A DNA stretch of 64,000 bases from a virus (IMGVR_UViG_3300028888_000007:1-64000), one strand, 5' to 3'; positions 1 through 64,000 are shown, numbered from the stretch's first letter. The notes: generated by a model from the letters alone, not told the origin. Numbers and translations: made by a program.

Positions 1-255
1 GACGATGAGGACGACGATGAGGACGACGATGAGGATGAGGACGACGATGAGGACGACGAAGTCACTCCTGAATCTCTGTCCGAAATGGATTTCGAAGAAC
101 TCGAAGACCTCTGCGACGACAAGGAACTCGAAACCTCTCCTGATGACTATGATGAGAAGGACATAGAAAAGCTTCGTGCTGCAATCGCCAAGGAACTTGG
201 TATCAAGCTTCCAAAGAAGGCAGCTCCTGCTAAAGGTAAAAAGGGTAAGAAGTAA
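1..255 (+). CDS. 3' end of a protein with a poly-Asp/Glu tract and a Lys-rich tail (5' truncated)
   Basis: Frame 1 is open to TAA 253-255 and reads DDEDDDEDDDEDEDDDEDDE...KLPKKAAPAKGKKGKK; not in the ORF track. Confidence 0.8.
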   Translation, partial: DDEDDDEDDDEDEDDDEDDEVTPESLSEMDFEELEDLCDDKELETSPDDYDEKDIEKLRAAIAKELGIKLPKKAAPAKGKKGKK

Positions 256-417
256 ATAATACCAGTGTAGTATTGGAGACAATAAATAATAGTTCAAAGC
301 CCCATAATTTATCGTCAGGGATGTAAGAGAACACCAGTACTACATTTTATAAACTATAAAGGTATAGGTACATCCTAAATAAATCATTTCAAGTTAAACA
401 ACAAAATTAAAGCTATT

Positions 418-807
418 ATGGCAGACAAGAAAAAGAAGGCAGCTCCTTCAGTAGATGAGAAGGCTGCAAAGAGAAAGGCTCGTATGGAAGCTCTTAAGAA
501 CCGTCCTGCAGAGCAGAGACCAAACAGTAAGCAAATCGATGTTTTCGATGCTGGTGATACTGGTTGTGTAAAGAACTTCGGTTATCCCGTTAAGGCTAAT
601 GGCAAGCACATTGGAGTCCTGGTTACTTCAATTGCTTATGATGGTAAGGGCAATGTACTTAGCTCTAATATAGAGTTTGTACCTGGAGATCTTACTGTCA
701 AGGCAAAGAAGAACCACGGTACCATCGTTGCTGCTAAGTATAAGACTGAAGAGCAGAAGGCTAAGAAGAAGTCTAAAAAGGAAGCCAAGGAGGAGGACGA
801 GGATTAA
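418..807 (+). CDS. Lys-rich basic protein with acidic C-terminal tail
   Basis: ORF track; MADKKKK... ends KKKSKKEAKEEDED. Confidence 0.75.
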   Translation: MADKKKKAAPSVDEKAAKRKARMEALKNRPAEQRPNSKQIDVFDAGDTGCVKNFGYPVKANGKHIGVLVTSIAYDGKGNVLSSNIEFVPGDLTVKAKKNHGTIVAAKYKTEEQKAKKKSKKEAKEEDED

Positions 808-856
808 TTCCTGGATCACCACCAATCTTCTCAATTAATGGTTGTTGTTCATAATT

Positions 857-883
857 GGCCCAGTTAAAAGCTGGGCCTTTTTT
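857..883 (+). terminator. Intrinsic terminator
   Basis: GGCCCAG/CTGGGCC stem followed by T6. Confidence 0.75.
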
Positions 884-896
884 CTGTTTATACTCT

Positions 897-1109
897 ATGG
901 ACCAAAAGGAGATTCGAAGAGAACTTACAATAGTTGCACTTATAAATCTTAATGAAGATTATAATAATGCACTAGAAGATCCTGGGATAAGCCAAGGAGA
1001 AAGAGAATTTCTTATTTCTTGTATACAAGAAATAACCCTTTATTTGGATGAACTAACCGAAAGTATGGATTCTGAACCTATAAAAAGACCAAAATGGGAT
1101 CACGTATAA
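897..1109 (+). CDS. Hypothetical protein (ATG 897 preferred over the TTG 855 inside the terminator)
   Basis: ORF track; overlaps the next gene. Confidence 0.6.
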   Translation: MDQKEIRRELTIVALINLNEDYNNALEDPGISQGEREFLISCIQEITLYLDELTESMDSEPIKRPKWDHV

Positions 1110-1477
1110 AACACTTACTCGAAGAGGTTGAATTCACCTATCTTAAAATGAAAACCTTATATCAAGAGATAGGTGAGGCCAATCGTAATGGTAAAAGAGG
1201 TAAAGCTCAACAATTAATACACACAAGGAGATATCTTTATAAAAAGCTCCTTACCCTCAAGGAAAAATTCAATAATATCCTTAAAGGTAGTGTATGTAAT
1301 ATTAAATACGAATATAAAGATTTAAATAATGAAGGAGACCATATAACTTCTAGTGCTTTATTAGTTAATGTAACCGATGAAGAGATAGAAGACATAATTA
1401 AGCTTTATTGTAGATTTCATGGTTATCAATTTATAAGGATTCTAGAAATTCAAAGAATACCTACGAAATTCGGTTAG
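1094..1477 (+). CDS. Hypothetical protein
   Basis: ORF track, 127 aa. Confidence 0.7.
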   Translation: MGSRIKHLLEEVEFTYLKMKTLYQEIGEANRNGKRGKAQQLIHTRRYLYKKLLTLKEKFNNILKGSVCNIKYEYKDLNNEGDHITSSALLVNVTDEEIEDIIKLYCRFHGYQFIRILEIQRIPTKFG

Positions 1478-1498
1478 GTAAAACTATATACTTTCGAA

Positions 1499-2050
1499 AT
1501 GGGAAAATATCCTAAAGAAAAAGTCCCAGAGTTATATGCTGCTAAGAGAGCTCTTATAGCATATCTCAAGGATCATAACATAGATCCATCGGACACAAAA
1601 AGGATTCAGACTGATCCAGAATTGAAAAAACTAGTTTATAAATTAAATAAGGAAAGAGATAAGGTAATGGCCAATTATCCTGCTCTTGACAAGTCAAACA
1701 ACATTAAATTATTAAAAATGGCTAAGGAAGACAAGAAGGCTAAGAAAGCCAAGAAGGTAAAGGAAGTTGAAGCTCCTAAAACCGAAAAGAAAAAGCAAGG
1801 TAGGGCAGTAACTAAATATGACTACCCTCAAGTAAAGGATGAAAAAACCGGTAAGATGCGGGAGATGACCAAGGACGAGAAGAAAAAGTATCGAACTGAG
1901 CAGAGGAAGGCTGCTAACGGAGGTACTACTTCTAAAAAAGAGAAGAAATCGCCTAAAGAAGCTCCGGTTGAGAATAAGAAAAAGGCCTCAAAGGATGATA
2001 AGTCCAAAACCTCCAAAAAGGCCAAAAAGGTGAAGAAGGAGGAGGATTAA
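1499..2050 (+). CDS. Lys-rich basic protein sharing a KYxYP...MREMTKDEKK motif with 5341..5880
   Basis: ORF track; motif shared at protein and nucleotide level. Confidence 0.8.
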   Translation: MGKYPKEKVPELYAAKRALIAYLKDHNIDPSDTKRIQTDPELKKLVYKLNKERDKVMANYPALDKSNNIKLLKMAKEDKKAKKAKKVKEVEAPKTEKKKQGRAVTKYDYPQVKDEKTGKMREMTKDEKKKYRTEQRKAANGGTTSKKEKKSPKEAPVENKKKASKDDKSKTSKKAKKVKKEED

Positions 2051-2115
2051 CCACCACCACCAAACCAAATCTCCTCTTATTCACCGCTTTCGGGATTAAT
2101 TTCCTGAGTAAGCCG

Positions 2116-2148
2116 CCGGGGCCAAAATAAATTGGCCCCGGTTTTTTT
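2116..2148 (+). terminator. Intrinsic terminator
   Basis: CCGGGGCCAA/TTGGCCCCGG stem plus T7. Confidence 0.85.
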
Positions 2149-2171
2149 GTTTTTACGAAAACTTTAAGAAT

Positions 2172-3047
2172 ATGAAAAAAGATAAAAAACAAGAACCCCA
2201 GAAGGTTGAAAAGGTATTTAAACCTAAAATGAGGGTAACTTTGTTGGACAATGATGGAGCTGTAGTTGGAGATCGATTGGTAGATTCTTATACAGAACTA
2301 TTAGCAGGTCCAAAATTTGTACATGATGGCCCCATTCGACTCGAGGTAACCCTAGTAAACAAGGAGGACATCACATCCTTCAAGAACTACATTGACCAGC
2401 TTAATGGTACTCTACCCCTTAAGCCTCAGACACCTGGAAGAGGAAGACCTAGTTCATCTGCTCCTGCGCTAACTGAGTCACCAAGGGAAGATATCTTGGC
2501 TAATGTACAAACTTTAGCTAGTAACGGTAAAAATCAAACAGAGGTAATTAAATACCTAAGAGAATTAGGTTTTGTATTCCTTCTCACTGAGGACTTCAAA
2601 TACTACTTCCCGGAGTTCAACTTCAATCCAAAGGATATAGGAGAACCTCACCATAACGGGCAATACCTACATTCACTATCGTGGATGGTACGTTGCATAC
2701 GTAAAGGAAAGGATCCTAAAACCGATAAGTTTGATCCTATGATCATCTTCGGATTCTCTATCATGGATGGACCTTCTAAGAAGGTAATACCTTACCTCTA
2801 TAAGGAACGTAAAGCTCCTATAAAGATTAAGGAGGGAAAGAAAACTCTATCATTCTCTTCTGTAGAGTTTACTAAATTGCCCCCCTATATGAATGAGGAG
2901 GAGAGACTTAAATTCTCTTTCGAGCAACGTCAATTACTACTCAACAAAGATAAGAAACCTTCTAAGTTCTTCTTAAGGTGGGCTCCTGATTGCCAATTCC
3001 CAGATTCTATCAAAGATAAGATTCAAGAAGCTCTTCAACGGAAGTAA
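2172..3047 (+). CDS. Hypothetical protein
   Basis: ORF track, 291 aa. Confidence 0.75.
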   Translation: MKKDKKQEPQKVEKVFKPKMRVTLLDNDGAVVGDRLVDSYTELLAGPKFVHDGPIRLEVTLVNKEDITSFKNYIDQLNGTLPLKPQTPGRGRPSSSAPALTESPREDILANVQTLASNGKNQTEVIKYLRELGFVFLLTEDFKYYFPEFNFNPKDIGEPHHNGQYLHSLSWMVRCIRKGKDPKTDKFDPMIIFGFSIMDGPSKKVIPYLYKERKAPIKIKEGKKTLSFSSVEFTKLPPYMNEEERLKFSFEQRQLLLNKDKKPSKFFLRWAPDCQFPDSIKDKIQEALQRK

Positions 3048-3090
3048 CCTACACTAACTAATGAATTATGCAAAGATTTTTTATAAATTT

Positions 3091-3122
3091 CTTGCATAAT
3101 TCATTTTTTATTTGTAATTTTG
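3091..3122 (+). promoter_or_regulatory. Bacteroidota sigma-A-type promoter
   Basis: CTTG-N20-TAATTTTG upstream of 3138. Confidence 0.7.
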
Positions 3123-3137
3123 TAAAAATTTAAAAGT

Positions 3138-3500
3138 ATGGAACAAGCAACTGCCAACATCATTAAATTGATTGCCGATATCCAAGTAGAGGCACTCAAC
3201 AAGTTAAAAACAGAACAAGTACAGGAGTTTTCAGAGGATGAGCTTTGCAAACTCTTACAGGTAAAGCCTGAGGATATTACAGAAGCCATCGATAATCATA
3301 TTCAAATATATGAGGATATGAAACAGTCTCCTGATATGATAAAACTGCTAGATGAATATCAAACCTCACTTTGCTCATACATTCTTTGGAAGATGGAATC
3401 TGAATGGGTTAACATTAACCAAGAAGGAGTACTTGGAGCATGGTCTATTATTATTGCAGCACAACGTAAGTTTCACCCTGAATATCGTATAATCCTATGA
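3138..3500 (+). CDS. Hypothetical protein
   Basis: ORF track; ATGA overlap with thyX. Confidence 0.75.
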   Translation: MEQATANIIKLIADIQVEALNKLKTEQVQEFSEDELCKLLQVKPEDITEAIDNHIQIYEDMKQSPDMIKLLDEYQTSLCSYILWKMESEWVNINQEGVLGAWSIIIAAQRKFHPEYRIIL

Positions 3501-4471
3501 GAATCATAAAACCTAAATTTGAAATACTTACACAGGAACCAAACCTCGGTCTCTTAGGTGTATTTCAAATGATTAAAACAGCAGGGCAGACCTGTTATGA
3601 TTCAGAATCTAAAAGAACTCCAAAGGAATTCGTAGATATGATCATCAAATCAGGTCATGGTGCTATGCTTGAACATGGTACAATTTACCTGAAACTTGAG
3701 ATCACAAAAGATAACTGTACTAAATCCTTTGAATATAAATCTGCAGGATTTACTAGTCACTATAATTGGTCAGATGTAGTAGGTAACATAGGTGCTAAGT
3801 ATAGTGATAACCCATACTCATTTGTACATTATGTAAAACATGGTATTACTAATGCTCCAGTACACACTTATTATATCACTACTAACTACAGGGTAATTAT
3901 TGAGAATGGCTGGGAAGAAGATCTTCAGTTTATATGCGAACCAACAGAATATCACGAAAAGAGGGTAACTGTTAGATTCACCACTCAGATAGCAATATCC
4001 AGAGAGTACAATAGGCATAGGGTTGATTCTATTGCAGAACAATCTACAAGATACTGTAACTACTCTAAAGATAAATATGATGGCCAAGTTTCAGTAGTAT
4101 GTCCAACATGGGTCCAGGAGTTATTTGGTGAAGAGGCTAGGCAAACTACCCTATCCATTAGAGAATTATGTCATGATATTTACATTGGTCAAGATAATGA
4201 TGAATGGGATGCTTTACGCTACTGGTTATTCGGTAACCTTGCTGCTGAGTATTCATATCTCAATATGCTAAGGCTTGGAAGAACTGCACAAGAGGCAAGA
4301 ACTGTATTGGCATTAGATACTCGTACCGAATTAGTACATACTGCCTTTGTATCAGATTGGAAACACTTCTTTAATCTCCGGGCTTTAGGTACTACTGGTA
4401 AACCTCATCCAGATGCCAAGATATTGGCTGAACCACTCATGGAAGAATTCAAACGTTTAAAACTCATTTAA
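3497..4471 (+). CDS. thyX: Flavin-dependent thymidylate synthase
   Basis: ThyX signature RHRxxSxxxxSxRY (NRHRVDSIAEQSTRY), SGHGAMLEH, AQEARTVL. Confidence 0.9.
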   Translation: MRIIKPKFEILTQEPNLGLLGVFQMIKTAGQTCYDSESKRTPKEFVDMIIKSGHGAMLEHGTIYLKLEITKDNCTKSFEYKSAGFTSHYNWSDVVGNIGAKYSDNPYSFVHYVKHGITNAPVHTYYITTNYRVIIENGWEEDLQFICEPTEYHEKRVTVRFTTQIAISREYNRHRVDSIAEQSTRYCNYSKDKYDGQVSVVCPTWVQELFGEEARQTTLSIRELCHDIYIGQDNDEWDALRYWLFGNLAAEYSYLNMLRLGRTAQEARTVLALDTRTELVHTAFVSDWKHFFNLRALGTTGKPHPDAKILAEPLMEEFKRLKLI

Positions 4472-4472
4472 T

Positions 4473-4739
4473 ATGAAAAATCCTAACATCAAAGTATTCG
4501 AGAAGTTTTTCGGAGTAGAATTTACTCCTTGTGAATCATCTAATATTGAGGCCTATGCCAAGATTGCTGATGGAGTACATACAGATATCCTTATCCTGTA
4601 CAAGAACCTAAAATGTTATCGGTACCTTGGTGCAGGGAAACTTTATGATGAGCTTACCCAAGCTGACTCCAAAGGTAAATGGGTTAATGCTAATCTAGTA
4701 AAAGGAAGGTTTAAGCTTATAAGATATGAATACAAATAA
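4473..4739 (+). CDS. KTSC-like domain protein
   Basis: SSNIEAYA...ILYKNLKCYRY pattern resembles KTSC. Confidence 0.55.
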   Translation: MKNPNIKVFEKFFGVEFTPCESSNIEAYAKIADGVHTDILILYKNLKCYRYLGAGKLYDELTQADSKGKWVNANLVKGRFKLIRYEYK

Positions 4740-5133
4740 TAAAGAGTATTCTAGAAAGACCGTTGGTATTGCCTGCGGTCTTTTATTATTTGCATATATT
4801 GGAGCTTACCATTATTTAATAAGTGAAGGTAATAAAAAACCCATATATAGTAAAAGGCCTAATATAGAATTGTCTCAACATACCAGTAATATTAATAGCG
4901 GACCATGTGCACGAAAAATAATAAAGAGTATAAAGGTTGTCCCAACTACAGAGACCTACGAAGTATCACAGTGGATAACCTCTGGAGATTGGAGCCACGA
5001 TAACTATCCGTTAACAATAACTATACCTTCTCAAAAGGTAATCATGGATATTGACTATGTGGAGGACCATTGGGATGACTTTATATCGGATCCTGAAGAT
5101 GAAATCCTATATCCTCCAGATATATTCCAATAG
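4726..5133 (+). CDS. Hypothetical protein with N-terminal membrane anchor
   Basis: VGIACGLLLFAYIGAY hydrophobic segment. Confidence 0.65.
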   Translation: MNTNNKEYSRKTVGIACGLLLFAYIGAYHYLISEGNKKPIYSKRPNIELSQHTSNINSGPCARKIIKSIKVVPTTETYEVSQWITSGDWSHDNYPLTITIPSQKVIMDIDYVEDHWDDFISDPEDEILYPPDIFQ

Positions 5134-5182
5134 GCAATCCAAATGGAAAACCTCACATTTTTTAAAATTTTTCGATAAAAAA

Positions 5183-5214
5183 TTTGCATATATAAAAAAT
5201 AATATGTAATTTTG
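5183..5214 (+). promoter_or_regulatory. Bacteroidota sigma-A-type promoter
   Basis: TTTG-N20-TAATTTTG. Confidence 0.85.
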
Positions 5215-5340
5215 CATTGATAAAAATATTTAATAAATCCTAAGTTAAGGAACTGCAAGGAAGCCTTACACAAAAGATCCTTCAATAATTAACATTAGTC
5301 ACGGGCATAAAAACCCATTAACCATTTAACTCGTTTAGTT

Positions 5341-5880
5341 ATGAAAACGAAAAAGAACAACACCAAGAAGGAGCAGATCACTGCTCAGGTAGAGAACCAG
5401 GAAATCGTTGCCAATGCAACGGAAGTTACTAACCCAACTTCTTCTCAGGAGGAGACCTCTATCAAGGAGAATCTCGAAGCCATTGCTTCAGGGAAGAAGA
5501 ACAAGAAATCAAAGAAGGATAAGAAGACCAAGAAGGCTGAAGTCATCGAAGTTCCAGTTGCCGAGTCCAAGAAGAAGAAGGACAAGGTAGTCAAGGACGT
5601 TGCCAAGAAACAGAAGGCATCTATCAAGGAGAAGGTAGTATCTGAGAGGGAGGTCAAGTACATCTATCCACTCAAGGAGGACGAGGAAACTGGAGAAATG
5701 AGGGAGATGACCAAGGACGAGAAGAAGTCCTGGAGACAATCTACCCGTAACGAATATCGTTCACTTGAACGGGAGATGAACAGATTCATCCAGGATCAGA
5801 GCTCTAAGGAATACAAGGCAGCTAAGAAGGCATTCGATGACTATGCTGCTCAAGTACTCAAACCGGGAATGGCAATCTAA
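5341..5880 (+). CDS. Lys/Glu-rich protein, paralogous motif to 1499..2050
   Basis: VKYIYPLKEDEETGEMREMTKDEKK. Confidence 0.8.
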   Translation: MKTKKNNTKKEQITAQVENQEIVANATEVTNPTSSQEETSIKENLEAIASGKKNKKSKKDKKTKKAEVIEVPVAESKKKKDKVVKDVAKKQKASIKEKVVSEREVKYIYPLKEDEETGEMREMTKDEKKSWRQSTRNEYRSLEREMNRFIQDQSSKEYKAAKKAFDDYAAQVLKPGMAI

Positions 5881-6217
5881 TCCATTCCCTAATCTTCTGA
5901 TTATGGCAACATCTGCTCCGAGATATCATATTTTTACTGAGAAGGAACTGAAGAAGAGTCTCAAGGAGCTCATCGAGCTACATAAGAGATGTATCAAAAG
6001 CTACTTAGTATCTAAAGATGTTAAGTATAAAACTAGGAAGAAGTTTGACAGGCTGTATGATTATTATATTAATAACTCTAACATTCGTGATTTCTTCTTC
6101 CTACCTATAGCTATCTTCGTTCAAGCAGCAGTAAAGAACCAGTTAGAAAATGTAAGAACTTATGCTCACCGAGAAAATAAAACTAAGAAGCGTAAAAGTA
6201 GAGTACGTAAAGGGTAA
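5837..6217 (+). CDS. Hypothetical protein (start uncertain)
   Basis: ORF track. Confidence 0.6.
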   Translation: MTMLLKYSNREWQSNPFPNLLIMATSAPRYHIFTEKELKKSLKELIELHKRCIKSYLVSKDVKYKTRKKFDRLYDYYINNSNIRDFFFLPIAIFVQAAVKNQLENVRTYAHRENKTKKRKSRVRKG

Positions 6218-6473
6218 ATATGCCTTCAAACAACGTGTAAACGTACTGAGTGAGTGTGATAAATATCACATAGAGTTTTCTGGACCAATATCTACATTTC
6301 AAAGAGATCCAGATAGTATACTTACTTTATATGATGTTGAGAGACGTCGTGGGAGACTAGATAAGGAATCTAGAGATGTCCTTAAAGGTCTCCAAATGAA
6401 TCTCAATAATACTAAGATAATTGAATCAAAAGGTGTAACCCACGTAATTATATACGAATGTTTAAACAAGTAA
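6162..6473 (+). CDS. Hypothetical protein
   Basis: ORF track; overlapping operon. Confidence 0.6.
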   Translation: MLTEKIKLRSVKVEYVKGKYAFKQRVNVLSECDKYHIEFSGPISTFQRDPDSILTLYDVERRRGRLDKESRDVLKGLQMNLNNTKIIESKGVTHVIIYECLNK

Positions 6474-6874
6474 CATACAACACCTATATCGGCAAAGGTA
6501 AACTTAGTCTGGTAAAAGACCATCAATTTATCAATGGTTCTACGAAAATAGGAGATATTGCCTATCCTGTAGTGATACTTGATAAAGATAGAGATAATCT
6601 TAAATGGCCTGACTATTACCTTATGGGACTTTATATAAGTCCTACTGAAGAAGATCCTGTAGAAATGTTCCAGGTAGTAAAACCCTATGAAACTTGTATT
6701 CATCATCTGTATATTACTGGTATACCAAAGGGAGCTAAGAGTTTAAAACCATTTAGATTACAAGATTGCATCTGGTCCTCTTACTATGAGGATAATCTAC
6801 ACGGATTCTTATTTCAAATCGTTAAAAGTGACACAATTTTAAAACTACAAGAAGAAAATGAAACTATCAGCTGA
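6458..6874 (+). CDS. Hypothetical protein
   Basis: ORF track. Confidence 0.7.
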   Translation: MFKQVTYNTYIGKGKLSLVKDHQFINGSTKIGDIAYPVVILDKDRDNLKWPDYYLMGLYISPTEEDPVEMFQVVKPYETCIHHLYITGIPKGAKSLKPFRLQDCIWSSYYEDNLHGFLFQIVKSDTILKLQEENETIS

Positions 6875-7310
6875 AGAATATTGCCAGTTGTTCCGAATGG
6901 ACCAACCACATTTTAATTTCAATCGTCAGGATTTTATCAAACGCTTTGGCCTTGATTTCCTTGATTCACTCAGGTATTCTGAAGATTATAATCCTAGTAC
7001 TGGGTACCTTAAGTACAGGGCCTTCAAAAAGGAGGTTGCCCAAGCCCAAAAGGTATTCAATGAGATCTCTGCCCAAGTTGAGGAGGCTGGTAAAAAGCCA
7101 CTCTCCAAAGGCCTCTGGAATGTATTCTATGCTTCCTACGTAATAGAATCTCGTAAGGCTTTATTTAAGGATGTACAGGACAGGATTGATCACAAGAAAA
7201 AGGTTGCTGCTGCCCAATGGGCACCCCTAAAAGGTTTATCCGAAAAATTACATTCCGATGAAGACAAGACAAAAATTAAACCTTCGAAAAAAGGAAAGCG
7301 AAATCCTTGA
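6858..7310 (+). CDS. Hypothetical protein
   Basis: ORF track. Confidence 0.7.
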   Translation: MKLSAEEYCQLFRMDQPHFNFNRQDFIKRFGLDFLDSLRYSEDYNPSTGYLKYRAFKKEVAQAQKVFNEISAQVEEAGKKPLSKGLWNVFYASYVIESRKALFKDVQDRIDHKKKVAAAQWAPLKGLSEKLHSDEDKTKIKPSKKGKRNP

Positions 7311-7587
7311 ACTCGGAGGCAATCATTTCAAGGTAGGGCCTTTTTATAGGCTTTACCTTGATTTTCCGTTTAAAACCGGAGATCAATCCTTTACTCGGGA
7401 TTTATATTCCGATAAACCATTTAACCTTATACATACAAGCAAAGGAAATTGGTACGCAGTATTCTATATTCCTGAACTTGATATGTATTTACTTAAACAA
7501 TTACAATGGCTAGAATATAGGGAAGACGTAGATATATACAAATCTTATTTATATGGTAGGTATGGCAAAAAAAGAAAACCTTTATAG
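7258..7587 (+). CDS. Hypothetical protein
   Basis: ORF track. Confidence 0.55.
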   Translation: MKTRQKLNLRKKESEILELGGNHFKVGPFYRLYLDFPFKTGDQSFTRDLYSDKPFNLIHTSKGNWYAVFYIPELDMYLLKQLQWLEYREDVDIYKSYLYGRYGKKRKPL

Positions 7588-8452
7588 ATTCCCAAGACCT
7601 ATGGGGACTACTGCTCTTGCTCTTCAGTATCAGCAGAATAAAACAAAGGAGAATAAAGAGGCCCTTTATAATTATATAATCCATAATTGGATCCTGAGTA
7701 ATGGTAAATTTGGTAATGTACCCATGGATATTAATACCTTAGCAAGAATCTTAGGTATTACTATAGAGTACATCCAACTTTATATGCGTGACCATATACT
7801 TACATCAAAGATATGGCAACCTGAAATCCAACAGGATCTAATAAATGGTCTGCTTGGCCAACAATTGTCGTGGGCTTTAGAGGATAGGATGGAAGTAATG
7901 CAACAAGTTGAGATATTGAAAAATTCTCAAAATGGCCACTATACTCCATTTATCTCAGCAGAGCTTAATAAAGCCCTTAAATTAAGGCTTGAAACTTCTG
8001 CTTCATTACAGCAAGTTATTCGTACTTTTACCGGAGGAAGTACTACTAATATATTTAACCTCAATCAACAAAATAATGTCCAGCAAAATAATTATATTAG
8101 CAGAGACGAAGCCATGGAACTTATCACAGAATCCAAGGCTTTTTTGCAAGATAAATCAGAGCAAGCCAAATACCTCGAAAGTAACTATGATCTAAAATCA
8201 TTACCATCCATAGTAGCAAATGAGGATATGGATAACGATGGTTCTACCTTTAATGTAAATAGACAGGAATTAGATGAAATTACTCAAGATTATAAAGGAG
8301 CCATAGAATCTTCTTCTAAAGCTAGACATGAAATGCGTAGGGAGATAGAGATGAGAATAGATCAAAATGCTGAAGATCCCGAGTTTGATACCTATGAGGA
8401 GGAGGTACCTGATCCAGAACCAATCTCAATATCAGAACAATTTTTAACCTAA
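7553..8452 (+). CDS. HTH-containing protein, possible terminase small subunit
   Basis: INTLARILGITIEYI helix-turn-helix-like segment; TNIFNLNQQNNVQQNN stretch; function is inference. Confidence 0.4.
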   Translation: MVGMAKKENLYRFPRPMGTTALALQYQQNKTKENKEALYNYIIHNWILSNGKFGNVPMDINTLARILGITIEYIQLYMRDHILTSKIWQPEIQQDLINGLLGQQLSWALEDRMEVMQQVEILKNSQNGHYTPFISAELNKALKLRLETSASLQQVIRTFTGGSTTNIFNLNQQNNVQQNNYISRDEAMELITESKAFLQDKSEQAKYLESNYDLKSLPSIVANEDMDNDGSTFNVNRQELDEITQDYKGAIESSSKARHEMRREIEMRIDQNAEDPEFDTYEEEVPDPEPISISEQFLT

Positions 8453-8476
8453 TGGCTTCAATTGGTTATTATAGGT

Positions 8477-8508
8477 TTTGCATAATTAAAAATAATTTTG
8501 TAATTTTG
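8477..8508 (+). promoter_or_regulatory. Bacteroidota sigma-A-type promoter
   Basis: TTTG-cataattaaaaataattttg-TAATTTTG. Confidence 0.9.
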
Positions 8509-8551
8509 CATTGATAAAATAATATTTATAAACCTTATAAACAACAACATT

Positions 8552-8905
8552 ATGGAACAACAAGAAACAACTATGGTAGAGTGCATCCTTAGAATACAGA
8601 ATGCTAACTTTAACAAAGACCTCAAGGTAGACATAAGATGGGATCTATTGGACGATGACTCCTGGGAGTTCCAAGACATTTACAATGGAGCAAGCCAAAC
8701 TTTGTTACAGAAGTACTTGCCTCAAATGAAAGCCGAAGGTACTAAGATATCATTGCTTAGACCATTTGATATCAAACAGGATGACTTCATAGGATTTATG
8801 GAGGAAGCTGATGTCAATAAGGCTTCTGCAGATATCAAAGCTATCCTTGAAGGCTTACCAGAAGATAAACGAAAGAAGTTACTTGCTCAACTAAAAGACA
8901 AGTAA
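8552..8905 (+). CDS. Early hypothetical protein
   Basis: ORF track; directly downstream of a promoter. Confidence 0.8.
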   Translation: MEQQETTMVECILRIQNANFNKDLKVDIRWDLLDDDSWEFQDIYNGASQTLLQKYLPQMKAEGTKISLLRPFDIKQDDFIGFMEEADVNKASADIKAILEGLPEDKRKKLLAQLKDK

Positions 8906-8978
8906 TACCTTAAGCGGACCATGTGCATAATGACTATATGATATTACATATACGGTTAACGATAATTAAAAACTTACC

Positions 8979-9110
8979 CAGCAACTCAACCTGTGAAGGC
9001 GATGCTGAATTTTTCTAATTGTAAAGGCCTTCTTTGGGACAATAGGAATCCGTCCCAAGTTGTGCAATTTCTGCCAATGTCCTTTGCTTGCGAAAGTAGA
9101 GGGCATTTTT
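8979..9110 (+). ncRNA. Candidate structured small RNA (three hairpins, two GNRA loops)
   Basis: Stems 8979-9007, 9034-9058 and 9077-9106 with GU pairs, followed by a T run. Confidence 0.35.
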
Positions 9111-9226
9111 CTAGAATAAACTAGAATCTATTCTTTCTAAGTTTTATGCAAACTTATTCTAAAACTACTAGAGGCATACCTAACATTGCCTATACCTAAG
9201 AAAATATTATTTTATACATTATTTTA

Positions 9227-9258
9227 TTTGCATAATTAAAAATAATTTTGTAATTTTG
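9227..9258 (+). promoter_or_regulatory. Bacteroidota sigma-A-type promoter
   Basis: Core identical to 8477-8508. Confidence 0.9.
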
Positions 9259-9302
9259 CATTGATAAAATAATATTTATAAACTTTATAAACATTACACA
9301 AT

Positions 9303-9773
9303 ATGGATCACAACAAAAACATCCACTTGGAAATTGCTAAAGCCCTTCTAGATGAAAGGCAACTTGCACAAAACCTTAGTATGGCTATCTACCATGCTTT
9401 AGATGCCTTAGATGCTCAACTTCAACGTATGGTTCAAGAGAAAATCATTGAATGCGAATGCGATTACAGTGATGAAGAACTCCAGTATATCAAACTCTAC
9501 TGCAAGGATAGGATCAACAAATTAATGGTACTAGCTGGAATCTACACCTTTAATCCCAATGGTTGCTCTGGAGAACAAACCTATAAGTTCATCCAAGAAT
9601 TTACCCAGGTATCCTCGGTAAAAACTAAGACAGGAAACACTGAACATGCTGCTAACTTTAAAAACTACACCCAGGGACAATTTAATAGTCTCACCGATGA
9701 TTCTGAATCTGAAGACTATTATAATGAGAAAGCTTATCATGAATTCACAGCCTCAGGCGGATGCCGAGACTAA
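9303..9773 (+). CDS. Early hypothetical protein
   Basis: ORF track. Confidence 0.8.
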   Translation: MDHNKNIHLEIAKALLDERQLAQNLSMAIYHALDALDAQLQRMVQEKIIECECDYSDEELQYIKLYCKDRINKLMVLAGIYTFNPNGCSGEQTYKFIQEFTQVSSVKTKTGNTEHAANFKNYTQGQFNSLTDDSESEDYYNEKAYHEFTASGGCRD

Positions 9774-9799
9774 TGTATAACTTAATAAAATGTTAAACA

Positions 9800-10108
9800 A
9801 TGGACAGGTACGAATTAATTGATTACCTCGTTAATGAGGATGCTATTACCGAAGAAGCGGTAGAAATGAGTAACCTAGAACTTTTCCAAGAAGCTCTTGA
9901 ATGGAACGGTATCATTGGATATGACCAAGATATCAAAGACTGGATAGAACCTTACTATCAAGAACATTTCTCAAATAATCCAGAAGAACTTAATATCAGC
10001 ATAGACTGGATTAAGAAGAAGTACCATGAACTGGTAGACAAAGGTATTATCAAAGAAAACGAATCCGAACCTGCAGTAGAATATCCTAATGATATCTTCC
10101 TTCCTTAA
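9800..10108 (+). CDS. Early acidic hypothetical protein
   Basis: ORF track; E/D-rich. Confidence 0.8.
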   Translation: MDRYELIDYLVNEDAITEEAVEMSNLELFQEALEWNGIIGYDQDIKDWIEPYYQEHFSNNPEELNISIDWIKKKYHELVDKGIIKENESEPAVEYPNDIFLP

Positions 10109-10186
10109 ACTCTTAATAAAGTACCTGGTAATTAAACCCTACCAGGTACTAATTACAGTATTTCCAGAAAATAAAATCTAAAGAAT

Positions 10187-10552
10187 ATGCGAATAGGACA
10201 TCAAATTTATAACTACCTGAATGATTATACCGACAATGGTAGTTATTCTTTACTTAACCCAGTAGAGTTCATACCTAATTGGCCTGACAATACCATTGTT
10301 TCATACATATCAAGAGTTTACATTAACTGGAAAGAAGACCAAGTCTACTTAATGATAGTGACTAATGATATACCAGATGCTTTAACTATAAATGAATTCC
10401 TAAAGTGGATGGGTGGCCCAACAAAACCACAAAATTACAAACCCCTTTATCAACTTAGGGATCAACTTAAAGATATGGCTAAGAAAAAGTATCAAAGTAT
10501 GAGACGTATGAAAAGTGATATATTTACTCACTATATACGATCAATTAAGTAA
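10187..10552 (+). CDS. Early hypothetical protein
   Basis: ORF track. Confidence 0.75.
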   Translation: MRIGHQIYNYLNDYTDNGSYSLLNPVEFIPNWPDNTIVSYISRVYINWKEDQVYLMIVTNDIPDALTINEFLKWMGGPTKPQNYKPLYQLRDQLKDMAKKKYQSMRRMKSDIFTHYIRSIK

Positions 10553-10590
10553 TTCACAATAAACAAGTAATATCTTAAGCGGACACGTAT

Positions 10591-10812
10591 ATGAAAATCG
10601 AGAAAATATGCCCACATTGCCACAAACTTCAGACTCTTGAGGTTGATGATAGCCAATATTATGACTGGATGGCCGGCAAAAATATCCAGATAGCCTTTCC
10701 AAATCTATCTGCTGACCAAAGGGAGATCCTTATGTCAGGAATATGCCCAGAATGCTGGGAAGATATATTCGGAGAAGACGAAGATATCCAAGAAGAATCA
10801 GAGTACAACTAA
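10591..10812 (+). CDS. Small putative zinc-ribbon protein
   Basis: CPHC...CPEC pairs. Confidence 0.7.
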   Translation: MKIEKICPHCHKLQTLEVDDSQYYDWMAGKNIQIAFPNLSADQREILMSGICPECWEDIFGEDEDIQEESEYN

Positions 10813-10850
10813 CCTCAACCCAAGAAAATATTATTTTATACCATATTTTA

Positions 10851-10882
10851 TTTGCATAATTAAAAATAATTTTGTAATTTTG
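10851..10882 (+). promoter_or_regulatory. Bacteroidota sigma-A-type promoter
   Basis: Core identical to 8477-8508. Confidence 0.9.
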
Positions 10883-10904
10883 CAGTATTAAAATATGGTA
10901 TAAT

Positions 10905-10923
10905 TAACGGAGGCCAACCTCCA
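10905..10923 (+). repeat. Early-gene hairpin element, short variant
   Basis: TAAC-GGAGG-ccaa-CCTCC-A. Confidence 0.65.
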
Positions 10924-10952
10924 CAACATTAACAAACAAAACATTAAGAGTT

Positions 10953-11282
10953 ATGACACAGAAAGAACTCCTTGCTAAATGCACAGAAAGAGATCAGGCT
11001 TTCTACGATTTCTTTCACAGGGATCTGGACATCAAATCATTCACAGAATTGATAGACCCAGATCAAGTCCATTACACTTCATTGGTTGACTATCACTTGG
11101 TAGCTACTAGAACTGCGGTTTATTTACACAATTTTACTCTCGAGGCTAGGTACAAAGAAGATGCCTATAACTTCTACAAATATTTACGGGATAACATCTT
11201 CGAACCAGGTACTATTACTGACTACTGCATCTCACAGGTATCAGATCAGGACTTTTATATACTTACTATAACCGTTAACTAA
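10953..11282 (+). CDS. Early hypothetical protein
   Basis: ORF track. Confidence 0.8.
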   Translation: MTQKELLAKCTERDQAFYDFFHRDLDIKSFTELIDPDQVHYTSLVDYHLVATRTAVYLHNFTLEARYKEDAYNFYKYLRDNIFEPGTITDYCISQVSDQDFYILTITVN

Positions 11283-11283
11283 T

Positions 11284-11565
11284 ATGACTAAAAGAACTAA
11301 AGAAAATCTGGGCTTCTTCCTCTTAGGAGGAGCCCTTTCCTTCCTCTTTTGCGAATGGACTATCCTAGAAAGAGGGACTAAAATTGAACAACAAGCCGAG
11401 ATTATCAATGCCTACGATCAATATTGGCATACCGTAGAAGATCAAGATATGCTGCAAGTTGCAGATACAGATGATGAAACTCTAGTAAACTACGAAAAGG
11501 TCAGAGAGAACCTCGTAAAAATCACTAACTGGTACGAATCAAATCCTAATCACATTCATAAATAA
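11284..11565 (+). CDS. Hypothetical protein with N-terminal hydrophobic segment
   Basis: LGFFLLGGALSFLF. Confidence 0.7.
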   Translation: MTKRTKENLGFFLLGGALSFLFCEWTILERGTKIEQQAEIINAYDQYWHTVEDQDMLQVADTDDETLVNYEKVRENLVKITNWYESNPNHIHK

Positions 11566-11572
11566 TATCAAT

Positions 11573-11911
11573 ATGGAAACTCAAGGAACAACTTATTCAC
11601 TAGAGAAAGCAACTCTTATTATACCAGATGGAACTGTCCAAGAAATCATTCCAAAGACAAAGACGTTCACCTATGCAGCTATCCAAAGCTACATTAGGAC
11701 TGGATGCCTCATTCAACCTATTATCCTTAGGTACTGGACTAATCACAAAGACTTCAAGAAAATGAACCTCCTTTGCGACGAAGAAGGTATGATCAATGGC
11801 TCTAAGATGAACAAAAAAGCCTCTGAACTCTTAAAATCAATCCTGGGACCTAATGCTCAGGACTTATACGGAAATGTAATCTTCTTACCTAACAAATTAT
11901 TCAGACTATGA
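11573..11911 (+). CDS. DUF3846-like protein
   Basis: LLCDEEG...NKKAS...LYGNVIFL pattern. Confidence 0.6.
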   Translation: METQGTTYSLEKATLIIPDGTVQEIIPKTKTFTYAAIQSYIRTGCLIQPIILRYWTNHKDFKKMNLLCDEEGMINGSKMNKKASELLKSILGPNAQDLYGNVIFLPNKLFRL

Positions 11912-12366
11912 CAATCGGACAATTTATAGAGACTGAGGCTTATGTTAAAAGCCTCATCTCCATTCCAATCACCTACTTAGTATTTGGTGGACAAGGCTCA
12001 GTATACGTATCAAAACTCGAATACTGCCCAGCTAGGAAACAAGTAAAACTACTATCTGAACCAAAAGAAACTTATCAAGGTCCAGTTACAGTAAGAAACC
12101 TAGTTATCCTCCCAAATGATACCGAGATCCTCATAGAGGGATATCCTGGAGATGATACTACACCATTACAATGGGTAACTCCAGACCGTGTAGAATATCA
12201 TGATGATGGTTCTATAGATTTCCAAAGACTTCTCTCAGATGAGGAACATAAAATCCTATTTGATGCCAGCGAAGAACTCTACGGGATCATGGAGACATTA
12301 AAGAATCATGATATACCTGACGAAGAGATCAAGAAAATATTCACAACAGTAATCAAAGACATATAA
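11908..12366 (+). CDS. Early hypothetical protein
   Basis: ORF track; ATGA overlap. Confidence 0.75.
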   Translation: MTIGQFIETEAYVKSLISIPITYLVFGGQGSVYVSKLEYCPARKQVKLLSEPKETYQGPVTVRNLVILPNDTEILIEGYPGDDTTPLQWVTPDRVEYHDDGSIDFQRLLSDEEHKILFDASEELYGIMETLKNHDIPDEEIKKIFTTVIKDI

Positions 12367-12367
12367 T

Positions 12368-12526
12368 ATGCGAATCACTAGAGAAGACTACAAGGCATAC
12401 CTAAAAGAATTCCACAGATATGGAGTAGTAGAGGGTCTAACCAATATTTTTATCCAACGACATGAAGGTGATATTTCTAAAGCTTTTAAGGAAACGAATA
12501 TCAAAGCCATCGAATTAGATGATTAA
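12368..12526 (+). CDS. Small hypothetical protein (52 aa, below track cut-off)
   Basis: MRITREDYKAYLKEFHRYG...AIELDD, starts 1 nt after the previous stop. Confidence 0.6.
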   Translation: MRITREDYKAYLKEFHRYGVVEGLTNIFIQRHEGDISKAFKETNIKAIELDD

Positions 12527-12557
12527 CCAACCATTCAGGTAATATTATTAGCTCACT

Positions 12558-12608
12558 AGGTACAGCTTGGCCCATTTTAATAACTAAAATCCCAAGCTGT
12601 ACCTTTTT
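12558..12608 (+). terminator. Intrinsic terminator
   Basis: AGGTACAGCTTGG/CCAAGCTGTACCT 13-bp stem plus T run. Confidence 0.75.
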
Positions 12609-12699
12609 CCTGTCTAAACTCCAAAACCTATGGGTTCTACTATGGTTCTTACCTGCCATCTTACTTACCTCACTATTTTAAAAATTATATATAAAAATA

Positions 12700-12731
12700 T
12701 TTGCTGGTTTAAAATAATTTTTGTACCTTTG
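12700..12731 (+). promoter_or_regulatory. Bacteroidota sigma-A-type promoter
   Basis: TTTG-N20-TACCTTTG. Confidence 0.85.
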
Positions 12732-12791
12732 CAGAAATAAAAATAATGTATTAATTATTAACCGGCCACCGGCCACAAACATTCAAACATT

Positions 12792-13136
12792 ATGCAAACA
12801 ATCAACATTAACACCAACCTCTTCCAGGTTCTCAATGCAATTCAACATTGCCTTATTTCCAATGATACAGGCGATGCAGTTTACCAACTCACCCAATTCC
12901 ATCAATCCTACGATGACGAATCCTATATAACGGTACTTACATGGGGCATCAACCAACATCAGGAGGTCGATCTCGGAGAACTATCTAGAATTATTGCCGA
13001 ATACCTTCCACAGGACTTACAGGAACCATTCATCAAGGAAGAACACCTATTCCTAACCAATGGTCAGGACTCTCTTGCCATTCACTTTAACGATGCTACA
13101 ATCACATTAATCCTTCACTGCACCGGTCAATATTAA
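12792..13136 (+). CDS. Small acidic early protein
   Basis: 114 aa with only 1 Lys and 1 Arg. Confidence 0.75.
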   Translation: MQTININTNLFQVLNAIQHCLISNDTGDAVYQLTQFHQSYDDESYITVLTWGINQHQEVDLGELSRIIAEYLPQDLQEPFIKEEHLFLTNGQDSLAIHFNDATITLILHCTGQY

Positions 13137-13138
13137 AT

Positions 13139-13167
13139 CAAAGATAACGGAGGTCCAACCAACCTCA
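13139..13167 (+). repeat. Early-gene hairpin element
   Basis: CAAAGATAAC-G-GAGGT-ccaacca-ACCTC. Confidence 0.8.
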
Positions 13168-13196
13168 CTAACATTAACATTTAAACATCAAACATT

Positions 13197-13535
13197 ATGA
13201 TTATGAACAACAAAACAAATGGTTTCTCAACCAACAATGGAGTTTATCCTACAGTATTAATCACAGATGATCTCTGCGATTGCCAACCCAGCGGAGAGAA
13301 CAGATCCTACACCTACATTGATCACTCAGACGATGAGGACTGGCTCGATGAACATGATGACAATGGTGCTGAATACCAAATCCCAGATCGGGCTGCCTTT
13401 TACCAACTAATGGACGACATCTGCATGGCTATCCACAATGCCATAGATGGATATGAACCGGGAGATGACACTACCTGCGATGTACAGAATGCTATCTATC
13501 TTCTTAACGATATGCGTTCATTCGATCTCTTATAA
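13197..13535 (+). CDS. Small highly acidic early protein
   Basis: About 19 Asp + 5 Glu versus 1 Lys + 3 Arg by manual count. Confidence 0.75.
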   Translation: MIMNNKTNGFSTNNGVYPTVLITDDLCDCQPSGENRSYTYIDHSDDEDWLDEHDDNGAEYQIPDRAAFYQLMDDICMAIHNAIDGYEPGDDTTCDVQNAIYLLNDMRSFDLL

Positions 13536-13537
13536 TT

Positions 13538-13572
13538 CAAAGGTAACGGAGGAGCTAACCACTCCTCCACTT
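13538..13572 (+). repeat. Early-gene hairpin element
   Basis: CAAAGGTAAC-GGAGGAG-ctaacca-CTCCTCC-ACTT. Confidence 0.9.
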
Positions 13573-13586
13573 AAAACAATAAAACA

Positions 13587-14006
13587 ATGGAACTTATCAA
13601 CATTTCGATCAATTTAAACGAGGATCAATCATTATTTGACTACCTATCACAGGCTCTCGGTGAATTCACATCAATATGGAGACATATCAAACCAATAGGT
13701 CATCACTCTCAGGATTACAAAGACGAAAGCTGTTGGGACCTTATAACCATACCTATTTACACAGGGTACGGAACTTTCTACAATCTAGAGAACATTGAGG
13801 ATGACCATAAGAAAGAAGAAGCCTATAAAACAGCAGACAACTGCTTAACGGACTTCTTACACATATTCACTGGAAGAGATGACATACCTATCAAGGAAAA
13901 TATGTCAATCAACCTAACATCAGATACATCATATAGAGAACTCATAAATATCACTACATCTGATGACCTCATTCACATATATTACATTAACTCCGGGGAA
14001 TGGTAA
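13587..14006 (+). CDS. Acidic early protein
   Basis: ORF track. Confidence 0.75.
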   Translation: MELINISINLNEDQSLFDYLSQALGEFTSIWRHIKPIGHHSQDYKDESCWDLITIPIYTGYGTFYNLENIEDDHKKEEAYKTADNCLTDFLHIFTGRDDIPIKENMSINLTSDTSYRELINITTSDDLIHIYYINSGEW

Positions 14007-14036
14007 TAACCTTCCCCACTTAATACCCATACAGCT

Positions 14037-14453
14037 ATGAAAGCAAAGTACATCGACAAAACATTCCCAATCACACTCCAGGACCTTATAGATCTGGCTA
14101 AATCAGAAAACCTAGATCCAAAGGATCTGAAGTTAATCATGAACAGTAATTCAGCTGACCTATCATCATACGTACAATGTGCCATACTAAATCGGGATCA
14201 AGGCAATACCTCTATCGAACTATATACCTCAGCTGAAGATGGCTTTCACGAAGACCTATCCTTAAAAACAAAACCAAAATCACCAATGAAACAAGGTAAA
14301 ATACATCAAGCCGAAGAATATCTCCAAGAGATAAAGAACCTAGTAGAGAACCCAGAGGTACATATCACTACTGATTTCGATCTCGATAGCCTATCAAAGG
14401 CTACAGGTTACATCAAAGCTTTCATCCAAAAACAAACAAATAATAACAAATAA
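14037..14453 (+). CDS. Early hypothetical protein
   Basis: ORF track. Confidence 0.75.
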   Translation: MKAKYIDKTFPITLQDLIDLAKSENLDPKDLKLIMNSNSADLSSYVQCAILNRDQGNTSIELYTSAEDGFHEDLSLKTKPKSPMKQGKIHQAEEYLQEIKNLVENPEVHITTDFDLDSLSKATGYIKAFIQKQTNNNK

Positions 14454-14459
14454 CATAAC

Positions 14460-15160
14460 CCCAAAGCCATTATATATACTATATATATAACTAATATAAT
14501 ATACTGGCTTTGGGCTTTATAGTGTTACCTTATTCCTAATACCTACATTTTATCTTACAATATAGCTGATCTATACTCTAAAGCTAAATTCGATCTAAGC
14601 TAATACCTTCAGGGGGTTGGGGATTTCGATACCTCGAGGTACCTAATGGGTGGGAGGGGATACTATGCCCCACAAGGCCCCAAGACGATACTAGCAAGAC
14701 TACCCCTGGGCTTATCTACGCTATAGCTTATCTACGTTCCAGATATATAGCTAAATGGCCAGATTTATATTTACCTAATAAAGCCTAAATCCTAAGCCAG
14801 TTGGCCCCAATATATTGCATATTATATATAATATAATAAGTAGTAAAGGGGCCCCAAGGGGCATAGGATTTAGGGATAAAAGGCCCCTATAATATATACC
14901 TAAAGGCAACCATATAGGTAATATGGTAAGCAGACTAAGTGTACCTTTTAGGCCCCAAACTTACCTGGAATCATAGTAACAGGCTAATTAACAAACCATA
15001 TAAATACTAGTAAAACTAAAACAAAACTCTAGATTTAAATCTAACTAACCAACAGGCCCGTCCATATTCAGTCACTTAGACATCTGGCCACATTCTACCA
15101 TATTCATGGCTATTTGTGAAAGTCTGGCCCCAATGAGGTTGAGAAATAGGGCCCATAGGA
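14460..15160. repeat. Non-coding block rich in GGCC(CC) motifs, TA runs and short direct repeats
   Basis: No ORF; about 10 GGCC copies; CCCAAAGCCA/TGGCTTTGGG stem; GCTTATCTACG twice. Confidence 0.65.
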
Positions 15161-15194
15161 GCTCAAATTATTTTAAAAATTAGATATAAAAATA

Positions 15195-15226
15195 TTTGCG
15201 TATTTAAAATATTTTTTGTAATTTTG
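15195..15226 (+). promoter_or_regulatory. Bacteroidota sigma-A-type promoter
   Basis: TTTG-N20-TAATTTTG. Confidence 0.85.
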
Positions 15227-15299
15227 CATCTATAAAATATGGGTATAAATAATGCAGGGCCGACCCACTTGCCTATTACAAACTTAAATAACAAACATT

Positions 15300-15869
15300 A
15301 TGCACAACAACATCATTCAAACTCACATTGCAAACAACAACATTGCAATCATTGCCTGCTTTACCGGAGAATACTGCATGGCTAACTTTAATTACTGCTC
15401 AGAGGACGGTCCTAACTTCCCAAATGACCCTGCTTGGGTTAACTTAAAAACAGACAAAGACTGGGAAACTCTTGGTTCCCTACTACATGACCAAGGCTGG
15501 GACTGCATCGTTGCTATTCCTAATGATCAACTGCAATCCTACTTCGATCAAATCATGGAACAGGTAAACAAAACCTTCGAATATGCCTTCTCTCACAACG
15601 GACATCTCGGAGATGACACCTTCTATGATTACCTCCCAGATGCTGGCTTTATGCTCGGACAAATTGCTGCACATATCGCTATTCAATCCCATGCTACTCA
15701 AAATTGCCTACAAACTTGGGAACAACTCCTAAAACCTATGACAGACTTAGTTGCTAAATACGATGCTACTTACCATGAAGACGAAACTCTTGCCGATCAA
15801 ATCGATTACTCATCTCTGATCGAGGGACTTATCCTTCCTTTCACTGCAATCGATTCCACTAAACAATAA
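15300..15869 (+). CDS. Acidic early protein lacking arginine
   Basis: 189 aa with 0 Arg and 6 Lys. Confidence 0.75.
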   Translation: MHNNIIQTHIANNNIAIIACFTGEYCMANFNYCSEDGPNFPNDPAWVNLKTDKDWETLGSLLHDQGWDCIVAIPNDQLQSYFDQIMEQVNKTFEYAFSHNGHLGDDTFYDYLPDAGFMLGQIAAHIAIQSHATQNCLQTWEQLLKPMTDLVAKYDATYHEDETLADQIDYSSLIEGLILPFTAIDSTKQ

Positions 15870-15871
15870 TT

Positions 15872-15906
15872 CAAAGGTAACGGGAGGTCTAACCAACCTC
15901 CCACTT
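15872..15906 (+). repeat. Early-gene hairpin element
   Basis: CAAAGGTAAC-GGGAGGT-ctaacca-ACCTCCC-ACTT. Confidence 0.9.
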
Positions 15907-15921
15907 AAATACATTACAACA

Positions 15922-16347
15922 ATGAAAACAAAATCATTCATTATCCCACAGGGAACAATCAAGGACGTTAACAACGATGATAACTATATTCCTAACGAAG
16001 TAGTTTACACTATCATTGCCTTCAAGGATTCCATTAACCTAGAGGACAGTGACATTAATGGCTTTCCTAGACTCGATCTTAGTTTCCCTAACGGCTTTCC
16101 AAAAGGTATCAAACTTATCCAGGTCGAGGACCTTATCCATGACCTTAACTGGGAAACTAATGACCTAGAGGTTGACCAACATTTTAGGCTTACCTTTGAC
16201 CCAGAGCTTATATCGGAATCAGAGGTCCAATCCTTTGTTCAAGACGAACTTGAAATACTTGGAGACCCAGAGTTCACAGACGGTGCTTCTGCCAGGATCG
16301 TAGAACCTTTCGGTTACATTGACTTCTATATTTCTATACCATTCTAA
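15922..16347 (+). CDS. Acidic early protein
   Basis: ORF track; D/E-rich. Confidence 0.75.
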   Translation: MKTKSFIIPQGTIKDVNNDDNYIPNEVVYTIIAFKDSINLEDSDINGFPRLDLSFPNGFPKGIKLIQVEDLIHDLNWETNDLEVDQHFRLTFDPELISESEVQSFVQDELEILGDPEFTDGASARIVEPFGYIDFYISIPF

Positions 16348-16350
16348 TTA

Positions 16351-16384
16351 CAAAGGTAACGGAGGGACTAACCATCCCTCCCTT
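16351..16384 (+). repeat. Early-gene hairpin element
   Basis: CAAAGGTAAC-GGAGGGA-ctaacca-TCCCTCC-CTT. Confidence 0.9.
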
Positions 16385-16402
16385 AATAAAACTGTTAAAC
16401 AT

Positions 16403-16573
16403 ATGATCACAATCACTTACGAATGGCAAGATCCCATCACCTTGATCCAGGTTCCTTATACACATACTGAACCTACTCTTGACAAGGCTACCAAATTTCT
16501 CAAGGCCTTACTTTACTCGGCTATCATCGACAATCATCAATATTCACATCTTACAATCACAAAACATTCATAA
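16403..16573 (+). CDS. Small early protein (start revised to the ATG after the hairpin)
   Basis: In frame with track ORF 16319..16573; MITITYEWQDP... Confidence 0.6.
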   Translation: MITITYEWQDPITLIQVPYTHTEPTLDKATKFLKALLYSAIIDNHQYSHLTITKHS

Positions 16574-16575
16574 CT

Positions 16576-16863
16576 ATGAAAACAAAATCACTTAATTGCC
16601 TTATTACTTACATAGATACTTGCTTAGACGAGGCTGTCTCTACCTATATGCCAGATGATCTAGAAAAGTTTAAACTTGACATTCTAGCTACTGTAAATAA
16701 ATATCCAACTGCTGATAATATATACATAGACCTTTATCAAGGCCACTATATTATCGAAGTAGACGATGATGAATACATGGAACCTGGAGACTGTGGCTTT
16801 GGCTTTATCTCTTTACTTATAAACGAAAATCACTGTACTACATTTAATATATTCTATCAATAA
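16576..16863 (+). CDS. Acidic early protein
   Basis: ORF track. Confidence 0.7.
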   Translation: MKTKSLNCLITYIDTCLDEAVSTYMPDDLEKFKLDILATVNKYPTADNIYIDLYQGHYIIEVDDDEYMEPGDCGFGFISLLINENHCTTFNIFYQ

Positions 16864-16879
16864 CCTATTATATTGCCTG

Positions 16880-17240
16880 GGTTTCCAATCTAGAGGCCCA
16901 GGCTTTATTGTGTCCACTATCTATACCAGTAATATTAATAGCTAGCCACTGAGCTTATTACCGCCCCAACCTACAGACTTTCCATATAGCTTACTCCAAG
17001 CTTACCCCAAGGCTAATCTTAGATCCAGCCTTATTTTGTACCTGGCTAATCCCTGTGGCCAATATTGAGGCCCTAATATTTGACCATCTGGCCCCAATGG
17101 TTATAGAAAAGGCCCAAAGTTTCTGGCAATTAGAAAAGGCCCAAAGGAGTTATGGATTTAGCTAATCTGGCCTCAAATCTTAAATTAAAAGAACTGGCCC
17201 ACTATTCAGGTAATATGTTAAGCGGACCACGCCCGGGGTT
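16880..17240. repeat. Second non-coding GGCC-rich block
   Basis: About 8 GGCC copies; AAAAGGCCCAAAG twice; TCTGGCCCCAATG shared with the 15124 region. Confidence 0.6.
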
Positions 17241-17312
17241 GGGAACCGTGGATTTTATATTGCAAAAATAAAAAAAAATTTATAAATTTTCAGATATAAA
17301 TAAAAAAAAAGA

Positions 17313-17330
17313 GGGTGCAAATTTGCACCC
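17313..17330. repeat. GGTGCAAATTTGCACC palindrome copy 1 (likely minus-strand terminator)
   Basis: Palindrome preceded by an A run, downstream of the minus-strand ORF. Confidence 0.8.
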
Positions 17331-17348
17331 CTTTAAATACATTAAATT

Positions 17349-17543
17349 TTAGTCATCCCACCCCATCCTATTATTTCTATTTAATTGATTACATACTTTC
17401 AAATATACATCTATATAATCTTTTTCTTTACTACTTATATGAGACATGCCAAAATTTAAAATGATACCTAATCTCTCAATTTCTTTAATAGATAAATTTA
17501 AAATAATTTTTTCCATAATTTTTAATTTTAAATTGTTAAACAT
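17349..17543 (-). CDS. Small hypothetical protein
   Basis: ORF track; own promoter at 17562-17593. Confidence 0.55.
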   Translation of the reverse strand: MFNNLKLKIMEKIILNLSIKEIERLGIILNFGMSHISSKEKDYIDVYLKVCNQLNRNNRMGWDD

Positions 17544-17561
17544 TAATTTTTAATGGTGTTG

Positions 17562-17593
17562 CAAAGGTACAAACTATTTTTTATATTTGCAAG
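17562..17593 (-). promoter_or_regulatory. Bacteroidota sigma-A-type promoter
   Basis: Minus strand CTTG-N20-TACCTTTG. Confidence 0.75.
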
Positions 17594-17681
17594 AAAAAAT
17601 AAAAATAATTTAGAAAAATATTATTTAATTGATTTAAATCAAGAAAAGATATTTTTTTTTAAAAATTTTCTCAAAAATATT

Positions 17682-17711
17682 TTTGTAAATAAAAAATTAT
17701 TCGTACCTTTG
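17682..17711 (+). promoter_or_regulatory. Bacteroidota sigma-A-type promoter
   Basis: TTTG-N18-TACCTTTG. Confidence 0.7.
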
Positions 17712-17731
17712 CATCGTGTTTAAAACACAAG

Positions 17732-17748
17732 CGTTCTTTGAAATATTG
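17732..17748 (+). promoter_or_regulatory. boxA-like antitermination site
   Basis: CGTTCTTTGAAATATTG about 20 nt after the promoter, preceded by a GTGTT/AACAC mini-hairpin. Confidence 0.5.
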
Positions 17749-17872
17749 GTACAAACAAAGGTTTTTTAAAGTGATTAATTTTTAAACCATTTCTTTAAAT
17801 AAAATATCTGAATATAACAGAATTAAAGAATAAAATAAAAATATAAATCACTCTTAATTTATTATTTTAATT

Positions 17873-18208
17873 ATGCAAAAGTTTAATGAAGAAGAAAGAA
17901 AAATGCTTGCAGAAATGGGCATTTCTTTCGAGAGCGGTGGTAATTCTGAAATTTTGAAAAAAGAATTTCAAACCAAAAAATTCCGTCGTATTTGTAGGGA
18001 TAAAATGATAGAGTTATTAAAAATTTTATCTGCTTGCAAAACTAAGGAGCAGTTTAATACTTTTTACGCTAAATTTGCAAAAGAATATAAGTATTGGTTT
18101 ATTTCTCAGAACCCAAAGGACTCTTCTGTTTTTTCTCGTTTTCGCAACGACACAAACAGGGATTTTGTAGAAAAAGCGTATAAAGTTATTGAAAAATTTT
18201 CTAAATAG
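17873..18208 (+). CDS. Basic hypothetical protein in AT-rich island
   Basis: ORF track. Confidence 0.7.
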   Translation: MQKFNEEERKMLAEMGISFESGGNSEILKKEFQTKKFRRICRDKMIELLKILSACKTKEQFNTFYAKFAKEYKYWFISQNPKDSSVFSRFRNDTNRDFVEKAYKVIEKFSK

Positions 18209-18212
18209 TTTT

Positions 18213-18250
18213 ATTAATTAAGTGGTGCAAATTTGCACCACTTAATTAAT
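18213..18250. repeat. 38-bp perfect palindrome, copy 2
   Basis: ATTAATTAAGTGGTGCAAA|TTTGCACCACTTAATTAAT. Confidence 0.9.
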
Positions 18251-18260
18251 TTACAAGATT

Positions 18261-18554
18261 ATGAAGAAAAAAATTAAATTGCTTTTAAAGCGGTTACGAA
18301 TTTACGGTGGTTTAAAGACTGATATTAAAAGCGCACAATTTTTATTATTAGTCTTTAGAGATACGCAATTTCTTAAATTACCTAAAAAACAACAAAAGAT
18401 AATTTTAGAAAATTTACTTTCTTATTTTGATAACTTAATTTTAGGTATTGATACACCAAAGAAACAAAATAAACATTTTAATTCTTTGGAAATTCAAAAC
18501 CATATCAGAAATAAAGTTATTGATTTATGTAATTATCCAACACCCAAATATTAA
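18261..18554 (+). CDS. Basic hypothetical protein in AT-rich island
   Basis: ORF track. Confidence 0.65.
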   Translation: MKKKIKLLLKRLRIYGGLKTDIKSAQFLLLVFRDTQFLKLPKKQQKIILENLLSYFDNLILGIDTPKKQNKHFNSLEIQNHIRNKVIDLCNYPTPKY

Positions 18555-18588
18555 ATTAAGATGGTGCAAATTGCACCATCTTAATTTA
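18552..18588. repeat. Palindrome copy 3 (18-bp arms, 1-nt centre)
   Basis: TAAATTAAGATGGTGCAA-A-TTGCACCATCTTAATTTA. Confidence 0.9.
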
Positions 18589-18722
18589 TTGTTATTGGTA
18601 TGGATAAAATTATAAAATTAGTGCAAATATCAAATCGTTTAATTGTTTATTAACTATGTATAATTTTTCAAGGTGTAAAAAATGCCATAACTTATATTGT
18701 TGGTGGCGTATTTTAAACAAAA

Positions 18723-18935
18723 ATGAGAGTAAAATCGAAGGACTTAATTATGAGCAAAAAAAACACATGTCTCATTGCTCAAGATTCATTAAATCTAAAT
18801 AATATGGCAAAAGTTGTATTAGAGCTCGATTTTGAAACGTTTGATACGTTAATAAATCAATTAGAGAATTTTATTCTTGAAACGGACAGCGAAGAAGAAA
18901 AACAAATAATTCGTGAATTAATTGAGAAACTTTAA
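18723..18935 (+). CDS. Small hypothetical protein (start uncertain)
   Basis: ORF track. Confidence 0.5.
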   Translation: MRVKSKDLIMSKKNTCLIAQDSLNLNNMAKVVLELDFETFDTLINQLENFILETDSEEEKQIIRELIEKL

Positions 18936-19103
18936 TTAAAAAAACATGGTTAAAGAAGTATCTTTATTAAACGTTGAAAAAATCTTTCTTCGAAAAAACG
19001 GTGTTATTAATTTAAAATTTAAATATCCAATACCTTTAAAAAGAGCTAAAGAAATTATTAGTAATTACTCTTATAAGGTAGCAATATTTAAATAACTATA
19101 ATT

Positions 19104-19129
19104 AAGAGGGTGCAAATTTGCACCCTCTT
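19104..19129. repeat. Palindrome copy 4 (likely plus-strand terminator)
   Basis: AAGAGGGTGCAAA|TTTGCACCCTCTT followed by a T run. Confidence 0.85.
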
Positions 19130-19459
19130 TTTTTTTATTCTTACATATTTAATCAATGAAAAATGAAAAACACAAAAATCCATTTTAAGCCCTTAAAATT
19201 TTAAATATAATGTTGTACCTTACTTTTATTTTTAAATCGATTTATGCACGTCCACCGTTCCCCACTTTGGATGCCTGGAGTTTGGCATATACGATAAGGG
19301 AATCCGTTCCCCTCCCTAAGTACTACTACCTAGCATATACGTATAAGGGATTCCTGACATCCCACACAAGCACACAGCACAAGGCACACCACACAAAAGC
19401 CCAGGCAATATACTACTACCTGGACCTCCTATATGTATTAAAGGGCTTCTTAGATATTC

Positions 19460-19654
19460 TCATCTAATATCCTTAATCAATTTACTTATAACACTATCTA
19501 AATGAAACCTAAGCTCCTTATCTTCTCTAAACTTATACCTTATAGATTTTAGGATTTCGATATCTAACCTAGTTTTCTCCTTCTCAAGGTCAGGTTCTTT
19601 CTTCTCCTTAGGATATGGAGTAAACCTACATATCTTACCCTTTCTGTTCGCCAT
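19460..19654 (-). CDS. Small hypothetical protein
   Basis: Last gene of the overlapping minus-strand operon. Confidence 0.65.
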   Translation of the reverse strand: MANRKGKICRFTPYPKEKKEPDLEKEKTRLDIEILKSIRYKFREDKELRFHLDSVISKLIKDIR

Positions 19655-19895
19655 ATCTCTCTAACTCTTTACAAAAATCCCTAACCTTAATAAACACATC
19701 CACTAAATTTTTACCATCAAATGATTGTTCTCCTTTTGTATTACCTTTTTTAAATTCTACCTTACCAGTAAAGTATGGAGTACCCCTTAATAGAGATCTA
19801 CCATATACAATCATAATACTAGTTATATTCTCTACATTAAATGGGTTTACTATACAAGATGGTAAATTAGAATTACCAAATATATCATTACTCAT
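19635..19895 (-). CDS. Hypothetical protein
   Basis: ORF track. Confidence 0.7.
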   Translation of the reverse strand: MSNDIFGNSNLPSCIVNPFNVENITSIMIVYGRSLLRGTPYFTGKVEFKKGNTKGEQSFDGKNLVDVFIKVRDFCKELERYGEQKG

Positions 19896-19897
19896 AA

Positions 19898-20125
19898 TTA
19901 CCTTCTTTTTAGTGAATTAAGGCAATCCTTAATAATAAATAACGGATAAATAACCCAAATCTTCAATAAACCAATTATAAAACCTTGTTTCATTGCCTTA
20001 CAAGCAACATCATCTTTATCTTTATATAACCAGAATGCTATAGCAGTTTTAAATGCTGGTATAAAAGCTACGCCATATACTATGGCAATAATAATACAAA
20101 AATTGTACCAAAACGTGTGATTCAT
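19898..20125 (-). CDS. Small membrane protein
   Basis: Two hydrophobic segments. Confidence 0.7.
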   Translation of the reverse strand: MNHTFWYNFCIIIAIVYGVAFIPAFKTAIAFWLYKDKDDVACKAMKQGFIIGLLKIWVIYPLFIIKDCLNSLKRR

Positions 20126-20484
20126 TGTCCTATAAATTTTTCTATTATACTTCTAAATTCCTTAAGCCAACCTTGGTCAACCCTAATATCCTTCTTCTCT
20201 ATTTCTTTCTTTATTGCAGGGATGAGATTGATCAACTGAACTCGATTGATATAAGCTTCATAAATTTTATAACCTTCACTACCTGGTTCATAGAGATAAG
20301 CCTTAGCTTCAGACCTTCTGCCAGCTCTTTTAAAGTAACCCTTTTTAAGGATCTCTCGGTTTAATACTATGCCGTTAGCAAGAACAGCAGTTCCATTCTC
20401 CTTGTCTACTCTGATAACCTTAGTCCTATCGATAAGATTAGCTTCTACATAGACAACTTCCATTTCTGGTTTGAGCTTTGTCAT
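20122..20484 (-). CDS. Hypothetical protein
   Basis: ORF track; downstream of promoter 20525-20556. Confidence 0.75.
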   Translation of the reverse strand: MTKLKPEMEVVYVEANLIDRTKVIRVDKENGTAVLANGIVLNREILKKGYFKRAGRRSEAKAYLYEPGSEGYKIYEAYINRVQLINLIPAIKKEIEKKDIRVDQGWLKEFRSIIEKFIGQ

Positions 20485-20524
20485 TGTGGTTTAATATTTA
20501 ATTATCAATAAATTTTTATCAATG

Positions 20525-20556
20525 CAAAATTACAAAATTATTTTTAATTATGCAAA
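20525..20556 (-). promoter_or_regulatory. Bacteroidota sigma-A-type promoter
   Basis: Reverse complement of the 8477-8508 core. Confidence 0.9.
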
Positions 20557-20559
20557 TTT

Positions 20560-20772
20560 TTATATTAAATAATTATGTATAACTTCGGTTTGTTGAGAGA
20601 AGAGCCCATAGTGGTTATATGAAAGATTATCTAGGCGATCATAGATTAAATCTTCAACCTCTTCTTCTGATTTACCTTGGATAGGGAATAGTGTAATTAA
20701 CTGACCAAGAAAATCAGAATCTTCATCTATTTGGCAATAATTTTCATACCAATTAACAGTTACTTTGTACAT
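20560..20772 (-). CDS. Small acidic hypothetical protein
   Basis: ORF track. Confidence 0.6.
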   Translation of the reverse strand: MYKVTVNWYENYCQIDEDSDFLGQLITLFPIQGKSEEEVEDLIYDRLDNLSYNHYGLFSQQTEVIHNYLI

Positions 20773-20873
20773 ACGATCCTATTATTTTATATTATTATAA
20801 TATCATATAGAACTCCGAGTATAAGATGTTCTCGGCAATACTCATATCCATTTTATTATAAACAATTTAAATT

Positions 20874-21422
20874 ATGGCAATTAACGAAAAACAATGGGCC
20901 TTTGCTAAAAGGGTCTACCAAGCAGCCATGGGTGGAGAAATACACCCATTATTTGTAACAGCTCAAGCTGTCCTAGAAACAGGATGGGGAGCTCATACTA
21001 TTGGAGAGAATAATATTTTTGGTATTACCAAAGGATCATGGACAGGTCCAATAGATATGGTAGAAACCAAAGAGTATTTTAAGCATGACAAAAAGACATT
21101 CACTCCACCTGATAAGATACTCAGGAAAATAAAACTAGACAGTGGACGGTGGCAGTACACAGTAAAACGAGCTTTCCGTCACTATGAGACTCTCTCAGAA
21201 TGCCTTGCAGATCATACTTCTATCTTCAAGAAGTCGATGTATGACGATGCTTGGCCATACAGAAATAAGCCTTTAATGTTTGCTTTGAAGATCACTGATA
21301 ATAATAAAGCGAAATACGCTACCTCTCCAGTTTATTATCAGAGTCTAAGATCGTTAATAATAACCATCGGTGCAAGAGAGGATTGGTTAAAGGAAAAAGA
21401 AAATGAAAATAGTACAAAATAA
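20874..21422 (+). CDS. GH73 glucosaminidase/FlgJ-like peptidoglycan hydrolase (probable endolysin)
   Basis: AQAVLETGWG, NNIFGI, FRHYETL, YATSPVY motifs. Confidence 0.85.
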   Translation: MAINEKQWAFAKRVYQAAMGGEIHPLFVTAQAVLETGWGAHTIGENNIFGITKGSWTGPIDMVETKEYFKHDKKTFTPPDKILRKIKLDSGRWQYTVKRAFRHYETLSECLADHTSIFKKSMYDDAWPYRNKPLMFALKITDNNKAKYATSPVYYQSLRSLIITIGAREDWLKEKENENSTK

Positions 21423-21747
21423 GATAATACCTCTTCCTGGATATCTAGCTATAAATATAGCTGGTATAATTTTTACAAGGGACAAAGAAAAATTTCTTAA
21501 AAATCCAGCCTTTTCAAGACACGAATATACCCATACGCTTCAGTGGAAAGAGCTTTGGTATGTTGGTTTTCTACCAATTTACTTTTATTTTTATTTAAAA
21601 AACAGACTTTGGTATGGTATGGACCATAAAAAAGCTTATAAGCATATACCATTAGAGGCTGAAGCTTATAATACTCAAAATACAGACTGGTATAATGAGC
21701 ATCGAGAGAAGTTTGCTTGGAGGTATTACATTAAAATGTTAAAATAA
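21403..21747 (+). CDS. HExxH-containing hypothetical protein
   Basis: RHEYTH motif; EAEAY downstream. Confidence 0.65.
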   Translation: MKIVQNKIIPLPGYLAINIAGIIFTRDKEKFLKNPAFSRHEYTHTLQWKELWYVGFLPIYFYFYLKNRLWYGMDHKKAYKHIPLEAEAYNTQNTDWYNEHREKFAWRYYIKMLK

Positions 21748-21748
21748 T

Positions 21749-22771
21749 ATGAAAAAAACTAGAGTGTTAGGGGTTGCAGGTGGAGCAGGAGCTCTTCTGC
21801 ATCCCTTTTTAAATGACAAAAATTACCAAATTCTCGGTAATATAGAGCCAAGAATGGTGTTTCACACTAAGAATGAAGAGAATTGGGAGCTTAATTTTGG
21901 TAAAATACCGTTTAAAACCGAATTTTTTGACCTAAAGAAGCGTCCAAACATCATAGTTGGGAGCCCAGACTGTGGAGCTAGCTCCACTATGAGACTCTCA
22001 AAAGTAAAAGAACTCGGTAACCCAGAGAAAAATAAGACCATTAACCTATTAATTCAGGCAGTTTTAACTTATAAACCCGAGATTTTTCTGTTAGAGAACG
22101 TACCTAAGCTCTTAAACTTAATGCCAACTGATGTATGGGAAAGTATTTTTAAAAAATATGACCTTATATTTCATAATCATTCTATGGCAGACCTTGGTAA
22201 TTCACAAGTATCAAGGAAAAGGTTATTAATTATAGGGGTTAAAAAAGGTAATTCTAAGTTTAATAAAGAAAGTTTCCAAAAGATTTTCCAAGTTAATACC
22301 CCAAAAGTCACTAGAAATTTACTGGAGGCAGCCTATTTTGAAGGAAATAATACCAATTATATGCCGCCGAAAAATAAAATAATGGCGATGTATGATTATC
22401 GTAAACTACCTAAGAAAGAAAACCTTACGGTTAAAAGGATACACTACCTTTGGACCCATGACTTCAAATCAGAAAAGAAATGGCCTATTAAAACAGCTAA
22501 AATGTCTACTCTCCCAGGAGTATATAGGTTAGAATCAGATAGGCCACCACTTACTGTAAGACCTGCAGATAGGCAATTTAGGCCTGATGGATGGCCTCTT
22601 GGAATAGTGGATATCAGGAATATTATGGGATTCCCTAAAACTTTTAAGGTTTACTACGATCCAGATGAACCCATTTATTGGATGAATAAGGCTAGGAATG
22701 TATTTGCAAAGGGTGCCTGTTATGAGGTAGGATTATGGTTTAAGGATTGCCTGGATAACACTACCTTTTAA
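21749..22771 (+). CDS. DNA (cytosine-5)-methyltransferase, divergent
   Basis: Motif IV GSPDCG, motif VI LLENV, motif VIII QVSRKR, motif IX-like region; motif I degenerate (GVAGGAG). Confidence 0.8.
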   Translation: MKKTRVLGVAGGAGALLHPFLNDKNYQILGNIEPRMVFHTKNEENWELNFGKIPFKTEFFDLKKRPNIIVGSPDCGASSTMRLSKVKELGNPEKNKTINLLIQAVLTYKPEIFLLENVPKLLNLMPTDVWESIFKKYDLIFHNHSMADLGNSQVSRKRLLIIGVKKGNSKFNKESFQKIFQVNTPKVTRNLLEAAYFEGNNTNYMPPKNKIMAMYDYRKLPKKENLTVKRIHYLWTHDFKSEKKWPIKTAKMSTLPGVYRLESDRPPLTVRPADRQFRPDGWPLGIVDIRNIMGFPKTFKVYYDPDEPIYWMNKARNVFAKGACYEVGLWFKDCLDNTTF

Positions 22772-23012
22772 CATTTATTAACAAAAATATATAGATATAT
22801 AATAAGCAAAGCTTATATATCTATATATTTTTATAGGCCTTTATATATTAGCTTTAGCTATATATAAGAAAATCGTTAATAAGCTGATATTTAAGTTCTT
22901 TGCTTATTAGAGCTTTCTCGGTAAACCTCGAAAGCGATTGGCTGAAATCAGCCAATCAGAAGTTAGATATTAGAGCTATATAACTGTGTTAAATTTTAAT
23001 TTCTATTGATAA

Positions 23013-23630
23013 ATGAAGTGGAAAATAATTAGCTTTCTGTTATTAGGGATTACTATTATCCTATGCTTTGGTTATTTAAACCAGAAGCGGGAGATCTCAA
23101 AACTTAATGCACAATCGAAAGTTATAGGCAAAACCGATACCATTTATGTAAATAAGCCTTATAAACCAGAAAAAGAATATGGTACTCAGGTATTACCAAA
23201 ATATGTATTCTTTTATGGTAACATTGGTTCCGAAGAAAAAGAACTAAATAATAAAGCCGATACCTTTTCAAAAGGTGATTCTCTTGTTCAGATGCTTCTC
23301 AGTAAGAAAGATATAAGTCTTTCCTTTTTTAGGCCATCAACTGAATCTTTCTTCACTGAGAAGTTTAATTTAGACTTAGAGAATTTTTCATACAATTGGG
23401 TAAACGGAAAACTAACTCAGAAAAAAACAGGGTTTAAATTAAAGTTAGAACCCTATGTTTATGCCAAGTATCGATACTTTAATCGGATGGCAGATATGGG
23501 AATAGGAATTTCATTCAAGACTCTAAACCTACAATATAAACTTGGTCTAAATGAATTTTATTATCCTTGCCTACAAGATAAATTGGGCACAGATCTAGAG
23601 TTTTCAATCACCTATAACTTGAGTAAATAA
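23013..23630 (+). CDS. Membrane-anchored protein, possible spanin-like
   Basis: N-terminal hydrophobic segment; near the lysin; spanin call is inference. Confidence 0.45.
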   Translation: MKWKIISFLLLGITIILCFGYLNQKREISKLNAQSKVIGKTDTIYVNKPYKPEKEYGTQVLPKYVFFYGNIGSEEKELNNKADTFSKGDSLVQMLLSKKDISLSFFRPSTESFFTEKFNLDLENFSYNWVNGKLTQKKTGFKLKLEPYVYAKYRYFNRMADMGIGISFKTLNLQYKLGLNEFYYPCLQDKLGTDLEFSITYNLSK

Positions 23631-25129
23631 TGGCTAAGAAAATAGAAACTCCTAGTAGCTTAACCAAGGAAGAACTTAAAATCTTGGCAAAGGTTGCAAA
23701 CGATGTTTTCTTTTTCAGCACCTTCTGTTATGTAATACATCCGGTAAGGGGAAAAACCCATTTCTACCTCTACCCGTATCAGAAGTCAGTACTCTATCAA
23801 TTCGTTCTTCAGCGATTTAATATAATCCTGAAGTTTCGACAAGCCGGTATAACCGAGCTCATTTCAATGTACTGCCTCTGGTTAGCTATGTTCCATGACA
23901 ACAAGAAGATAAACATTATCTCCATCAAGGACACCGTTGCCAAAAAGGTACTACGCAAGATTAAGTACATGTACAAGAATCTCCCGTGGTATATGCAAAC
24001 ACCGATCATTAACGGTCGTCCTGGAGAGTATGGCTCGGCCAGTACAATGGAATTCGCTAATGGTTCATTTATTGAATCTATACCGACATCACCAGAGGCT
24101 GGACGTTCAGAAGCTTTGACATTATTGGTTATCGATGAGGCAGCAATGGTACGGTGGGCTGGCCAGATTTGGGCAGCCGCACTTCCTACACTATCCACTG
24201 GTGGATCTGCTATCGTAAACTCTACACCATTGGGAATGGGTAATTTTTACCACTCCACTTGGGTAGATGCCATGGCTCATGCCAATGAGTTTAATCCTCT
24301 TCGTTTATACTGGAGAATGCACCCGGAACGAGATGATCGCTGGTATCAGACGATGTCAAAAAACCTTGGTGCACGACGAACGGCACAAGAGATAGATGGA
24401 GACTTCCTTGGATCTGGTAACACTGTATTTGACCTGACTGATATCAAGGCAATCGAAGACTGTTTAACAGATTACCCTGCTATTGTAAAACGTATGAATG
24501 GCCAATATAGGCAATTCTGTAAACCGAAAGACAATATGGAGTATTTCATAGGAGCAGACGTTTCAACTGGTAGGTCAACTGACTACTCATCTTTTACCTG
24601 TATGGATAAATCAGGAGAAGAACAATGCGTATATAAGGGTCGAATCCCAGTAGATAAGTATGCCCAACTCTTAGGAGATACAGGCAGATTGTTTAACTGG
24701 GCCCTTTTAGCTCCAGAGTCAAATGATGTTGGATTAGCAGTTACGTCAAAGTTACAGACCGAAGGATACCCTCGGCTGTATTACTATCAGAAGATGTTAA
24801 AAAAGAAAGGTAAGCATAAGCCAGAAGTAGATGCTTCTCCTGGCTGGCTTACAACTACCAAGAATAGAACTATCATAATTGAGGGACTTGAGGAAGACGT
24901 TCGAGAAGGTAACATAATAATCAAGGACCCATTTTTTGTACAAGAAGCTTATACCTTTATATATGACTCTTTAGGCAGACCTGTTGCTATGGGTAAACAT
25001 AGATTGAATACCCAGGCAGCAGATGAAGGTGAAGACGATCTTGTATATGCAGATGATGATATTTTTGGTAAAGCCATCTGTAATCACATTCGCAAGAGTA
25101 AAACAAACATAGTAGTACAACCAAGATGA
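23630..25129 (+). CDS. terL: Terminase large subunit
   Basis: KFRQAGITE Walker A variant, LLVIDEAA Walker B, IGADVSTG nuclease motif, C-terminal DDD. Confidence 0.95.
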   Translation: MAKKIETPSSLTKEELKILAKVANDVFFFSTFCYVIHPVRGKTHFYLYPYQKSVLYQFVLQRFNIILKFRQAGITELISMYCLWLAMFHDNKKINIISIKDTVAKKVLRKIKYMYKNLPWYMQTPIINGRPGEYGSASTMEFANGSFIESIPTSPEAGRSEALTLLVIDEAAMVRWAGQIWAAALPTLSTGGSAIVNSTPLGMGNFYHSTWVDAMAHANEFNPLRLYWRMHPERDDRWYQTMSKNLGARRTAQEIDGDFLGSGNTVFDLTDIKAIEDCLTDYPAIVKRMNGQYRQFCKPKDNMEYFIGADVSTGRSTDYSSFTCMDKSGEEQCVYKGRIPVDKYAQLLGDTGRLFNWALLAPESNDVGLAVTSKLQTEGYPRLYYYQKMLKKKGKHKPEVDASPGWLTTTKNRTIIIEGLEEDVREGNIIIKDPFFVQEAYTFIYDSLGRPVAMGKHRLNTQAADEGEDDLVYADDDIFGKAICNHIRKSKTNIVVQPR

Positions 25130-26619
25130 AGAACCCCTTTGTATTCTGGAGAAAAAAACCTAAGCTTGAATCTCCACCTCTTGTTGAAAATAACAAGGAG
25201 GGAATTAAATCAAAGGTATCTTCTATATCTCCTGGTCGGGTATCTGTCCCGGAAGATTCTACAGACTTTACTTCTACTTTACATGGTCTTACTCAAATGG
25301 TAACCCCATCATTTAGAGTAGAGGTAATTCAGTTGATTCGTAGGTTATATAAGGTTAATCCTGATATGGCAATCGCTATTCAGGAAACCTTTAAACTTGC
25401 GAACACTGGTCATATGATTACCTTCCCGAACAACACAGATCAGGAAGCAGAAAAGATGAGAAACCACCTCAAAGAAGCTACTAAGAAGTGGTCTGCTTAC
25501 TCTGCAGGTATAGATGGCCTTGTAAACAAAATGATTGTCCAACTTATGGTTGGAGGAGCTATTTCCGTAGAAGGAGTTCCTAACAATGATTTGGATGGTT
25601 TGGCAACAATTCTCTTTCTTAAGCCAGATAACATAAGGTTCAAGAGAGAGAATAATGGTGTTTATCAACCTTATCAACGTAATGAGAACTTCATGGTCAA
25701 GAATCTTGATTACATTAAGCTAAACACAGAAACCTATGTTTATGCTGGTATGTACAATGATACTGATGAACCATACGGAATTCCGCCATTTATGTCATCA
25801 CTTGACTCAATTAAAGGTCAACATGACATGATGACAAACTTTAAACATATCATGGAGCAGATGGGATTCCTTGGATTCTTATCAGCTAAAGTTGCTAAAC
25901 CTGACCCATATCCTGATGAGAATAAGAATAGGTATGAGGCTAGGCTTAATCGTACTCTTCTTCAGACTAAACAGAATCTGAAAGATGGTATGAAAGATGG
26001 TTTGGTAGTAGGTTATATGGATGACCATGAGTTTGATATGACTTCTACTACTAAAGATCTTGGCAGTGCTGATAAGCTTTGGAATCTTAACCAGCAGAGA
26101 GTTGCTAATGGTCTAGGTATCAATGGCAATATCATTGGAGTTAATGGAGCTAATACTGAAGGTGGTATGGGTATTATCCTTTCTAAGATGATATCTCAGC
26201 TTCGTAACATTCAGATGATAGTATCTTATGTGTTGGAGTTCCTTTATAACCTTGAGCTTCGTTTAGCGGGCTTTAATAATAAGGGAATAAAGATTACATG
26301 GGCTACCTCAACTATTGCTGATGATGTCAAAGTACAACAGGCATTGCAGTATAAGATAGCTAATTTGAACGCTCTATATAGAGATGGTATCATAGGTCAG
26401 GCTCAATATGCTTGGGAAATGGGTTATGATTCTCCGGATCAGGATGAACCTCGAGTAGATCCAGAGGATCAAGCTGGTGTAAAGAAGGAGAACTATGATC
26501 CTGATGACCCTGCTAGTAAAAAGAAAGATCAGGATAACGAGAATAAATCTGCTCGTAGGTCCAGGGATAAATCTAAATCTGCTCCAAAACGTGGAGATCA
26601 AAAATCAAATCCAAGATAA
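25126..26619 (+). CDS. Portal protein
   Basis: Follows terL; YGIPPF motif; size. Confidence 0.8.
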   Translation: MKNPFVFWRKKPKLESPPLVENNKEGIKSKVSSISPGRVSVPEDSTDFTSTLHGLTQMVTPSFRVEVIQLIRRLYKVNPDMAIAIQETFKLANTGHMITFPNNTDQEAEKMRNHLKEATKKWSAYSAGIDGLVNKMIVQLMVGGAISVEGVPNNDLDGLATILFLKPDNIRFKRENNGVYQPYQRNENFMVKNLDYIKLNTETYVYAGMYNDTDEPYGIPPFMSSLDSIKGQHDMMTNFKHIMEQMGFLGFLSAKVAKPDPYPDENKNRYEARLNRTLLQTKQNLKDGMKDGLVVGYMDDHEFDMTSTTKDLGSADKLWNLNQQRVANGLGINGNIIGVNGANTEGGMGIILSKMISQLRNIQMIVSYVLEFLYNLELRLAGFNNKGIKITWATSTIADDVKVQQALQYKIANLNALYRDGIIGQAQYAWEMGYDSPDQDEPRVDPEDQAGVKKENYDPDDPASKKKDQDNENKSARRSRDKSKSAPKRGDQKSNPR

Positions 26620-28116
26620 ATGCCACCAGTAATTTTACACAAAAACCCTGAACAGTATGATTCAATGGTAATTGGTCAGGGTCACTCTATCTTGGTTGGT
26701 AATTTGCCAGAACCCGTAGATGCTCAGGAGTTTAATGAGAAGTTCTATGAGTGGCATAAGCCAACTCAGGAGTCAATTCAACAGCTTGGATTGTTTGGAG
26801 GTAATATTAATTACCATACATATTATCCAGAGCTCAAAGAGGAAGACTTAAAACCAAAGGAAGAAGAATTTATTGAACCAGTCTTTAGACTCTTGTCGGC
26901 AACCATAGTAAGTAAAAATTGGATGCCTACTGATTTTGGTCAAGGCGATGTTTTAAAGCGGTCCATTAAATTAATGCTTGGGCAAACTGTTAACTGCGAC
27001 CATGAAACTGATATCGGTAATGCCATTGGTGCCGTATCTAAAGTTATGTGGCAGGAAGCTTACAAGGATGGTAACATCTATGTACCTGCTGGTATGAACG
27101 GAGTACTTAAGATAGATGGTAAGGCAAATCCTCGTATTGCTAGGGGAATCCTGATGGAACCACCTTCTATTCACAGTAACTCTGTAACAGTACAATTCGC
27201 TTGGGACAAGTCTCACCCAGAAATGGATGATAACGAGTTCTGGGATAAGATTGGTACTTACGATTCTAAAGGTAACATGGTACGAAGGATAGTTACTAAT
27301 GTTGTACGCTACCTGGAAACCTCTCTTGTATCTCATGGTGCTGATTCGTATGCTCAGAAGATTGGAGCTGATGGTAAGATAGTTAATCCTGGTTTTGCTA
27401 ACAGAACTTGGAATAGTTACTCTGAATATCAGAAAGAGTCACCAAAAGTGTATTCTTTCCAAGATTCTAAAGAGTTGGGTAAACAAGATGAAAACCTTGA
27501 CGATACTCTACATTTAGATAATAAGGATCCGAAAAATAGTGAACCAAAAAATAATTCGAAAATGAATCAGGAATTAAAAGAATTTCTCGAAAAGCTTTTT
27601 GGTGAGAATATGCTTCAGCTTGGTGAAGGTCAGGAAGCTAGCGTTGAACTTGCCCTCCAGTTGGTAGGTACCGCTGTAAAAAACCTGGCTTCTCTCAAGG
27701 ATCAGCTTACCACCAAAGACAATGAGATTACGTCTCTTCAGGCAGAAGTTGCCAAGAAGGACACAGAGATTGCCAACCTGAATGAGATGGCTACTGTAGG
27801 TAAGAATCACATTGCTTCTCTCCGTGAGAGCACTGTTGCTACTTATAAGAAGCTTGCAGGTGAGCATGTAGATGAAACCATCGTTACGATGATCAATGCT
27901 GAGACCACAGGCCTTCAGACCCTTCTCTCTTTGAAGAAGGATTATGAGGCCCGTTTGGAGGAGAAGTTCCCTCTCCATTGTGCTAAGTGTGGTTCTCATG
28001 ACATCAATCGTGCATCTTCGGCCGAGGAGAAACACGATGAAACCACTAAGAATCAGGAGCAGCTTGGAGATACTAAGTCAGCCCTTGATAAGCTGTATCG
28101 AAACAAAATTTCATAA
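26620..28116 (+). CDS. Prohead protease fused to scaffolding domain
   Basis: VNCDHET...IGAV, ETSLVSHGAD protease-like motifs; coiled-coil C-terminus; position before the capsid genes. Confidence 0.75.
   Translation: MPPVILHKNPEQYDSMVIGQGHSILVGNLPEPVDAQEFNEKFYEWHKPTQESIQQLGLFGGNINYHTYYPELKEEDLKPKEEEFIEPVFRLLSATIVSKNWMPTDFGQGDVLKRSIKLMLGQTVNCDHETDIGNAIGAVSKVMWQEAYKDGNIYVPAGMNGVLKIDGKANPRIARGILMEPPSIHSNSVTVQFAWDKSHPEMDDNEFWDKIGTYDSKGNMVRRIVTNVVRYLETSLVSHGADSYAQKIGADGKIVNPGFANRTWNSYSEYQKESPKVYSFQDSKELGKQDENLDDTLHLDNKDPKNSEPKNNSKMNQELKEFLEKLFGENMLQLGEGQEASVELALQLVGTAVKNLASLKDQLTTKDNEITSLQAEVAKKDTEIANLNEMATVGKNHIASLRESTVATYKKLAGEHVDETIVTMINAETTGLQTLLSLKKDYEARLEEKFPLHCAKCGSHDINRASSAEEKHDETTKNQEQLGDTKSALDKLYRNKIS
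27500..27528 (+). promoter_or_regulatory. Candidate late promoter (internal)
   Basis: ACGATACTCTA-N10-ATAAGGAT, matching 41805-41834. Confidence 0.45.
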
Positions 28117-28138
28117 ATAATTAAAAATAGGAAACAAT

Positions 28139-28657
28139 ATGGATATTATGAGCACTCGAGAGGGTAAACTTACTCTCTATGGTCAGAAGACTCCACGGGT
28201 TTCGATCTATAAGCACGAATCCCACAAACTTCATCAGGCATTCAATGTAAAAGAAGGTGCTACCATTGTTCAGGGTATGCCTGTTGCATTAACTAAAGAA
28301 GGTGCTGCTAACCTTCCTGTAATTGAACCTTATACCGGTACTGGAGTATATCTAGGTATTGCCGTTACTGATTCTGTAACTCCTGCTTATGCTGGTCAGC
28401 GTGCTTACCCAAAGGAGGTAACTGTAGCAGTAGAAGGATTTGCTATCTGCCACTATGCAGCTGCTGCTGCTATCTTTCCTGGTTGGGTAAAGCCTAAGCT
28501 TACCTCTGGTGCTGTAACGGTTATGGATAATCGTTATACTGCTGTTGAACAGTCAGAGTCTTCTGGTTCTCCAGTTGAGAGTAACTTTATTGCTTTGGCT
28601 CCTGCTTCTGCTCCTGCAAGCGGTGCTTATGAGTTGGTACCTGTTCTCGTACGTTAA
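28139..28657 (+). CDS. Head decoration/minor capsid protein
   Basis: Between scaffold and major capsid; beta-rich; highly biased codons. Confidence 0.6.
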   Translation: MDIMSTREGKLTLYGQKTPRVSIYKHESHKLHQAFNVKEGATIVQGMPVALTKEGAANLPVIEPYTGTGVYLGIAVTDSVTPAYAGQRAYPKEVTVAVEGFAICHYAAAAAIFPGWVKPKLTSGAVTVMDNRYTAVEQSESSGSPVESNFIALAPASAPASGAYELVPVLVR

Positions 28658-28680
28658 ATTAAAATTATTGAATAAATAAT

Positions 28681-29799
28681 ATGGAAACAAAAATTGATAT
28701 CACCAAGATGCAGGCCGAAGACTTCAAGAAGGAGTTTAAGAGTATGGTCCTCTCCCTAGAGAGTGTACGTGCCGGAGGCCAGAACAAGAAACCAGTAGAC
28801 ATTTCCTTTGAGGAACTGGTGCAGGGTAAGTGGGGTATCTCTCTTGCAACTCTGTTTGAGAAGATCGATATGAACCCCAAAGTTGACACGATGCAGAATA
28901 TCTTCGATATGCCTAACCAGGATATTCGTTGGATTGTCCCTGAGATCATCCGTGCTGCCATCACCACAGGTATGCGTGAGGCTCCGTTCTATCCAACTAT
29001 TATTCAGGGAGATCAGCCCATCAACGGTTTGACCGCAATTCAGCCGTGGGTGAACATGTCGGATGCTGCTCCTGCTAAGATTAACGAGGCTGAGACAATT
29101 CCTCTTGGTACCGTTTCGTTCGGTCAGAAGAGTGTTACCCTCTTTAAGATTGGTAAGGGATTCAAGCTCACCGACGAGGTTCGTAACTACGTTTCTATCG
29201 ACATCCTCGGTATCTACCTGCGTGACTTCGGTATTCAGCTGGGTTATGCTCTGGATACTCTGGCTCTGGATACTCTTCTCCTTGGTAACAAGGCTGATGG
29301 TTCAGAGGCTGCCGATGTAGTTGGTGTAACTACGGCTAATACCCTTACTTATAAGGATATGCTCCGTATCTGGATCCGTGGTGCACGTATCGGACGTAAC
29401 TTCACCACAATGATTTCCGCTGAGGATATCGCTCTGAGTCTCCTTGATCTGCCTGAGTTCAAGCAGCGCAGCCAGGGTACTACAGAGGCAACCTTGAATC
29501 TCCATACTCCTGTGCCCAACACAGCTGATATGTGGATCCATCCGGGAGTTCCTGCAAACGACATCGTGATGATTGATCCTCGTGCTGCTCTGGTTAAGCT
29601 GACTGCTAAGCAGTTGATGCTTGAGTCTGAGCGCATCGTTTCGAACCAGACAGAGGCTGTCTATGCAACCCTGACCACTGGCTTCTCCAAGATCTATAAC
29701 GATTCAGTTCTCGTACTCGATACGACCAAGGCCTTCGCAAGCTATGGATTCCCCGAGTATATGAACAAGGATCCTTACATGCTGGTGAACCTCGAGTAA
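28681..29799 (+). CDS. Major capsid protein (HK97 fold inferred)
   Basis: Position, 372 aa, strong codon bias, AETIP...K.G pattern. Confidence 0.85.
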   Translation: METKIDITKMQAEDFKKEFKSMVLSLESVRAGGQNKKPVDISFEELVQGKWGISLATLFEKIDMNPKVDTMQNIFDMPNQDIRWIVPEIIRAAITTGMREAPFYPTIIQGDQPINGLTAIQPWVNMSDAAPAKINEAETIPLGTVSFGQKSVTLFKIGKGFKLTDEVRNYVSIDILGIYLRDFGIQLGYALDTLALDTLLLGNKADGSEAADVVGVTTANTLTYKDMLRIWIRGARIGRNFTTMISAEDIALSLLDLPEFKQRSQGTTEATLNLHTPVPNTADMWIHPGVPANDIVMIDPRAALVKLTAKQLMLESERIVSNQTEAVYATLTTGFSKIYNDSVLVLDTTKAFASYGFPEYMNKDPYMLVNLE

Positions 29800-29902
29800 A
29801 AACGTTTTGGATCATTTGAGAGGGAGCCGGCCCCATTCTAAAGGTCTACCGCTCACCTCTCTCTTGGTCCGTTTAACCACCTAAACAATAGGAGAAAATA
29901 TT

Positions 29903-30289
29903 ATGCCAAAATTTATCACATTAGGTCCCAAAGCTAATGGCTTTTTCGACCAGACAACGGGTATCACCATTGCACGTGGTGAGAAAGTAGAGATTAACGA
30001 TCGTCAGTTGAGATCACGTCGTATTGCTATGGCTCTCAATTCAGGTCATCTGGTATTCGCTCAGCCTGATCAGGAAGTTAAGAAGGAGAAGGAAATAGAC
30101 CTTCAGAAGCTTGACAAGAAGTTGAAGGCTCAGTATGAAAAGGGTGTAACCCTGGACAAGATGTCTAAGGATATTACGATGGATCAGGCTAAAGCTTTGG
30201 CTGAAACCCACGAAATTGAAGTTGCCGAAGGTGACACTGTAAAGGATATCATTGAGGCAATCATCGAAGACTTTAAAGAAGAGAAGTAA
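29903..30289 (+). CDS. Head-associated hypothetical protein
   Basis: ORF track; position. Confidence 0.65.
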   Translation: MPKFITLGPKANGFFDQTTGITIARGEKVEINDRQLRSRRIAMALNSGHLVFAQPDQEVKKEKEIDLQKLDKKLKAQYEKGVTLDKMSKDITMDQAKALAETHEIEVAEGDTVKDIIEAIIEDFKEEK

Positions 30290-30292
30290 AAT

Positions 30293-31189
30293 ATGAACCT
30301 AGCTTTCGTATATGTTGCGAAAGGCTTGGAAGTTTCTTTTAAGGTACTGAACAAAGTCCCAGCCGATGCAACAGTTGGCTGGGACTTTGGTGTTGTTGGA
30401 GGAGAAAGTTCAGAACTTAATCCTACCTTCACCTATGAAAGTCCTGGCTATTACACCGCAACACTTACAGTCACTGAGCATCCTGTAGGAGGAGAACCAG
30501 TAGTTTCAGAAGTATCACAGATCCTATTAGTTTCTGATGGAGATGTGAAAACTCATCTGAATGACTCCATATATAACCTCATTGACTTATATGTACCTGC
30601 TAACTTGGTAGATGATGGTATGACTTTGCAACAGAAGACAACCTTCATTCAAAAGTGGCAATTATATTTAGGTCCTCTAGTGAATCATTGTATTCCTATA
30701 GAAGAATATACTAATGAACTTTACTATGAAGGACTAGAAAACCAGCTGGTAATGGAATTGGCAGTGTGGGATTTTCTTAATATGCAGATTGTTTCCTTAC
30801 TTACAGGAACTGGGCAATATATTGATTCCCTTACTTACCAATCCACTAATGTTCATGGTGAAGGTGAGGAAGAAGAACCAACTGGTGATGATCAGGCTAC
30901 TGCGGGTAGAGTAAAGAGAATTCAGACTGGTCCAACAGAGGTAGAATACTTCGATGAACTATCTGATTCACTTTCAACCTTGTACAAGGCCTATTCAGAA
31001 GCTCTTAAACCTAACGGTATTATAGATGTCCTTCGGCAAAACCTTTGTAATCTAGCTTCTAGATTACGTATCTTCCTACCTATGTGTGACAATGCTTATA
31101 AACCTGTTAAGGTACCAAGAGTTGTTAATCGTAGACATCCAAAAGGTATAGATGGTCCCAATCCACCTACAATTTTAACTCATGGGTAA
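30293..31189 (+). CDS. PKD-domain head-tail adaptor-like protein
   Basis: WDFG...NPTFTYESPGYYTATLTV is a PKD pattern. Confidence 0.65.
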   Translation: MNLAFVYVAKGLEVSFKVLNKVPADATVGWDFGVVGGESSELNPTFTYESPGYYTATLTVTEHPVGGEPVVSEVSQILLVSDGDVKTHLNDSIYNLIDLYVPANLVDDGMTLQQKTTFIQKWQLYLGPLVNHCIPIEEYTNELYYEGLENQLVMELAVWDFLNMQIVSLLTGTGQYIDSLTYQSTNVHGEGEEEEPTGDDQATAGRVKRIQTGPTEVEYFDELSDSLSTLYKAYSEALKPNGIIDVLRQNLCNLASRLRIFLPMCDNAYKPVKVPRVVNRRHPKGIDGPNPPTILTHG

Positions 31190-31740
31190 TGGCAACTAAA
31201 AAGCGTTCAAGATATGTTAGGAATGCTGATTGGGATAGGTATAAACATGTTGTTCAGAAATTTCTCGAGGATGATTCTGGTAGACAAACTATAGGTTGGT
31301 GTAGGCATATAGATCAGATGCTTCTTATGGGAGAAGATAAAGCTCCTAAGTATACTTTGGTATTGATAGAAGCTCTCTGTTACTATAATGCTTTTAGAAA
31401 CTGGCCTATCAATAAAGCTACAGTTTCTGGAGAATTAGATGATGAGAATTTAGTTATCTTAATCCCAAAATCAGCCATCACCAAATATCTTAATCCCAAT
31501 GGCTATCTAAGATTTAACTGGTCTGAAGATAGGTTTATTATTAATGGTATTCCGTATAAACCAGATGGAGATACTGAAGTAGCTCAAGCTAAAGATGAAC
31601 CCATTGTATTTCAGATCATACTAAAACGTGATAGGGATACAGTTATAGATGCTTCTAGTTTTGATAACTCTTTTGCTGATATCAACAGTATACCTTTTCA
31701 TGATATTAACAGTGTTTTATTTTTAGGAAAAAATTCATAA
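31189..31740 (+). CDS. Head closure/neck-like protein
   Basis: Position; GELDDEN pattern; function inferred. Confidence 0.5.
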   Translation: MATKKRSRYVRNADWDRYKHVVQKFLEDDSGRQTIGWCRHIDQMLLMGEDKAPKYTLVLIEALCYYNAFRNWPINKATVSGELDDENLVILIPKSAITKYLNPNGYLRFNWSEDRFIINGIPYKPDGDTEVAQAKDEPIVFQIILKRDRDTVIDASSFDNSFADINSIPFHDINSVLFLGKNS

Positions 31741-31743
31741 ACT

Positions 31744-34365
31744 ATGTACAACAGTCAATATTATACTTGTGAACAGATAGACCAGAGACTTCTTCAGGGT
31801 TATCTGGATGATTACAATTCACAAAATAACACTAATTTAACTAAAGCTGAGTTCCTTGCTTTACTTTTTAATACCTTAGGTCGTAACAGCACTGTGGATA
31901 ACCTTGTAACTCAAATAGGTTATTATGAGTGTGATACCGCAGTAGGGACGGCCGCTAAGGTTCTTTCGGTTGCTAATTATGCTCTGTTTGCCGGTGGAGC
32001 CCTGAAGGTGAAATTTGTAAACAAGAACACAGCTAATAACGCTACTCTTAACATTAATAGCCAAGGAGCTAAGGCTTTATATTATCAAGGTGAAAGAGCT
32101 TCTGCTACCAATTCTTGGGATGACAATGAGGTGGTAGAGATTTATTACGATGGTACAAGCTATTATGCCAATAATATAAAGGGTGGCTCTGGTTCTGGTG
32201 TGTATGACGTCAGTAAGGAACATCCTACCAGTGGGCCTAATGGTGATGGTAAATTTACTCTTGAATACATCCTTAATTCGAGTAATGTAAATGAACTCAT
32301 CCCAATCAACAAAAGAGAGCCCGGAATGACTATCCAATTTGTATCTACTTCTGACAATAAGTATGTGCAGTATAGACTAATGTCTAAAACTTGGAGTACT
32401 AATATTTCTAATTGGCAAGGAGTTGATGCGGAGCCTGTTGCTGGAAGCAAGAATTTAGTTGAAAGCAGTGGAGTTAAACAACAAATAGCAAAAATAAATT
32501 ATGGAGGTAATGTTTTTGCATGGGATGACCTATCAATAAATTCAGAATACATTCTTTATTCCACAGGGAATAAAACACAATCTGCTGCTGGAATGTTTAA
32601 GCATGTCAATAAGGCGTTTTATGTAACACAAAGAACCTATATCAGATATAAAATTTATGGTCAGGGTGGTGCTGATATCGCTCTGATTGCCATATATGAT
32701 GTTAATAACACTTATAAACAAGAGCAATCCGTAAAACCTTCTTCGTCAAGTGGTTTTGTTGAGGGAGAACTGACAATTCAACAAGATGGACATATAGAAA
32801 TATCATTTAATGAAACTTCTCTTAACGCAGGCATTCCGCTTAATTCATATTTCTACTTTGATGCTGATTATATAAAGCAGGATGAAATACAAAAAAATAA
32901 TGTCACAAAAAGAATAGACAGTGATAGAGATAATATTACGCTTTCTGATTCTGTATATTATAACGTGTATCAAAACGAAAGTGTAACTAATGCCCGCATA
33001 TCCAACGCAGAAACAGGAGCAATAACAAATGATGCATCGTGGAGATTGACAGGGTATGTATCATTAAAAACCAAACCAGTTTCCTTTATTTTATTGATTT
33101 GTAACAACGAAGACAATGTGAGAATCGCGTATTATGATAAAGACAAACAATATATTGGATGTTACCAGCCACTCAACAATCAAGGACCAACAAATGGTCG
33201 TGTGATACCTATCTATGATATACCAAGTAATGCTTATTATTTAAGACATTGCTATCCTAATTTTGGTGCCAGAGGATGTTTGATGTATTTCAAAAATACA
33301 ACTTCTATATGTAGAGATGTTGTTTTTGATATGTCAATAAATATTGGGTCATTATCTGTTGTAACAAATGGGCATTTGCAGAGTAATGGTATAAATACTG
33401 GTATGAGTACTTATAAAACGACAATGTGGATAAAAGTCCCACAAAATTATACAATCGTAGTCAATGGATATGATTCCCTTGGTGCTCCACTTGCAATTAA
33501 AGAGTATAGATTTGTCAATTCTTGTTCTTGGGGACCACTAACTTCGGCAAATGATGAAAGTGTTATTTGCCTCACGGCTTCAGAAAGTGACATGTATTTT
33601 ATTTGCGAACTTGGAGGCGAAAGCAAAGATACTTATGTTCCAAAGTATAGTTCTCCAGAAATTAGAATATATAAAGAATCACCATTTGTCAAGCCACACA
33701 ATAAAACCATAGAACGGAATCTTAATTATGATATCCCGATAATCTATAAAGAAGGTCTAAAGGCTTTATTCGCTAATGTATTGTGTATTGGTGATAGTAT
33801 TACAGAAGGTGTTCTTGCAACAGGAACTACTGGAAATAGATTACCTTATCCATCTGTATTGTCAGAGATTACATCATGGAATGTAACAAATGCAGGTTCT
33901 GCATCAAAGACGGCTGTTAGTTGGGTAAGTAATTATCTCAATACTTACGACTATTCTGCATACGATGCCTTTATTATATATTTTGGCACGAATGATACAA
34001 TTAATAACACATTGAGTGGTGATTTTGATGGAGATACAAACTATTCTTCTCCTGATGATTATGCTGCTACAACAGAAGGACAGTACGCACGATTGGTCGA
34101 AACAATATTAACACAAAATCTAAATTCCAAGATATTCTTATTGCGTGGTGGGTACTCATGTAATTATATGAATATATGTATAAAGAAGTTGAATGAGAAA
34201 TACAGCAATACATACATTCTTGATGTGTATAATGCTTGGGATTCGATTTGGCTGAGAAATCCAATATATCATTCTTCTAACGATAAGGTTCATTTCAACC
34301 AACTTGGATATTGTGTTTTCGCTTCAAAAGTGTTTGATTTGTTGGCAAAGTCATTAGTTGAATAA
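31744..34365 (+). CDS. Modular virion-associated protein with C-terminal SGNH/GDSL hydrolase
   Basis: IGDSITEG, NAG, GTND and DKVH catalytic blocks; GVDAEPVAGSKNLVESSGV linker; repeated beta modules. Confidence 0.75.
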   Translation: MYNSQYYTCEQIDQRLLQGYLDDYNSQNNTNLTKAEFLALLFNTLGRNSTVDNLVTQIGYYECDTAVGTAAKVLSVANYALFAGGALKVKFVNKNTANNATLNINSQGAKALYYQGERASATNSWDDNEVVEIYYDGTSYYANNIKGGSGSGVYDVSKEHPTSGPNGDGKFTLEYILNSSNVNELIPINKREPGMTIQFVSTSDNKYVQYRLMSKTWSTNISNWQGVDAEPVAGSKNLVESSGVKQQIAKINYGGNVFAWDDLSINSEYILYSTGNKTQSAAGMFKHVNKAFYVTQRTYIRYKIYGQGGADIALIAIYDVNNTYKQEQSVKPSSSSGFVEGELTIQQDGHIEISFNETSLNAGIPLNSYFYFDADYIKQDEIQKNNVTKRIDSDRDNITLSDSVYYNVYQNESVTNARISNAETGAITNDASWRLTGYVSLKTKPVSFILLICNNEDNVRIAYYDKDKQYIGCYQPLNNQGPTNGRVIPIYDIPSNAYYLRHCYPNFGARGCLMYFKNTTSICRDVVFDMSINIGSLSVVTNGHLQSNGINTGMSTYKTTMWIKVPQNYTIVVNGYDSLGAPLAIKEYRFVNSCSWGPLTSANDESVICLTASESDMYFICELGGESKDTYVPKYSSPEIRIYKESPFVKPHNKTIERNLNYDIPIIYKEGLKALFANVLCIGDSITEGVLATGTTGNRLPYPSVLSEITSWNVTNAGSASKTAVSWVSNYLNTYDYSAYDAFIIYFGTNDTINNTLSGDFDGDTNYSSPDDYAATTEGQYARLVETILTQNLNSKIFLLRGGYSCNYMNICIKKLNEKYSNTYILDVYNAWDSIWLRNPIYHSSNDKVHFNQLGYCVFASKVFDLLAKSLVE

Positions 34366-34398
34366 CTACATAGTTATTGTAAAAAGTATATACAAAAG

Positions 34399-34426
34399 AA
34401 AGGCAGCCACTTCTGTGGCTGCCTTT
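34399..34426. terminator. Intrinsic terminator, possibly bidirectional
   Basis: AAAGGCAGCCAC-ttct-GTGGCTGCCTTT. Confidence 0.8.
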
Positions 34427-34458
34427 ACAAAGATTAAATAATAAATAATTGAAAAGTT

Positions 34459-34833
34459 ATGGATACATTTGCAATGCCTATTGGCGGTAAGATGGTACTT
34501 AGAAGTACTGGTGAAGAAGTTGAGATTATTGATTCTCAGTTTGGAGAAAGAGGTGCTCGTACTGATGAAGACTGGGTTACTTATATTGACTCTAACGGCA
34601 AAGAACATATCAAGGAGCATCTTAATATTCAGCTTGATTTTAAGACTGTAGTGAACGATGCTTTCAACAAAGTGTTTGACTTTGCTACAAATAAAATGCC
34701 TACTACAAGAAATAGTAGGATATTTGAGGTGGCTAAAGCACTTTACCTTGACAATGAAAGAGATTATTCTATAGAAGATGCTGTTCAGGTAGCTACCAAG
34801 TTGGTTGATGAAGTTGGTGTTGAGACGGAGTAA
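34459..34833 (+). CDS. Hypothetical protein
   Basis: ORF track; flanked by terminators. Confidence 0.7.
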   Translation: MDTFAMPIGGKMVLRSTGEEVEIIDSQFGERGARTDEDWVTYIDSNGKEHIKEHLNIQLDFKTVVNDAFNKVFDFATNKMPTTRNSRIFEVAKALYLDNERDYSIEDAVQVATKLVDEVGVETE

Positions 34834-35056
34834 AACTGGATGATTTCTACCGGCATGCCTGCTCTTCATCAATAAGTAGGTACATAATGAGTGTAGATAG
34901 TTGAATCTGTCTACACTCATTATGTTTTTTCTATCAGTTTAGTAGTATCTTTAATATTGAAACTTATGGTTAAACTATTGATATCAATGAAAACTGATCC
35001 TCCATAAGAAGAGGTAGGTTAGAACCCTATTTATTCACATATTAAATAGCCCTATA

Positions 35057-36100
35057 ATGGAACCATTTAATTTTTATAATAATGCTAAAAGGGAACACTT
35101 CAATGCAAGTTTTTCCGAGTATCTCAATTCGAGTAAGGACAATATGTTCGTATTGGACCTGAGTAACTGTACCATTATAGAGTGTATTAATAAGATGTGT
35201 GAAATAAAGGTAAGGTCACATCCAAGGATAATGTATAACTATCGAATGCTTGTCAGAAAGATTACTGATCTGGAGAAACAATTTGGTTGTACCATTATGC
35301 CAGCTATGATAAGCTCGGTATTTTGGAATCACTTTATACCATTCTTGGCTGATCAAGGTTTGAAGTACTCTACCATTAAGCATGTGAAGACTAGTTTGAT
35401 AACCGTATTGAATTGGTCTTCGAAATATGGTGTTAAATTGAACCCTAGCTACAGTGAGGTAGATATACCTAACTATATAGCTAGTAAGATATCACTTACA
35501 CCAGATGAGATTAGTCATATATACCATTTTAAAATAGGGGCAACTAAATCTTACTGCCCAAGGTTGAAAAAGGTAATTAAGATGAGGAGAAATAAGATTA
35601 AGACACTCGAAAAGGTAAGAGATATGTTTGTACTTGGTTGTAATCTTGGACAACGTTACTCTGACCTTGTAAGAATCACACCAGACAACTTTAAGAATGG
35701 TCAGTTCTCTATAGTACAACAGAAGACTGGTAACAAATGCTTTGTACCTATCAATAACTTAAGTATAGATGCAAGGATTACATTTGCCATCCTTAATAAG
35801 TATGGTTATCGTGCTCCTTACACTGGTGATATCAATAATTATAACTCCTACCTTCACGAGTTACTGCTACATATCGGAGAGGGTTTTCTCGAAGAGGTAC
35901 ATATCGATAATAAGATTAATGGAGTAATAACACGTGAAACCAAATTAAGGTATCAATTGATTTCATCTCATAGTGCAAGACGTTCATTCGCCACTATCAA
36001 TACTCTTAGAAATATTCCTCGTAATCAAATCTTAAGAGCTACAGGCCATTCTAGTGAACGAGCATTTAATAGATATATTTGTTATGAGGATGATAATTAA
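35057..36100 (+). CDS. Tyrosine recombinase/integrase
   Basis: GQRYSDL (R), SSHSARRSF (HxxR), TGHSS (H), RYI (Y); N-terminal SAM-like domain. Confidence 0.9.
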   Translation: MEPFNFYNNAKREHFNASFSEYLNSSKDNMFVLDLSNCTIIECINKMCEIKVRSHPRIMYNYRMLVRKITDLEKQFGCTIMPAMISSVFWNHFIPFLADQGLKYSTIKHVKTSLITVLNWSSKYGVKLNPSYSEVDIPNYIASKISLTPDEISHIYHFKIGATKSYCPRLKKVIKMRRNKIKTLEKVRDMFVLGCNLGQRYSDLVRITPDNFKNGQFSIVQQKTGNKCFVPINNLSIDARITFAILNKYGYRAPYTGDINNYNSYLHELLLHIGEGFLEEVHIDNKINGVITRETKLRYQLISSHSARRSFATINTLRNIPRNQILRATGHSSERAFNRYICYEDDN

Positions 36101-36365
36101 TTTTACTAGATATGACTTATGAAGAAGAACAGGAAAACTATTAAATCTCACAAGGCAAAATAACTTTTTACTCCGGCAAATATGGTCCCAACTCAATAGT
36201 CAAAAATACTTTTGATATTGATGTTTTGGCTAACTTATTTGCCGGATTTTTTAACAATAGATAGTACTTATACAAGACTCTTCGAATAATATAATGAATA
36301 TATTATATGAGAAAGGGCCCTTCTCATTTAGTTAACGTTATTTATTAATCATTAAAACAAAAATT

Positions 36366-37400
36366 ATGGCTTACTCAGAAAACCCTTCTAGGGTAATGGT
36401 GTTCCCTGATGGGAACTCCGGTAACGGTAACGTGCCAGCTTGGGTCCTTCCATTTATGGGTGGAAACTTTGGTAACAATGGTGGCTTATTCGGTGGTAAT
36501 AACGGTTGGGGAGGTGGAATCCTCGGCTTCCTACTTGGCCTGATGTTCGGTAATGGAGGTTTTGGTAACTTCTTCGGTGGGAACGGATGGAACAATGGGA
36601 ATGCCGGTGCAGGATTCCTCTCTAACCAAATCAACAATGACTCTGGTCGGGAATTGTTGATGAATGCTATTGTTTCTCAAGGCGAGCAGGCACGTACCGC
36701 TATTCAGACTTTGAGCACTATGCTCGGTCAGGATTTCAATCTGGTCAACGGAGCAGTTCAGACAATCCAGACAGCAATCAATCAGATTGCTAACAATCAG
36801 GGTCTGAATGCTATGCAGATCATCAACTCTATTCAGAATGGTACTTGTACTCTCGGTCGTCAGATCTGTGAGTGTTGTTGCAACATGCAGCAGACCTTCA
36901 ATCAGGGTGTTAATACTCTGGAGAATGGTATGCAGGCTGGTTTCAATGGCGTCACTCAGGGTATCAATGGTATTCAGAACCAGATGGCAATTAATCAGGG
37001 TCGTGAAGAGCTTGGTCGTTGCCAGCAGACTTACACTCTCACAGAGAACAATAATCAGGGTAATCAGAGAATCCTTGATAAGATTTGTGAAATGCAGACC
37101 CAGAATCTGCAGGATAAGCTGGAGAAAGTTCGTGATGAGAACACGGTACTCCGTGGAACCATTAACACAGAACGTCAGACCCAGCAGTTTGGTGCTATGC
37201 TGAGTCAGGTAATCGCTCCTATTCAGGCTCGTATGCAGGTACTGGATGACAAGATTGATGGTATTGCTGCTAAACAGCCTAACACTGTCCCTGTAGTTTA
37301 CCCTAATCTGGTAGCAGTTCAGCAGAACCCTTATTATGGTTGTGGCTGCGGTGGCTATAACTATGGAGGCTGCGGTTGTAATGATGGTTTCTTCGGTTAA
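36366..37400 (+). CDS. Gly/Asn-rich, Cys-cluster, coiled-coil protein of unknown function
   Basis: GN-rich N-terminus with GILGFLLGLMFG segment, CECCC, GCGCGG...GCGC tail. Confidence 0.8.
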   Translation: MAYSENPSRVMVFPDGNSGNGNVPAWVLPFMGGNFGNNGGLFGGNNGWGGGILGFLLGLMFGNGGFGNFFGGNGWNNGNAGAGFLSNQINNDSGRELLMNAIVSQGEQARTAIQTLSTMLGQDFNLVNGAVQTIQTAINQIANNQGLNAMQIINSIQNGTCTLGRQICECCCNMQQTFNQGVNTLENGMQAGFNGVTQGINGIQNQMAINQGREELGRCQQTYTLTENNNQGNQRILDKICEMQTQNLQDKLEKVRDENTVLRGTINTERQTQQFGAMLSQVIAPIQARMQVLDDKIDGIAAKQPNTVPVVYPNLVAVQQNPYYGCGCGGYNYGGCGCNDGFFG

Positions 37401-37409
37401 TTAAAAACA

Positions 37410-37778
37410 TTGGTTATCATGCCTCCTATCAACATAAATCAGAGAAGAGGTTGGATTGATGTTATTAAAACTACGGTTGGTACTGAAAACGTTATTCTTA
37501 CGTTGCCTAATGGGACGTTTAGGTGGCGTAGACCAATAGGTTATGTATCGGTTCGTCTTAGTACTGCTATTGAGGCAACCGATACATTCCCAATCCTATT
37601 TTCAGTTAATGGTGTAACTTTACCTTTAACTGGGTTAAATGGAGTGGCTATAACCGTAGCAGATTTAAGTCAAACCGGTATTTACCTCATTTATTATAAC
37701 AAGTCAACTAAGACTTTACAACTGATGGCCCCGTATGCTCCAACAGGAGCTACTGTCACCAATAATCAAGGAAATTAA
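37410..37778 (+). CDS. Beta-rich hypothetical protein
   Basis: ORF track (TTG start). Confidence 0.7.
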   Translation: MVIMPPININQRRGWIDVIKTTVGTENVILTLPNGTFRWRRPIGYVSVRLSTAIEATDTFPILFSVNGVTLPLTGLNGVAITVADLSQTGIYLIYYNKSTKTLQLMAPYAPTGATVTNNQGN

Positions 37779-37803
37779 GTATTAACAAATCACACCTAGA
37801 CTC

Positions 37804-38340
37804 ATGTTCTCAAACATTAGACAGGGAGTTCCTGTATACCTTTTAGATAAGGTCGGACAAAACGGACCAGTATTAAAGATTGGTCAAGTAGAGCAAGTAA
37901 GTCAGCTGCAGCCTAAACACCAGACATTCACTCCTGGAGTAAACATAGGCTTGCCTAATCTCAATGAGATGGTTATTAATATCCGGGTTAAATTTGATGA
38001 TGGTCCAAGAGACTTTAATCAGGTTCCGGCTAACCTATCTCTGGCAGATTTCAATAATGGTACTGTTATTTCAGATAACCGGGCTGATATGATTTCTGAA
38101 ATTGAGGTGATGGCACAAAACAGTAAGAACATAATCTCTTCAGTTCCTTACCATCAGAAAGTAGTACAGGCTAGTGATTTGATGTTGAAGCAACTGAATC
38201 CTAATTTTGCTAAAGAGGCAGAGAGGGATACTACCATCTCTAACCTCAATCAGAAGGTGGATTCACTAACTGAAAACGTTAATACTCTAGTTAAGCTCTT
38301 CCTTGAAAGTGGTGGGAAAGTGGGTTCTGGTGCTAAATAA
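37804..38340 (+). CDS. Hypothetical protein with C-terminal coiled coil
   Basis: ORF track. Confidence 0.75.
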   Translation: MFSNIRQGVPVYLLDKVGQNGPVLKIGQVEQVSQLQPKHQTFTPGVNIGLPNLNEMVINIRVKFDDGPRDFNQVPANLSLADFNNGTVISDNRADMISEIEVMAQNSKNIISSVPYHQKVVQASDLMLKQLNPNFAKEAERDTTISNLNQKVDSLTENVNTLVKLFLESGGKVGSGAK

Positions 38341-38352
38341 CCAGAAGTCAAA

Positions 38353-38667
38353 ATGAAAATTTACGAATTCTTCGATGAAGACTACAATAAGACTGTAGAT
38401 ATGGCCGAAGATATTGAGGAGCTTGCAGGGAAACTTGTAAAGTGTCTCAACAAGGCTGAAGAGAGAGAAGGCAATCAGGGTGGTGATATGAACTTCCGTC
38501 GTAGCCCTCGTATGCGTGGCGGTCGGGGTGGTGGACAAGGTAGCTACAATATGCCTCGTATGCGAGGTGGCATTGGTGGCTACGCTGAGGTACCTCCTCA
38601 CATGCGTGGTTATGTCGTTCGTCCAGAGGATGAAGACTGGATGTATAACGAACGGTACAACTGGTAG
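38353..38667 (+). CDS. Protein with Arg/Gly-rich low-complexity tail
   Basis: PRMRGG repeats. Confidence 0.75.
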   Translation: MKIYEFFDEDYNKTVDMAEDIEELAGKLVKCLNKAEEREGNQGGDMNFRRSPRMRGGRGGGQGSYNMPRMRGGIGGYAEVPPHMRGYVVRPEDEDWMYNERYNW

Positions 38668-38687
38668 GTTTAGAGATCCACAGTCCG

Positions 38688-38718
38688 GGGCAATAGAGGG
38701 AAACTTCTATTGCCCTTT
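38688..38718 (+). terminator. Intrinsic terminator-like hairpin
   Basis: GGGCAATAGA/TCTATTGCCC plus TTT. Confidence 0.65.
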
Positions 38719-39162
38719 ATTGTTGTTAAACTTATAGAGATTATGAATCTTACAGATTACGAAACATTACCGAGGTCACAACGTATCTATATGATGCACT
38801 TCGGACCTCATTTTAATAAAGCATTGTGCAAGTTCGCAGTCAGTAACATGTTCTTGGATGACGAAGAGCTTCAACCTATAGAGCCTATCACTAAAGAACA
38901 GGTGGACGAAATATTGGCAGCAAATAATATCCGTCTAGCAAACAATAGATTGTACGACTATGTATTTGTTGCAAATATGGGTAAAGCTGACTACATGGGT
39001 GAAGGAGGCTGCCTAGAAGACGAGCAACATTTAGCTAAGTATATCAAAAATGTAATTGATGATCCTGATGCTAGGGAAGGTGTAACCTTTGCAAGGTGGT
39101 TGGCTACTATGGCAGTAAATGGTATAGAGATAGAATGGTCTGACATACTTGATCACTCATGA
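38710..39162 (+). CDS. Hypothetical protein (start probably ATG 38743)
   Basis: ORF track. Confidence 0.75.
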   Translation: MPFIVVKLIEIMNLTDYETLPRSQRIYMMHFGPHFNKALCKFAVSNMFLDDEELQPIEPITKEQVDEILAANNIRLANNRLYDYVFVANMGKADYMGEGGCLEDEQHLAKYIKNVIDDPDAREGVTFARWLATMAVNGIEIEWSDILDHS

Positions 39163-39545
39163 CAACTCAGAGTCTCCAGCTGTATGATTATGGCTGGAGA
39201 CTATTTGTGTTTTATAATATAACAGTAAAGGACTTAGACATAGTATTACCTGCTTTATGGGAAAACGGTTGTAGTAATGAAGGTATTAGAGAAGTAGCTT
39301 TAGCTATCATGAACCCTAACTCTGGATTTACTCACACTCAAGGTAGAACAAGTATAATGGGTATAGGTTGGACTGATTCACCAGAACAGTTCCAGAACAC
39401 ATTAACTCATGAGATTAATCATCTTCAGGATGATATATGTATCTACTACGGATTACCATTATCAGGTGAGATACCTTCTTCTATAGTTGGTAACATTGCT
39501 ATGGCTATGTACAAAAGTTCCATAAAGTATTTAAATTATGCCTAG
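39159..39545 (+). CDS. HExxH-containing hypothetical protein
   Basis: THEINH motif. Confidence 0.7.
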   Translation: MTTQSLQLYDYGWRLFVFYNITVKDLDIVLPALWENGCSNEGIREVALAIMNPNSGFTHTQGRTSIMGIGWTDSPEQFQNTLTHEINHLQDDICIYYGLPLSGEIPSSIVGNIAMAMYKSSIKYLNYA

Positions 39546-40113
39546 ATCCATATTTACTATTGGCCCTATACCTGAAATTTCTATAGAAGCCTCTTATATA
39601 AATCCAGAGAATATTGAAAAGGTAAAGAAGTTAATAGAAGCTATGCCAGAGATTGAAACTATAGCTTATCATAAAGCTTGTACAAATTTTGGTAATATGC
39701 TTGCTAGGTATGTGAGGAGGTGTATAATGTCTAATACTCCACCAGAAGGAGTAAGTTGGCCTCCACATTCAAAAGATTATTTAAGGAAATATAATGTAAA
39801 AGGCTTTTGGCAATTATCTGGTCAGATGTTACGAAGTATAAAGCTAAGACAATATCAAGGAGGCTATTATGTTGGTCCTAACCCAGGTGAGAAGGCTGTT
39901 GATCCAGTTAATAAATATGAAAGGAGTAGACCTTCTAAACTTACTTTAGTACAACTAGCTAGAGTATTAGAGGGTGGATTTAATATTAAAGGAGGAGGTG
40001 ATCTAGAAGCTAGACCCCTATTCAGGCCTTCTTTTAAAGCTGTTGGTGGTACAGAACGTTTAAAGAAATACTTAATCGCAAACTTAAGAAGAGAAGTTAA
40101 AAAATACCTATAA
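39538..40113 (+). CDS. Tail completion/virion morphogenesis protein
   Basis: ARPLFRPSF motif typical of HK97 gp10/Mu gpG-like proteins. Confidence 0.6.
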   Translation: MPRSIFTIGPIPEISIEASYINPENIEKVKKLIEAMPEIETIAYHKACTNFGNMLARYVRRCIMSNTPPEGVSWPPHSKDYLRKYNVKGFWQLSGQMLRSIKLRQYQGGYYVGPNPGEKAVDPVNKYERSRPSKLTLVQLARVLEGGFNIKGGGDLEARPLFRPSFKAVGGTERLKKYLIANLRREVKKYL

Positions 40114-40114
40114 T

Positions 40115-41077
40115 ATGCCACAACATTTTCAACTAAAAGCTAGTACGGATAGTGGTGATGTGATCGGGGAGTCACTAACCATGTTCGGTAATCAATTTTC
40201 TTTTAAGGTATTACCTATTAGTGTAAATAATGGTTTAACTAGTATACGTAATTCCATTGTACTTACTCACGGTGGGAAGGATTATACAATCTCTTTAAAT
40301 CATAAACCATCTAGTGGTGATTATATTGATCCAGAACCATCCATACCAAAATGGTCATACGTTGATGATCTATATAGCTCATTTACCTATAGCCCACGTA
40401 GCCTCACACCTGTTAGCGAAGAGTATGCAAAAAATTTTCAGTATGGTTATGTGTTTGTAGATTCTGGAGTGTACGATAACTATGGTAGTATATCCATAGA
40501 AAGCATAAATATCGGATATGCTTTTACAACTGAATCCATGGCTAATCAATCCTTGAAGAAGGGGTTATATGATAAATCTTTAAAACTCGATGAGTCATAT
40601 GAAAAGATATGTAGGTTTAAAATGTTTTATAAACTACCTACTACTGATCCAATTACCGGAGATCAAGTTATTCCTACGGATGATGGTACTCCTGATAGTA
40701 ACAGACTTAGATTACCATGTAAAGTAGAATTTATAGCTCCAGACATACTAATAGACCCATTCATTGTATACCGTATAAAATCAACCATTAAAAAAACTGG
40801 AGAAATAATTGAGGCTAATTATGACGATTGGGATAGTTTTAGATTAAATTGGGATTTGTATAGATTAAATCCTGATTTCTCTGATGCTAAATTCTATGGC
40901 TATATATATAGTGGAGTAAAAAGGAACTTTGAAAGTTCTTATGTTGGCCCATATACTTTGACTATACAGGAGGTAGCTCAGGAAGTGGACGGTGTACAAA
41001 GGGTATTCGGGGCAAAACCACTATATTTATATGTCGGCCAGTTAGAGGTTCGTACACCAAGTCGACACAATAATTAA
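40115..41077 (+). CDS. Hypothetical virion-region protein
   Basis: ORF track, 320 aa. Confidence 0.65.
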   Translation: MPQHFQLKASTDSGDVIGESLTMFGNQFSFKVLPISVNNGLTSIRNSIVLTHGGKDYTISLNHKPSSGDYIDPEPSIPKWSYVDDLYSSFTYSPRSLTPVSEEYAKNFQYGYVFVDSGVYDNYGSISIESINIGYAFTTESMANQSLKKGLYDKSLKLDESYEKICRFKMFYKLPTTDPITGDQVIPTDDGTPDSNRLRLPCKVEFIAPDILIDPFIVYRIKSTIKKTGEIIEANYDDWDSFRLNWDLYRLNPDFSDAKFYGYIYSGVKRNFESSYVGPYTLTIQEVAQEVDGVQRVFGAKPLYLYVGQLEVRTPSRHNN

Positions 41078-41081
41078 AGTT

Positions 41082-41798
41082 ATGGTAACAACTCAAGAAA
41101 TAATAGAGAGATCTCTATATGCTTCGCTAATGCAGGTAGCTCTACAACTCAATAGGACTATTGATCCAGATTTGTATCTACCTGTATCAGTTGAGAATCA
41201 GCGAATGTATAAAGAAGCTGTAGAAGCCATTGGAGATAAATTTATCTACATCTTTGGAGTTGGTAATAATCAAGTACGAGGTCCAAAGATTGTACCAAGA
41301 ATTACTATAGACTTGAATGCTTACTACCCAGGAAATATAGGTACTGAAGCATTTATGGTTGGTGAAGAAAAAGAAAATGAAGAGTACCGCCAGTATTCAT
41401 ACCCTTTTGAAACTAAGGATGTTCAGTTTGACATTCATCTAGTGGCAAGCAGAGTGGAAGACTTACGGTTACTACATGGTATACTATATACTGCTTTACC
41501 TGTACGGGGTTATATAAAACCATTCTTAGAGGCAAGTTTGCAAGAGTATCTAGAGCATAATGGACTTGCAAAGACTGGTAACTTATATATAGAAGTTTCT
41601 AATTACTATGATCATAATGATCAGGAACATGGTTTGTTAGAGAAAGTTTATTCTTATACTGTGGTCGATAGTTATATTGAGGAGAACTTCCCAGAAGGTG
41701 CTACATTTGCTCCTATCAAAGATATTAGAGCTCTTATTCAACTTGAGGGCCCAGAAGATACTTTAACTAATGACTCAGTATCTTTACATGTTCAGTAG
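41082..41798 (+). CDS. Tail terminator-like protein
   Basis: Position immediately before the sheath. Confidence 0.5.
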   Translation: MVTTQEIIERSLYASLMQVALQLNRTIDPDLYLPVSVENQRMYKEAVEAIGDKFIYIFGVGNNQVRGPKIVPRITIDLNAYYPGNIGTEAFMVGEEKENEEYRQYSYPFETKDVQFDIHLVASRVEDLRLLHGILYTALPVRGYIKPFLEASLQEYLEHNGLAKTGNLYIEVSNYYDHNDQEHGLLEKVYSYTVVDSYIEENFPEGATFAPIKDIRALIQLEGPEDTLTNDSVSLHVQ

Positions 41799-41804
41799 TG
41801 ATTA

Positions 41805-41834
41805 ACGATACTCTAGTTACATAACATAAAGGAT
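41805..41834 (+). promoter_or_regulatory. Candidate late promoter
   Basis: ACGATACTCTA-N10-ATAAAGGAT upstream of the sheath gene. Confidence 0.5.
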
Positions 41835-41866
41835 TTTAATAACACTTTAATAAACACAAGTAGATT

Positions 41867-43678
41867 ATGCCAAATTCACCTAAGGTTAGCTTCAACTTGA
41901 TTAACAATAATCTAGAAGCTACAAAACCTCTCAATGGGGTTTCTTGCATGTTGGCCCGTACTACTAGTGGACCGGTTGGACTTGGTGAAACACTAATTAA
42001 CTCGGTTACTAAATTCCGTAGTATTTATGGGTCTGAAATTGTTCCCGATGGTAGCCCCTCTAACATTGAGAAGGCACTTAAGGGTGGTTCTAAACTTCGT
42101 ATCATCAGAGTAATTGGTTCAGGTGCTACAGAAAACTTCGTTGCTACCACAGCTAATGCTCAGGCTCCAGATACGATTTTCAATATCTCTTTAAAGGATG
42201 GTTCTATTGGAGAAACTGCACAAGTACTCCAGTTTGCTTTCAAAGCAAAGAATAATCCTGCAGAATTTAAGGGTAAGAATCCTCTGATAAAAGTTCAGAC
42301 TGATGCCAATGGTAATATCTTTGTTATTACTTACGAGGGTAACACTGTATTCGAAAAGGCTCTGCTCTTGAACATTAATAAAACAACCTCTACTGTTGGA
42401 GGTAATACAGTAAACTATCTTTCAATTGATACCAGTGCACTAAATACCTTCATTCAGTCAAATCGTTACTGGGATATTTATTGGATGTCTTCTTCTACCA
42501 TGTTTACTAATTTGGGAGTTCCTACTTCTCTTACAAAGGGTGGAGATTTTATGGTGAACTTACTGAAGGATAATCTGGATGGTCTTAACATGGCTGGAGA
42601 AGATCCTATGGTTGTAACTGTTAATCAGAAAGCTGCAGCTACTTCAGTAATGCTCACTGTTGCTACTACTGGTATTACAGTTGGTACCGGTAATCCAATG
42701 GAAGCTTTTGTAATTGCTGGTAATCCTGGATCTACTCCTACAGCTCAACAGTGGGAAGATGCTGCAGAATCTATTCGTGATCTGCAGGAAATTTACGAGG
42801 TCTCTTGCTCTCACCTTAATCAGCATCTTTCTAGTGCTGATGAGCTTCAGGTTCATACTTATATTGGTAACATGGCTAATGAAATGGAAGAGTTCCAGTA
42901 CTTCGTAGAGATTCCAGTTACAGAGGCTACAACTAAGGCTCAGCTTATTACACTGGCTAATCAGTACGAAGGTGCTATAGGTAAATCCAAGTGGATTTGC
43001 TATTTCACTGCAGGTATTAAGTATTACAGTGAGAATGGTAACTTGGTTGCTTCTAGTGTAATGGGTACTGTACATGGCCTTGCAGATGCTTGTGCATCTA
43101 ACTATGGACCTTACCGTTCATTTGCTGGTATGAATCGTGGAGTTATTCCTAATGGCAATGGTCCTGTAGTTGCTAACTTCGGTTCTCCATCTCGTTATGA
43201 CGATCTCAATGAACTGGCTGAGCATTGCTTGAATATGATTGTCCTAAAGCAGACTCGTACTTCTGGTTTGGCAACTGTACTATGGCATTCATTTACTTCT
43301 CAGGTTCGTCAGGATAGTTTCCGCTACATTCATGCAGTTCGTTTGGCCCTGTATATCAAGAAGCAGATTCGTCCTATCCTTGAGTCATACATTGAGGAGC
43401 CTAACATGTGGAACTCTTGGAAGCGTATCTATCTGGAGGCTAAGCCTATTATGGATGGTCTGGTAACAGATGATGCTATTACCGAGTATACTTGGGATGG
43501 TGACCAGGATGCTACATCTTGGGATGAGCTCACAGTAAACAACGAGGCAGATGCCCGTAACGGTAAGTACCAGCTTAACATTAAAGTTAAGGACGTAGCT
43601 ACTATGCAGGATATCAATGTTAACCTGATATATGATCAGGCTTCTAACACGATGTCTTCTTCTATCACTACAGTATAA
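41867..43678 (+). CDS. Contractile tail sheath protein
   Basis: 603 aa; C-terminal YIHAVRLALYIKK...EPN sheath pattern; followed by tube. Confidence 0.85.
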   Translation: MPNSPKVSFNLINNNLEATKPLNGVSCMLARTTSGPVGLGETLINSVTKFRSIYGSEIVPDGSPSNIEKALKGGSKLRIIRVIGSGATENFVATTANAQAPDTIFNISLKDGSIGETAQVLQFAFKAKNNPAEFKGKNPLIKVQTDANGNIFVITYEGNTVFEKALLLNINKTTSTVGGNTVNYLSIDTSALNTFIQSNRYWDIYWMSSSTMFTNLGVPTSLTKGGDFMVNLLKDNLDGLNMAGEDPMVVTVNQKAAATSVMLTVATTGITVGTGNPMEAFVIAGNPGSTPTAQQWEDAAESIRDLQEIYEVSCSHLNQHLSSADELQVHTYIGNMANEMEEFQYFVEIPVTEATTKAQLITLANQYEGAIGKSKWICYFTAGIKYYSENGNLVASSVMGTVHGLADACASNYGPYRSFAGMNRGVIPNGNGPVVANFGSPSRYDDLNELAEHCLNMIVLKQTRTSGLATVLWHSFTSQVRQDSFRYIHAVRLALYIKKQIRPILESYIEEPNMWNSWKRIYLEAKPIMDGLVTDDAITEYTWDGDQDATSWDELTVNNEADARNGKYQLNIKVKDVATMQDINVNLIYDQASNTMSSSITTV

Positions 43679-43698
43679 TTCTTTAATAACTAAAAGAT

Positions 43699-44166
43699 AT
43701 GGCAACAGCAAAAGTAAAAAACCCTAGAAAGACTTTCCTCTTTTCTATCACTTTTGCCAAACACCCAGTCAATAGCTACCTTTGTCAGAAAGCAACTGTA
43801 CCCGATATAGAAATCGAGGAAGTTACTCATGGCGATATTAACCGGGACGTTAAGACTGCAGGTCGTGTAAAGATTGGCGATTTGATAGTAGAGAAGCTTC
43901 TTACAACTTCTGGCTCTGACACTTGGGCTCACGATTGGCTCATGGCTTGCCAGGATCACCTTGCTGGTGGAGGCCTTGTTCCTTCAGAGTATTGGGAAAC
44001 CATGACTGTAAACGAACTGGCTGAAGATGGCAAATCAGTACTCAACACTTGGCTTCTTGATGAGGTATGGCCAAAGAAGATTGAAGGTATTGAATTTGAC
44101 CGTACTACATCTGAGAATTCTATCGAGCATATCGAATTTTCGGTAGGTACTTGCGATAAGATTTAA
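43699..44166 (+). CDS. Tail tube protein (T4 gp19-like)
   Basis: Size, position, WLLDEVWPKKI...EHIEF pattern. Confidence 0.85.
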   Translation: MATAKVKNPRKTFLFSITFAKHPVNSYLCQKATVPDIEIEEVTHGDINRDVKTAGRVKIGDLIVEKLLTTSGSDTWAHDWLMACQDHLAGGGLVPSEYWETMTVNELAEDGKSVLNTWLLDEVWPKKIEGIEFDRTTSENSIEHIEFSVGTCDKI

Positions 44167-44263
44167 CAGACACACTCTAGTTTAGGTGGAGGGGCTAGTT
44201 CTGGGAGAGATCCTAGTTCTGGCCCCATTTTTGTTTTTATTTACAACTTAAAGGTTAAACATT

Positions 44264-45070
44264 ATGGAAATTCAATTAAGGAAGATGGCCTTCACGTTGC
44301 CTTCAGGTTATTCCTGTGAAATTCGTGAACAGAACGGAGAGGATGAAGAAGTACTTTCTAATCCTGCAAACATTAAAAACTTTATGAATATTAATGAGTT
44401 TATTGCAGGAATAGTAACTCATACCGATTTTACTGCCTCAGGCAAACTTCTAGTGCAAGATGTAATGAAACTTCCATTACTAGACAGAGCAGTAATTTTG
44501 ATTAATTCTAGAATCTTCTCTCTAGGTGAGGAACTGGAGTTTAATTATAAGTGGCCAAGACGTGAAGGTTCTAAGGATCCGGCTGAGTTTACTTATACTC
44601 AAAATCTTAAGGATTATGTCTTTGAGGACTATGGTGTTAAGCCAACCGAAGAAGAACTCAAGGCTAAGCCTGATGCAGTACCTTATTACCCTCTTGAGGA
44701 GGATAAAGATAATCCAGGAAAAGTTAAGCTTACCGATCATAAGTTCACATTATCTTCAGGTAAGGAGATTATGTGGGATGTGGCTACTGTTGAATCAGAG
44801 CAGTATCTTATGAAGCTTGGTATGGACAACATTTCTCGTAATAAGGATTTGATTGCCCGTAACCTTCGTCTTAATGTAGATGGTAATTGGGAAAAGGTAC
44901 AGAACTTCAAACTCTTCTCAGTTAGAGACATGGCTGAGATGAGAAGAGAAATTCTAGCTTCTGATCCCTCATTCACTGGAAATACTGAAATAGAAGATCC
45001 TATAACTAATGAGAAAGTTCAGGTATCTGTTTTGGCAGTACCTACTTTTTTCTACCTGACGGAAGTATAA
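44264..45070 (+). CDS. Tail assembly chaperone (G-like)
   Basis: Between tube and tape measure; ends at a slippery site. Confidence 0.75.
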   Translation: MEIQLRKMAFTLPSGYSCEIREQNGEDEEVLSNPANIKNFMNINEFIAGIVTHTDFTASGKLLVQDVMKLPLLDRAVILINSRIFSLGEELEFNYKWPRREGSKDPAEFTYTQNLKDYVFEDYGVKPTEEELKAKPDAVPYYPLEEDKDNPGKVKLTDHKFTLSSGKEIMWDVATVESEQYLMKLGMDNISRNKDLIARNLRLNVDGNWEKVQNFKLFSVRDMAEMRREILASDPSFTGNTEIEDPITNEKVQVSVLAVPTFFYLTEV

Positions 45071-45219
45071 GTAGTGAATACAAGTTTGTTTTCATTACTA
45101 GGGCTGAGATAAACCTGGACTATCTCACTTACCTTAAACTTCCGTATAGGTCCAGGAAGATCTTTTACGATCTAGCTGACGAGTATCATAAGAAGTTAAA
45201 AGAAATGAAGAAGACATGA
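45046..45219 (+). CDS. -1 frameshift extension of the tail chaperone (GT-like)
   Basis: T TTT TTC at 45046-45052; the -1 frame stays open to TGA 45217-45219, overlapping the tape measure ATG. Confidence 0.75.
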   Translation, partial: FFLPDGSISSEYKFVFITRAEINLDYLTYLKLPYRSRKIFYDLADEYHKKLKEMKKT

Positions 45220-47213
45220 TAGGTATGAACTCTGGTCAAACCATGGTATCTGTAGGAGTTGCTATGGTTCTCCAAGACCAGTTTACCAATCAGGCCAATA
45301 ATATTGGAAAAGCTTACCGGGATATGATGGAAGAAATCTATCAATCATCTCAAGCATCTCGAGGCCTTACTGAACTAGTTTGGTCAAGAGGTGCTTCCGG
45401 TTTAGCTTTATCTACTATGGGTGGACTGATAGACTCCTACCAGTATATGGCACAGGCTGAGAATGAACTGTTCTTGGTCCAGAAAATGACTAATGCCACT
45501 TTAGAGGAACGAAAGGATATTATGGATAAGATCCAGGAAGTAAACCTTAAGACTCCTCTTAAAACTGAAGATCTAGCTTCAGCTTCAAAGTTCATGGCTA
45601 TGGCTGGTAATACTCCAAAAGGTATTCAGGGTATGTTAGAGCCTGTAGCAGAATTGGCTAGTATCTTCGGTATGAATCCAGGTGGTAAGGGAGGTGTAGC
45701 TGACTTGTTCACCAACATCTCTATGATGTTTGGTAGGAATATTGAGGATGTAGACGAAGCTTTTAACGTAGCTAATGAAATCTATGCTACTGTTACAAGG
45801 TCTAATACTAACCTTCAGGATTTGGCCCAGGCAATTACCTACTCAGGTTCTGAAATGAGAAGAGCAGGATATGGTCTTAGAGAAACTGCTGCTAGTATTG
45901 GTGCTATGGGTAACTATGGTATTCAAGGTAGTGCAGCTGGTACTGCTCTAGCTAACATGATGCGTTATATACAGTTATCTGCCGCTGGTCAGAAAGCTAA
46001 AGGAGCAGATATGCTTAAGGCTGTAGGTATAGATGCAAAGTCTCTAATGGATTCTGAGGGTCACCTCATATCATTGAATGATATTTACCATAAGATGTAT
46101 GAGGCAACTAAAGATCTGGATACTTTCTCAAAGAACCAATTCTTCTATAACGTATTTGGAGTTCGTGGTACTCGTGAAATTGCTGCAATGGTTCAGATGA
46201 TCGAGGATGCTGCAGGAGGAGCTTCTAAGTATGAGCAGTTGATGCAAGAAATGAGCAATGCTTCTGCTAACAATTTGGTTAAAGAAACTACTGAGCAACG
46301 CTTAAATACTGCCCAAGGTCAACTTGATATGATGGCTTCACAATTAGATATGTTGAGGTATAATATCGGTAAGGCTTTAGAGAAGCCATTTGGTAATGTA
46401 TTAGGTGTACTGAACTCTATACTTGGTTTTATTAATGAGATTAGTAAGACTGGTTTAGGTGGAGCTGCAGTAAGAGCAGTTGCTATTGGTACTGCTTTAC
46501 AATTGGCTATCAGAGGTTTAGTAGCAATACGAGGACTCATCAGGTTAGCTTCTACTGGACTATCACAGATGACTGCAGCTGGTGCTGCAATGAGTAGAGG
46601 TCCTGCTGCAGCTAATACTCAGTTCGTACTCATGGAAGGCCATCTTCGTACTCTCATAGTTCTTATGGGTGAGTATATGGCTATGAATAATATGATTCCA
46701 AGAGGTGGTATAGCTACTCCTTATGGAACTGTATTTGCTCAAGGAGGTAGAGCTAGGATTACTAATACTGCTGCTGGAGTTCGTGGTATGAGTCTTAATA
46801 ATGGTATGAATGCTATGGCTGGAGCTGCTATGGGAGCTGCTGCTGCAAGAACAGCTGGAGCTGCTGCTGGAGCTAAAGTTGCTACTGGTGTAGTTTCTAG
46901 GGCTTTGGGATTCTTAGGTGGTCCTTGGGGTATAGCTATTACTATGGGCTTACCATTTATCATAGATCTACTTAGTAGTAGTAATGACGAGAATCGTAAG
47001 CAGACTGAACTATTGGAGGAATCTCTAAGTGCCAGTGAGATGAGGAACTTGGAGGATGAAGCTCTTATTAATGCTTTACGAGCTGCTTGTAAGGATGGTA
47101 TTATGGAAGGTGTTAGCAATGCTAAACCAGTACCTGTTGAGGTATCTCCTGTAGAGGTTACAGTTAATGGTAACTATAGTAGTGTTTCAAATGATTATAA
47201 TATTTGGGAATAA
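45216..47213 (+). CDS. Tape measure protein
   Basis: TP901-like core (MGNYGIQGSAAGTAL); Ala/Gly-rich C-terminus. Confidence 0.9.
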   Translation: MIGMNSGQTMVSVGVAMVLQDQFTNQANNIGKAYRDMMEEIYQSSQASRGLTELVWSRGASGLALSTMGGLIDSYQYMAQAENELFLVQKMTNATLEERKDIMDKIQEVNLKTPLKTEDLASASKFMAMAGNTPKGIQGMLEPVAELASIFGMNPGGKGGVADLFTNISMMFGRNIEDVDEAFNVANEIYATVTRSNTNLQDLAQAITYSGSEMRRAGYGLRETAASIGAMGNYGIQGSAAGTALANMMRYIQLSAAGQKAKGADMLKAVGIDAKSLMDSEGHLISLNDIYHKMYEATKDLDTFSKNQFFYNVFGVRGTREIAAMVQMIEDAAGGASKYEQLMQEMSNASANNLVKETTEQRLNTAQGQLDMMASQLDMLRYNIGKALEKPFGNVLGVLNSILGFINEISKTGLGGAAVRAVAIGTALQLAIRGLVAIRGLIRLASTGLSQMTAAGAAMSRGPAAANTQFVLMEGHLRTLIVLMGEYMAMNNMIPRGGIATPYGTVFAQGGRARITNTAAGVRGMSLNNGMNAMAGAAMGAAAARTAGAAAGAKVATGVVSRALGFLGGPWGIAITMGLPFIIDLLSSSNDENRKQTELLEESLSASEMRNLEDEALINALRAACKDGIMEGVSNAKPVPVEVSPVEVTVNGNYSSVSNDYNIWE

Positions 47214-48379
47214 TGGCTTCTTTGAAATCGAATACATATGAACTTAGAGAACAGCTATATGATAGGCAAGGTAATAAATCTAGGTTACAAAGTGCAAACT
47301 GGAAGAATCCTGTTAATGCTATAGGTACTACAGTAACAGGAGTATTTTCAGATTTGTCTCAAAGCTTTATTGAGAAGAATGGAGGCTTAACTTCTGGAGA
47401 TATTAATAAAGTTTGGAGGCTTAAGATATTAGCTGACCGGTTAGGTGGACCTGCTACTGGTAGAGTGCTAGGATTATCAAGAGATGATGCTGCTACTGGT
47501 AAAAGTAATATACCTAATAAAGGTAAGTTAGTAAGAGGTAAGGGAGATTTATATAGAGGTCAGCCAACTACTAAGCTAAATGAATTAGAACATAAGAGAG
47601 TTCAAGATAAGAACTTTAAGATCCCAAGACCTATTGGTGGAGAGGAGGGAGATCATTATGAAAGCTTACCTATAGATCAACCTGATACTAAGACCTTCAA
47701 GGTATCAAGAACTTCTAAGGATAGGAAAGATGTATCTCAGCAGGCAAGTAATCATAGGAGAAATGAGATAATCATTTTCAACATGAACAGTACTGATAAT
47801 GGTTATCAATATATAACTCTTCAGAATAGGCCTCCTGAACTCGAGTTTCAAGGTGAAACTGCTTGGGCTACTATTAAGTCTTTCGGTAGGAATGTACCTA
47901 TGTACCATTTTACTGGAGCTGAGGATAAGATACAACTTCAAATCTCTTGGTTCTGTAATGATCCTGAAAGGCCTTGGGAAGTTATTCAGAAATGCCGATT
48001 ACTTGAGGCTTGGTCTAAAGCTGACGGTTATTATGCTGGCCCACCTATCTTACAGATAGACTGGGGTGGTTCTGGGTTATTCTCTAACGCCTTATTCATA
48101 CTTACTTCTGCTAACTATATCCTTAAGAATTTCAGGGATGGTTATATAGATCGTAGGTTAGAGAAACCTGAGTGGGTAGATGGTAAACTATATCCTATGG
48201 CAGCTACTCAAGAGCTTGTATTTAATCGGGTAAGTGGTACTAACCTGTTACACTCTTCTATCTATGATCCAAGTAAGTTAGAAGGTTTGTCTGGAGTTGG
48301 TTATTTGAGTGCTGCTCCAAATGATATAAAACAAACTAATGTTCAAGATGAGAATTCACTATGGCAGTCAGAGTCTTAG
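47204..48379 (+). CDS. Baseplate/tube-initiator-like protein
   Basis: Position; GPPILQIDWG pattern. Confidence 0.55.
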   Translation: MGIMASLKSNTYELREQLYDRQGNKSRLQSANWKNPVNAIGTTVTGVFSDLSQSFIEKNGGLTSGDINKVWRLKILADRLGGPATGRVLGLSRDDAATGKSNIPNKGKLVRGKGDLYRGQPTTKLNELEHKRVQDKNFKIPRPIGGEEGDHYESLPIDQPDTKTFKVSRTSKDRKDVSQQASNHRRNEIIIFNMNSTDNGYQYITLQNRPPELEFQGETAWATIKSFGRNVPMYHFTGAEDKIQLQISWFCNDPERPWEVIQKCRLLEAWSKADGYYAGPPILQIDWGGSGLFSNALFILTSANYILKNFRDGYIDRRLEKPEWVDGKLYPMAATQELVFNRVSGTNLLHSSIYDPSKLEGLSGVGYLSAAPNDIKQTNVQDENSLWQSES

Positions 48380-48630
48380 CAAGTCCTTATGATAGTGCTA
48401 AAATCATAGACTATCCTGATGGTAGTTATTCAGTAGAACCTACAGGTTTGGATGGAGCTATAATAACTACTTCAGTATATACTGTAAAAGAAGGAGATAC
48501 ACTTCAGGGTATAGCTCATGCTTTATATGGTGATTCAGGTCTGTGGTATGTACTAGCAGAGGCTAACAATATACAGAATCCGTTTGATATAAAAGAGTTC
48601 TATGCTGGTCAAATTCTAAACGTTCCTTGA
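48361..48630 (+). CDS. LysM-domain baseplate protein (P2 gpX-like)
   Basis: YTVKEGDTLQGIA...LAEANNI. Confidence 0.85.
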   Translation: MAVRVLASPYDSAKIIDYPDGSYSVEPTGLDGAIITTSVYTVKEGDTLQGIAHALYGDSGLWYVLAEANNIQNPFDIKEFYAGQILNVP

Positions 48631-48631
48631 T

Positions 48632-49147
48632 ATGGCAAAGTTGCAAATGTCAGAGATGCCCAGCATCTTACAACACGGTACAGCTACTCCTTACCTTGCA
48701 ATATTCGATGGGCAAGGTAATCCATTTAGGCACCCTATTTCAGGGGTGCCTCTTGGAGCGTATATAAGTAAATTCTCTTACAAGTTTGATCCAAAAAAGA
48801 ACAATGAATGTACTATTACTTTTGATTGTGGAGATCCAGATGTAGTAGGAGAGGATGTTTTTAAGGAGAACTCTAAGATAATGGTACAATGGGGTTATAT
48901 CTATAGCGACAACAGTTCTATTTCAAGTGACCCAGTTGTATTATATATTAGGGATTACAATGTAGAATTCGATGATTCAGGAGTTCATTCTTCATTAATA
49001 TGCCTTGATATCAAAGAGGAAATAAGAAAACAATTCCCTGTGAAACCTAATGGAGATGAACAAAGAACTCTAGATAAGTACCTAGAAAACGGGTGCGATG
49101 ATGATATTCCTGTTATAATAGAAAGATTTGATACTAACGATGATTGA
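48632..49147 (+). CDS. Baseplate hub, N-terminal part (gpD-like)
   Basis: IMVQWGY pattern; position. Confidence 0.55.
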   Translation: MAKLQMSEMPSILQHGTATPYLAIFDGQGNPFRHPISGVPLGAYISKFSYKFDPKKNNECTITFDCGDPDVVGEDVFKENSKIMVQWGYIYSDNSSISSDPVVLYIRDYNVEFDDSGVHSSLICLDIKEEIRKQFPVKPNGDEQRTLDKYLENGCDDDIPVIIERFDTNDD

Positions 49148-51269
49148 TCAAAAATTAATATCACATCAGGTTTTCGAAACTATACAAGGTGGTATATCAG
49201 ATAACCCAATGAGAAAAGGTACTATCATCTTTGCTAATAAGTTTACTGGAGAACCGGTGGAGATGTCAGAAGAACTTAGGGCTGCTATTAATATGGATGG
49301 TACCTTTATAGGTAATAATCCTATTAACCAGTTAGAGAAAGCTTTAGCTGGAGTTCCAGGTGGTCCTTGGTTTATAGATGTTAGAAACGAAATACTGTAC
49401 ATACATAACAGAGCTTTGGATCAGCCAGCTAGTTATGATTATGTATATGGTTCTGAGAATGGAGAATTACTTAAAGTAAGCTTCAAAACTCAGTATAGAA
49501 CTAAGAATGCTCCTCGTGGAGGTACCATGTCAATAGACCAGTTTAGTAAAACTCTACGAATGCACTCAAGTTCCCAAACATCGGCCTCAGAAATTTCGGG
49601 AGATGAGACCGATAGAACTGCTAAGGATGTACTTATAAGGAGAGCACGTCGGGCTTACTTAGAGGCTAAGGCTAATAATATGTATCCTACTCAACGTAGA
49701 GGTGGTGGAGTTGAAATGACTAATAGTGCTGACTTATCTAATTTCCTATCATATATTAATATAGGTCTTAGGAAAAAAGGTAAGGCATCTTTAGGTAATG
49801 ATATTAACAAGCTCTATGATATGAGCTTGGATAACTTATCTTCTTGGTATGATTCCTATGTTAATTACTTAGCTCAACAAACTCAAGCATCTTTAGATTC
49901 TTATCAACGTTCTGTTTCTGGTTCAGACCTGAGGTATCAACAAAGGTCTAAATCAAATGAGATATATCAATCTCAATCTTACGAACAGTTTAAACCTTTG
50001 GTAGCTAATTTCCTTGATAAGACTTTGGGAGATCGTAGTTCTAGGTATAGACAAGAAGTAGAGCAAGAATTAAAGAGAGCTTTTCAGCAAGGTCCAGAAG
50101 CAGTAAGAGAAGTATTACATAGATATTTCGATAACACTACTTACTCTCAGTATACTCATAGTGGTTTAAATGAGGTACAGAATGTGGATGTAGCTACCTT
50201 GATGAAAGGTGATGCTAGAATACCTCCGGCAGTAAATGGAAATGGTACAATCTACTTCACTAAATCAGATGGTAGATTTAAACAATCTGGAGAAGAGATA
50301 GGTACTGGTACTATTATGTCTGGAGTGGTTAGATTACTTGAAGCTGCTGGTTACCAGAACGTTACTCTTACTGCTTATGATGTTAAGTGGGGAGATTTAC
50401 GTAGGTGGGTAAGTTGTAAACTTAAGGTTAAGTATAGGCAACAGATGAGAAACTACAAAAAAATATCTGGGTATCAGTTCATGTATGATTACTATACTAG
50501 GTACACTGGATCTCCTCAAGGTAGGTATACTCAATATCTACGTAGGCAAGCTTTGGGAGCTAATACCTCTCGTAAGATAACCCAGCAAAGACTTGAGGTT
50601 GAAATGCTTGTAGTAGGTAGACCATCTTTGACTGCTAATGGTAAGGTTAAGATTAGTAATATAGGTAGTCGTTCTGGAGATTATATTATCGAAAGATGTA
50701 TACATCAGATAACTCCAGGAGAAGGCTATACTTGCTCTTTAACTCTATCCCAAGGTATACACAGTGAACCAGTCGGTACTGTTACTAATGATGTACCTAT
50801 TACAAGTAAACCTAAGGAAAAAGGTGGTGGTTCTGCTGCTGGTGGCGGTAATCGTTCTCGTAGTGATGGTCATGGTGGTACTGTTAGTACTTCTTCTACA
50901 GAGCCAATTGCTATATGGGTTACTCCTGCAGAACGGGCATATTATGAAACCCTACTCACTAGATCAGATGCCGTATCTGCTAAAGAAGAGTTTGTTACTC
51001 AGGTAAAATATTCTAGATACAGAGCTTATGAAAAAGCTAAGGCTGAAGGTAAATCAGATGCTGAAGCTAGGGAAGCTGTAAGAGCTATGAACCAGACAGG
51101 TATAGTATCTGTAAAAAATAAGCATGTGACTAGTGATAACTTATATCTTAAAGAAAATCTCGAGCCTCATTATCGACTTATACCTCAGAGATATAGGGTA
51201 GCTTATAGGGATGAGGTAAGAGCTATTATTCAAGATAGTGTAAATGGAATTAAAGCAAGGTTAGGTTAA
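49128..51269 (+). CDS. Baseplate hub, C-terminal part with long insertion
   Basis: VVGRPSL...GDYIIERCIHQI...GYTCSL pattern. Confidence 0.55.
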   Translation: MILTMIDQKLISHQVFETIQGGISDNPMRKGTIIFANKFTGEPVEMSEELRAAINMDGTFIGNNPINQLEKALAGVPGGPWFIDVRNEILYIHNRALDQPASYDYVYGSENGELLKVSFKTQYRTKNAPRGGTMSIDQFSKTLRMHSSSQTSASEISGDETDRTAKDVLIRRARRAYLEAKANNMYPTQRRGGGVEMTNSADLSNFLSYINIGLRKKGKASLGNDINKLYDMSLDNLSSWYDSYVNYLAQQTQASLDSYQRSVSGSDLRYQQRSKSNEIYQSQSYEQFKPLVANFLDKTLGDRSSRYRQEVEQELKRAFQQGPEAVREVLHRYFDNTTYSQYTHSGLNEVQNVDVATLMKGDARIPPAVNGNGTIYFTKSDGRFKQSGEEIGTGTIMSGVVRLLEAAGYQNVTLTAYDVKWGDLRRWVSCKLKVKYRQQMRNYKKISGYQFMYDYYTRYTGSPQGRYTQYLRRQALGANTSRKITQQRLEVEMLVVGRPSLTANGKVKISNIGSRSGDYIIERCIHQITPGEGYTCSLTLSQGIHSEPVGTVTNDVPITSKPKEKGGGSAAGGGNRSRSDGHGGTVSTSSTEPIAIWVTPAERAYYETLLTRSDAVSAKEEFVTQVKYSRYRAYEKAKAEGKSDAEAREAVRAMNQTGIVSVKNKHVTSDNLYLKENLEPHYRLIPQRYRVAYRDEVRAIIQDSVNGIKARLG

Positions 51270-51985
51270 TGAATGATTCTATGATAAGGCTTATCCAGGA
51301 GCAAGGTTTAGAGGCTACTGGTAGGTTCTATTCTATATACACTGGCATTGTAGATGATAATGATGATCCTCTACAAATGCACAGGTTAAAAGTATCTGTA
51401 CCTTCTGTAATGGGAGGTATAACTCAATGGGCTTTTGCTAAAGGCTCTCCTGGAGGTTTTAACTGTGGAGCTAAATTACTTACTCCTGATATTGGAGATT
51501 TGGTATATGTAGAATTTGAGTTTGGTAACCCAGATAAACCACTATGGACCTACAACGGTTGGGGGGAAGATGAGATGCCACAGGAGTTAGCTGATCCCAA
51601 TGTAATGGGAGTAGTTACTCCAAACGGTAACATAATTACTGTTAACGATAAGACAGGAGACCTGTCTATACATCTAAACGGTAACACTTCTATTCAACTG
51701 GATAGAGATTTCATAGTACAGTCTAAAGATTCTGTTTGTATTGGTGGTGAGAAAGGTACAGCTATTAATAAGGGTGAAAATGGTGGAGTTATTATAATTC
51801 AACAGCTTACCGATAAGCTTAATAAGTTGCAAAGTGAGTTAGAAAATTTAAGAAATCTATTTAACTCTCACACTCATACTTCTTCATCACCAGGTTCACC
51901 TACTTCTCCAAATTTACAGCAGGCTACAAGCCCATTTAGTAAGTTTATAAAAGATGATTATGAAGATAAAAAATTTATACATTAA
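51269..51985 (+). CDS. Baseplate spike (gpV/gp5 OB-fold)
   Basis: DDPLQMHRLKVSVP...PDIGDLVYVEFEFGNPDKP; C-terminal HTH metal-binding tip motif. Confidence 0.85.
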   Translation: MNDSMIRLIQEQGLEATGRFYSIYTGIVDDNDDPLQMHRLKVSVPSVMGGITQWAFAKGSPGGFNCGAKLLTPDIGDLVYVEFEFGNPDKPLWTYNGWGEDEMPQELADPNVMGVVTPNGNIITVNDKTGDLSIHLNGNTSIQLDRDFIVQSKDSVCIGGEKGTAINKGENGGVIIIQQLTDKLNKLQSELENLRNLFNSHTHTSSSPGSPTSPNLQQATSPFSKFIKDDYEDKKFIH

Positions 51986-52383
51986 TGGCAAACATTCTAG
52001 AAAAGGTTATAGGTTCTGGAGTATTATTTCCAATTAAACTGGAAACAAATTCTAGTGGGCAAAGTGGATGGTACCCAGTAACCGGTTCAACAGACCTTAT
52101 ATTACATAATATAAACTCTGTTATCCAGTACGAATTAGGTTTTCGTATTAGGCAAGAGGATTTTGGAACAAGGCTTTGGGAGTGTATAGAGGAACCTAAT
52201 ACTCAGGCCCAAGCTTTCTTAGTATATCAGTTCGTTAGACAGGCTTTAGTCAAGTGGGAGAACCGTATAGTTATTACTGGTACTAAGCTGTTTAGGGAAG
52301 GAACCAAGTTAACAATCCAGATAAACTACAGTATTAAGAATACAAACCAAACTGATACTGTGAGTGCTACATATGAACAATAA
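51985..52383 (+). CDS. Baseplate wedge gp25/gpW-like
   Basis: FGTRLWECIEEP...WENRI. Confidence 0.85.
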   Translation: MANILEKVIGSGVLFPIKLETNSSGQSGWYPVTGSTDLILHNINSVIQYELGFRIRQEDFGTRLWECIEEPNTQAQAFLVYQFVRQALVKWENRIVITGTKLFREGTKLTIQINYSIKNTNQTDTVSATYEQ

Positions 52384-52394
52384 AAATAAAACCT

Positions 52395-54134
52395 ATGAAT
52401 ATTACAAATCCATGGTTGAATCCTTACCAAAGGTCATACCATCAAATTAAACAACAGCTTATTACTGGGTTAACTTCCATTACTGATCGTAACGGTAATC
52501 AACTCATCACAGATGTATCAGAGGGTAATATCCTTATTATCCTTATTTCTATGTTTGCAGCTATTGCTGAGGTACTACATTACTACATTGATACTAAGGC
52601 TAGAGAATTCTTCCTTAGTACTGCTAGACGTTATACTTCAGTTCAGGCTTTAGGTAACTTAGTAGGTTATTATCCGAAAGCTGCTATAGCTGCTACTGTA
52701 GATCTGGTATTAACCAGAGGAGATAGAGCTAGTAGTGGTTCTAATACTTCTGGTACTATTGCAGAAGGTTCTACATTTACTCAAGGTGATTTAACTTGGT
52801 CAGTAGTCAATAAGATAGTAATACCACCGTATACAAGTCAAGTAAGGGTTCTAGTTATACAGCATAGATTCTATAACTTAGAAAGTTTAGTAGGTTTATT
52901 CATACCTTCTGGATCTAACAGTATAACTCTTAGTAGTAGTGATTTACCATCTGGAGAGTTATATGAACACGGCAGTATGGATTTATCTATAGGTAGTGAA
53001 CACTATACATTAGTAGAAACTTTTGCTTATTCAAGGCCTAATGATAAACATTTTAGAGTTATAGTAGATAATTCTGGAAACCTAGTTATCATTTTTGGTG
53101 ATGGTAAATTCGGAGCTGCTGCTCCAGCAGGTAGTAGTATTACCAGGGCTAGCTGTTATCTTACAAAAGGTACGATTGGTAATGTAGATGCTGGAGCTAT
53201 TACATACACTCTTATGCCAGGTATGGATACCACTAATCCATATCCGGCTACAGGAGGTTCTGATTATGAAGACTTGGAATCTATGAGATCCCGTATACCT
53301 CTTCAGGCAAGGACTCAAGGAGTAGCTATTACCAAAAGAGATTATGAGGATCTGGCTTTGATGGTACCTGGAGTAGGTAAGGCCAAGGTAGAGATGGTAT
53401 GTGGTAGAAGAGTATCACTATACATATACCCATCTGATGCTTCAGTAAACAGTGATCTTCAAGCTTCTAATATCCTGAAGCAACAGGTATGGACTAAACT
53501 GAACCAATATCTGCCCATTACTACTATTCTTAAGATTTACTCTCTTGGTACTTCAGATATAGTACTTGATGTAGATATTACTGGTAGAGCTAATTACAAA
53601 GCTCATGATATACTTACTCATATTAGAACTGCTCTGTATACTGCTTATAATTCTCAAACATCTAATATAGGAGGTACAGTAAGAATCTCAGACTTATATG
53701 CTCTTATGGATAATCTACCAAGTATAGATTTCCTAAGGATCAATAAGTTCTATGTAAGACCCTATATTATACCTCTTAACTATGGTATAGGTTTCAGTCC
53801 TCAAGCTTTTAACTTAACAAAGGCTGATCAGTCAGTTACATATATTATAACCATGTTGGCTAGTAATAGAGCTTCTGTAGTTTCTACAGATGGTAGGTTA
53901 GAAGTTAGTTCTATACCTACTACTACCAATACAAGTATTACTGATATGGTACATGGAGTAGCATTTAGTATGACTTTACTTACTGGAGCTCAGGCTGCTA
54001 CTATAGGTAGACCAGGTAATAAGTTTAAGGTAACAGTATCTCAGGTTAACAGTGATTATGTTGATACTGGTTATACTGTACCAATTTTCGCAAGAGATAC
54101 TGATTTAACAACTAAAATTACAGAAACGATATGA
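52395..54134 (+). CDS. Baseplate wedge gpJ/gp6-like
   Basis: FLSTARRYTSV...IFGDGKFG...AITKRDYE. Confidence 0.85.
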   Translation: MNITNPWLNPYQRSYHQIKQQLITGLTSITDRNGNQLITDVSEGNILIILISMFAAIAEVLHYYIDTKAREFFLSTARRYTSVQALGNLVGYYPKAAIAATVDLVLTRGDRASSGSNTSGTIAEGSTFTQGDLTWSVVNKIVIPPYTSQVRVLVIQHRFYNLESLVGLFIPSGSNSITLSSSDLPSGELYEHGSMDLSIGSEHYTLVETFAYSRPNDKHFRVIVDNSGNLVIIFGDGKFGAAAPAGSSITRASCYLTKGTIGNVDAGAITYTLMPGMDTTNPYPATGGSDYEDLESMRSRIPLQARTQGVAITKRDYEDLALMVPGVGKAKVEMVCGRRVSLYIYPSDASVNSDLQASNILKQQVWTKLNQYLPITTILKIYSLGTSDIVLDVDITGRANYKAHDILTHIRTALYTAYNSQTSNIGGTVRISDLYALMDNLPSIDFLRINKFYVRPYIIPLNYGIGFSPQAFNLTKADQSVTYIITMLASNRASVVSTDGRLEVSSIPTTTNTSITDMVHGVAFSMTLLTGAQAATIGRPGNKFKVTVSQVNSDYVDTGYTVPIFARDTDLTTKITETI

Positions 54135-57100
54135 TAAACCTACGATCTCTTATGGATTTGCTCCCTTATTATTTTAAGGAGCAAGATACATATAAGGTTA
54201 ATGGTAAAGGTTTATTGGAACGATATTTAGATATCTTCGGAGTTTATTTCGATAATCAAGTAGTTAGAGATATAAGTACTTTAGATGATATTATAGATAT
54301 AGATAAGACACCAGAGGTATACTTAGGTTACCTCTGGGAGTTCTTAGGTTCTATGCCTTATGCCAATCCAAAAGCTATTGACCCAGATAAATGGAAACAG
54401 TACTTCAATGGATTTAAAAGTGATTCTACTATTGAATCTTTAAGTAGGCTATGGCTCTATAGAAAAGATTCAGATGGAGATCACTATACTTTGACTCCAG
54501 ATCAGGTAAGATCTTTGGTAAAATATTCTATAGCTTTATTCTCTATCAGGGGTACTAAAAGATTTTTTGAGGTATTACTTAGATTATATGGGTTTGAAGC
54601 TAAGATCAGTAATGGTAGTACTTATCCAAAGATAACTTTAGAAGAAGACGATGATTCTGATTATTGGGGATCTGATGTAGATTACTATGGTACAGATGGT
54701 GACTATGCTGGATCTATTGATTCATTGTTTGATATTAAGACTGAACCAACTAAGATAGATTCTGAATGGTTAAATCTTGACACTGATACAGTAGATAATC
54801 ATACTAACTGTACCAGGCTTGTAAACGTTAACTTTAGGTTGAAGAGTGATCACGTATATAACGTATCTTCTAATGAGTTTAAACGTTTACAGGATAGGAT
54901 GTTTAATCTTATAAACATGTTCTTACCAATAGGAACTAGACCTCATATTATATGGGATAATGTTAATGTTGGTGATGGCTATGAGTCTAAGATTAATCGT
55001 TCCATAGAAGTTTATGTAGATAGAACTCCAATAAATTGGGAATCTTCTGATGATGTGTTTGTACCATCATCTGATTATCCTGGTTGGTATAGGGTATATG
55101 ATAGGTCTAGTCATTATGGAACCCCAGCTAGAAACTTTGACTGGTCCCAGTTAAGGTTCATGGTAAAAATTAAAGATACTGGTGGAACTCCAGCTTTCAT
55201 CTCAGATCAACCTAAGAAATTTGTTGTAGCTTTCAATGGTAATGACTTCTCTGATACAGAGTATGAGGATGGTCATATCTTTACTATTAAACCAGGAGGT
55301 GATAGTAAGTATTATCCTAAATTTAAGGTGAGTGTAATTTGTGAAGAGGACTTTAATCTTACTAACAGTTCACTTAATACTTTCATTATATCTCGTTGGT
55401 CGAAGGAGTATAATTATACTCTTTTCAAACATTATAACCATTCAGTAGATTTGGTAATGAGTCCTACTAATACTTATGTACCATTACTTATACAGTCAGC
55501 TTCAGTTAGGACTTATACTAATGATGCTAACCCAGATGATGATGATTTTGATCCGCAACAGGTAGTAAATCTAACTACAGGAGAATACCTTACTTTATGT
55601 GAGGATGGTACTACACTATCAGATAGGGAAGGTAATGATGTAGATTACTCTCAGTATGAGGACAGATGTATGTATGTTCAACATATATTTGAGCCTGGAG
55701 TATACGAGTTTGCTATGCTTAATAAGCCAGAGTATAGGTTTACTATTGAGGTGAAGGTTGTAAAAGAAGTTTTGACTTTAACCTTAATAGAGGGTTTAAC
55801 TGATAATGTAGTAGATAATGAAAATCCAACTGCAAGTATTAAGTTGAAAGTAACCAGTAATCTAGCCTTCCTTGATCATGAAGATACTCTACTTATTAAA
55901 GAAATAACTAATCCAGTAATAAGGTATTGGAACAATGAAGATGTAATAGTACTTGATGACCCAGGCCATTATCGGTTCTTTGGAGTTAATACTAACAACA
56001 ATGATAATGTAATCACTGATTACATTGATGTAAATGTACTTTCTAATAAGTACAATGCTCATTACTATCTAGAGTTAAAGGATGGAGATAAGTCAGATGA
56101 TGAATCATACATGATCCGTACTCTTATAGATAATAGGCCGGCAGCTGGAGCTACTGTTGCTTGGGGTTTTGATTTTCTTATCACGGTAGATAAATCCATA
56201 ATAGAAGCTCAAGATATACAGGTAGTAGATCCTAATGCCTTTGATTTAGATGTATTATTATATAGAGGAGGTAATCCAAATAGAGGAAATTTCCTTAGTT
56301 CATATACTGCTACAGTCGAAGTATTAACCGACGATCTTGGTAATCTATTACCTCATTATAAGGTTAAAGGTCAGGTAAGGGTTACTTGGGATGGTACTTA
56401 TACTATCGGAGAAGCTCCAAACTATAATTTCCCACCAGGGCTTTATTGTGTAGAGCTCCATGATAAAAATCATCTATGGAATGGTAGTCCGTCTTATAGG
56501 GTAGTAGATGCTTATGTTATTCCACAAAAGTTTGATGGTAACTTATACTTTGATGTAGATGTTATCAGTAAAGCTTGGACTTCACCTGCTGGTCAAGCCT
56601 ATAATATAGACCCTTTAACAGGTATGTATACCTGGGGTTGGTATAAAACTAATGATGATTATAAAAATTCTGTTAGGTTGGTAAGGTATGATCCAGCAAT
56701 AGGTACTCCTCAGTTTCGTTTAAAGCTTACTAATAATACTATTGGTTATACCAGAGTATATATGTATAAGCTGGTTGATAATGGTGAAGAGTGGGATATA
56801 GATGCTTCATACCCACATGTATTACCTCCTATGATTAAAGCCGATGGTTCTAACTATGGTATATCTAATCTACATTGGTTAAGTGAAGCTGTACCTAAAG
56901 ATTGGGGATTCCCAGGTGACTTTAATGATGATCCTGAAGTTGGGCCCATAGGTTGGGATTATAGCCAAGGTGATACTGGTATAGATAACTATACTAGTAG
57001 ATGGTTATTTACTGGATCCATATATCAATTAGGAGAACTAATAACTGGTCCCCAGGAACCAGGCAAATATCTATTTTTAATAAACCAATTAACAGTAGAC

Positions 57101-57529
57101 ACTAAAGTAATTAATTATGCGTATTTAGAAGTAAAAGAGGAGATTAAATATTCACTTATAGTTGACCCAGGATTAGTAATATTAAAGGGTACTGTAGTTG
57201 GAGTTACTATAAATGTCATAAGTAGTGCTAAATTTACTAAAGAAACCCTTGGAGTTACAGTAGTATTACCAGATGGTGTAGAAATAAAAACCTATAATTA
57301 TTTACCCTATACCTACAATGCACATCAGCTCGGTTCATATTTATTTAAGTTATACAAGTTTGAAAATAATAATTGGACATACTTAGGTTTAAGTGCTCCA
57401 TTTAAAGTAATTTCTGACAGCGGTATATCAAGAGAATACATAGATTGGGAATGGTCTGACCTTTCAGAAAAAGAGGTTATGGTGGTTAGTACTGATGGTG
57501 ATGCTTGGGAAATAAGTATTCAATCTTAA
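54131..57529 (+). CDS. gpI-like baseplate protein with large C-terminal extension
   Basis: N-terminal LLPYYF...IRGTKR gpI pattern; 1132 aa. Confidence 0.65.
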   Translation: MINLRSLMDLLPYYFKEQDTYKVNGKGLLERYLDIFGVYFDNQVVRDISTLDDIIDIDKTPEVYLGYLWEFLGSMPYANPKAIDPDKWKQYFNGFKSDSTIESLSRLWLYRKDSDGDHYTLTPDQVRSLVKYSIALFSIRGTKRFFEVLLRLYGFEAKISNGSTYPKITLEEDDDSDYWGSDVDYYGTDGDYAGSIDSLFDIKTEPTKIDSEWLNLDTDTVDNHTNCTRLVNVNFRLKSDHVYNVSSNEFKRLQDRMFNLINMFLPIGTRPHIIWDNVNVGDGYESKINRSIEVYVDRTPINWESSDDVFVPSSDYPGWYRVYDRSSHYGTPARNFDWSQLRFMVKIKDTGGTPAFISDQPKKFVVAFNGNDFSDTEYEDGHIFTIKPGGDSKYYPKFKVSVICEEDFNLTNSSLNTFIISRWSKEYNYTLFKHYNHSVDLVMSPTNTYVPLLIQSASVRTYTNDANPDDDDFDPQQVVNLTTGEYLTLCEDGTTLSDREGNDVDYSQYEDRCMYVQHIFEPGVYEFAMLNKPEYRFTIEVKVVKEVLTLTLIEGLTDNVVDNENPTASIKLKVTSNLAFLDHEDTLLIKEITNPVIRYWNNEDVIVLDDPGHYRFFGVNTNNNDNVITDYIDVNVLSNKYNAHYYLELKDGDKSDDESYMIRTLIDNRPAAGATVAWGFDFLITVDKSIIEAQDIQVVDPNAFDLDVLLYRGGNPNRGNFLSSYTATVEVLTDDLGNLLPHYKVKGQVRVTWDGTYTIGEAPNYNFPPGLYCVELHDKNHLWNGSPSYRVVDAYVIPQKFDGNLYFDVDVISKAWTSPAGQAYNIDPLTGMYTWGWYKTNDDYKNSVRLVRYDPAIGTPQFRLKLTNNTIGYTRVYMYKLVDNGEEWDIDASYPHVLPPMIKADGSNYGISNLHWLSEAVPKDWGFPGDFNDDPEVGPIGWDYSQGDTGIDNYTSRWLFTGSIYQLGELITGPQEPGKYLFLINQLTVDTKVINYAYLEVKEEIKYSLIVDPGLVILKGTVVGVTINVISSAKFTKETLGVTVVLPDGVEIKTYNYLPYTYNAHQLGSYLFKLYKFENNNWTYLGLSAPFKVISDSGISREYIDWEWSDLSEKEVMVVSTDGDAWEISIQS

Positions 57530-57542
57530 CTTTTATGACTAT

Positions 57543-58046
57543 ATGGACGAAATTAACAACAACACTGCTGTGAAGACAACGGTAATAGGGTTTTTAGCAG
57601 AATGGCAAGGCTTACTTCATGAGATGAGGTGGATGATAGCTTTAGCCATTATCTTAATTGTAACAGATCTTTGGTTCGGTATCCGTGCTGCTCACTACAG
57701 AGGAGAAAAAGTTCGAAGATCTAGGGCTGGTAGGAGAACCTTTAATAAGGTAGTTGATTACTTATGCTACATCTTTATAGGAGTTACTATTGGTAAAGCT
57801 ATAGCCGAACCTTACGGAGTAGACCCATTCGTTACGGCAATTACTGCTATGGTATTATGCTATGGGTTCGAAATAGATAGTATCTATGGGCATATTCTAG
57901 AATTACATAATATTAAAATTAAATATTCTATCTGGAAGTTGCTTGCATTTATTCTTACCCTGCGCTTTAAGCAATTTGCATCTGCCATAGAAGATATTAG
58001 TAAACAGTACGAAAATAATAAAAAAGAAGAAGACAATGGCAACTAA
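57543..58046 (+). CDS. Holin (phage holin family 4-like)
   Basis: IVTDLWFG...RRTFNKVVDY...EIDSIYGH; several TM segments. Confidence 0.75.
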   Translation: MDEINNNTAVKTTVIGFLAEWQGLLHEMRWMIALAIILIVTDLWFGIRAAHYRGEKVRRSRAGRRTFNKVVDYLCYIFIGVTIGKAIAEPYGVDPFVTAITAMVLCYGFEIDSIYGHILELHNIKIKYSIWKLLAFILTLRFKQFASAIEDISKQYENNKKEEDNGN

Positions 58047-59382
58047 AACTTATTTCGGCTTTCAAAGCCAATTAAAATCAAAGGAATTAACTGAGGCTAT
58101 AGCTTTACAGCATGGCCCAGGTCCTTTATTTGGCTATGCTGGGTTCTCACTATCTGGGCCTACTTTAACTTTAACACCATTACCAGATATTGGTGATCAG
58201 GAGTTAAAAGATTTCAGAGATCATTTTAATAAACTGGTGAACAGTAGGATGGCCTCTAGAAGAGTTATGGTACAGGCTTTCGATGGAGATACTGGTAACT
58301 TTGGTATTATAACTAAGGATGGTTACATCGAAGTAGATAATGCTAATCAGATAAACATTACTTTATCTAATACGCAAAGTATTTACTCTGAGATCATAGT
58401 TATAGCCAGACATAATTATTCAGAGGATGTAAATATCGAAATGCCAGTAATTTATGAAGCCTATTGGAATCAGTCAAATGTTTCCTTCTTTAGGCTTTAT
58501 AAAAAGGCCATTGATTTCAATTACCCTACTCCCATTAATCAGCGTAAGATAGAGGGGTTAGACATTAACCAGGGTCCTCAGGATGATTCACAGCTTTCTT
58601 ATAATTACCTATCTAGTACAGCTTTAGCTGCAACTGGTATAGATCTTAATAACTTAGCTGATTGTACTCTAGTAGGCATTTATGGTACAGGTAATGATGC
58701 TATGTCTGAGACTGGAGCTCTACAGAAGTTTATTATCTTACCTTATGATAGTAAGTTCCCGATGGAATTAACCTACTCTTGGCCAGATGTTAACTTCAAT
58801 AAAGATCTTCTTAGATACTTGTATAAGGTATTCGATGGAATGGGAAGCATGACATTTGTTCAATACCTTAAGAAGATTCTTAGTGAATCAAATGAGGAAA
58901 AGGAGATTGTACCAGTAGCTGTTCCAGTAGGAACTATCGTAATGTGGTATGGTTCTACTTCTACTATCCCTTATGGTTGGGAAATATGCGATGGTACTGC
59001 TTCAGTACATAATCAAGGTATAATGAAGCCTAATCTTATGGGTAGGTTCCCTGTAGGTTTAAGTACTGCTGATTCAGATTATAATAAGCCTGGAACTGTT
59101 GGTGGTAATAATACGGTAACTCTTGAGATTAACAACATACCTAAACACAATCACGTTTATACTGCCGATGATAATAGTCAAGGTAAGTTTGCAAGTGTTG
59201 AAACCGATTTCCCACGAGCTTATACTTCAGAAACCAATGAAGTAGTAACTGGTACTGCTGGTAGCTCAGGTAATCAGGGTGTTGCTAAGGCTTATCTTAC
59301 TTCTAATGTTGGTGGTAATAAGCCTATAGATAATCGACCTGCTTATACGGTGGTTACCTTTATTATTAAGACGTTAGAATAA
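58036..59382 (+). CDS. Tail fibre/baseplate protein with collar domain
   Basis: PVGTIVMWYG...GWEICDG...PNLMGRFPVG...RPAY. Confidence 0.8.
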   Translation: MATKTYFGFQSQLKSKELTEAIALQHGPGPLFGYAGFSLSGPTLTLTPLPDIGDQELKDFRDHFNKLVNSRMASRRVMVQAFDGDTGNFGIITKDGYIEVDNANQINITLSNTQSIYSEIIVIARHNYSEDVNIEMPVIYEAYWNQSNVSFFRLYKKAIDFNYPTPINQRKIEGLDINQGPQDDSQLSYNYLSSTALAATGIDLNNLADCTLVGIYGTGNDAMSETGALQKFIILPYDSKFPMELTYSWPDVNFNKDLLRYLYKVFDGMGSMTFVQYLKKILSESNEEKEIVPVAVPVGTIVMWYGSTSTIPYGWEICDGTASVHNQGIMKPNLMGRFPVGLSTADSDYNKPGTVGGNNTVTLEINNIPKHNHVYTADDNSQGKFASVETDFPRAYTSETNEVVTGTAGSSGNQGVAKAYLTSNVGGNKPIDNRPAYTVVTFIIKTLE

Positions 59383-59420
59383 CCTTCCTTGTTTTCCATA
59401 AATAATTTTAGGTTGTGACG

Positions 59421-59454
59421 GGGGCTCAGTTGTAATGACTGGGTCCCTTTATTT
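59421..59454. terminator. Terminator between convergent genes
   Basis: GGGGCTCAGT/ACTGGGTCCC stem plus T run. Confidence 0.65.
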
Positions 59455-60123
59455 GTGTGCTAATTCTTTTATAGCCCTACGTTCCCAATATTCTACATCA
59501 TGTCTCAAGTCTGATATGTATTGTATAGAAGTCTTAGTTTTTGGAAGGTCGAAGAATTCAGCAAGCATCGAGTTAGTTATACGTATTCTACCATTATCTG
59601 TTTTCTCTAATAAGAAAGCAGTAGGTGTCATTAGACATTCGAATATAAGTATGGCATCAGGAGAAAGGTGCTTGTTCATATAATTATATAAGGTCTTAAG
59701 AAGTTCTTCCTTATATGCTTCATCTTCATCAGTTGTTATATCTTCTTTATTGTTATCATATAACTCATCTAGTGAAGTTAAACTCTGAAAGTACTCAGCT
59801 CTTTCAGAATAAGCTTCCTGTAACAAATGATACTTATAAGTAGATAACCCTCTCAATATGTGGGCTTTTAAGAACTCAACATTTCCTTCGCTTTCTTCAT
59901 AGTATCTATTGAATAAAAATAACATCTTATCCCAGAAATAAGAGTTAATCACATCCCTCGATACGTTATATCTACGGCAATCAATTTGCTTAACCAAGTT
60001 TTTGATAACTGGTTTGCAAAGCTTGTATAGTTTGGTAAAGACCTTCTCATCATATTTTTCGAGAGGTTTGATCCTATGCAATTCTGGGCCAATCGTTTTG
60101 TCTAATCGATACTTCATATACAT
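59449..60123 (-). CDS. Sigma-factor-like protein
   Basis: Region 2-like helices plus C-terminal LSPDAILIF...LAEFF HTH; own sigma-A promoter. Confidence 0.55.
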   Translation of the reverse strand: MYMKYRLDKTIGPELHRIKPLEKYDEKVFTKLYKLCKPVIKNLVKQIDCRRYNVSRDVINSYFWDKMLFLFNRYYEESEGNVEFLKAHILRGLSTYKYHLLQEAYSERAEYFQSLTSLDELYDNNKEDITTDEDEAYKEELLKTLYNYMNKHLSPDAILIFECLMTPTAFLLEKTDNGRIRITNSMLAEFFDLPKTKTSIQYISDLRHDVEYWERRAIKELAHK

Positions 60124-60143
60124 ATTATTTTAAATTATCAATG

Positions 60144-60175
60144 CAAAATTACATATTATTTTTTATATATGCAAA
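60144..60175 (-). promoter_or_regulatory. Bacteroidota sigma-A-type promoter
   Basis: Minus strand TTTG-N20-TAATTTTG. Confidence 0.85.
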
Positions 60176-60300
60176 TTTTTTAATACTATTCTGAGGATAG
60201 TTACTATGTTAGATAGTGGTTGGTATGTAGTTGGTATACTTGGTTTATCTGTGGTAATAACTAGAAGTTTTAGTACTATCTAGTATAAACCATTTTAATT

Positions 60301-60942
60301 ATGAGACAAAAGAGAATTTATAAACGGTTAAAGTTAGATGATAATATTAAAGGTTACACTGGTTACCATGTAACCAGAGAAGGTGTTGTATACAGTAGGT
60401 GGAAGTTAAATGGTATAAAAGGTTATTGTTTAACTAAAAACTTATGGTACATAAAACCTACTCAATTATTAAATCCAAGAGGTAAGAAAGGTTATATTAA
60501 TAGGTTAGGAGAAGATATTAGAAGACCAAGAGTATATTTAAGGTCAGATAATGGTAAAAGTAAATTTTTAGGTATACATAGGTTAGTAGCTGAAGCTTAT
60601 ATACCTAATCCACATAATTTACCTTGTGTATGTCATAAAGATAATAATACTCAAAATAATGTGGTTGATAATCTTTATTGGGGTACTTATAAAGACAATA
60701 TGTTTCAAACATTAAGTGATGGCAGGTTTGTTAAACACTCAAATAAGGTTGGAGATTATAACTTACTAACAATACGTCAAATTGCTAGGGTGGTGAAATT
60801 AAGAATTAAAGGTTATCCTAAAATTAAGCTTGCTATAAAGTTTAATACTACAGTACAGAGAATAACTAGGTTGTTAAATTCAGAACGGTCTTATCAGTTA
60901 TATACGGATATCTATATTAATAAAATTCATAAGGAAGTTTAA
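60301..60942 (+). CDS. Free-standing NUMOD4/HNH homing endonuclease
   Basis: IHRLVAEAYIPNP...CHKDNNTQNNVVDNLYW. Confidence 0.9.
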   Translation: MRQKRIYKRLKLDDNIKGYTGYHVTREGVVYSRWKLNGIKGYCLTKNLWYIKPTQLLNPRGKKGYINRLGEDIRRPRVYLRSDNGKSKFLGIHRLVAEAYIPNPHNLPCVCHKDNNTQNNVVDNLYWGTYKDNMFQTLSDGRFVKHSNKVGDYNLLTIRQIARVVKLRIKGYPKIKLAIKFNTTVQRITRLLNSERSYQLYTDIYINKIHKEV

Positions 60943-60945
60943 ATA

Positions 60946-62361
60946 ATGAAACAGAAAGTACAATTTTCCTTTTCTTGCGATTTCCAAGCTGAGGTATTAA
61001 AATATCTCGTAAGAGATCCAGAAGGTGGGCTTGCTTTAAAAAGGCTAAAGCCTAATTATTTTGTGTTGATAGAACATTCTATAATTGCCGAGGGCATCTT
61101 TAGTTATTACAAAAAGAAAAAAAGAATCCCGTCAGAGAATATTCTTAAACAAGTTATTAAAGAATTGCTAGAGAGTAAAGATTATGCTGACCTCGTAACT
61201 ACAGAAGATATCCCAGGAATTAATAAAGTGGTGAAGGCTTTATATAATGAGCCCTTAAAAGATTCAGATTATATACAGGAAAAGATATATCAGTTCTCTA
61301 CTTGGGTAGAGATGAAGAACTTAAATGATTCTTTTGATTTAGATAACTTTGAACAGTATGAAACTTATAGTAAGAAGATAGATAAGATCTTACAACATTC
61401 AAAGCCTAAGAAAGAAGATGAGCCTGATTATCTGATTAGGGATGTAGTAGAAAGACAGTTTAAACGTCAGTCTGATCCAGATGTAGTTCCTACTCCTTCA
61501 AGGCAAATTAATGAGTTAACTAATGCTGGTGGATTTGCAAGAGGTTCAGTAGCAGTATTACTTGATAAACCTAAAGCAAGAAAGACGTTCTTCTTGGTTA
61601 ATCTGGCAATAGGTTATCTTAAGATGCGTAAGACTGTTTTATACATAGATACTGAAAATGGTCAGTCTCAAATTATGGATAGGTTTATTCAGTCATCTCT
61701 TAATAAAACCAAGAAGGAAATATACTCTGGTGAGTATGATAAGCTTGAACAAAAACATATTAGGAAGTTGGCAAGGTTTGGTGTTGAGCTTATAGTTGAA
61801 AGAGTCCCTGCAATGGTTACAGATTGTAATTATATAAGGGATAGAATCCTTAAACTTAAATCTCAGGGTATAAATGTTAAGGTAGTTATGATTGACTATC
61901 TAGCCAAGATGGCAAGTATAGCTGGAGATAAGGATGACTTCGAAAGAATAGGTAATGCTTTTATTGATGCTCAGAACCTTGCGGAGGATATGGATCTTGA
62001 TTGTATATGGACGGCTAATCATGTTACTCGTAATGCTTATAAGCATCGTAAGACAAGGTATGAGGAAAATGATATTGCTAAATGCGTAGACATTGTACGT
62101 AACTCGGTAGCAATATTTGGTCTTAACTGTACAGAACAAGAAGAGAAAGATGGAATCCAACGCCTTGAATTAGTAGTAATGAGAGATGGTAAACCTAACG
62201 GGCGAGCATTATATAAAGTAGATATAGAAAGGCAGAGGGCAGTAGAATTTACCAAAGAGCAAAGGAAAAGATACGATGAGCTATATTCAGAAACTATAGA
62301 TAACGAAATAAAGAAGCAAGCTGCCGAAACTAATAAAGAACAAAATCATGGAGATATATAA
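60946..62361 (+). CDS. DnaB-like replicative helicase
   Basis: VLYIDTEN, VMIDYL, WTANH, RDG motifs; atypical Walker A. Confidence 0.85.
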   Translation: MKQKVQFSFSCDFQAEVLKYLVRDPEGGLALKRLKPNYFVLIEHSIIAEGIFSYYKKKKRIPSENILKQVIKELLESKDYADLVTTEDIPGINKVVKALYNEPLKDSDYIQEKIYQFSTWVEMKNLNDSFDLDNFEQYETYSKKIDKILQHSKPKKEDEPDYLIRDVVERQFKRQSDPDVVPTPSRQINELTNAGGFARGSVAVLLDKPKARKTFFLVNLAIGYLKMRKTVLYIDTENGQSQIMDRFIQSSLNKTKKEIYSGEYDKLEQKHIRKLARFGVELIVERVPAMVTDCNYIRDRILKLKSQGINVKVVMIDYLAKMASIAGDKDDFERIGNAFIDAQNLAEDMDLDCIWTANHVTRNAYKHRKTRYEENDIAKCVDIVRNSVAIFGLNCTEQEEKDGIQRLELVVMRDGKPNGRALYKVDIERQRAVEFTKEQRKRYDELYSETIDNEIKKQAAETNKEQNHGDI

Positions 62362-62364
62362 AAT

Positions 62365-62718
62365 ATGAAATACTCGGAACTAAAGCCAGGAGATAAAGTA
62401 ATCCTACATACTTCTGATACAAGGTATGAAGATGAAATTAAATTTGTAAAAAGCGTAGGTCCTAAATGGATTAAGCTTGAAGATTTTTATAGGAGTGTAA
62501 AATTCTCTGTACTAGACGGCAGAGCTAATGATGCTTTACCTGGATATGAGATACTTATACCACAGTCTTCAGAAGAACAGGCTTGGGAAAAAACTTACGC
62601 TTATTTAATAGGGGAAGTAGTCCCAAGATATTTAAAAACATTATCATTAACTAAACTTAAACATTTACAAAAGAGATGGACAAACAAGGTTTTAGACGCA
62701 TCTGGGAAGATTTCATAG
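62365..62718 (+). CDS. Hypothetical protein
   Basis: ORF track. Confidence 0.7.
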   Translation: MKYSELKPGDKVILHTSDTRYEDEIKFVKSVGPKWIKLEDFYRSVKFSVLDGRANDALPGYEILIPQSSEEQAWEKTYAYLIGEVVPRYLKTLSLTKLKHLQKRWTNKVLDASGKIS

Positions 62719-62780
62719 TACCGTTTGCAGTATTAGGTGTAATTACTTTATGTATCATTTGGTTAATAAACCATGGCTAA
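62676..62780 (+). CDS. Small membrane peptide (34 aa)
   Basis: MDKQGFRRIWEDFIVPFAVLGVITLCIIWLINHG; overlaps both neighbours. Confidence 0.35.
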   Translation: MDKQGFRRIWEDFIVPFAVLGVITLCIIWLINHG

Positions 62781-63726
62781 GGTAACTCAACAGTTTAAAA
62801 CACAGCTTTACAATTATTTTGTAAAGAGACTCGAGGCCTACGAATATAGGAATGGTTGGCTCCGAGTTCCTGTGTGTCCATATTGTGGTAGGGAACAGAA
62901 AATGGGTGTTAACCTTACAACTTACCGAACTAATTGCTTTAGGTGTGGAGAACATCCATCTCCTGCTCAAATGATAATGGATATAGAAGATTTAGATACT
63001 TATACAGAACTTCTAACATTTTTAAAACATGGAGACTTTACAGAACTTGAATTCAGAGAAGAAAAGGTTGAATTACCTGAGGCCAAGCCAGTATATTTAC
63101 CTGAATCATTTAAACTCATTAACCAAGGAGAAAGTCATATTGCTAAAATCACGAGGAACTACCTCAAACACCGTGGATTCAATATTGATGGATTATCCAA
63201 GCAGGGTATCGGATATTGCACGAAAGGTGATTACTTTGGGTACGTTATACTCCCCTTCTATTCCAATGGAAAGCTTACTTACTTCAATGCTAGACTTGTC
63301 ATTGGCAACGGGCCTAGATACAACAACCCTCCTAAATCAGTTACTGGGTTGGGAAAAGAATTTCTCATATTTAACGAAGATGCACTTGGATTATATAACC
63401 AGGTATACATCTGCGAAGGAGTCTTCAATGCTCTTACAATGGGCGAAAGAGCGATTGCAACAATGGGAAAGGCAGTTAGTTCATACCAAATCAATAAACT
63501 TATCAAGTCACCAGTTAAACGATTCATTCTTTTATTGGACCCTGATGCAAAGAAGCAGGCCATCAGCCTTGCTCTTAAACTCGTTAACTTTAAATCAATT
63601 AAAGTTGTATATTTACCAGAAGGAAAAGATGCAAATGACCTTGGGAAGAAAGAAGTAATGAAACTTGTATGGAGGACTAGATACCAAAACTATCAAGATT
63701 TAATCAAACTTAAAAATGAATTATGA
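62773..63726 (+). CDS. DNA primase (Zn finger plus TOPRIM)
   Basis: CPYC...CFRC, ICEG, LLDPDA. Confidence 0.9.
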   Translation: MAKVTQQFKTQLYNYFVKRLEAYEYRNGWLRVPVCPYCGREQKMGVNLTTYRTNCFRCGEHPSPAQMIMDIEDLDTYTELLTFLKHGDFTELEFREEKVELPEAKPVYLPESFKLINQGESHIAKITRNYLKHRGFNIDGLSKQGIGYCTKGDYFGYVILPFYSNGKLTYFNARLVIGNGPRYNNPPKSVTGLGKEFLIFNEDALGLYNQVYICEGVFNALTMGERAIATMGKAVSSYQINKLIKSPVKRFILLLDPDAKKQAISLALKLVNFKSIKVVYLPEGKDANDLGKKEVMKLVWRTRYQNYQDLIKLKNEL

Positions 63727-63890
63727 TGGTACTTATTTATGAATTGATAGCCTATTTAATAGGTTTAGTTATAGCTGAAAAGTTATATAGGTATGGAGGA
63801 TATAACCGTGATCATGATGTAGTATGGTGGTCCTGGATAGGTGTATTTGTAATATTATTATCATTAAATGGTGGAAAATGGAGACATTAA
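63723..63890 (+). CDS. Small membrane protein (55 aa)
   Basis: ATGA overlap with the primase stop; two hydrophobic segments. Confidence 0.5.
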   Translation: MMVLIYELIAYLIGLVIAEKLYRYGGYNRDHDVVWWSWIGVFVILLSLNGGKWRH

Positions 63891-63906
63891 ACGGTGGAAG
63901 ATAGAA

Positions 63907-64000
63907 ATGAGAGAACCCAGTATTCACATTACTAAATCCAATTTCATAGATATATGCCATGAATTGGAAATTTGTGTTCCTTTTGACCAATTCTTTCAAT
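63907..64000 (+). CDS. 5' part of a CDS truncated by the window end
   Basis: MREPSIHITKSNFIDICHEL... open to the end. Confidence 0.5.
   Translation, partial: MREPSIHITKSNFIDICHELEICVPFDQFFQ

Follow-up and report, generated by a model that had tools for sequence, protein, structure and literature searches.

The early RNase III sites of phage T7 (R0.3–R1.3) are irregular duplexes of roughly 20 bp that are placed after a stop codon, ahead of the next start, and punctuate the polycistronic early mRNA. The hairpin element analysed here, from a myovirus-like phage of 85.5 kb (G000), occupies the same position, and a decoupling of neighbouring message stabilities has been proposed for both. The element differs in its stem of just 7 bp and in the conservation of its loop and its single-stranded leader (AAGGUAAC), which argues for another enzyme or binder than RNase III. 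A T7-type site needs a duplex of roughly two helical turns, so this identity was rejected, and the comparison with T7 in the original prediction of the element falls with it. RNase Y cleavage can be guided by a downstream hairpin, as at cggR-gapA of Bacillus subtilis. The same arrangement is reported for saePQRS of Staphylococcus aureus (PMC5449607). With such sites the element would share an intergenic single-stranded cut a few nucleotides 5' of a hairpin, and a hairpin at the 5' end of a stabilised downstream message (both proposed here), and Bacteroidales hosts encode RNase Y. RNase Y sites, however, have no loop or leader family common to different replicons, whereas 13–15 positions of the element are nearly fixed across unrelated mobile elements, an apparent invariance that stems in part from search patterns that fixed leader and loop, relaxed searches finding limited variation.

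Several other described systems join a free stem to conserved neighbouring bases. The nut sites of phage lambda (boxA plus boxB) consist of a single-stranded conserved stretch followed by a short hairpin, fixed in its loop and free in its stem; they lie in early operons, 3' of an early gene and 5' of terminators, and are read as RNA. The element has this arrangement too, as architecture only, given that its leader and loop were set by the search patterns and vary to a limited extent when these are relaxed. It has no sequence similarity to boxA or boxB, its loop is 7 nt rather than 5, it occurs in several copies per operon at a constant distance from the start codon, and BLAST, whose reach a divergent N would exceed, found no N-like partner; moreover, its loop is constant across unrelated carriers and does not co-vary with a phage-specific protein. 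The PeSL modules of T4 are conserved in sequence and combine an early promoter with an adjacent terminator stem-loop. Like them, the element is a repeated regulatory sequence bordering variable small early genes, where relatives have gained or lost cassettes; the originally suggested likeness to PeSL nevertheless breaks down, since the element has no promoter (a -7 box, TAnnTTTG, lies within 70 nt upstream in only 1 of 65 instances) and no U tract, and what it conserves is structure, loop and leader. Integron attC sites are likewise free-stem hairpins with conserved flanks directly after a cassette ORF, and their cassettes also vary among relatives. The element differs in lacking inverse core sites (its 5' flank, the leader, and its 3' flank, ACAA, AUAA or ACUU, are not inverted repeats), in its non-palindromic flanks, in folding on the sense strand and in its fixed ATG spacing. 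Finally, N4-type hairpin promoters are short free-stem hairpins with conserved neighbouring bases upstream of early genes; their loops, on the template strand, are of 3 nt, and they require a giant virion RNA polymerase. The element, in contrast, has a 7-nt loop and folds on the sense strand. The largest ORF of the phage encodes 1132 aa, and a search of its genome for RNA_pol (PF00940) gave no match, as did the same search in control genomes.

A conserved hairpin that folds on the mRNA-sense strand

The element has a consensus of about 37 nt: AAGG(U/A/C)AA(C/U), a 7-bp stem of any sequence, the loop C(U/C)AACCA, the stem complement and a trailer A(C/U)AA. The stem is bounded by an unpairable C and A; a 4-bp extension occurs in the copies of this phage alone and gains no support from variants elsewhere. 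A covariance model, made from 14 copies in relatives, three copies in the window (the 64,000-nt stretch of the genome that was analysed) and the variant at 13133, finds exactly four copies in the whole phage, all on the + strand between 13134 and 16389; the remaining 21.5 kb outside the window hold none. These four score 60.5, 60.0, 55.1 and 35.5 bits (E 2e-10 to 2e-5), and the best match that is not a member 15.3 bits (E 0.24).

The hairpins named in the original prediction are present where it placed them, with paired stems and the loop CTAACCA, or in one case CCAACCA. The sequence CAAAGGTAAC is exact at 13538, 15872 and 16351 and has one mismatch at 13139. The copy at 13533–13576 (CAAAGGUAAC, GGAGGAG/CUCCUCC, loop CUAACCA, trailer ACUUAAAA) is canonical, scores 60.5 bits (E 2e-10), folds at -12.4 kcal/mol (z -3.8) and fills the spacer between ORFs 13197–13535 and 13587–14006. 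Two further canonical copies with the same loop lie at 15867–15910, between ORFs 15300–15869 and 15922–16347 (GGGAGGU/ACCUCCC; 60.0 bits; -12.5 kcal/mol, z -2.7), and at 16346–16389, between ORFs 15922–16347 and 16403–16573 (GGAGGGA/UCCCUCC; 55.1 bits; -13.2 kcal/mol, z -1.9). The fourth, at 13134–13177 between ORFs 12792–13136 and 13197–13535, is a weak variant with the leader CAAAGAUAAC, a 5-bp stem (GAGGU/ACCUC) and the loop CCAACCA (35.5 bits, E 2e-5; -5.7 kcal/mol, z -1.1). Scans against Rfam 15 leave the elements unmatched both at E<=1 (9000–24000) and at E<=10 (13120–13600), a point in favour of the original prediction.

Two patterns, neither of which required the stem to pair, were used to collect other instances. 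With the first, all 34 stretches have complementary arms; with the second, 35 of 46 distinct versions form at least six of the seven pairs. Counts of Watson-Crick pairs are bimodal, chance matches having 0–4 and real ones 5–7. Six of the seven stem pairs covary, with a covariation score of 0.93 against 0.21 in shuffled and about 0.2 in slid controls. These results support the proposal that what is under selection is a folded single strand whose leader and loop are fixed and whose stem changes are compensatory. Internal mismatches are G.T in 14 cases and A.C in 2 (p=0.004), and since a strand that tolerates G·U rather than A·C is the one that pairs, it is the mRNA-sense strand that folds. The GGAGG/CCTCC content of the stems, to which attention had been drawn as SD/anti-SD sequence, turns out to be peculiar to the copies of this phage; stems elsewhere include GCCCCGC, GACTGGT, GGCAAGG and GGAACGG.

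Position in operons and among relatives

The element is almost always intercistronic, in a spacer of about 55 nt between two co-directional ORFs of accessory or early operons. In 59 of 62 instances the stem begins 6–14 nt after a stop codon, a tight spacing that may be simple genome compaction; the next ATG follows the stem by a median of 17 nt (typically 14–25 nt), and then comes an A-rich, G-poor tract. In the phage itself, as originally described, the copies stand after stop codons and ahead of the next ATG: stop codons end 3–4 nt 5' of AAAGG, and the ATG is 18–27 nt 3' of the stem. Small acidic ORFans neighbour the element in this phage.

First genes behind promoters are without the element. 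The Bacteroidetes-type promoter pattern occurs at 11 sites, where 1.7 are expected, and this pattern search places a promoter (TTTG, 20 nt, TAccTTTG) at 12700–12731 (+) before the first element-bearing operon (genes 12792–14453) and another at 15195–15226 (+) before the second (genes 15300–16863). Terminator-like hairpins on the same strand close these operons at 14457–14522 (a long inverted repeat with 19-nt arms, 89% complementary) and 16875–16903 (11 pairs with a T-rich tail, from a terminator scan), and an intrinsic-terminator-like hairpin with a 12-bp stem and a T run, read directly from the sequence, closes the preceding operon at 12559–12608 (+). The element itself was rejected as an intrinsic terminator: no U tract follows the hairpin, whose trailer A(C/U)AA is A-rich, and only the reverse complement resembles a weak terminator, on a strand that would carry A.C mismatches.

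Three variant forms had been listed at 10905, 12758 and 13995. All are real hairpins, but none is detected as a family member by the covariance model. Those at 10909–10922 (+; GGAGG-CCAA-CCUCC, 8.6 bits, E 5.6) and 12762–12774 (+; CCGGCCACCGGCC) are 5'UTR mini-hairpins that closely follow the Bacteroidetes-type promoters at 10851–10882 and 12700–12731, and were rejected as members. All early 5'UTRs of the phage have such a small hairpin and an ACAA-type A/C-rich leader, and lack AAGGUAAC. The hairpin at 13995–14017 (+; GGGGAA/UUCCCC, -14.0 kcal/mol, z -3.0) encloses the upstream stop codon in an 11-nt loop, UGGUAAUAACC. This loop contains GGUAAUAACC, the trailer ACUUAA is as in the family, and an ATG follows 19 nt later; the hairpin may be a degenerate relative of the family.

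Genes around the copies vary among relatives, as was anticipated. A relative with about 80% nucleotide identity (L289) is without both element-bearing modules: one, of 1.6 kb, holds the copies at 13139 and 13538 and has the 13995 hairpin as its 3' edge (the junction with L289 is at 14036), and the other holds those at 15872 and 16351. The flanking resident genes of L289 are coupled directly, their stop and start codons overlapping or abutting, whereas the inserted genes of G000 are set apart from their neighbours by the element. Other lineages keep the whole spacer and replace either flanking ORF, and L156 and L092/L166 have single genes between two near-identical copies of the element. Mosaic breakpoints fall at stop and start codons, that is, at the spacer edges, and none inside the element. 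The role of homology handle, part of the original prediction, would be compatible with such junctions.

Carriers and the likely reader of the motif

Beyond the four copies of the phage, the motif is found in over 60 different versions, which come from other IMG/VR contigs and from elements integrated into Bacteroidales genomes. The carriers are unrelated phages, proviruses and integrative elements of Bacteroidales, including Prevotella-type gut bacteria, with 1–4 copies per element. Among all prokaryotic genomes, paired matches are confined to Bacteroidales, save for a contig that is probably a contaminant and a match probably due to chance; within the Prevotella family just 4 of 151 genomes have the motif. 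Bacterial genomes hold 2–3 copies, in mobile-element contexts with integrase, primase, Rep3, methylase, SSB and ArdC-like genes, and among the neighbours DUF2958, SSB and ArdC-like genes are typical of the entry phase. The motif is absent from host core genomes, the covariance model gives no rrn matches in five host genomes, and neither AAGGNAAY nor a YAACC hairpin occurs in the 214-nt leader examined, that of a Prevotella 16S gene. By BLAST, the phage has only two ORFs in common with the loci around other copies and eight with four complete carrier genomes, no ORF being universal; no protein common to all carriers was found by this method, beyond whose reach small divergent N-like proteins would lie. 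The element is therefore not the phage-specific signal it was taken for. Because its carriers share almost no proteins and host core genes lack it, its reader would most likely be a conserved host factor.

Possible functions

What the motif does is still a guess. The reading that we tentatively prefer, with limited confidence, is that of a portable intercistronic signal for mRNA processing and stabilisation. Immediately 3' of the upstream stop codon, the single-stranded AAGGUAAC leader would be cut by a host endoribonuclease. Candidates are RNase Y and an RNase E/G enzyme, both encoded in five carrier host genomes, and conceivably RNase P. This would leave the GC-rich hairpin as the 5' end of the downstream message, an end resembling the small 5'UTR hairpins behind the phage's primary promoters, where the lack of AAGGUAAC is expected if only sites that have to be cut need the leader. 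There the hairpin would protect the message against decay that depends on the 5' end and keep the A-rich zone where ribosomes land free of pairing. Accessory genes standing side by side could thus be expressed independently, including where a cassette has entered an operon of tightly coupled genes, and because the stems within one transcript differ, copies would neither mispair with one another nor be lost by deletion between them. Cleavage is pure inference, however; a sequence-specific binding protein is indicated instead, and were a general host RNase the reader, host operons could be expected to use the motif, yet they are without it.

The strictly intercistronic position (stem 6–14 nt after the stop, ATG 14–25 nt after the stem, A-rich and G-poor tract) would suit a role in translation restart or standby, which we consider unlikely. 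Bacteroidales ribosomes largely ignore Shine-Dalgarno sequences. Here the hairpin with its fixed leader and loop would hold or recruit ribosomes (or bS1) after upstream termination so that the downstream ORF starts without one, the element replacing, in inserted cassettes, the stop/start overlap that couples resident genes in L289. Loop and leader have no complementarity to Prevotella 16S or 23S rRNA, though, promoter-proximal first genes do not use the element, and we know of no bacterial precedent. Distinctly less probable is a nut-like signal, in which a boxA-like leader and boxB-like hairpin would load host Nus-type factors, or a small and rapidly evolving protein of the element's own, onto RNA polymerase and alter pausing or read-through of the terminators closing the early operons. 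The conserved 8–9 nt leader, short free-stem hairpin and conserved loop fit it, in this phage the copies come after genes one and two of operons closed by strong terminator-like hairpins, and N-like proteins would have escaped the BLAST comparison. Two copies per operon, and copies in consecutive spacers, would be unusual for nut sites, on the other hand; the Prevotella rrn leader has no similar motif, a loop common to unrelated elements argues against element-specific N-like partners, and the constant ATG distance is left unexplained.

Two further readings are more doubtful again. It is very unlikely to be an attC-like recombination site, at which a tyrosine recombinase would move gene-plus-hairpin units through folded single-stranded DNA, even though conserved flanks around a free stem directly after ORFs, single genes between near-identical copies, junctions at spacer edges and whole modules missing from a close relative all recall cassette exchange. 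A tyrosine-recombinase-like protein is encoded by this phage and three of four other carriers; that of the phage (ORF 35057–36100) is divergent and integrase-like (phrog_1, E 6e-16, with a Pfam score under the cut-off) and matches no NCBIfam model, the integron integrase included. Inverted RYYYAAC/GTTRRRY core sites are missing and the flanks are non-palindromic, the G.T mismatches are on the ORF-sense and not the bottom strand, breakpoints lie at stop and start codons outside the element, and a role in expression is suggested by the constant distance to the ATG and the A-rich trailer. To an RNA decoy or tag, binding a host RNA-binding or RNA-targeting (defence or decay) protein and so protecting the early transcripts of incoming elements, with no part in how the flanking genes are themselves expressed, we give the least credence of all. 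The motif's confinement to mobile elements and absence from host core genes, its entry-phase neighbours (and the small acidic ORFans here) and a loop and leader specific enough to suggest a dedicated binding protein would accord with it; but a decoy would have no need of strict intercistronic placement and fixed stop and ATG distances, and 1–4 copies per element are few.

A further possibility, itself rather improbable, is that the element is a host-read restart cassette for bacteria that initiate independently of Shine-Dalgarno sequences, a mini-IRES-like or termination-reinitiation RNA module. If so, a host ribosome-associated or RNA-binding protein would read the AAGGUAAC leader and AACC loop, and mobile elements would carry the module with each accessory gene, so that any gene could be translated in any operon.

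Copies of the element and their transcription units

The window spans bases 1-64000 of the IMG/VR record of the phage, whose genome (85.5 kb, direct terminal repeats, 36% G+C) encodes terminase, portal, major head protein, tail sheath, tape measure and baseplate proteins. No T7-like RNA polymerase domain was detected in it and its largest ORF is 1132 aa, which argues that the phage depends on host transcription; a hairpin promoter for a phage RNA polymerase was rejected, given the lack of that domain and of any giant ORF. Nine strong promoters of the Bacteroidetes type (TTTG, about 20 nt, TAnnTTTG), almost identical in sequence, were located in the window, seven of them co-oriented on the plus strand between 5183 and 17711 (at 5183, 8477, 9227, 10851, 12700, 15195 and 17682) and two on the minus strand (20556 and 60175). 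Several of the nine share a 32-nt identity, and each early promoter is followed by a small 5'UTR hairpin with ACC or CCA in its loop and then by an ACAA-type leader.

Four elements, all on the plus strand, fall within two promoter-to-terminator units, 12700 to about 14520 (copies at 13134-13177 and 13533-13576) and 15195 to about 16900 (copies at 15867-15910 and 16346-16389). Reading positions 10800-16500 confirmed the sequences quoted in the original prediction: CAAAGGTAAC is exact at 13538, 15872 and 16351, has one mismatch at 13139, and leads each time into a fully paired stem of 7 bp (5 bp at 13150) with a CTAACCA or CCAACCA loop. A covariance model built from 14 copies found in other viral contigs together with three of the window and the 13133 variant scored the window copies at 60.5, 60.0, 55.1 and 35.5 bits; the rest of the window reached at most 15 bits, and the search found no copy in the last 21.5 kb of the genome. 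The model recognised none of the forms at 10905, 12758 and 13995 that had been proposed as variant members. The hairpins at 10905 and 12758 are small 5'UTR hairpins immediately behind promoters; that at 13995 overlaps the upstream stop codon, keeps GGUAA and UAACC within its loop, has the same trailer as the elements, and may be a decayed copy. The GGAGG/CCUCC stem content stressed in the prediction is peculiar to the copies of this phage and is no feature of the family. Copies 13538 and 15872 have the same non-consensus flanks (UAAUUC 5' of the leader and ACUUAAA 3' of the stem) and stems that differ at four pairs, which suggests selection to keep the stems within one genome distinct, perhaps to avoid mispairing or deletion.

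Several other features of the phage were recorded. Between the two element-bearing operons lies a 740-nt non-coding stretch (14454-15194) in which GGCCCC(A) recurs several times and a 44-nt imperfect inverted repeat (14784-14874) is accompanied by many shorter dyads. In the relative L289 this stretch is about 75% conserved, unlike the gene cassettes on both sides; a role as an origin, a regulatory hub or a structured RNA is conceivable. A divergent tyrosine-recombinase-like ORF at 35057-36100 (+) matches the phrog_1 integrase family (E 6e-16), with a Pfam score under the cut-off and no NCBIfam match; its position is inside the morphogenesis module, in a phage that has direct terminal repeats, and such a gene is also present in three of the four other carrier genomes. 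The 324-aa early protein at 3497-4471 (+) has a ThyX-type (Thy1) thymidylate synthase domain in its C-terminal half.

Covariation and distribution of the family

An IMG/VR scan that fixed the leader, the loop and just two bases of the stem gave 34 stretches with many different stems, and the unconstrained arm bases were complementary in all 34. A looser pattern gave at least 116 stretches; among the matches listed, 35 of 46 distinct stem/loop versions had at least six of seven pairs. When versions were not filtered for pairing, the number of Watson-Crick pairs was bimodal, either 0-4 or 5-7. Among 69 distinct copies, both-sided changes were seen in six of the seven stem pairs, and the covariation score was 0.93, whereas shuffles gave 0.21 and slid registers about 0.2; since these copies were picked for at least six pairs, their 97% pairing is partly due to selection, and the unfiltered counts are the fair test. 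The predicted combination of a fixed leader and loop with compensatory stem changes is thus borne out. Where five or more of a version's pairs were strictly Watson-Crick, the remaining pairs at internal positions were G.T in 14 cases and A.C in 2 (p = 0.004); G.U pairs are tolerated on the ORF-sense strand only, so the molecule that folds is the mRNA or, less probably, sense-strand ssDNA.

The looser pattern was also applied to one genome per prokaryotic species. Unpaired chance matches occurred across all phyla, and paired matches were confined to Bacteroidales (Prevotella, Segatella, Leyella, Parabacteroides, Paludibacteraceae, Limimorpha and Bacteroidaceae) save two exceptions. One, a 1.4-kb 'Dechloromonas' contig of low coverage (0.77x) identical to a Leyella segment, is probably a contaminant; the other, a Cyclobacteriaceae match with six of seven pairs, looks like chance. 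Bacterial copies are clustered, two to three per genome, among genes for integrase, large primase, Rep3, orphan methylases, SSB, ArdC-like and DUF2958 proteins, and only 4 of 151 sampled Prevotella-family genomes contain the motif. Host core genes were accordingly rejected as its users, and the clustering, the mobile-element contexts and the rarity together argue that it is a mobile-element signal. Several cultured strains carry it, among them Segatella copri N016-9, Prevotella merdae Marseille-P4119, Prevotella illustrans A2931, Leyella stercorea An906 and Parabacteroides faecalis AGMB00274. A megablast search found no close relatives of the phage among GenBank phages. A single segment (loci L166, L173, L232, L246, L092, L178), in which two elements (stems GGCAAGC and GGCAAGT) flank a 118-aa gene with an SSB gene adjoining, is common to Leyella stercorea, a Paludibacteraceae MAG, an uncultured Bacteroides, Parabacteroides faecalis and an IMG/VR contig; its presence across these hosts marks it as part of a widely transferred element, and the 1.4-kb 'Dechloromonas' contig is identical to it.

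Position between cistrons and cassette exchange

Position was surveyed in 65 distinct instances with enough flanking sequence. The upstream ORF ends 6-14 nt 5' of the stem in 59 of 62, its stop codon often overlapping the first A's of the leader, and the downstream ORF starts a median of 17 nt 3' of the stem, after a trailer rich in A and poor in G. In only one of the 65 do the 70 nt upstream contain a promoter -7 box. Given this spacing and the near-absence of upstream -7 boxes, the element joins two cistrons and practically never lies in a 5'UTR or at the end of an operon.

Genes between copies were predicted to vary among relatives, and they do. L289 is syntenic with the phage at about 80% nucleotide identity, and in it the ortholog of gene 14037-14453 is joined straight to the preceding operon via two small overlapping ORFs. 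At that junction the phage has a 1.6-kb insert with a terminator, a promoter, three ORFans and copies 13139 and 13538, and the hairpin at 13995, a possible degenerate copy, lies at the insert's 3' edge. L289 has not conserved the second element-bearing unit either, and six related loci contain no element. In another lineage the spacer is identical from leader to ATG while the upstream or downstream ORF has been swapped, with breakpoints at the stop and start codons. Elsewhere genes lie between two copies with identical or near-identical stems (L156; L092/L166). Gene 15922-16347, itself flanked by two copies, has no relatives in IMG/VR.

Candidate readers and function

Rfam scans were negative, in line with the expectation that no described family would match, and the literature, searched by words, yielded nothing relevant on the motif or on any hairpin already described for Bacteroidales phages. 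An antisense promoter was considered, since TAnnTTTG occurs in the reverse complement of CAAAGGTAAC, and rejected: a -33 TTTG at suitable spacing is lacking and relatives do not conserve the final G. On the minus strand, the hairpin plus GUUACCUUUG at 13150-13166 and 16361-16381 is terminator-like by a generic scan and GTTACCTTTG contains the -7 box TAnnTTTG; both were judged coincidental.

When the ORFs of the phage were compared by BLAST with those around 147 element-bearing loci and in four whole carrier genomes, a helicase, an HNH endonuclease, a holin and a few structural proteins were shared with some carriers, no protein was common to all carriers compared, and no family was consistently near the element; a shared element-encoded partner protein was therefore rejected. 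A WYL_2/Sm-like protein adjoins one copy, but it is absent from this phage and from carriers G001 and G002. That ORF, in a Prevotella illustrans element (L266, 8848-9552), has two WYL_2 (Sm-like SH3 barrel) domains and ends directly at the copy; the family is present in carriers G003 and G004 and missing in others. For a mobile-element signal with no common carrier protein, a conserved host factor is the most economical reader. The Prevotella 16S and 23S rRNAs have no site complementary to loop or leader, and the rrn leader has no counterpart of the motif. Mimicry of rRNA was rejected because 16S has only AAGGUA in common with the leader; the resemblance of AAGGUAAC to the h44/h45 junction of 16S applies to E. 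coli-type sequences and is absent from the hosts. The loop has just one consistent complement, UGGUUAG of the tRNA D-loop; since folded tRNA buries this sequence, the pairing was treated as chance. A search for host antisense RNA complementary to loop and leader gave only the elements themselves and scattered chance matches. Pairing of leader GGU with loop ACC in a pseudoknot was rejected, as was a helix extended by leader and trailer (AGGU/ACUU), since leader variants in which A or C replaces the U are uncompensated.

We rate the element as a putative protein-read cis-acting hairpin in polycistronic mobile-element mRNAs. Our tentative preference is for a portable intercistronic processing and stabilising signal, a reading that is possible rather than probable. 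A host endonuclease would cut in the single-stranded leader, just 3' of the upstream stop, after which the hairpin would cap the downstream message and its landing zone would be kept open. The strict two-cistron context speaks for this, as do the link to inserted cassettes and the primary 5'UTRs of the phage, which have a hairpin and an ACAA-type leader with no AAGGUAAC box. Both RNase Y and an RNase E/G enzyme are encoded by the hosts. Against the model stands mainly the invariant loop: known RNases of that kind would not read it, and a dedicated binding protein is implied. Hairpin-guided RNase sites and nut sites are similar in architecture, but the element fails on testable defining features of each named family. 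Translation restart, by which the element would serve the downstream cistron, is unlikely. The same holds more strongly for nut-like antitermination. We consider an attC-like DNA site very improbable, and that the hairpin is a decoy RNA slightly more so.

Bacteroidales are dominant gut and rumen bacteria whose post-transcriptional control is poorly understood; to our knowledge they largely lack Shine-Dalgarno-guided initiation and are without Hfq and ProQ. As about 15 near-fixed positions plus a covarying stem recur in phages, proviruses and integrative elements without common genes, the motif appears to mark a specific, so far unnamed host RNA-recognition activity exploited by mobile elements. 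Knowing its reader would help to explain how this phylum punctuates polycistronic messages; it would also provide a compact part with which to assemble multi-gene constructs in Bacteroides and Prevotella, and a sequence tag by which arrays of early or accessory (possibly anti-defence) genes could be located in uncultured Bacteroidales viruses. The cultured carrier strains make the question directly testable.
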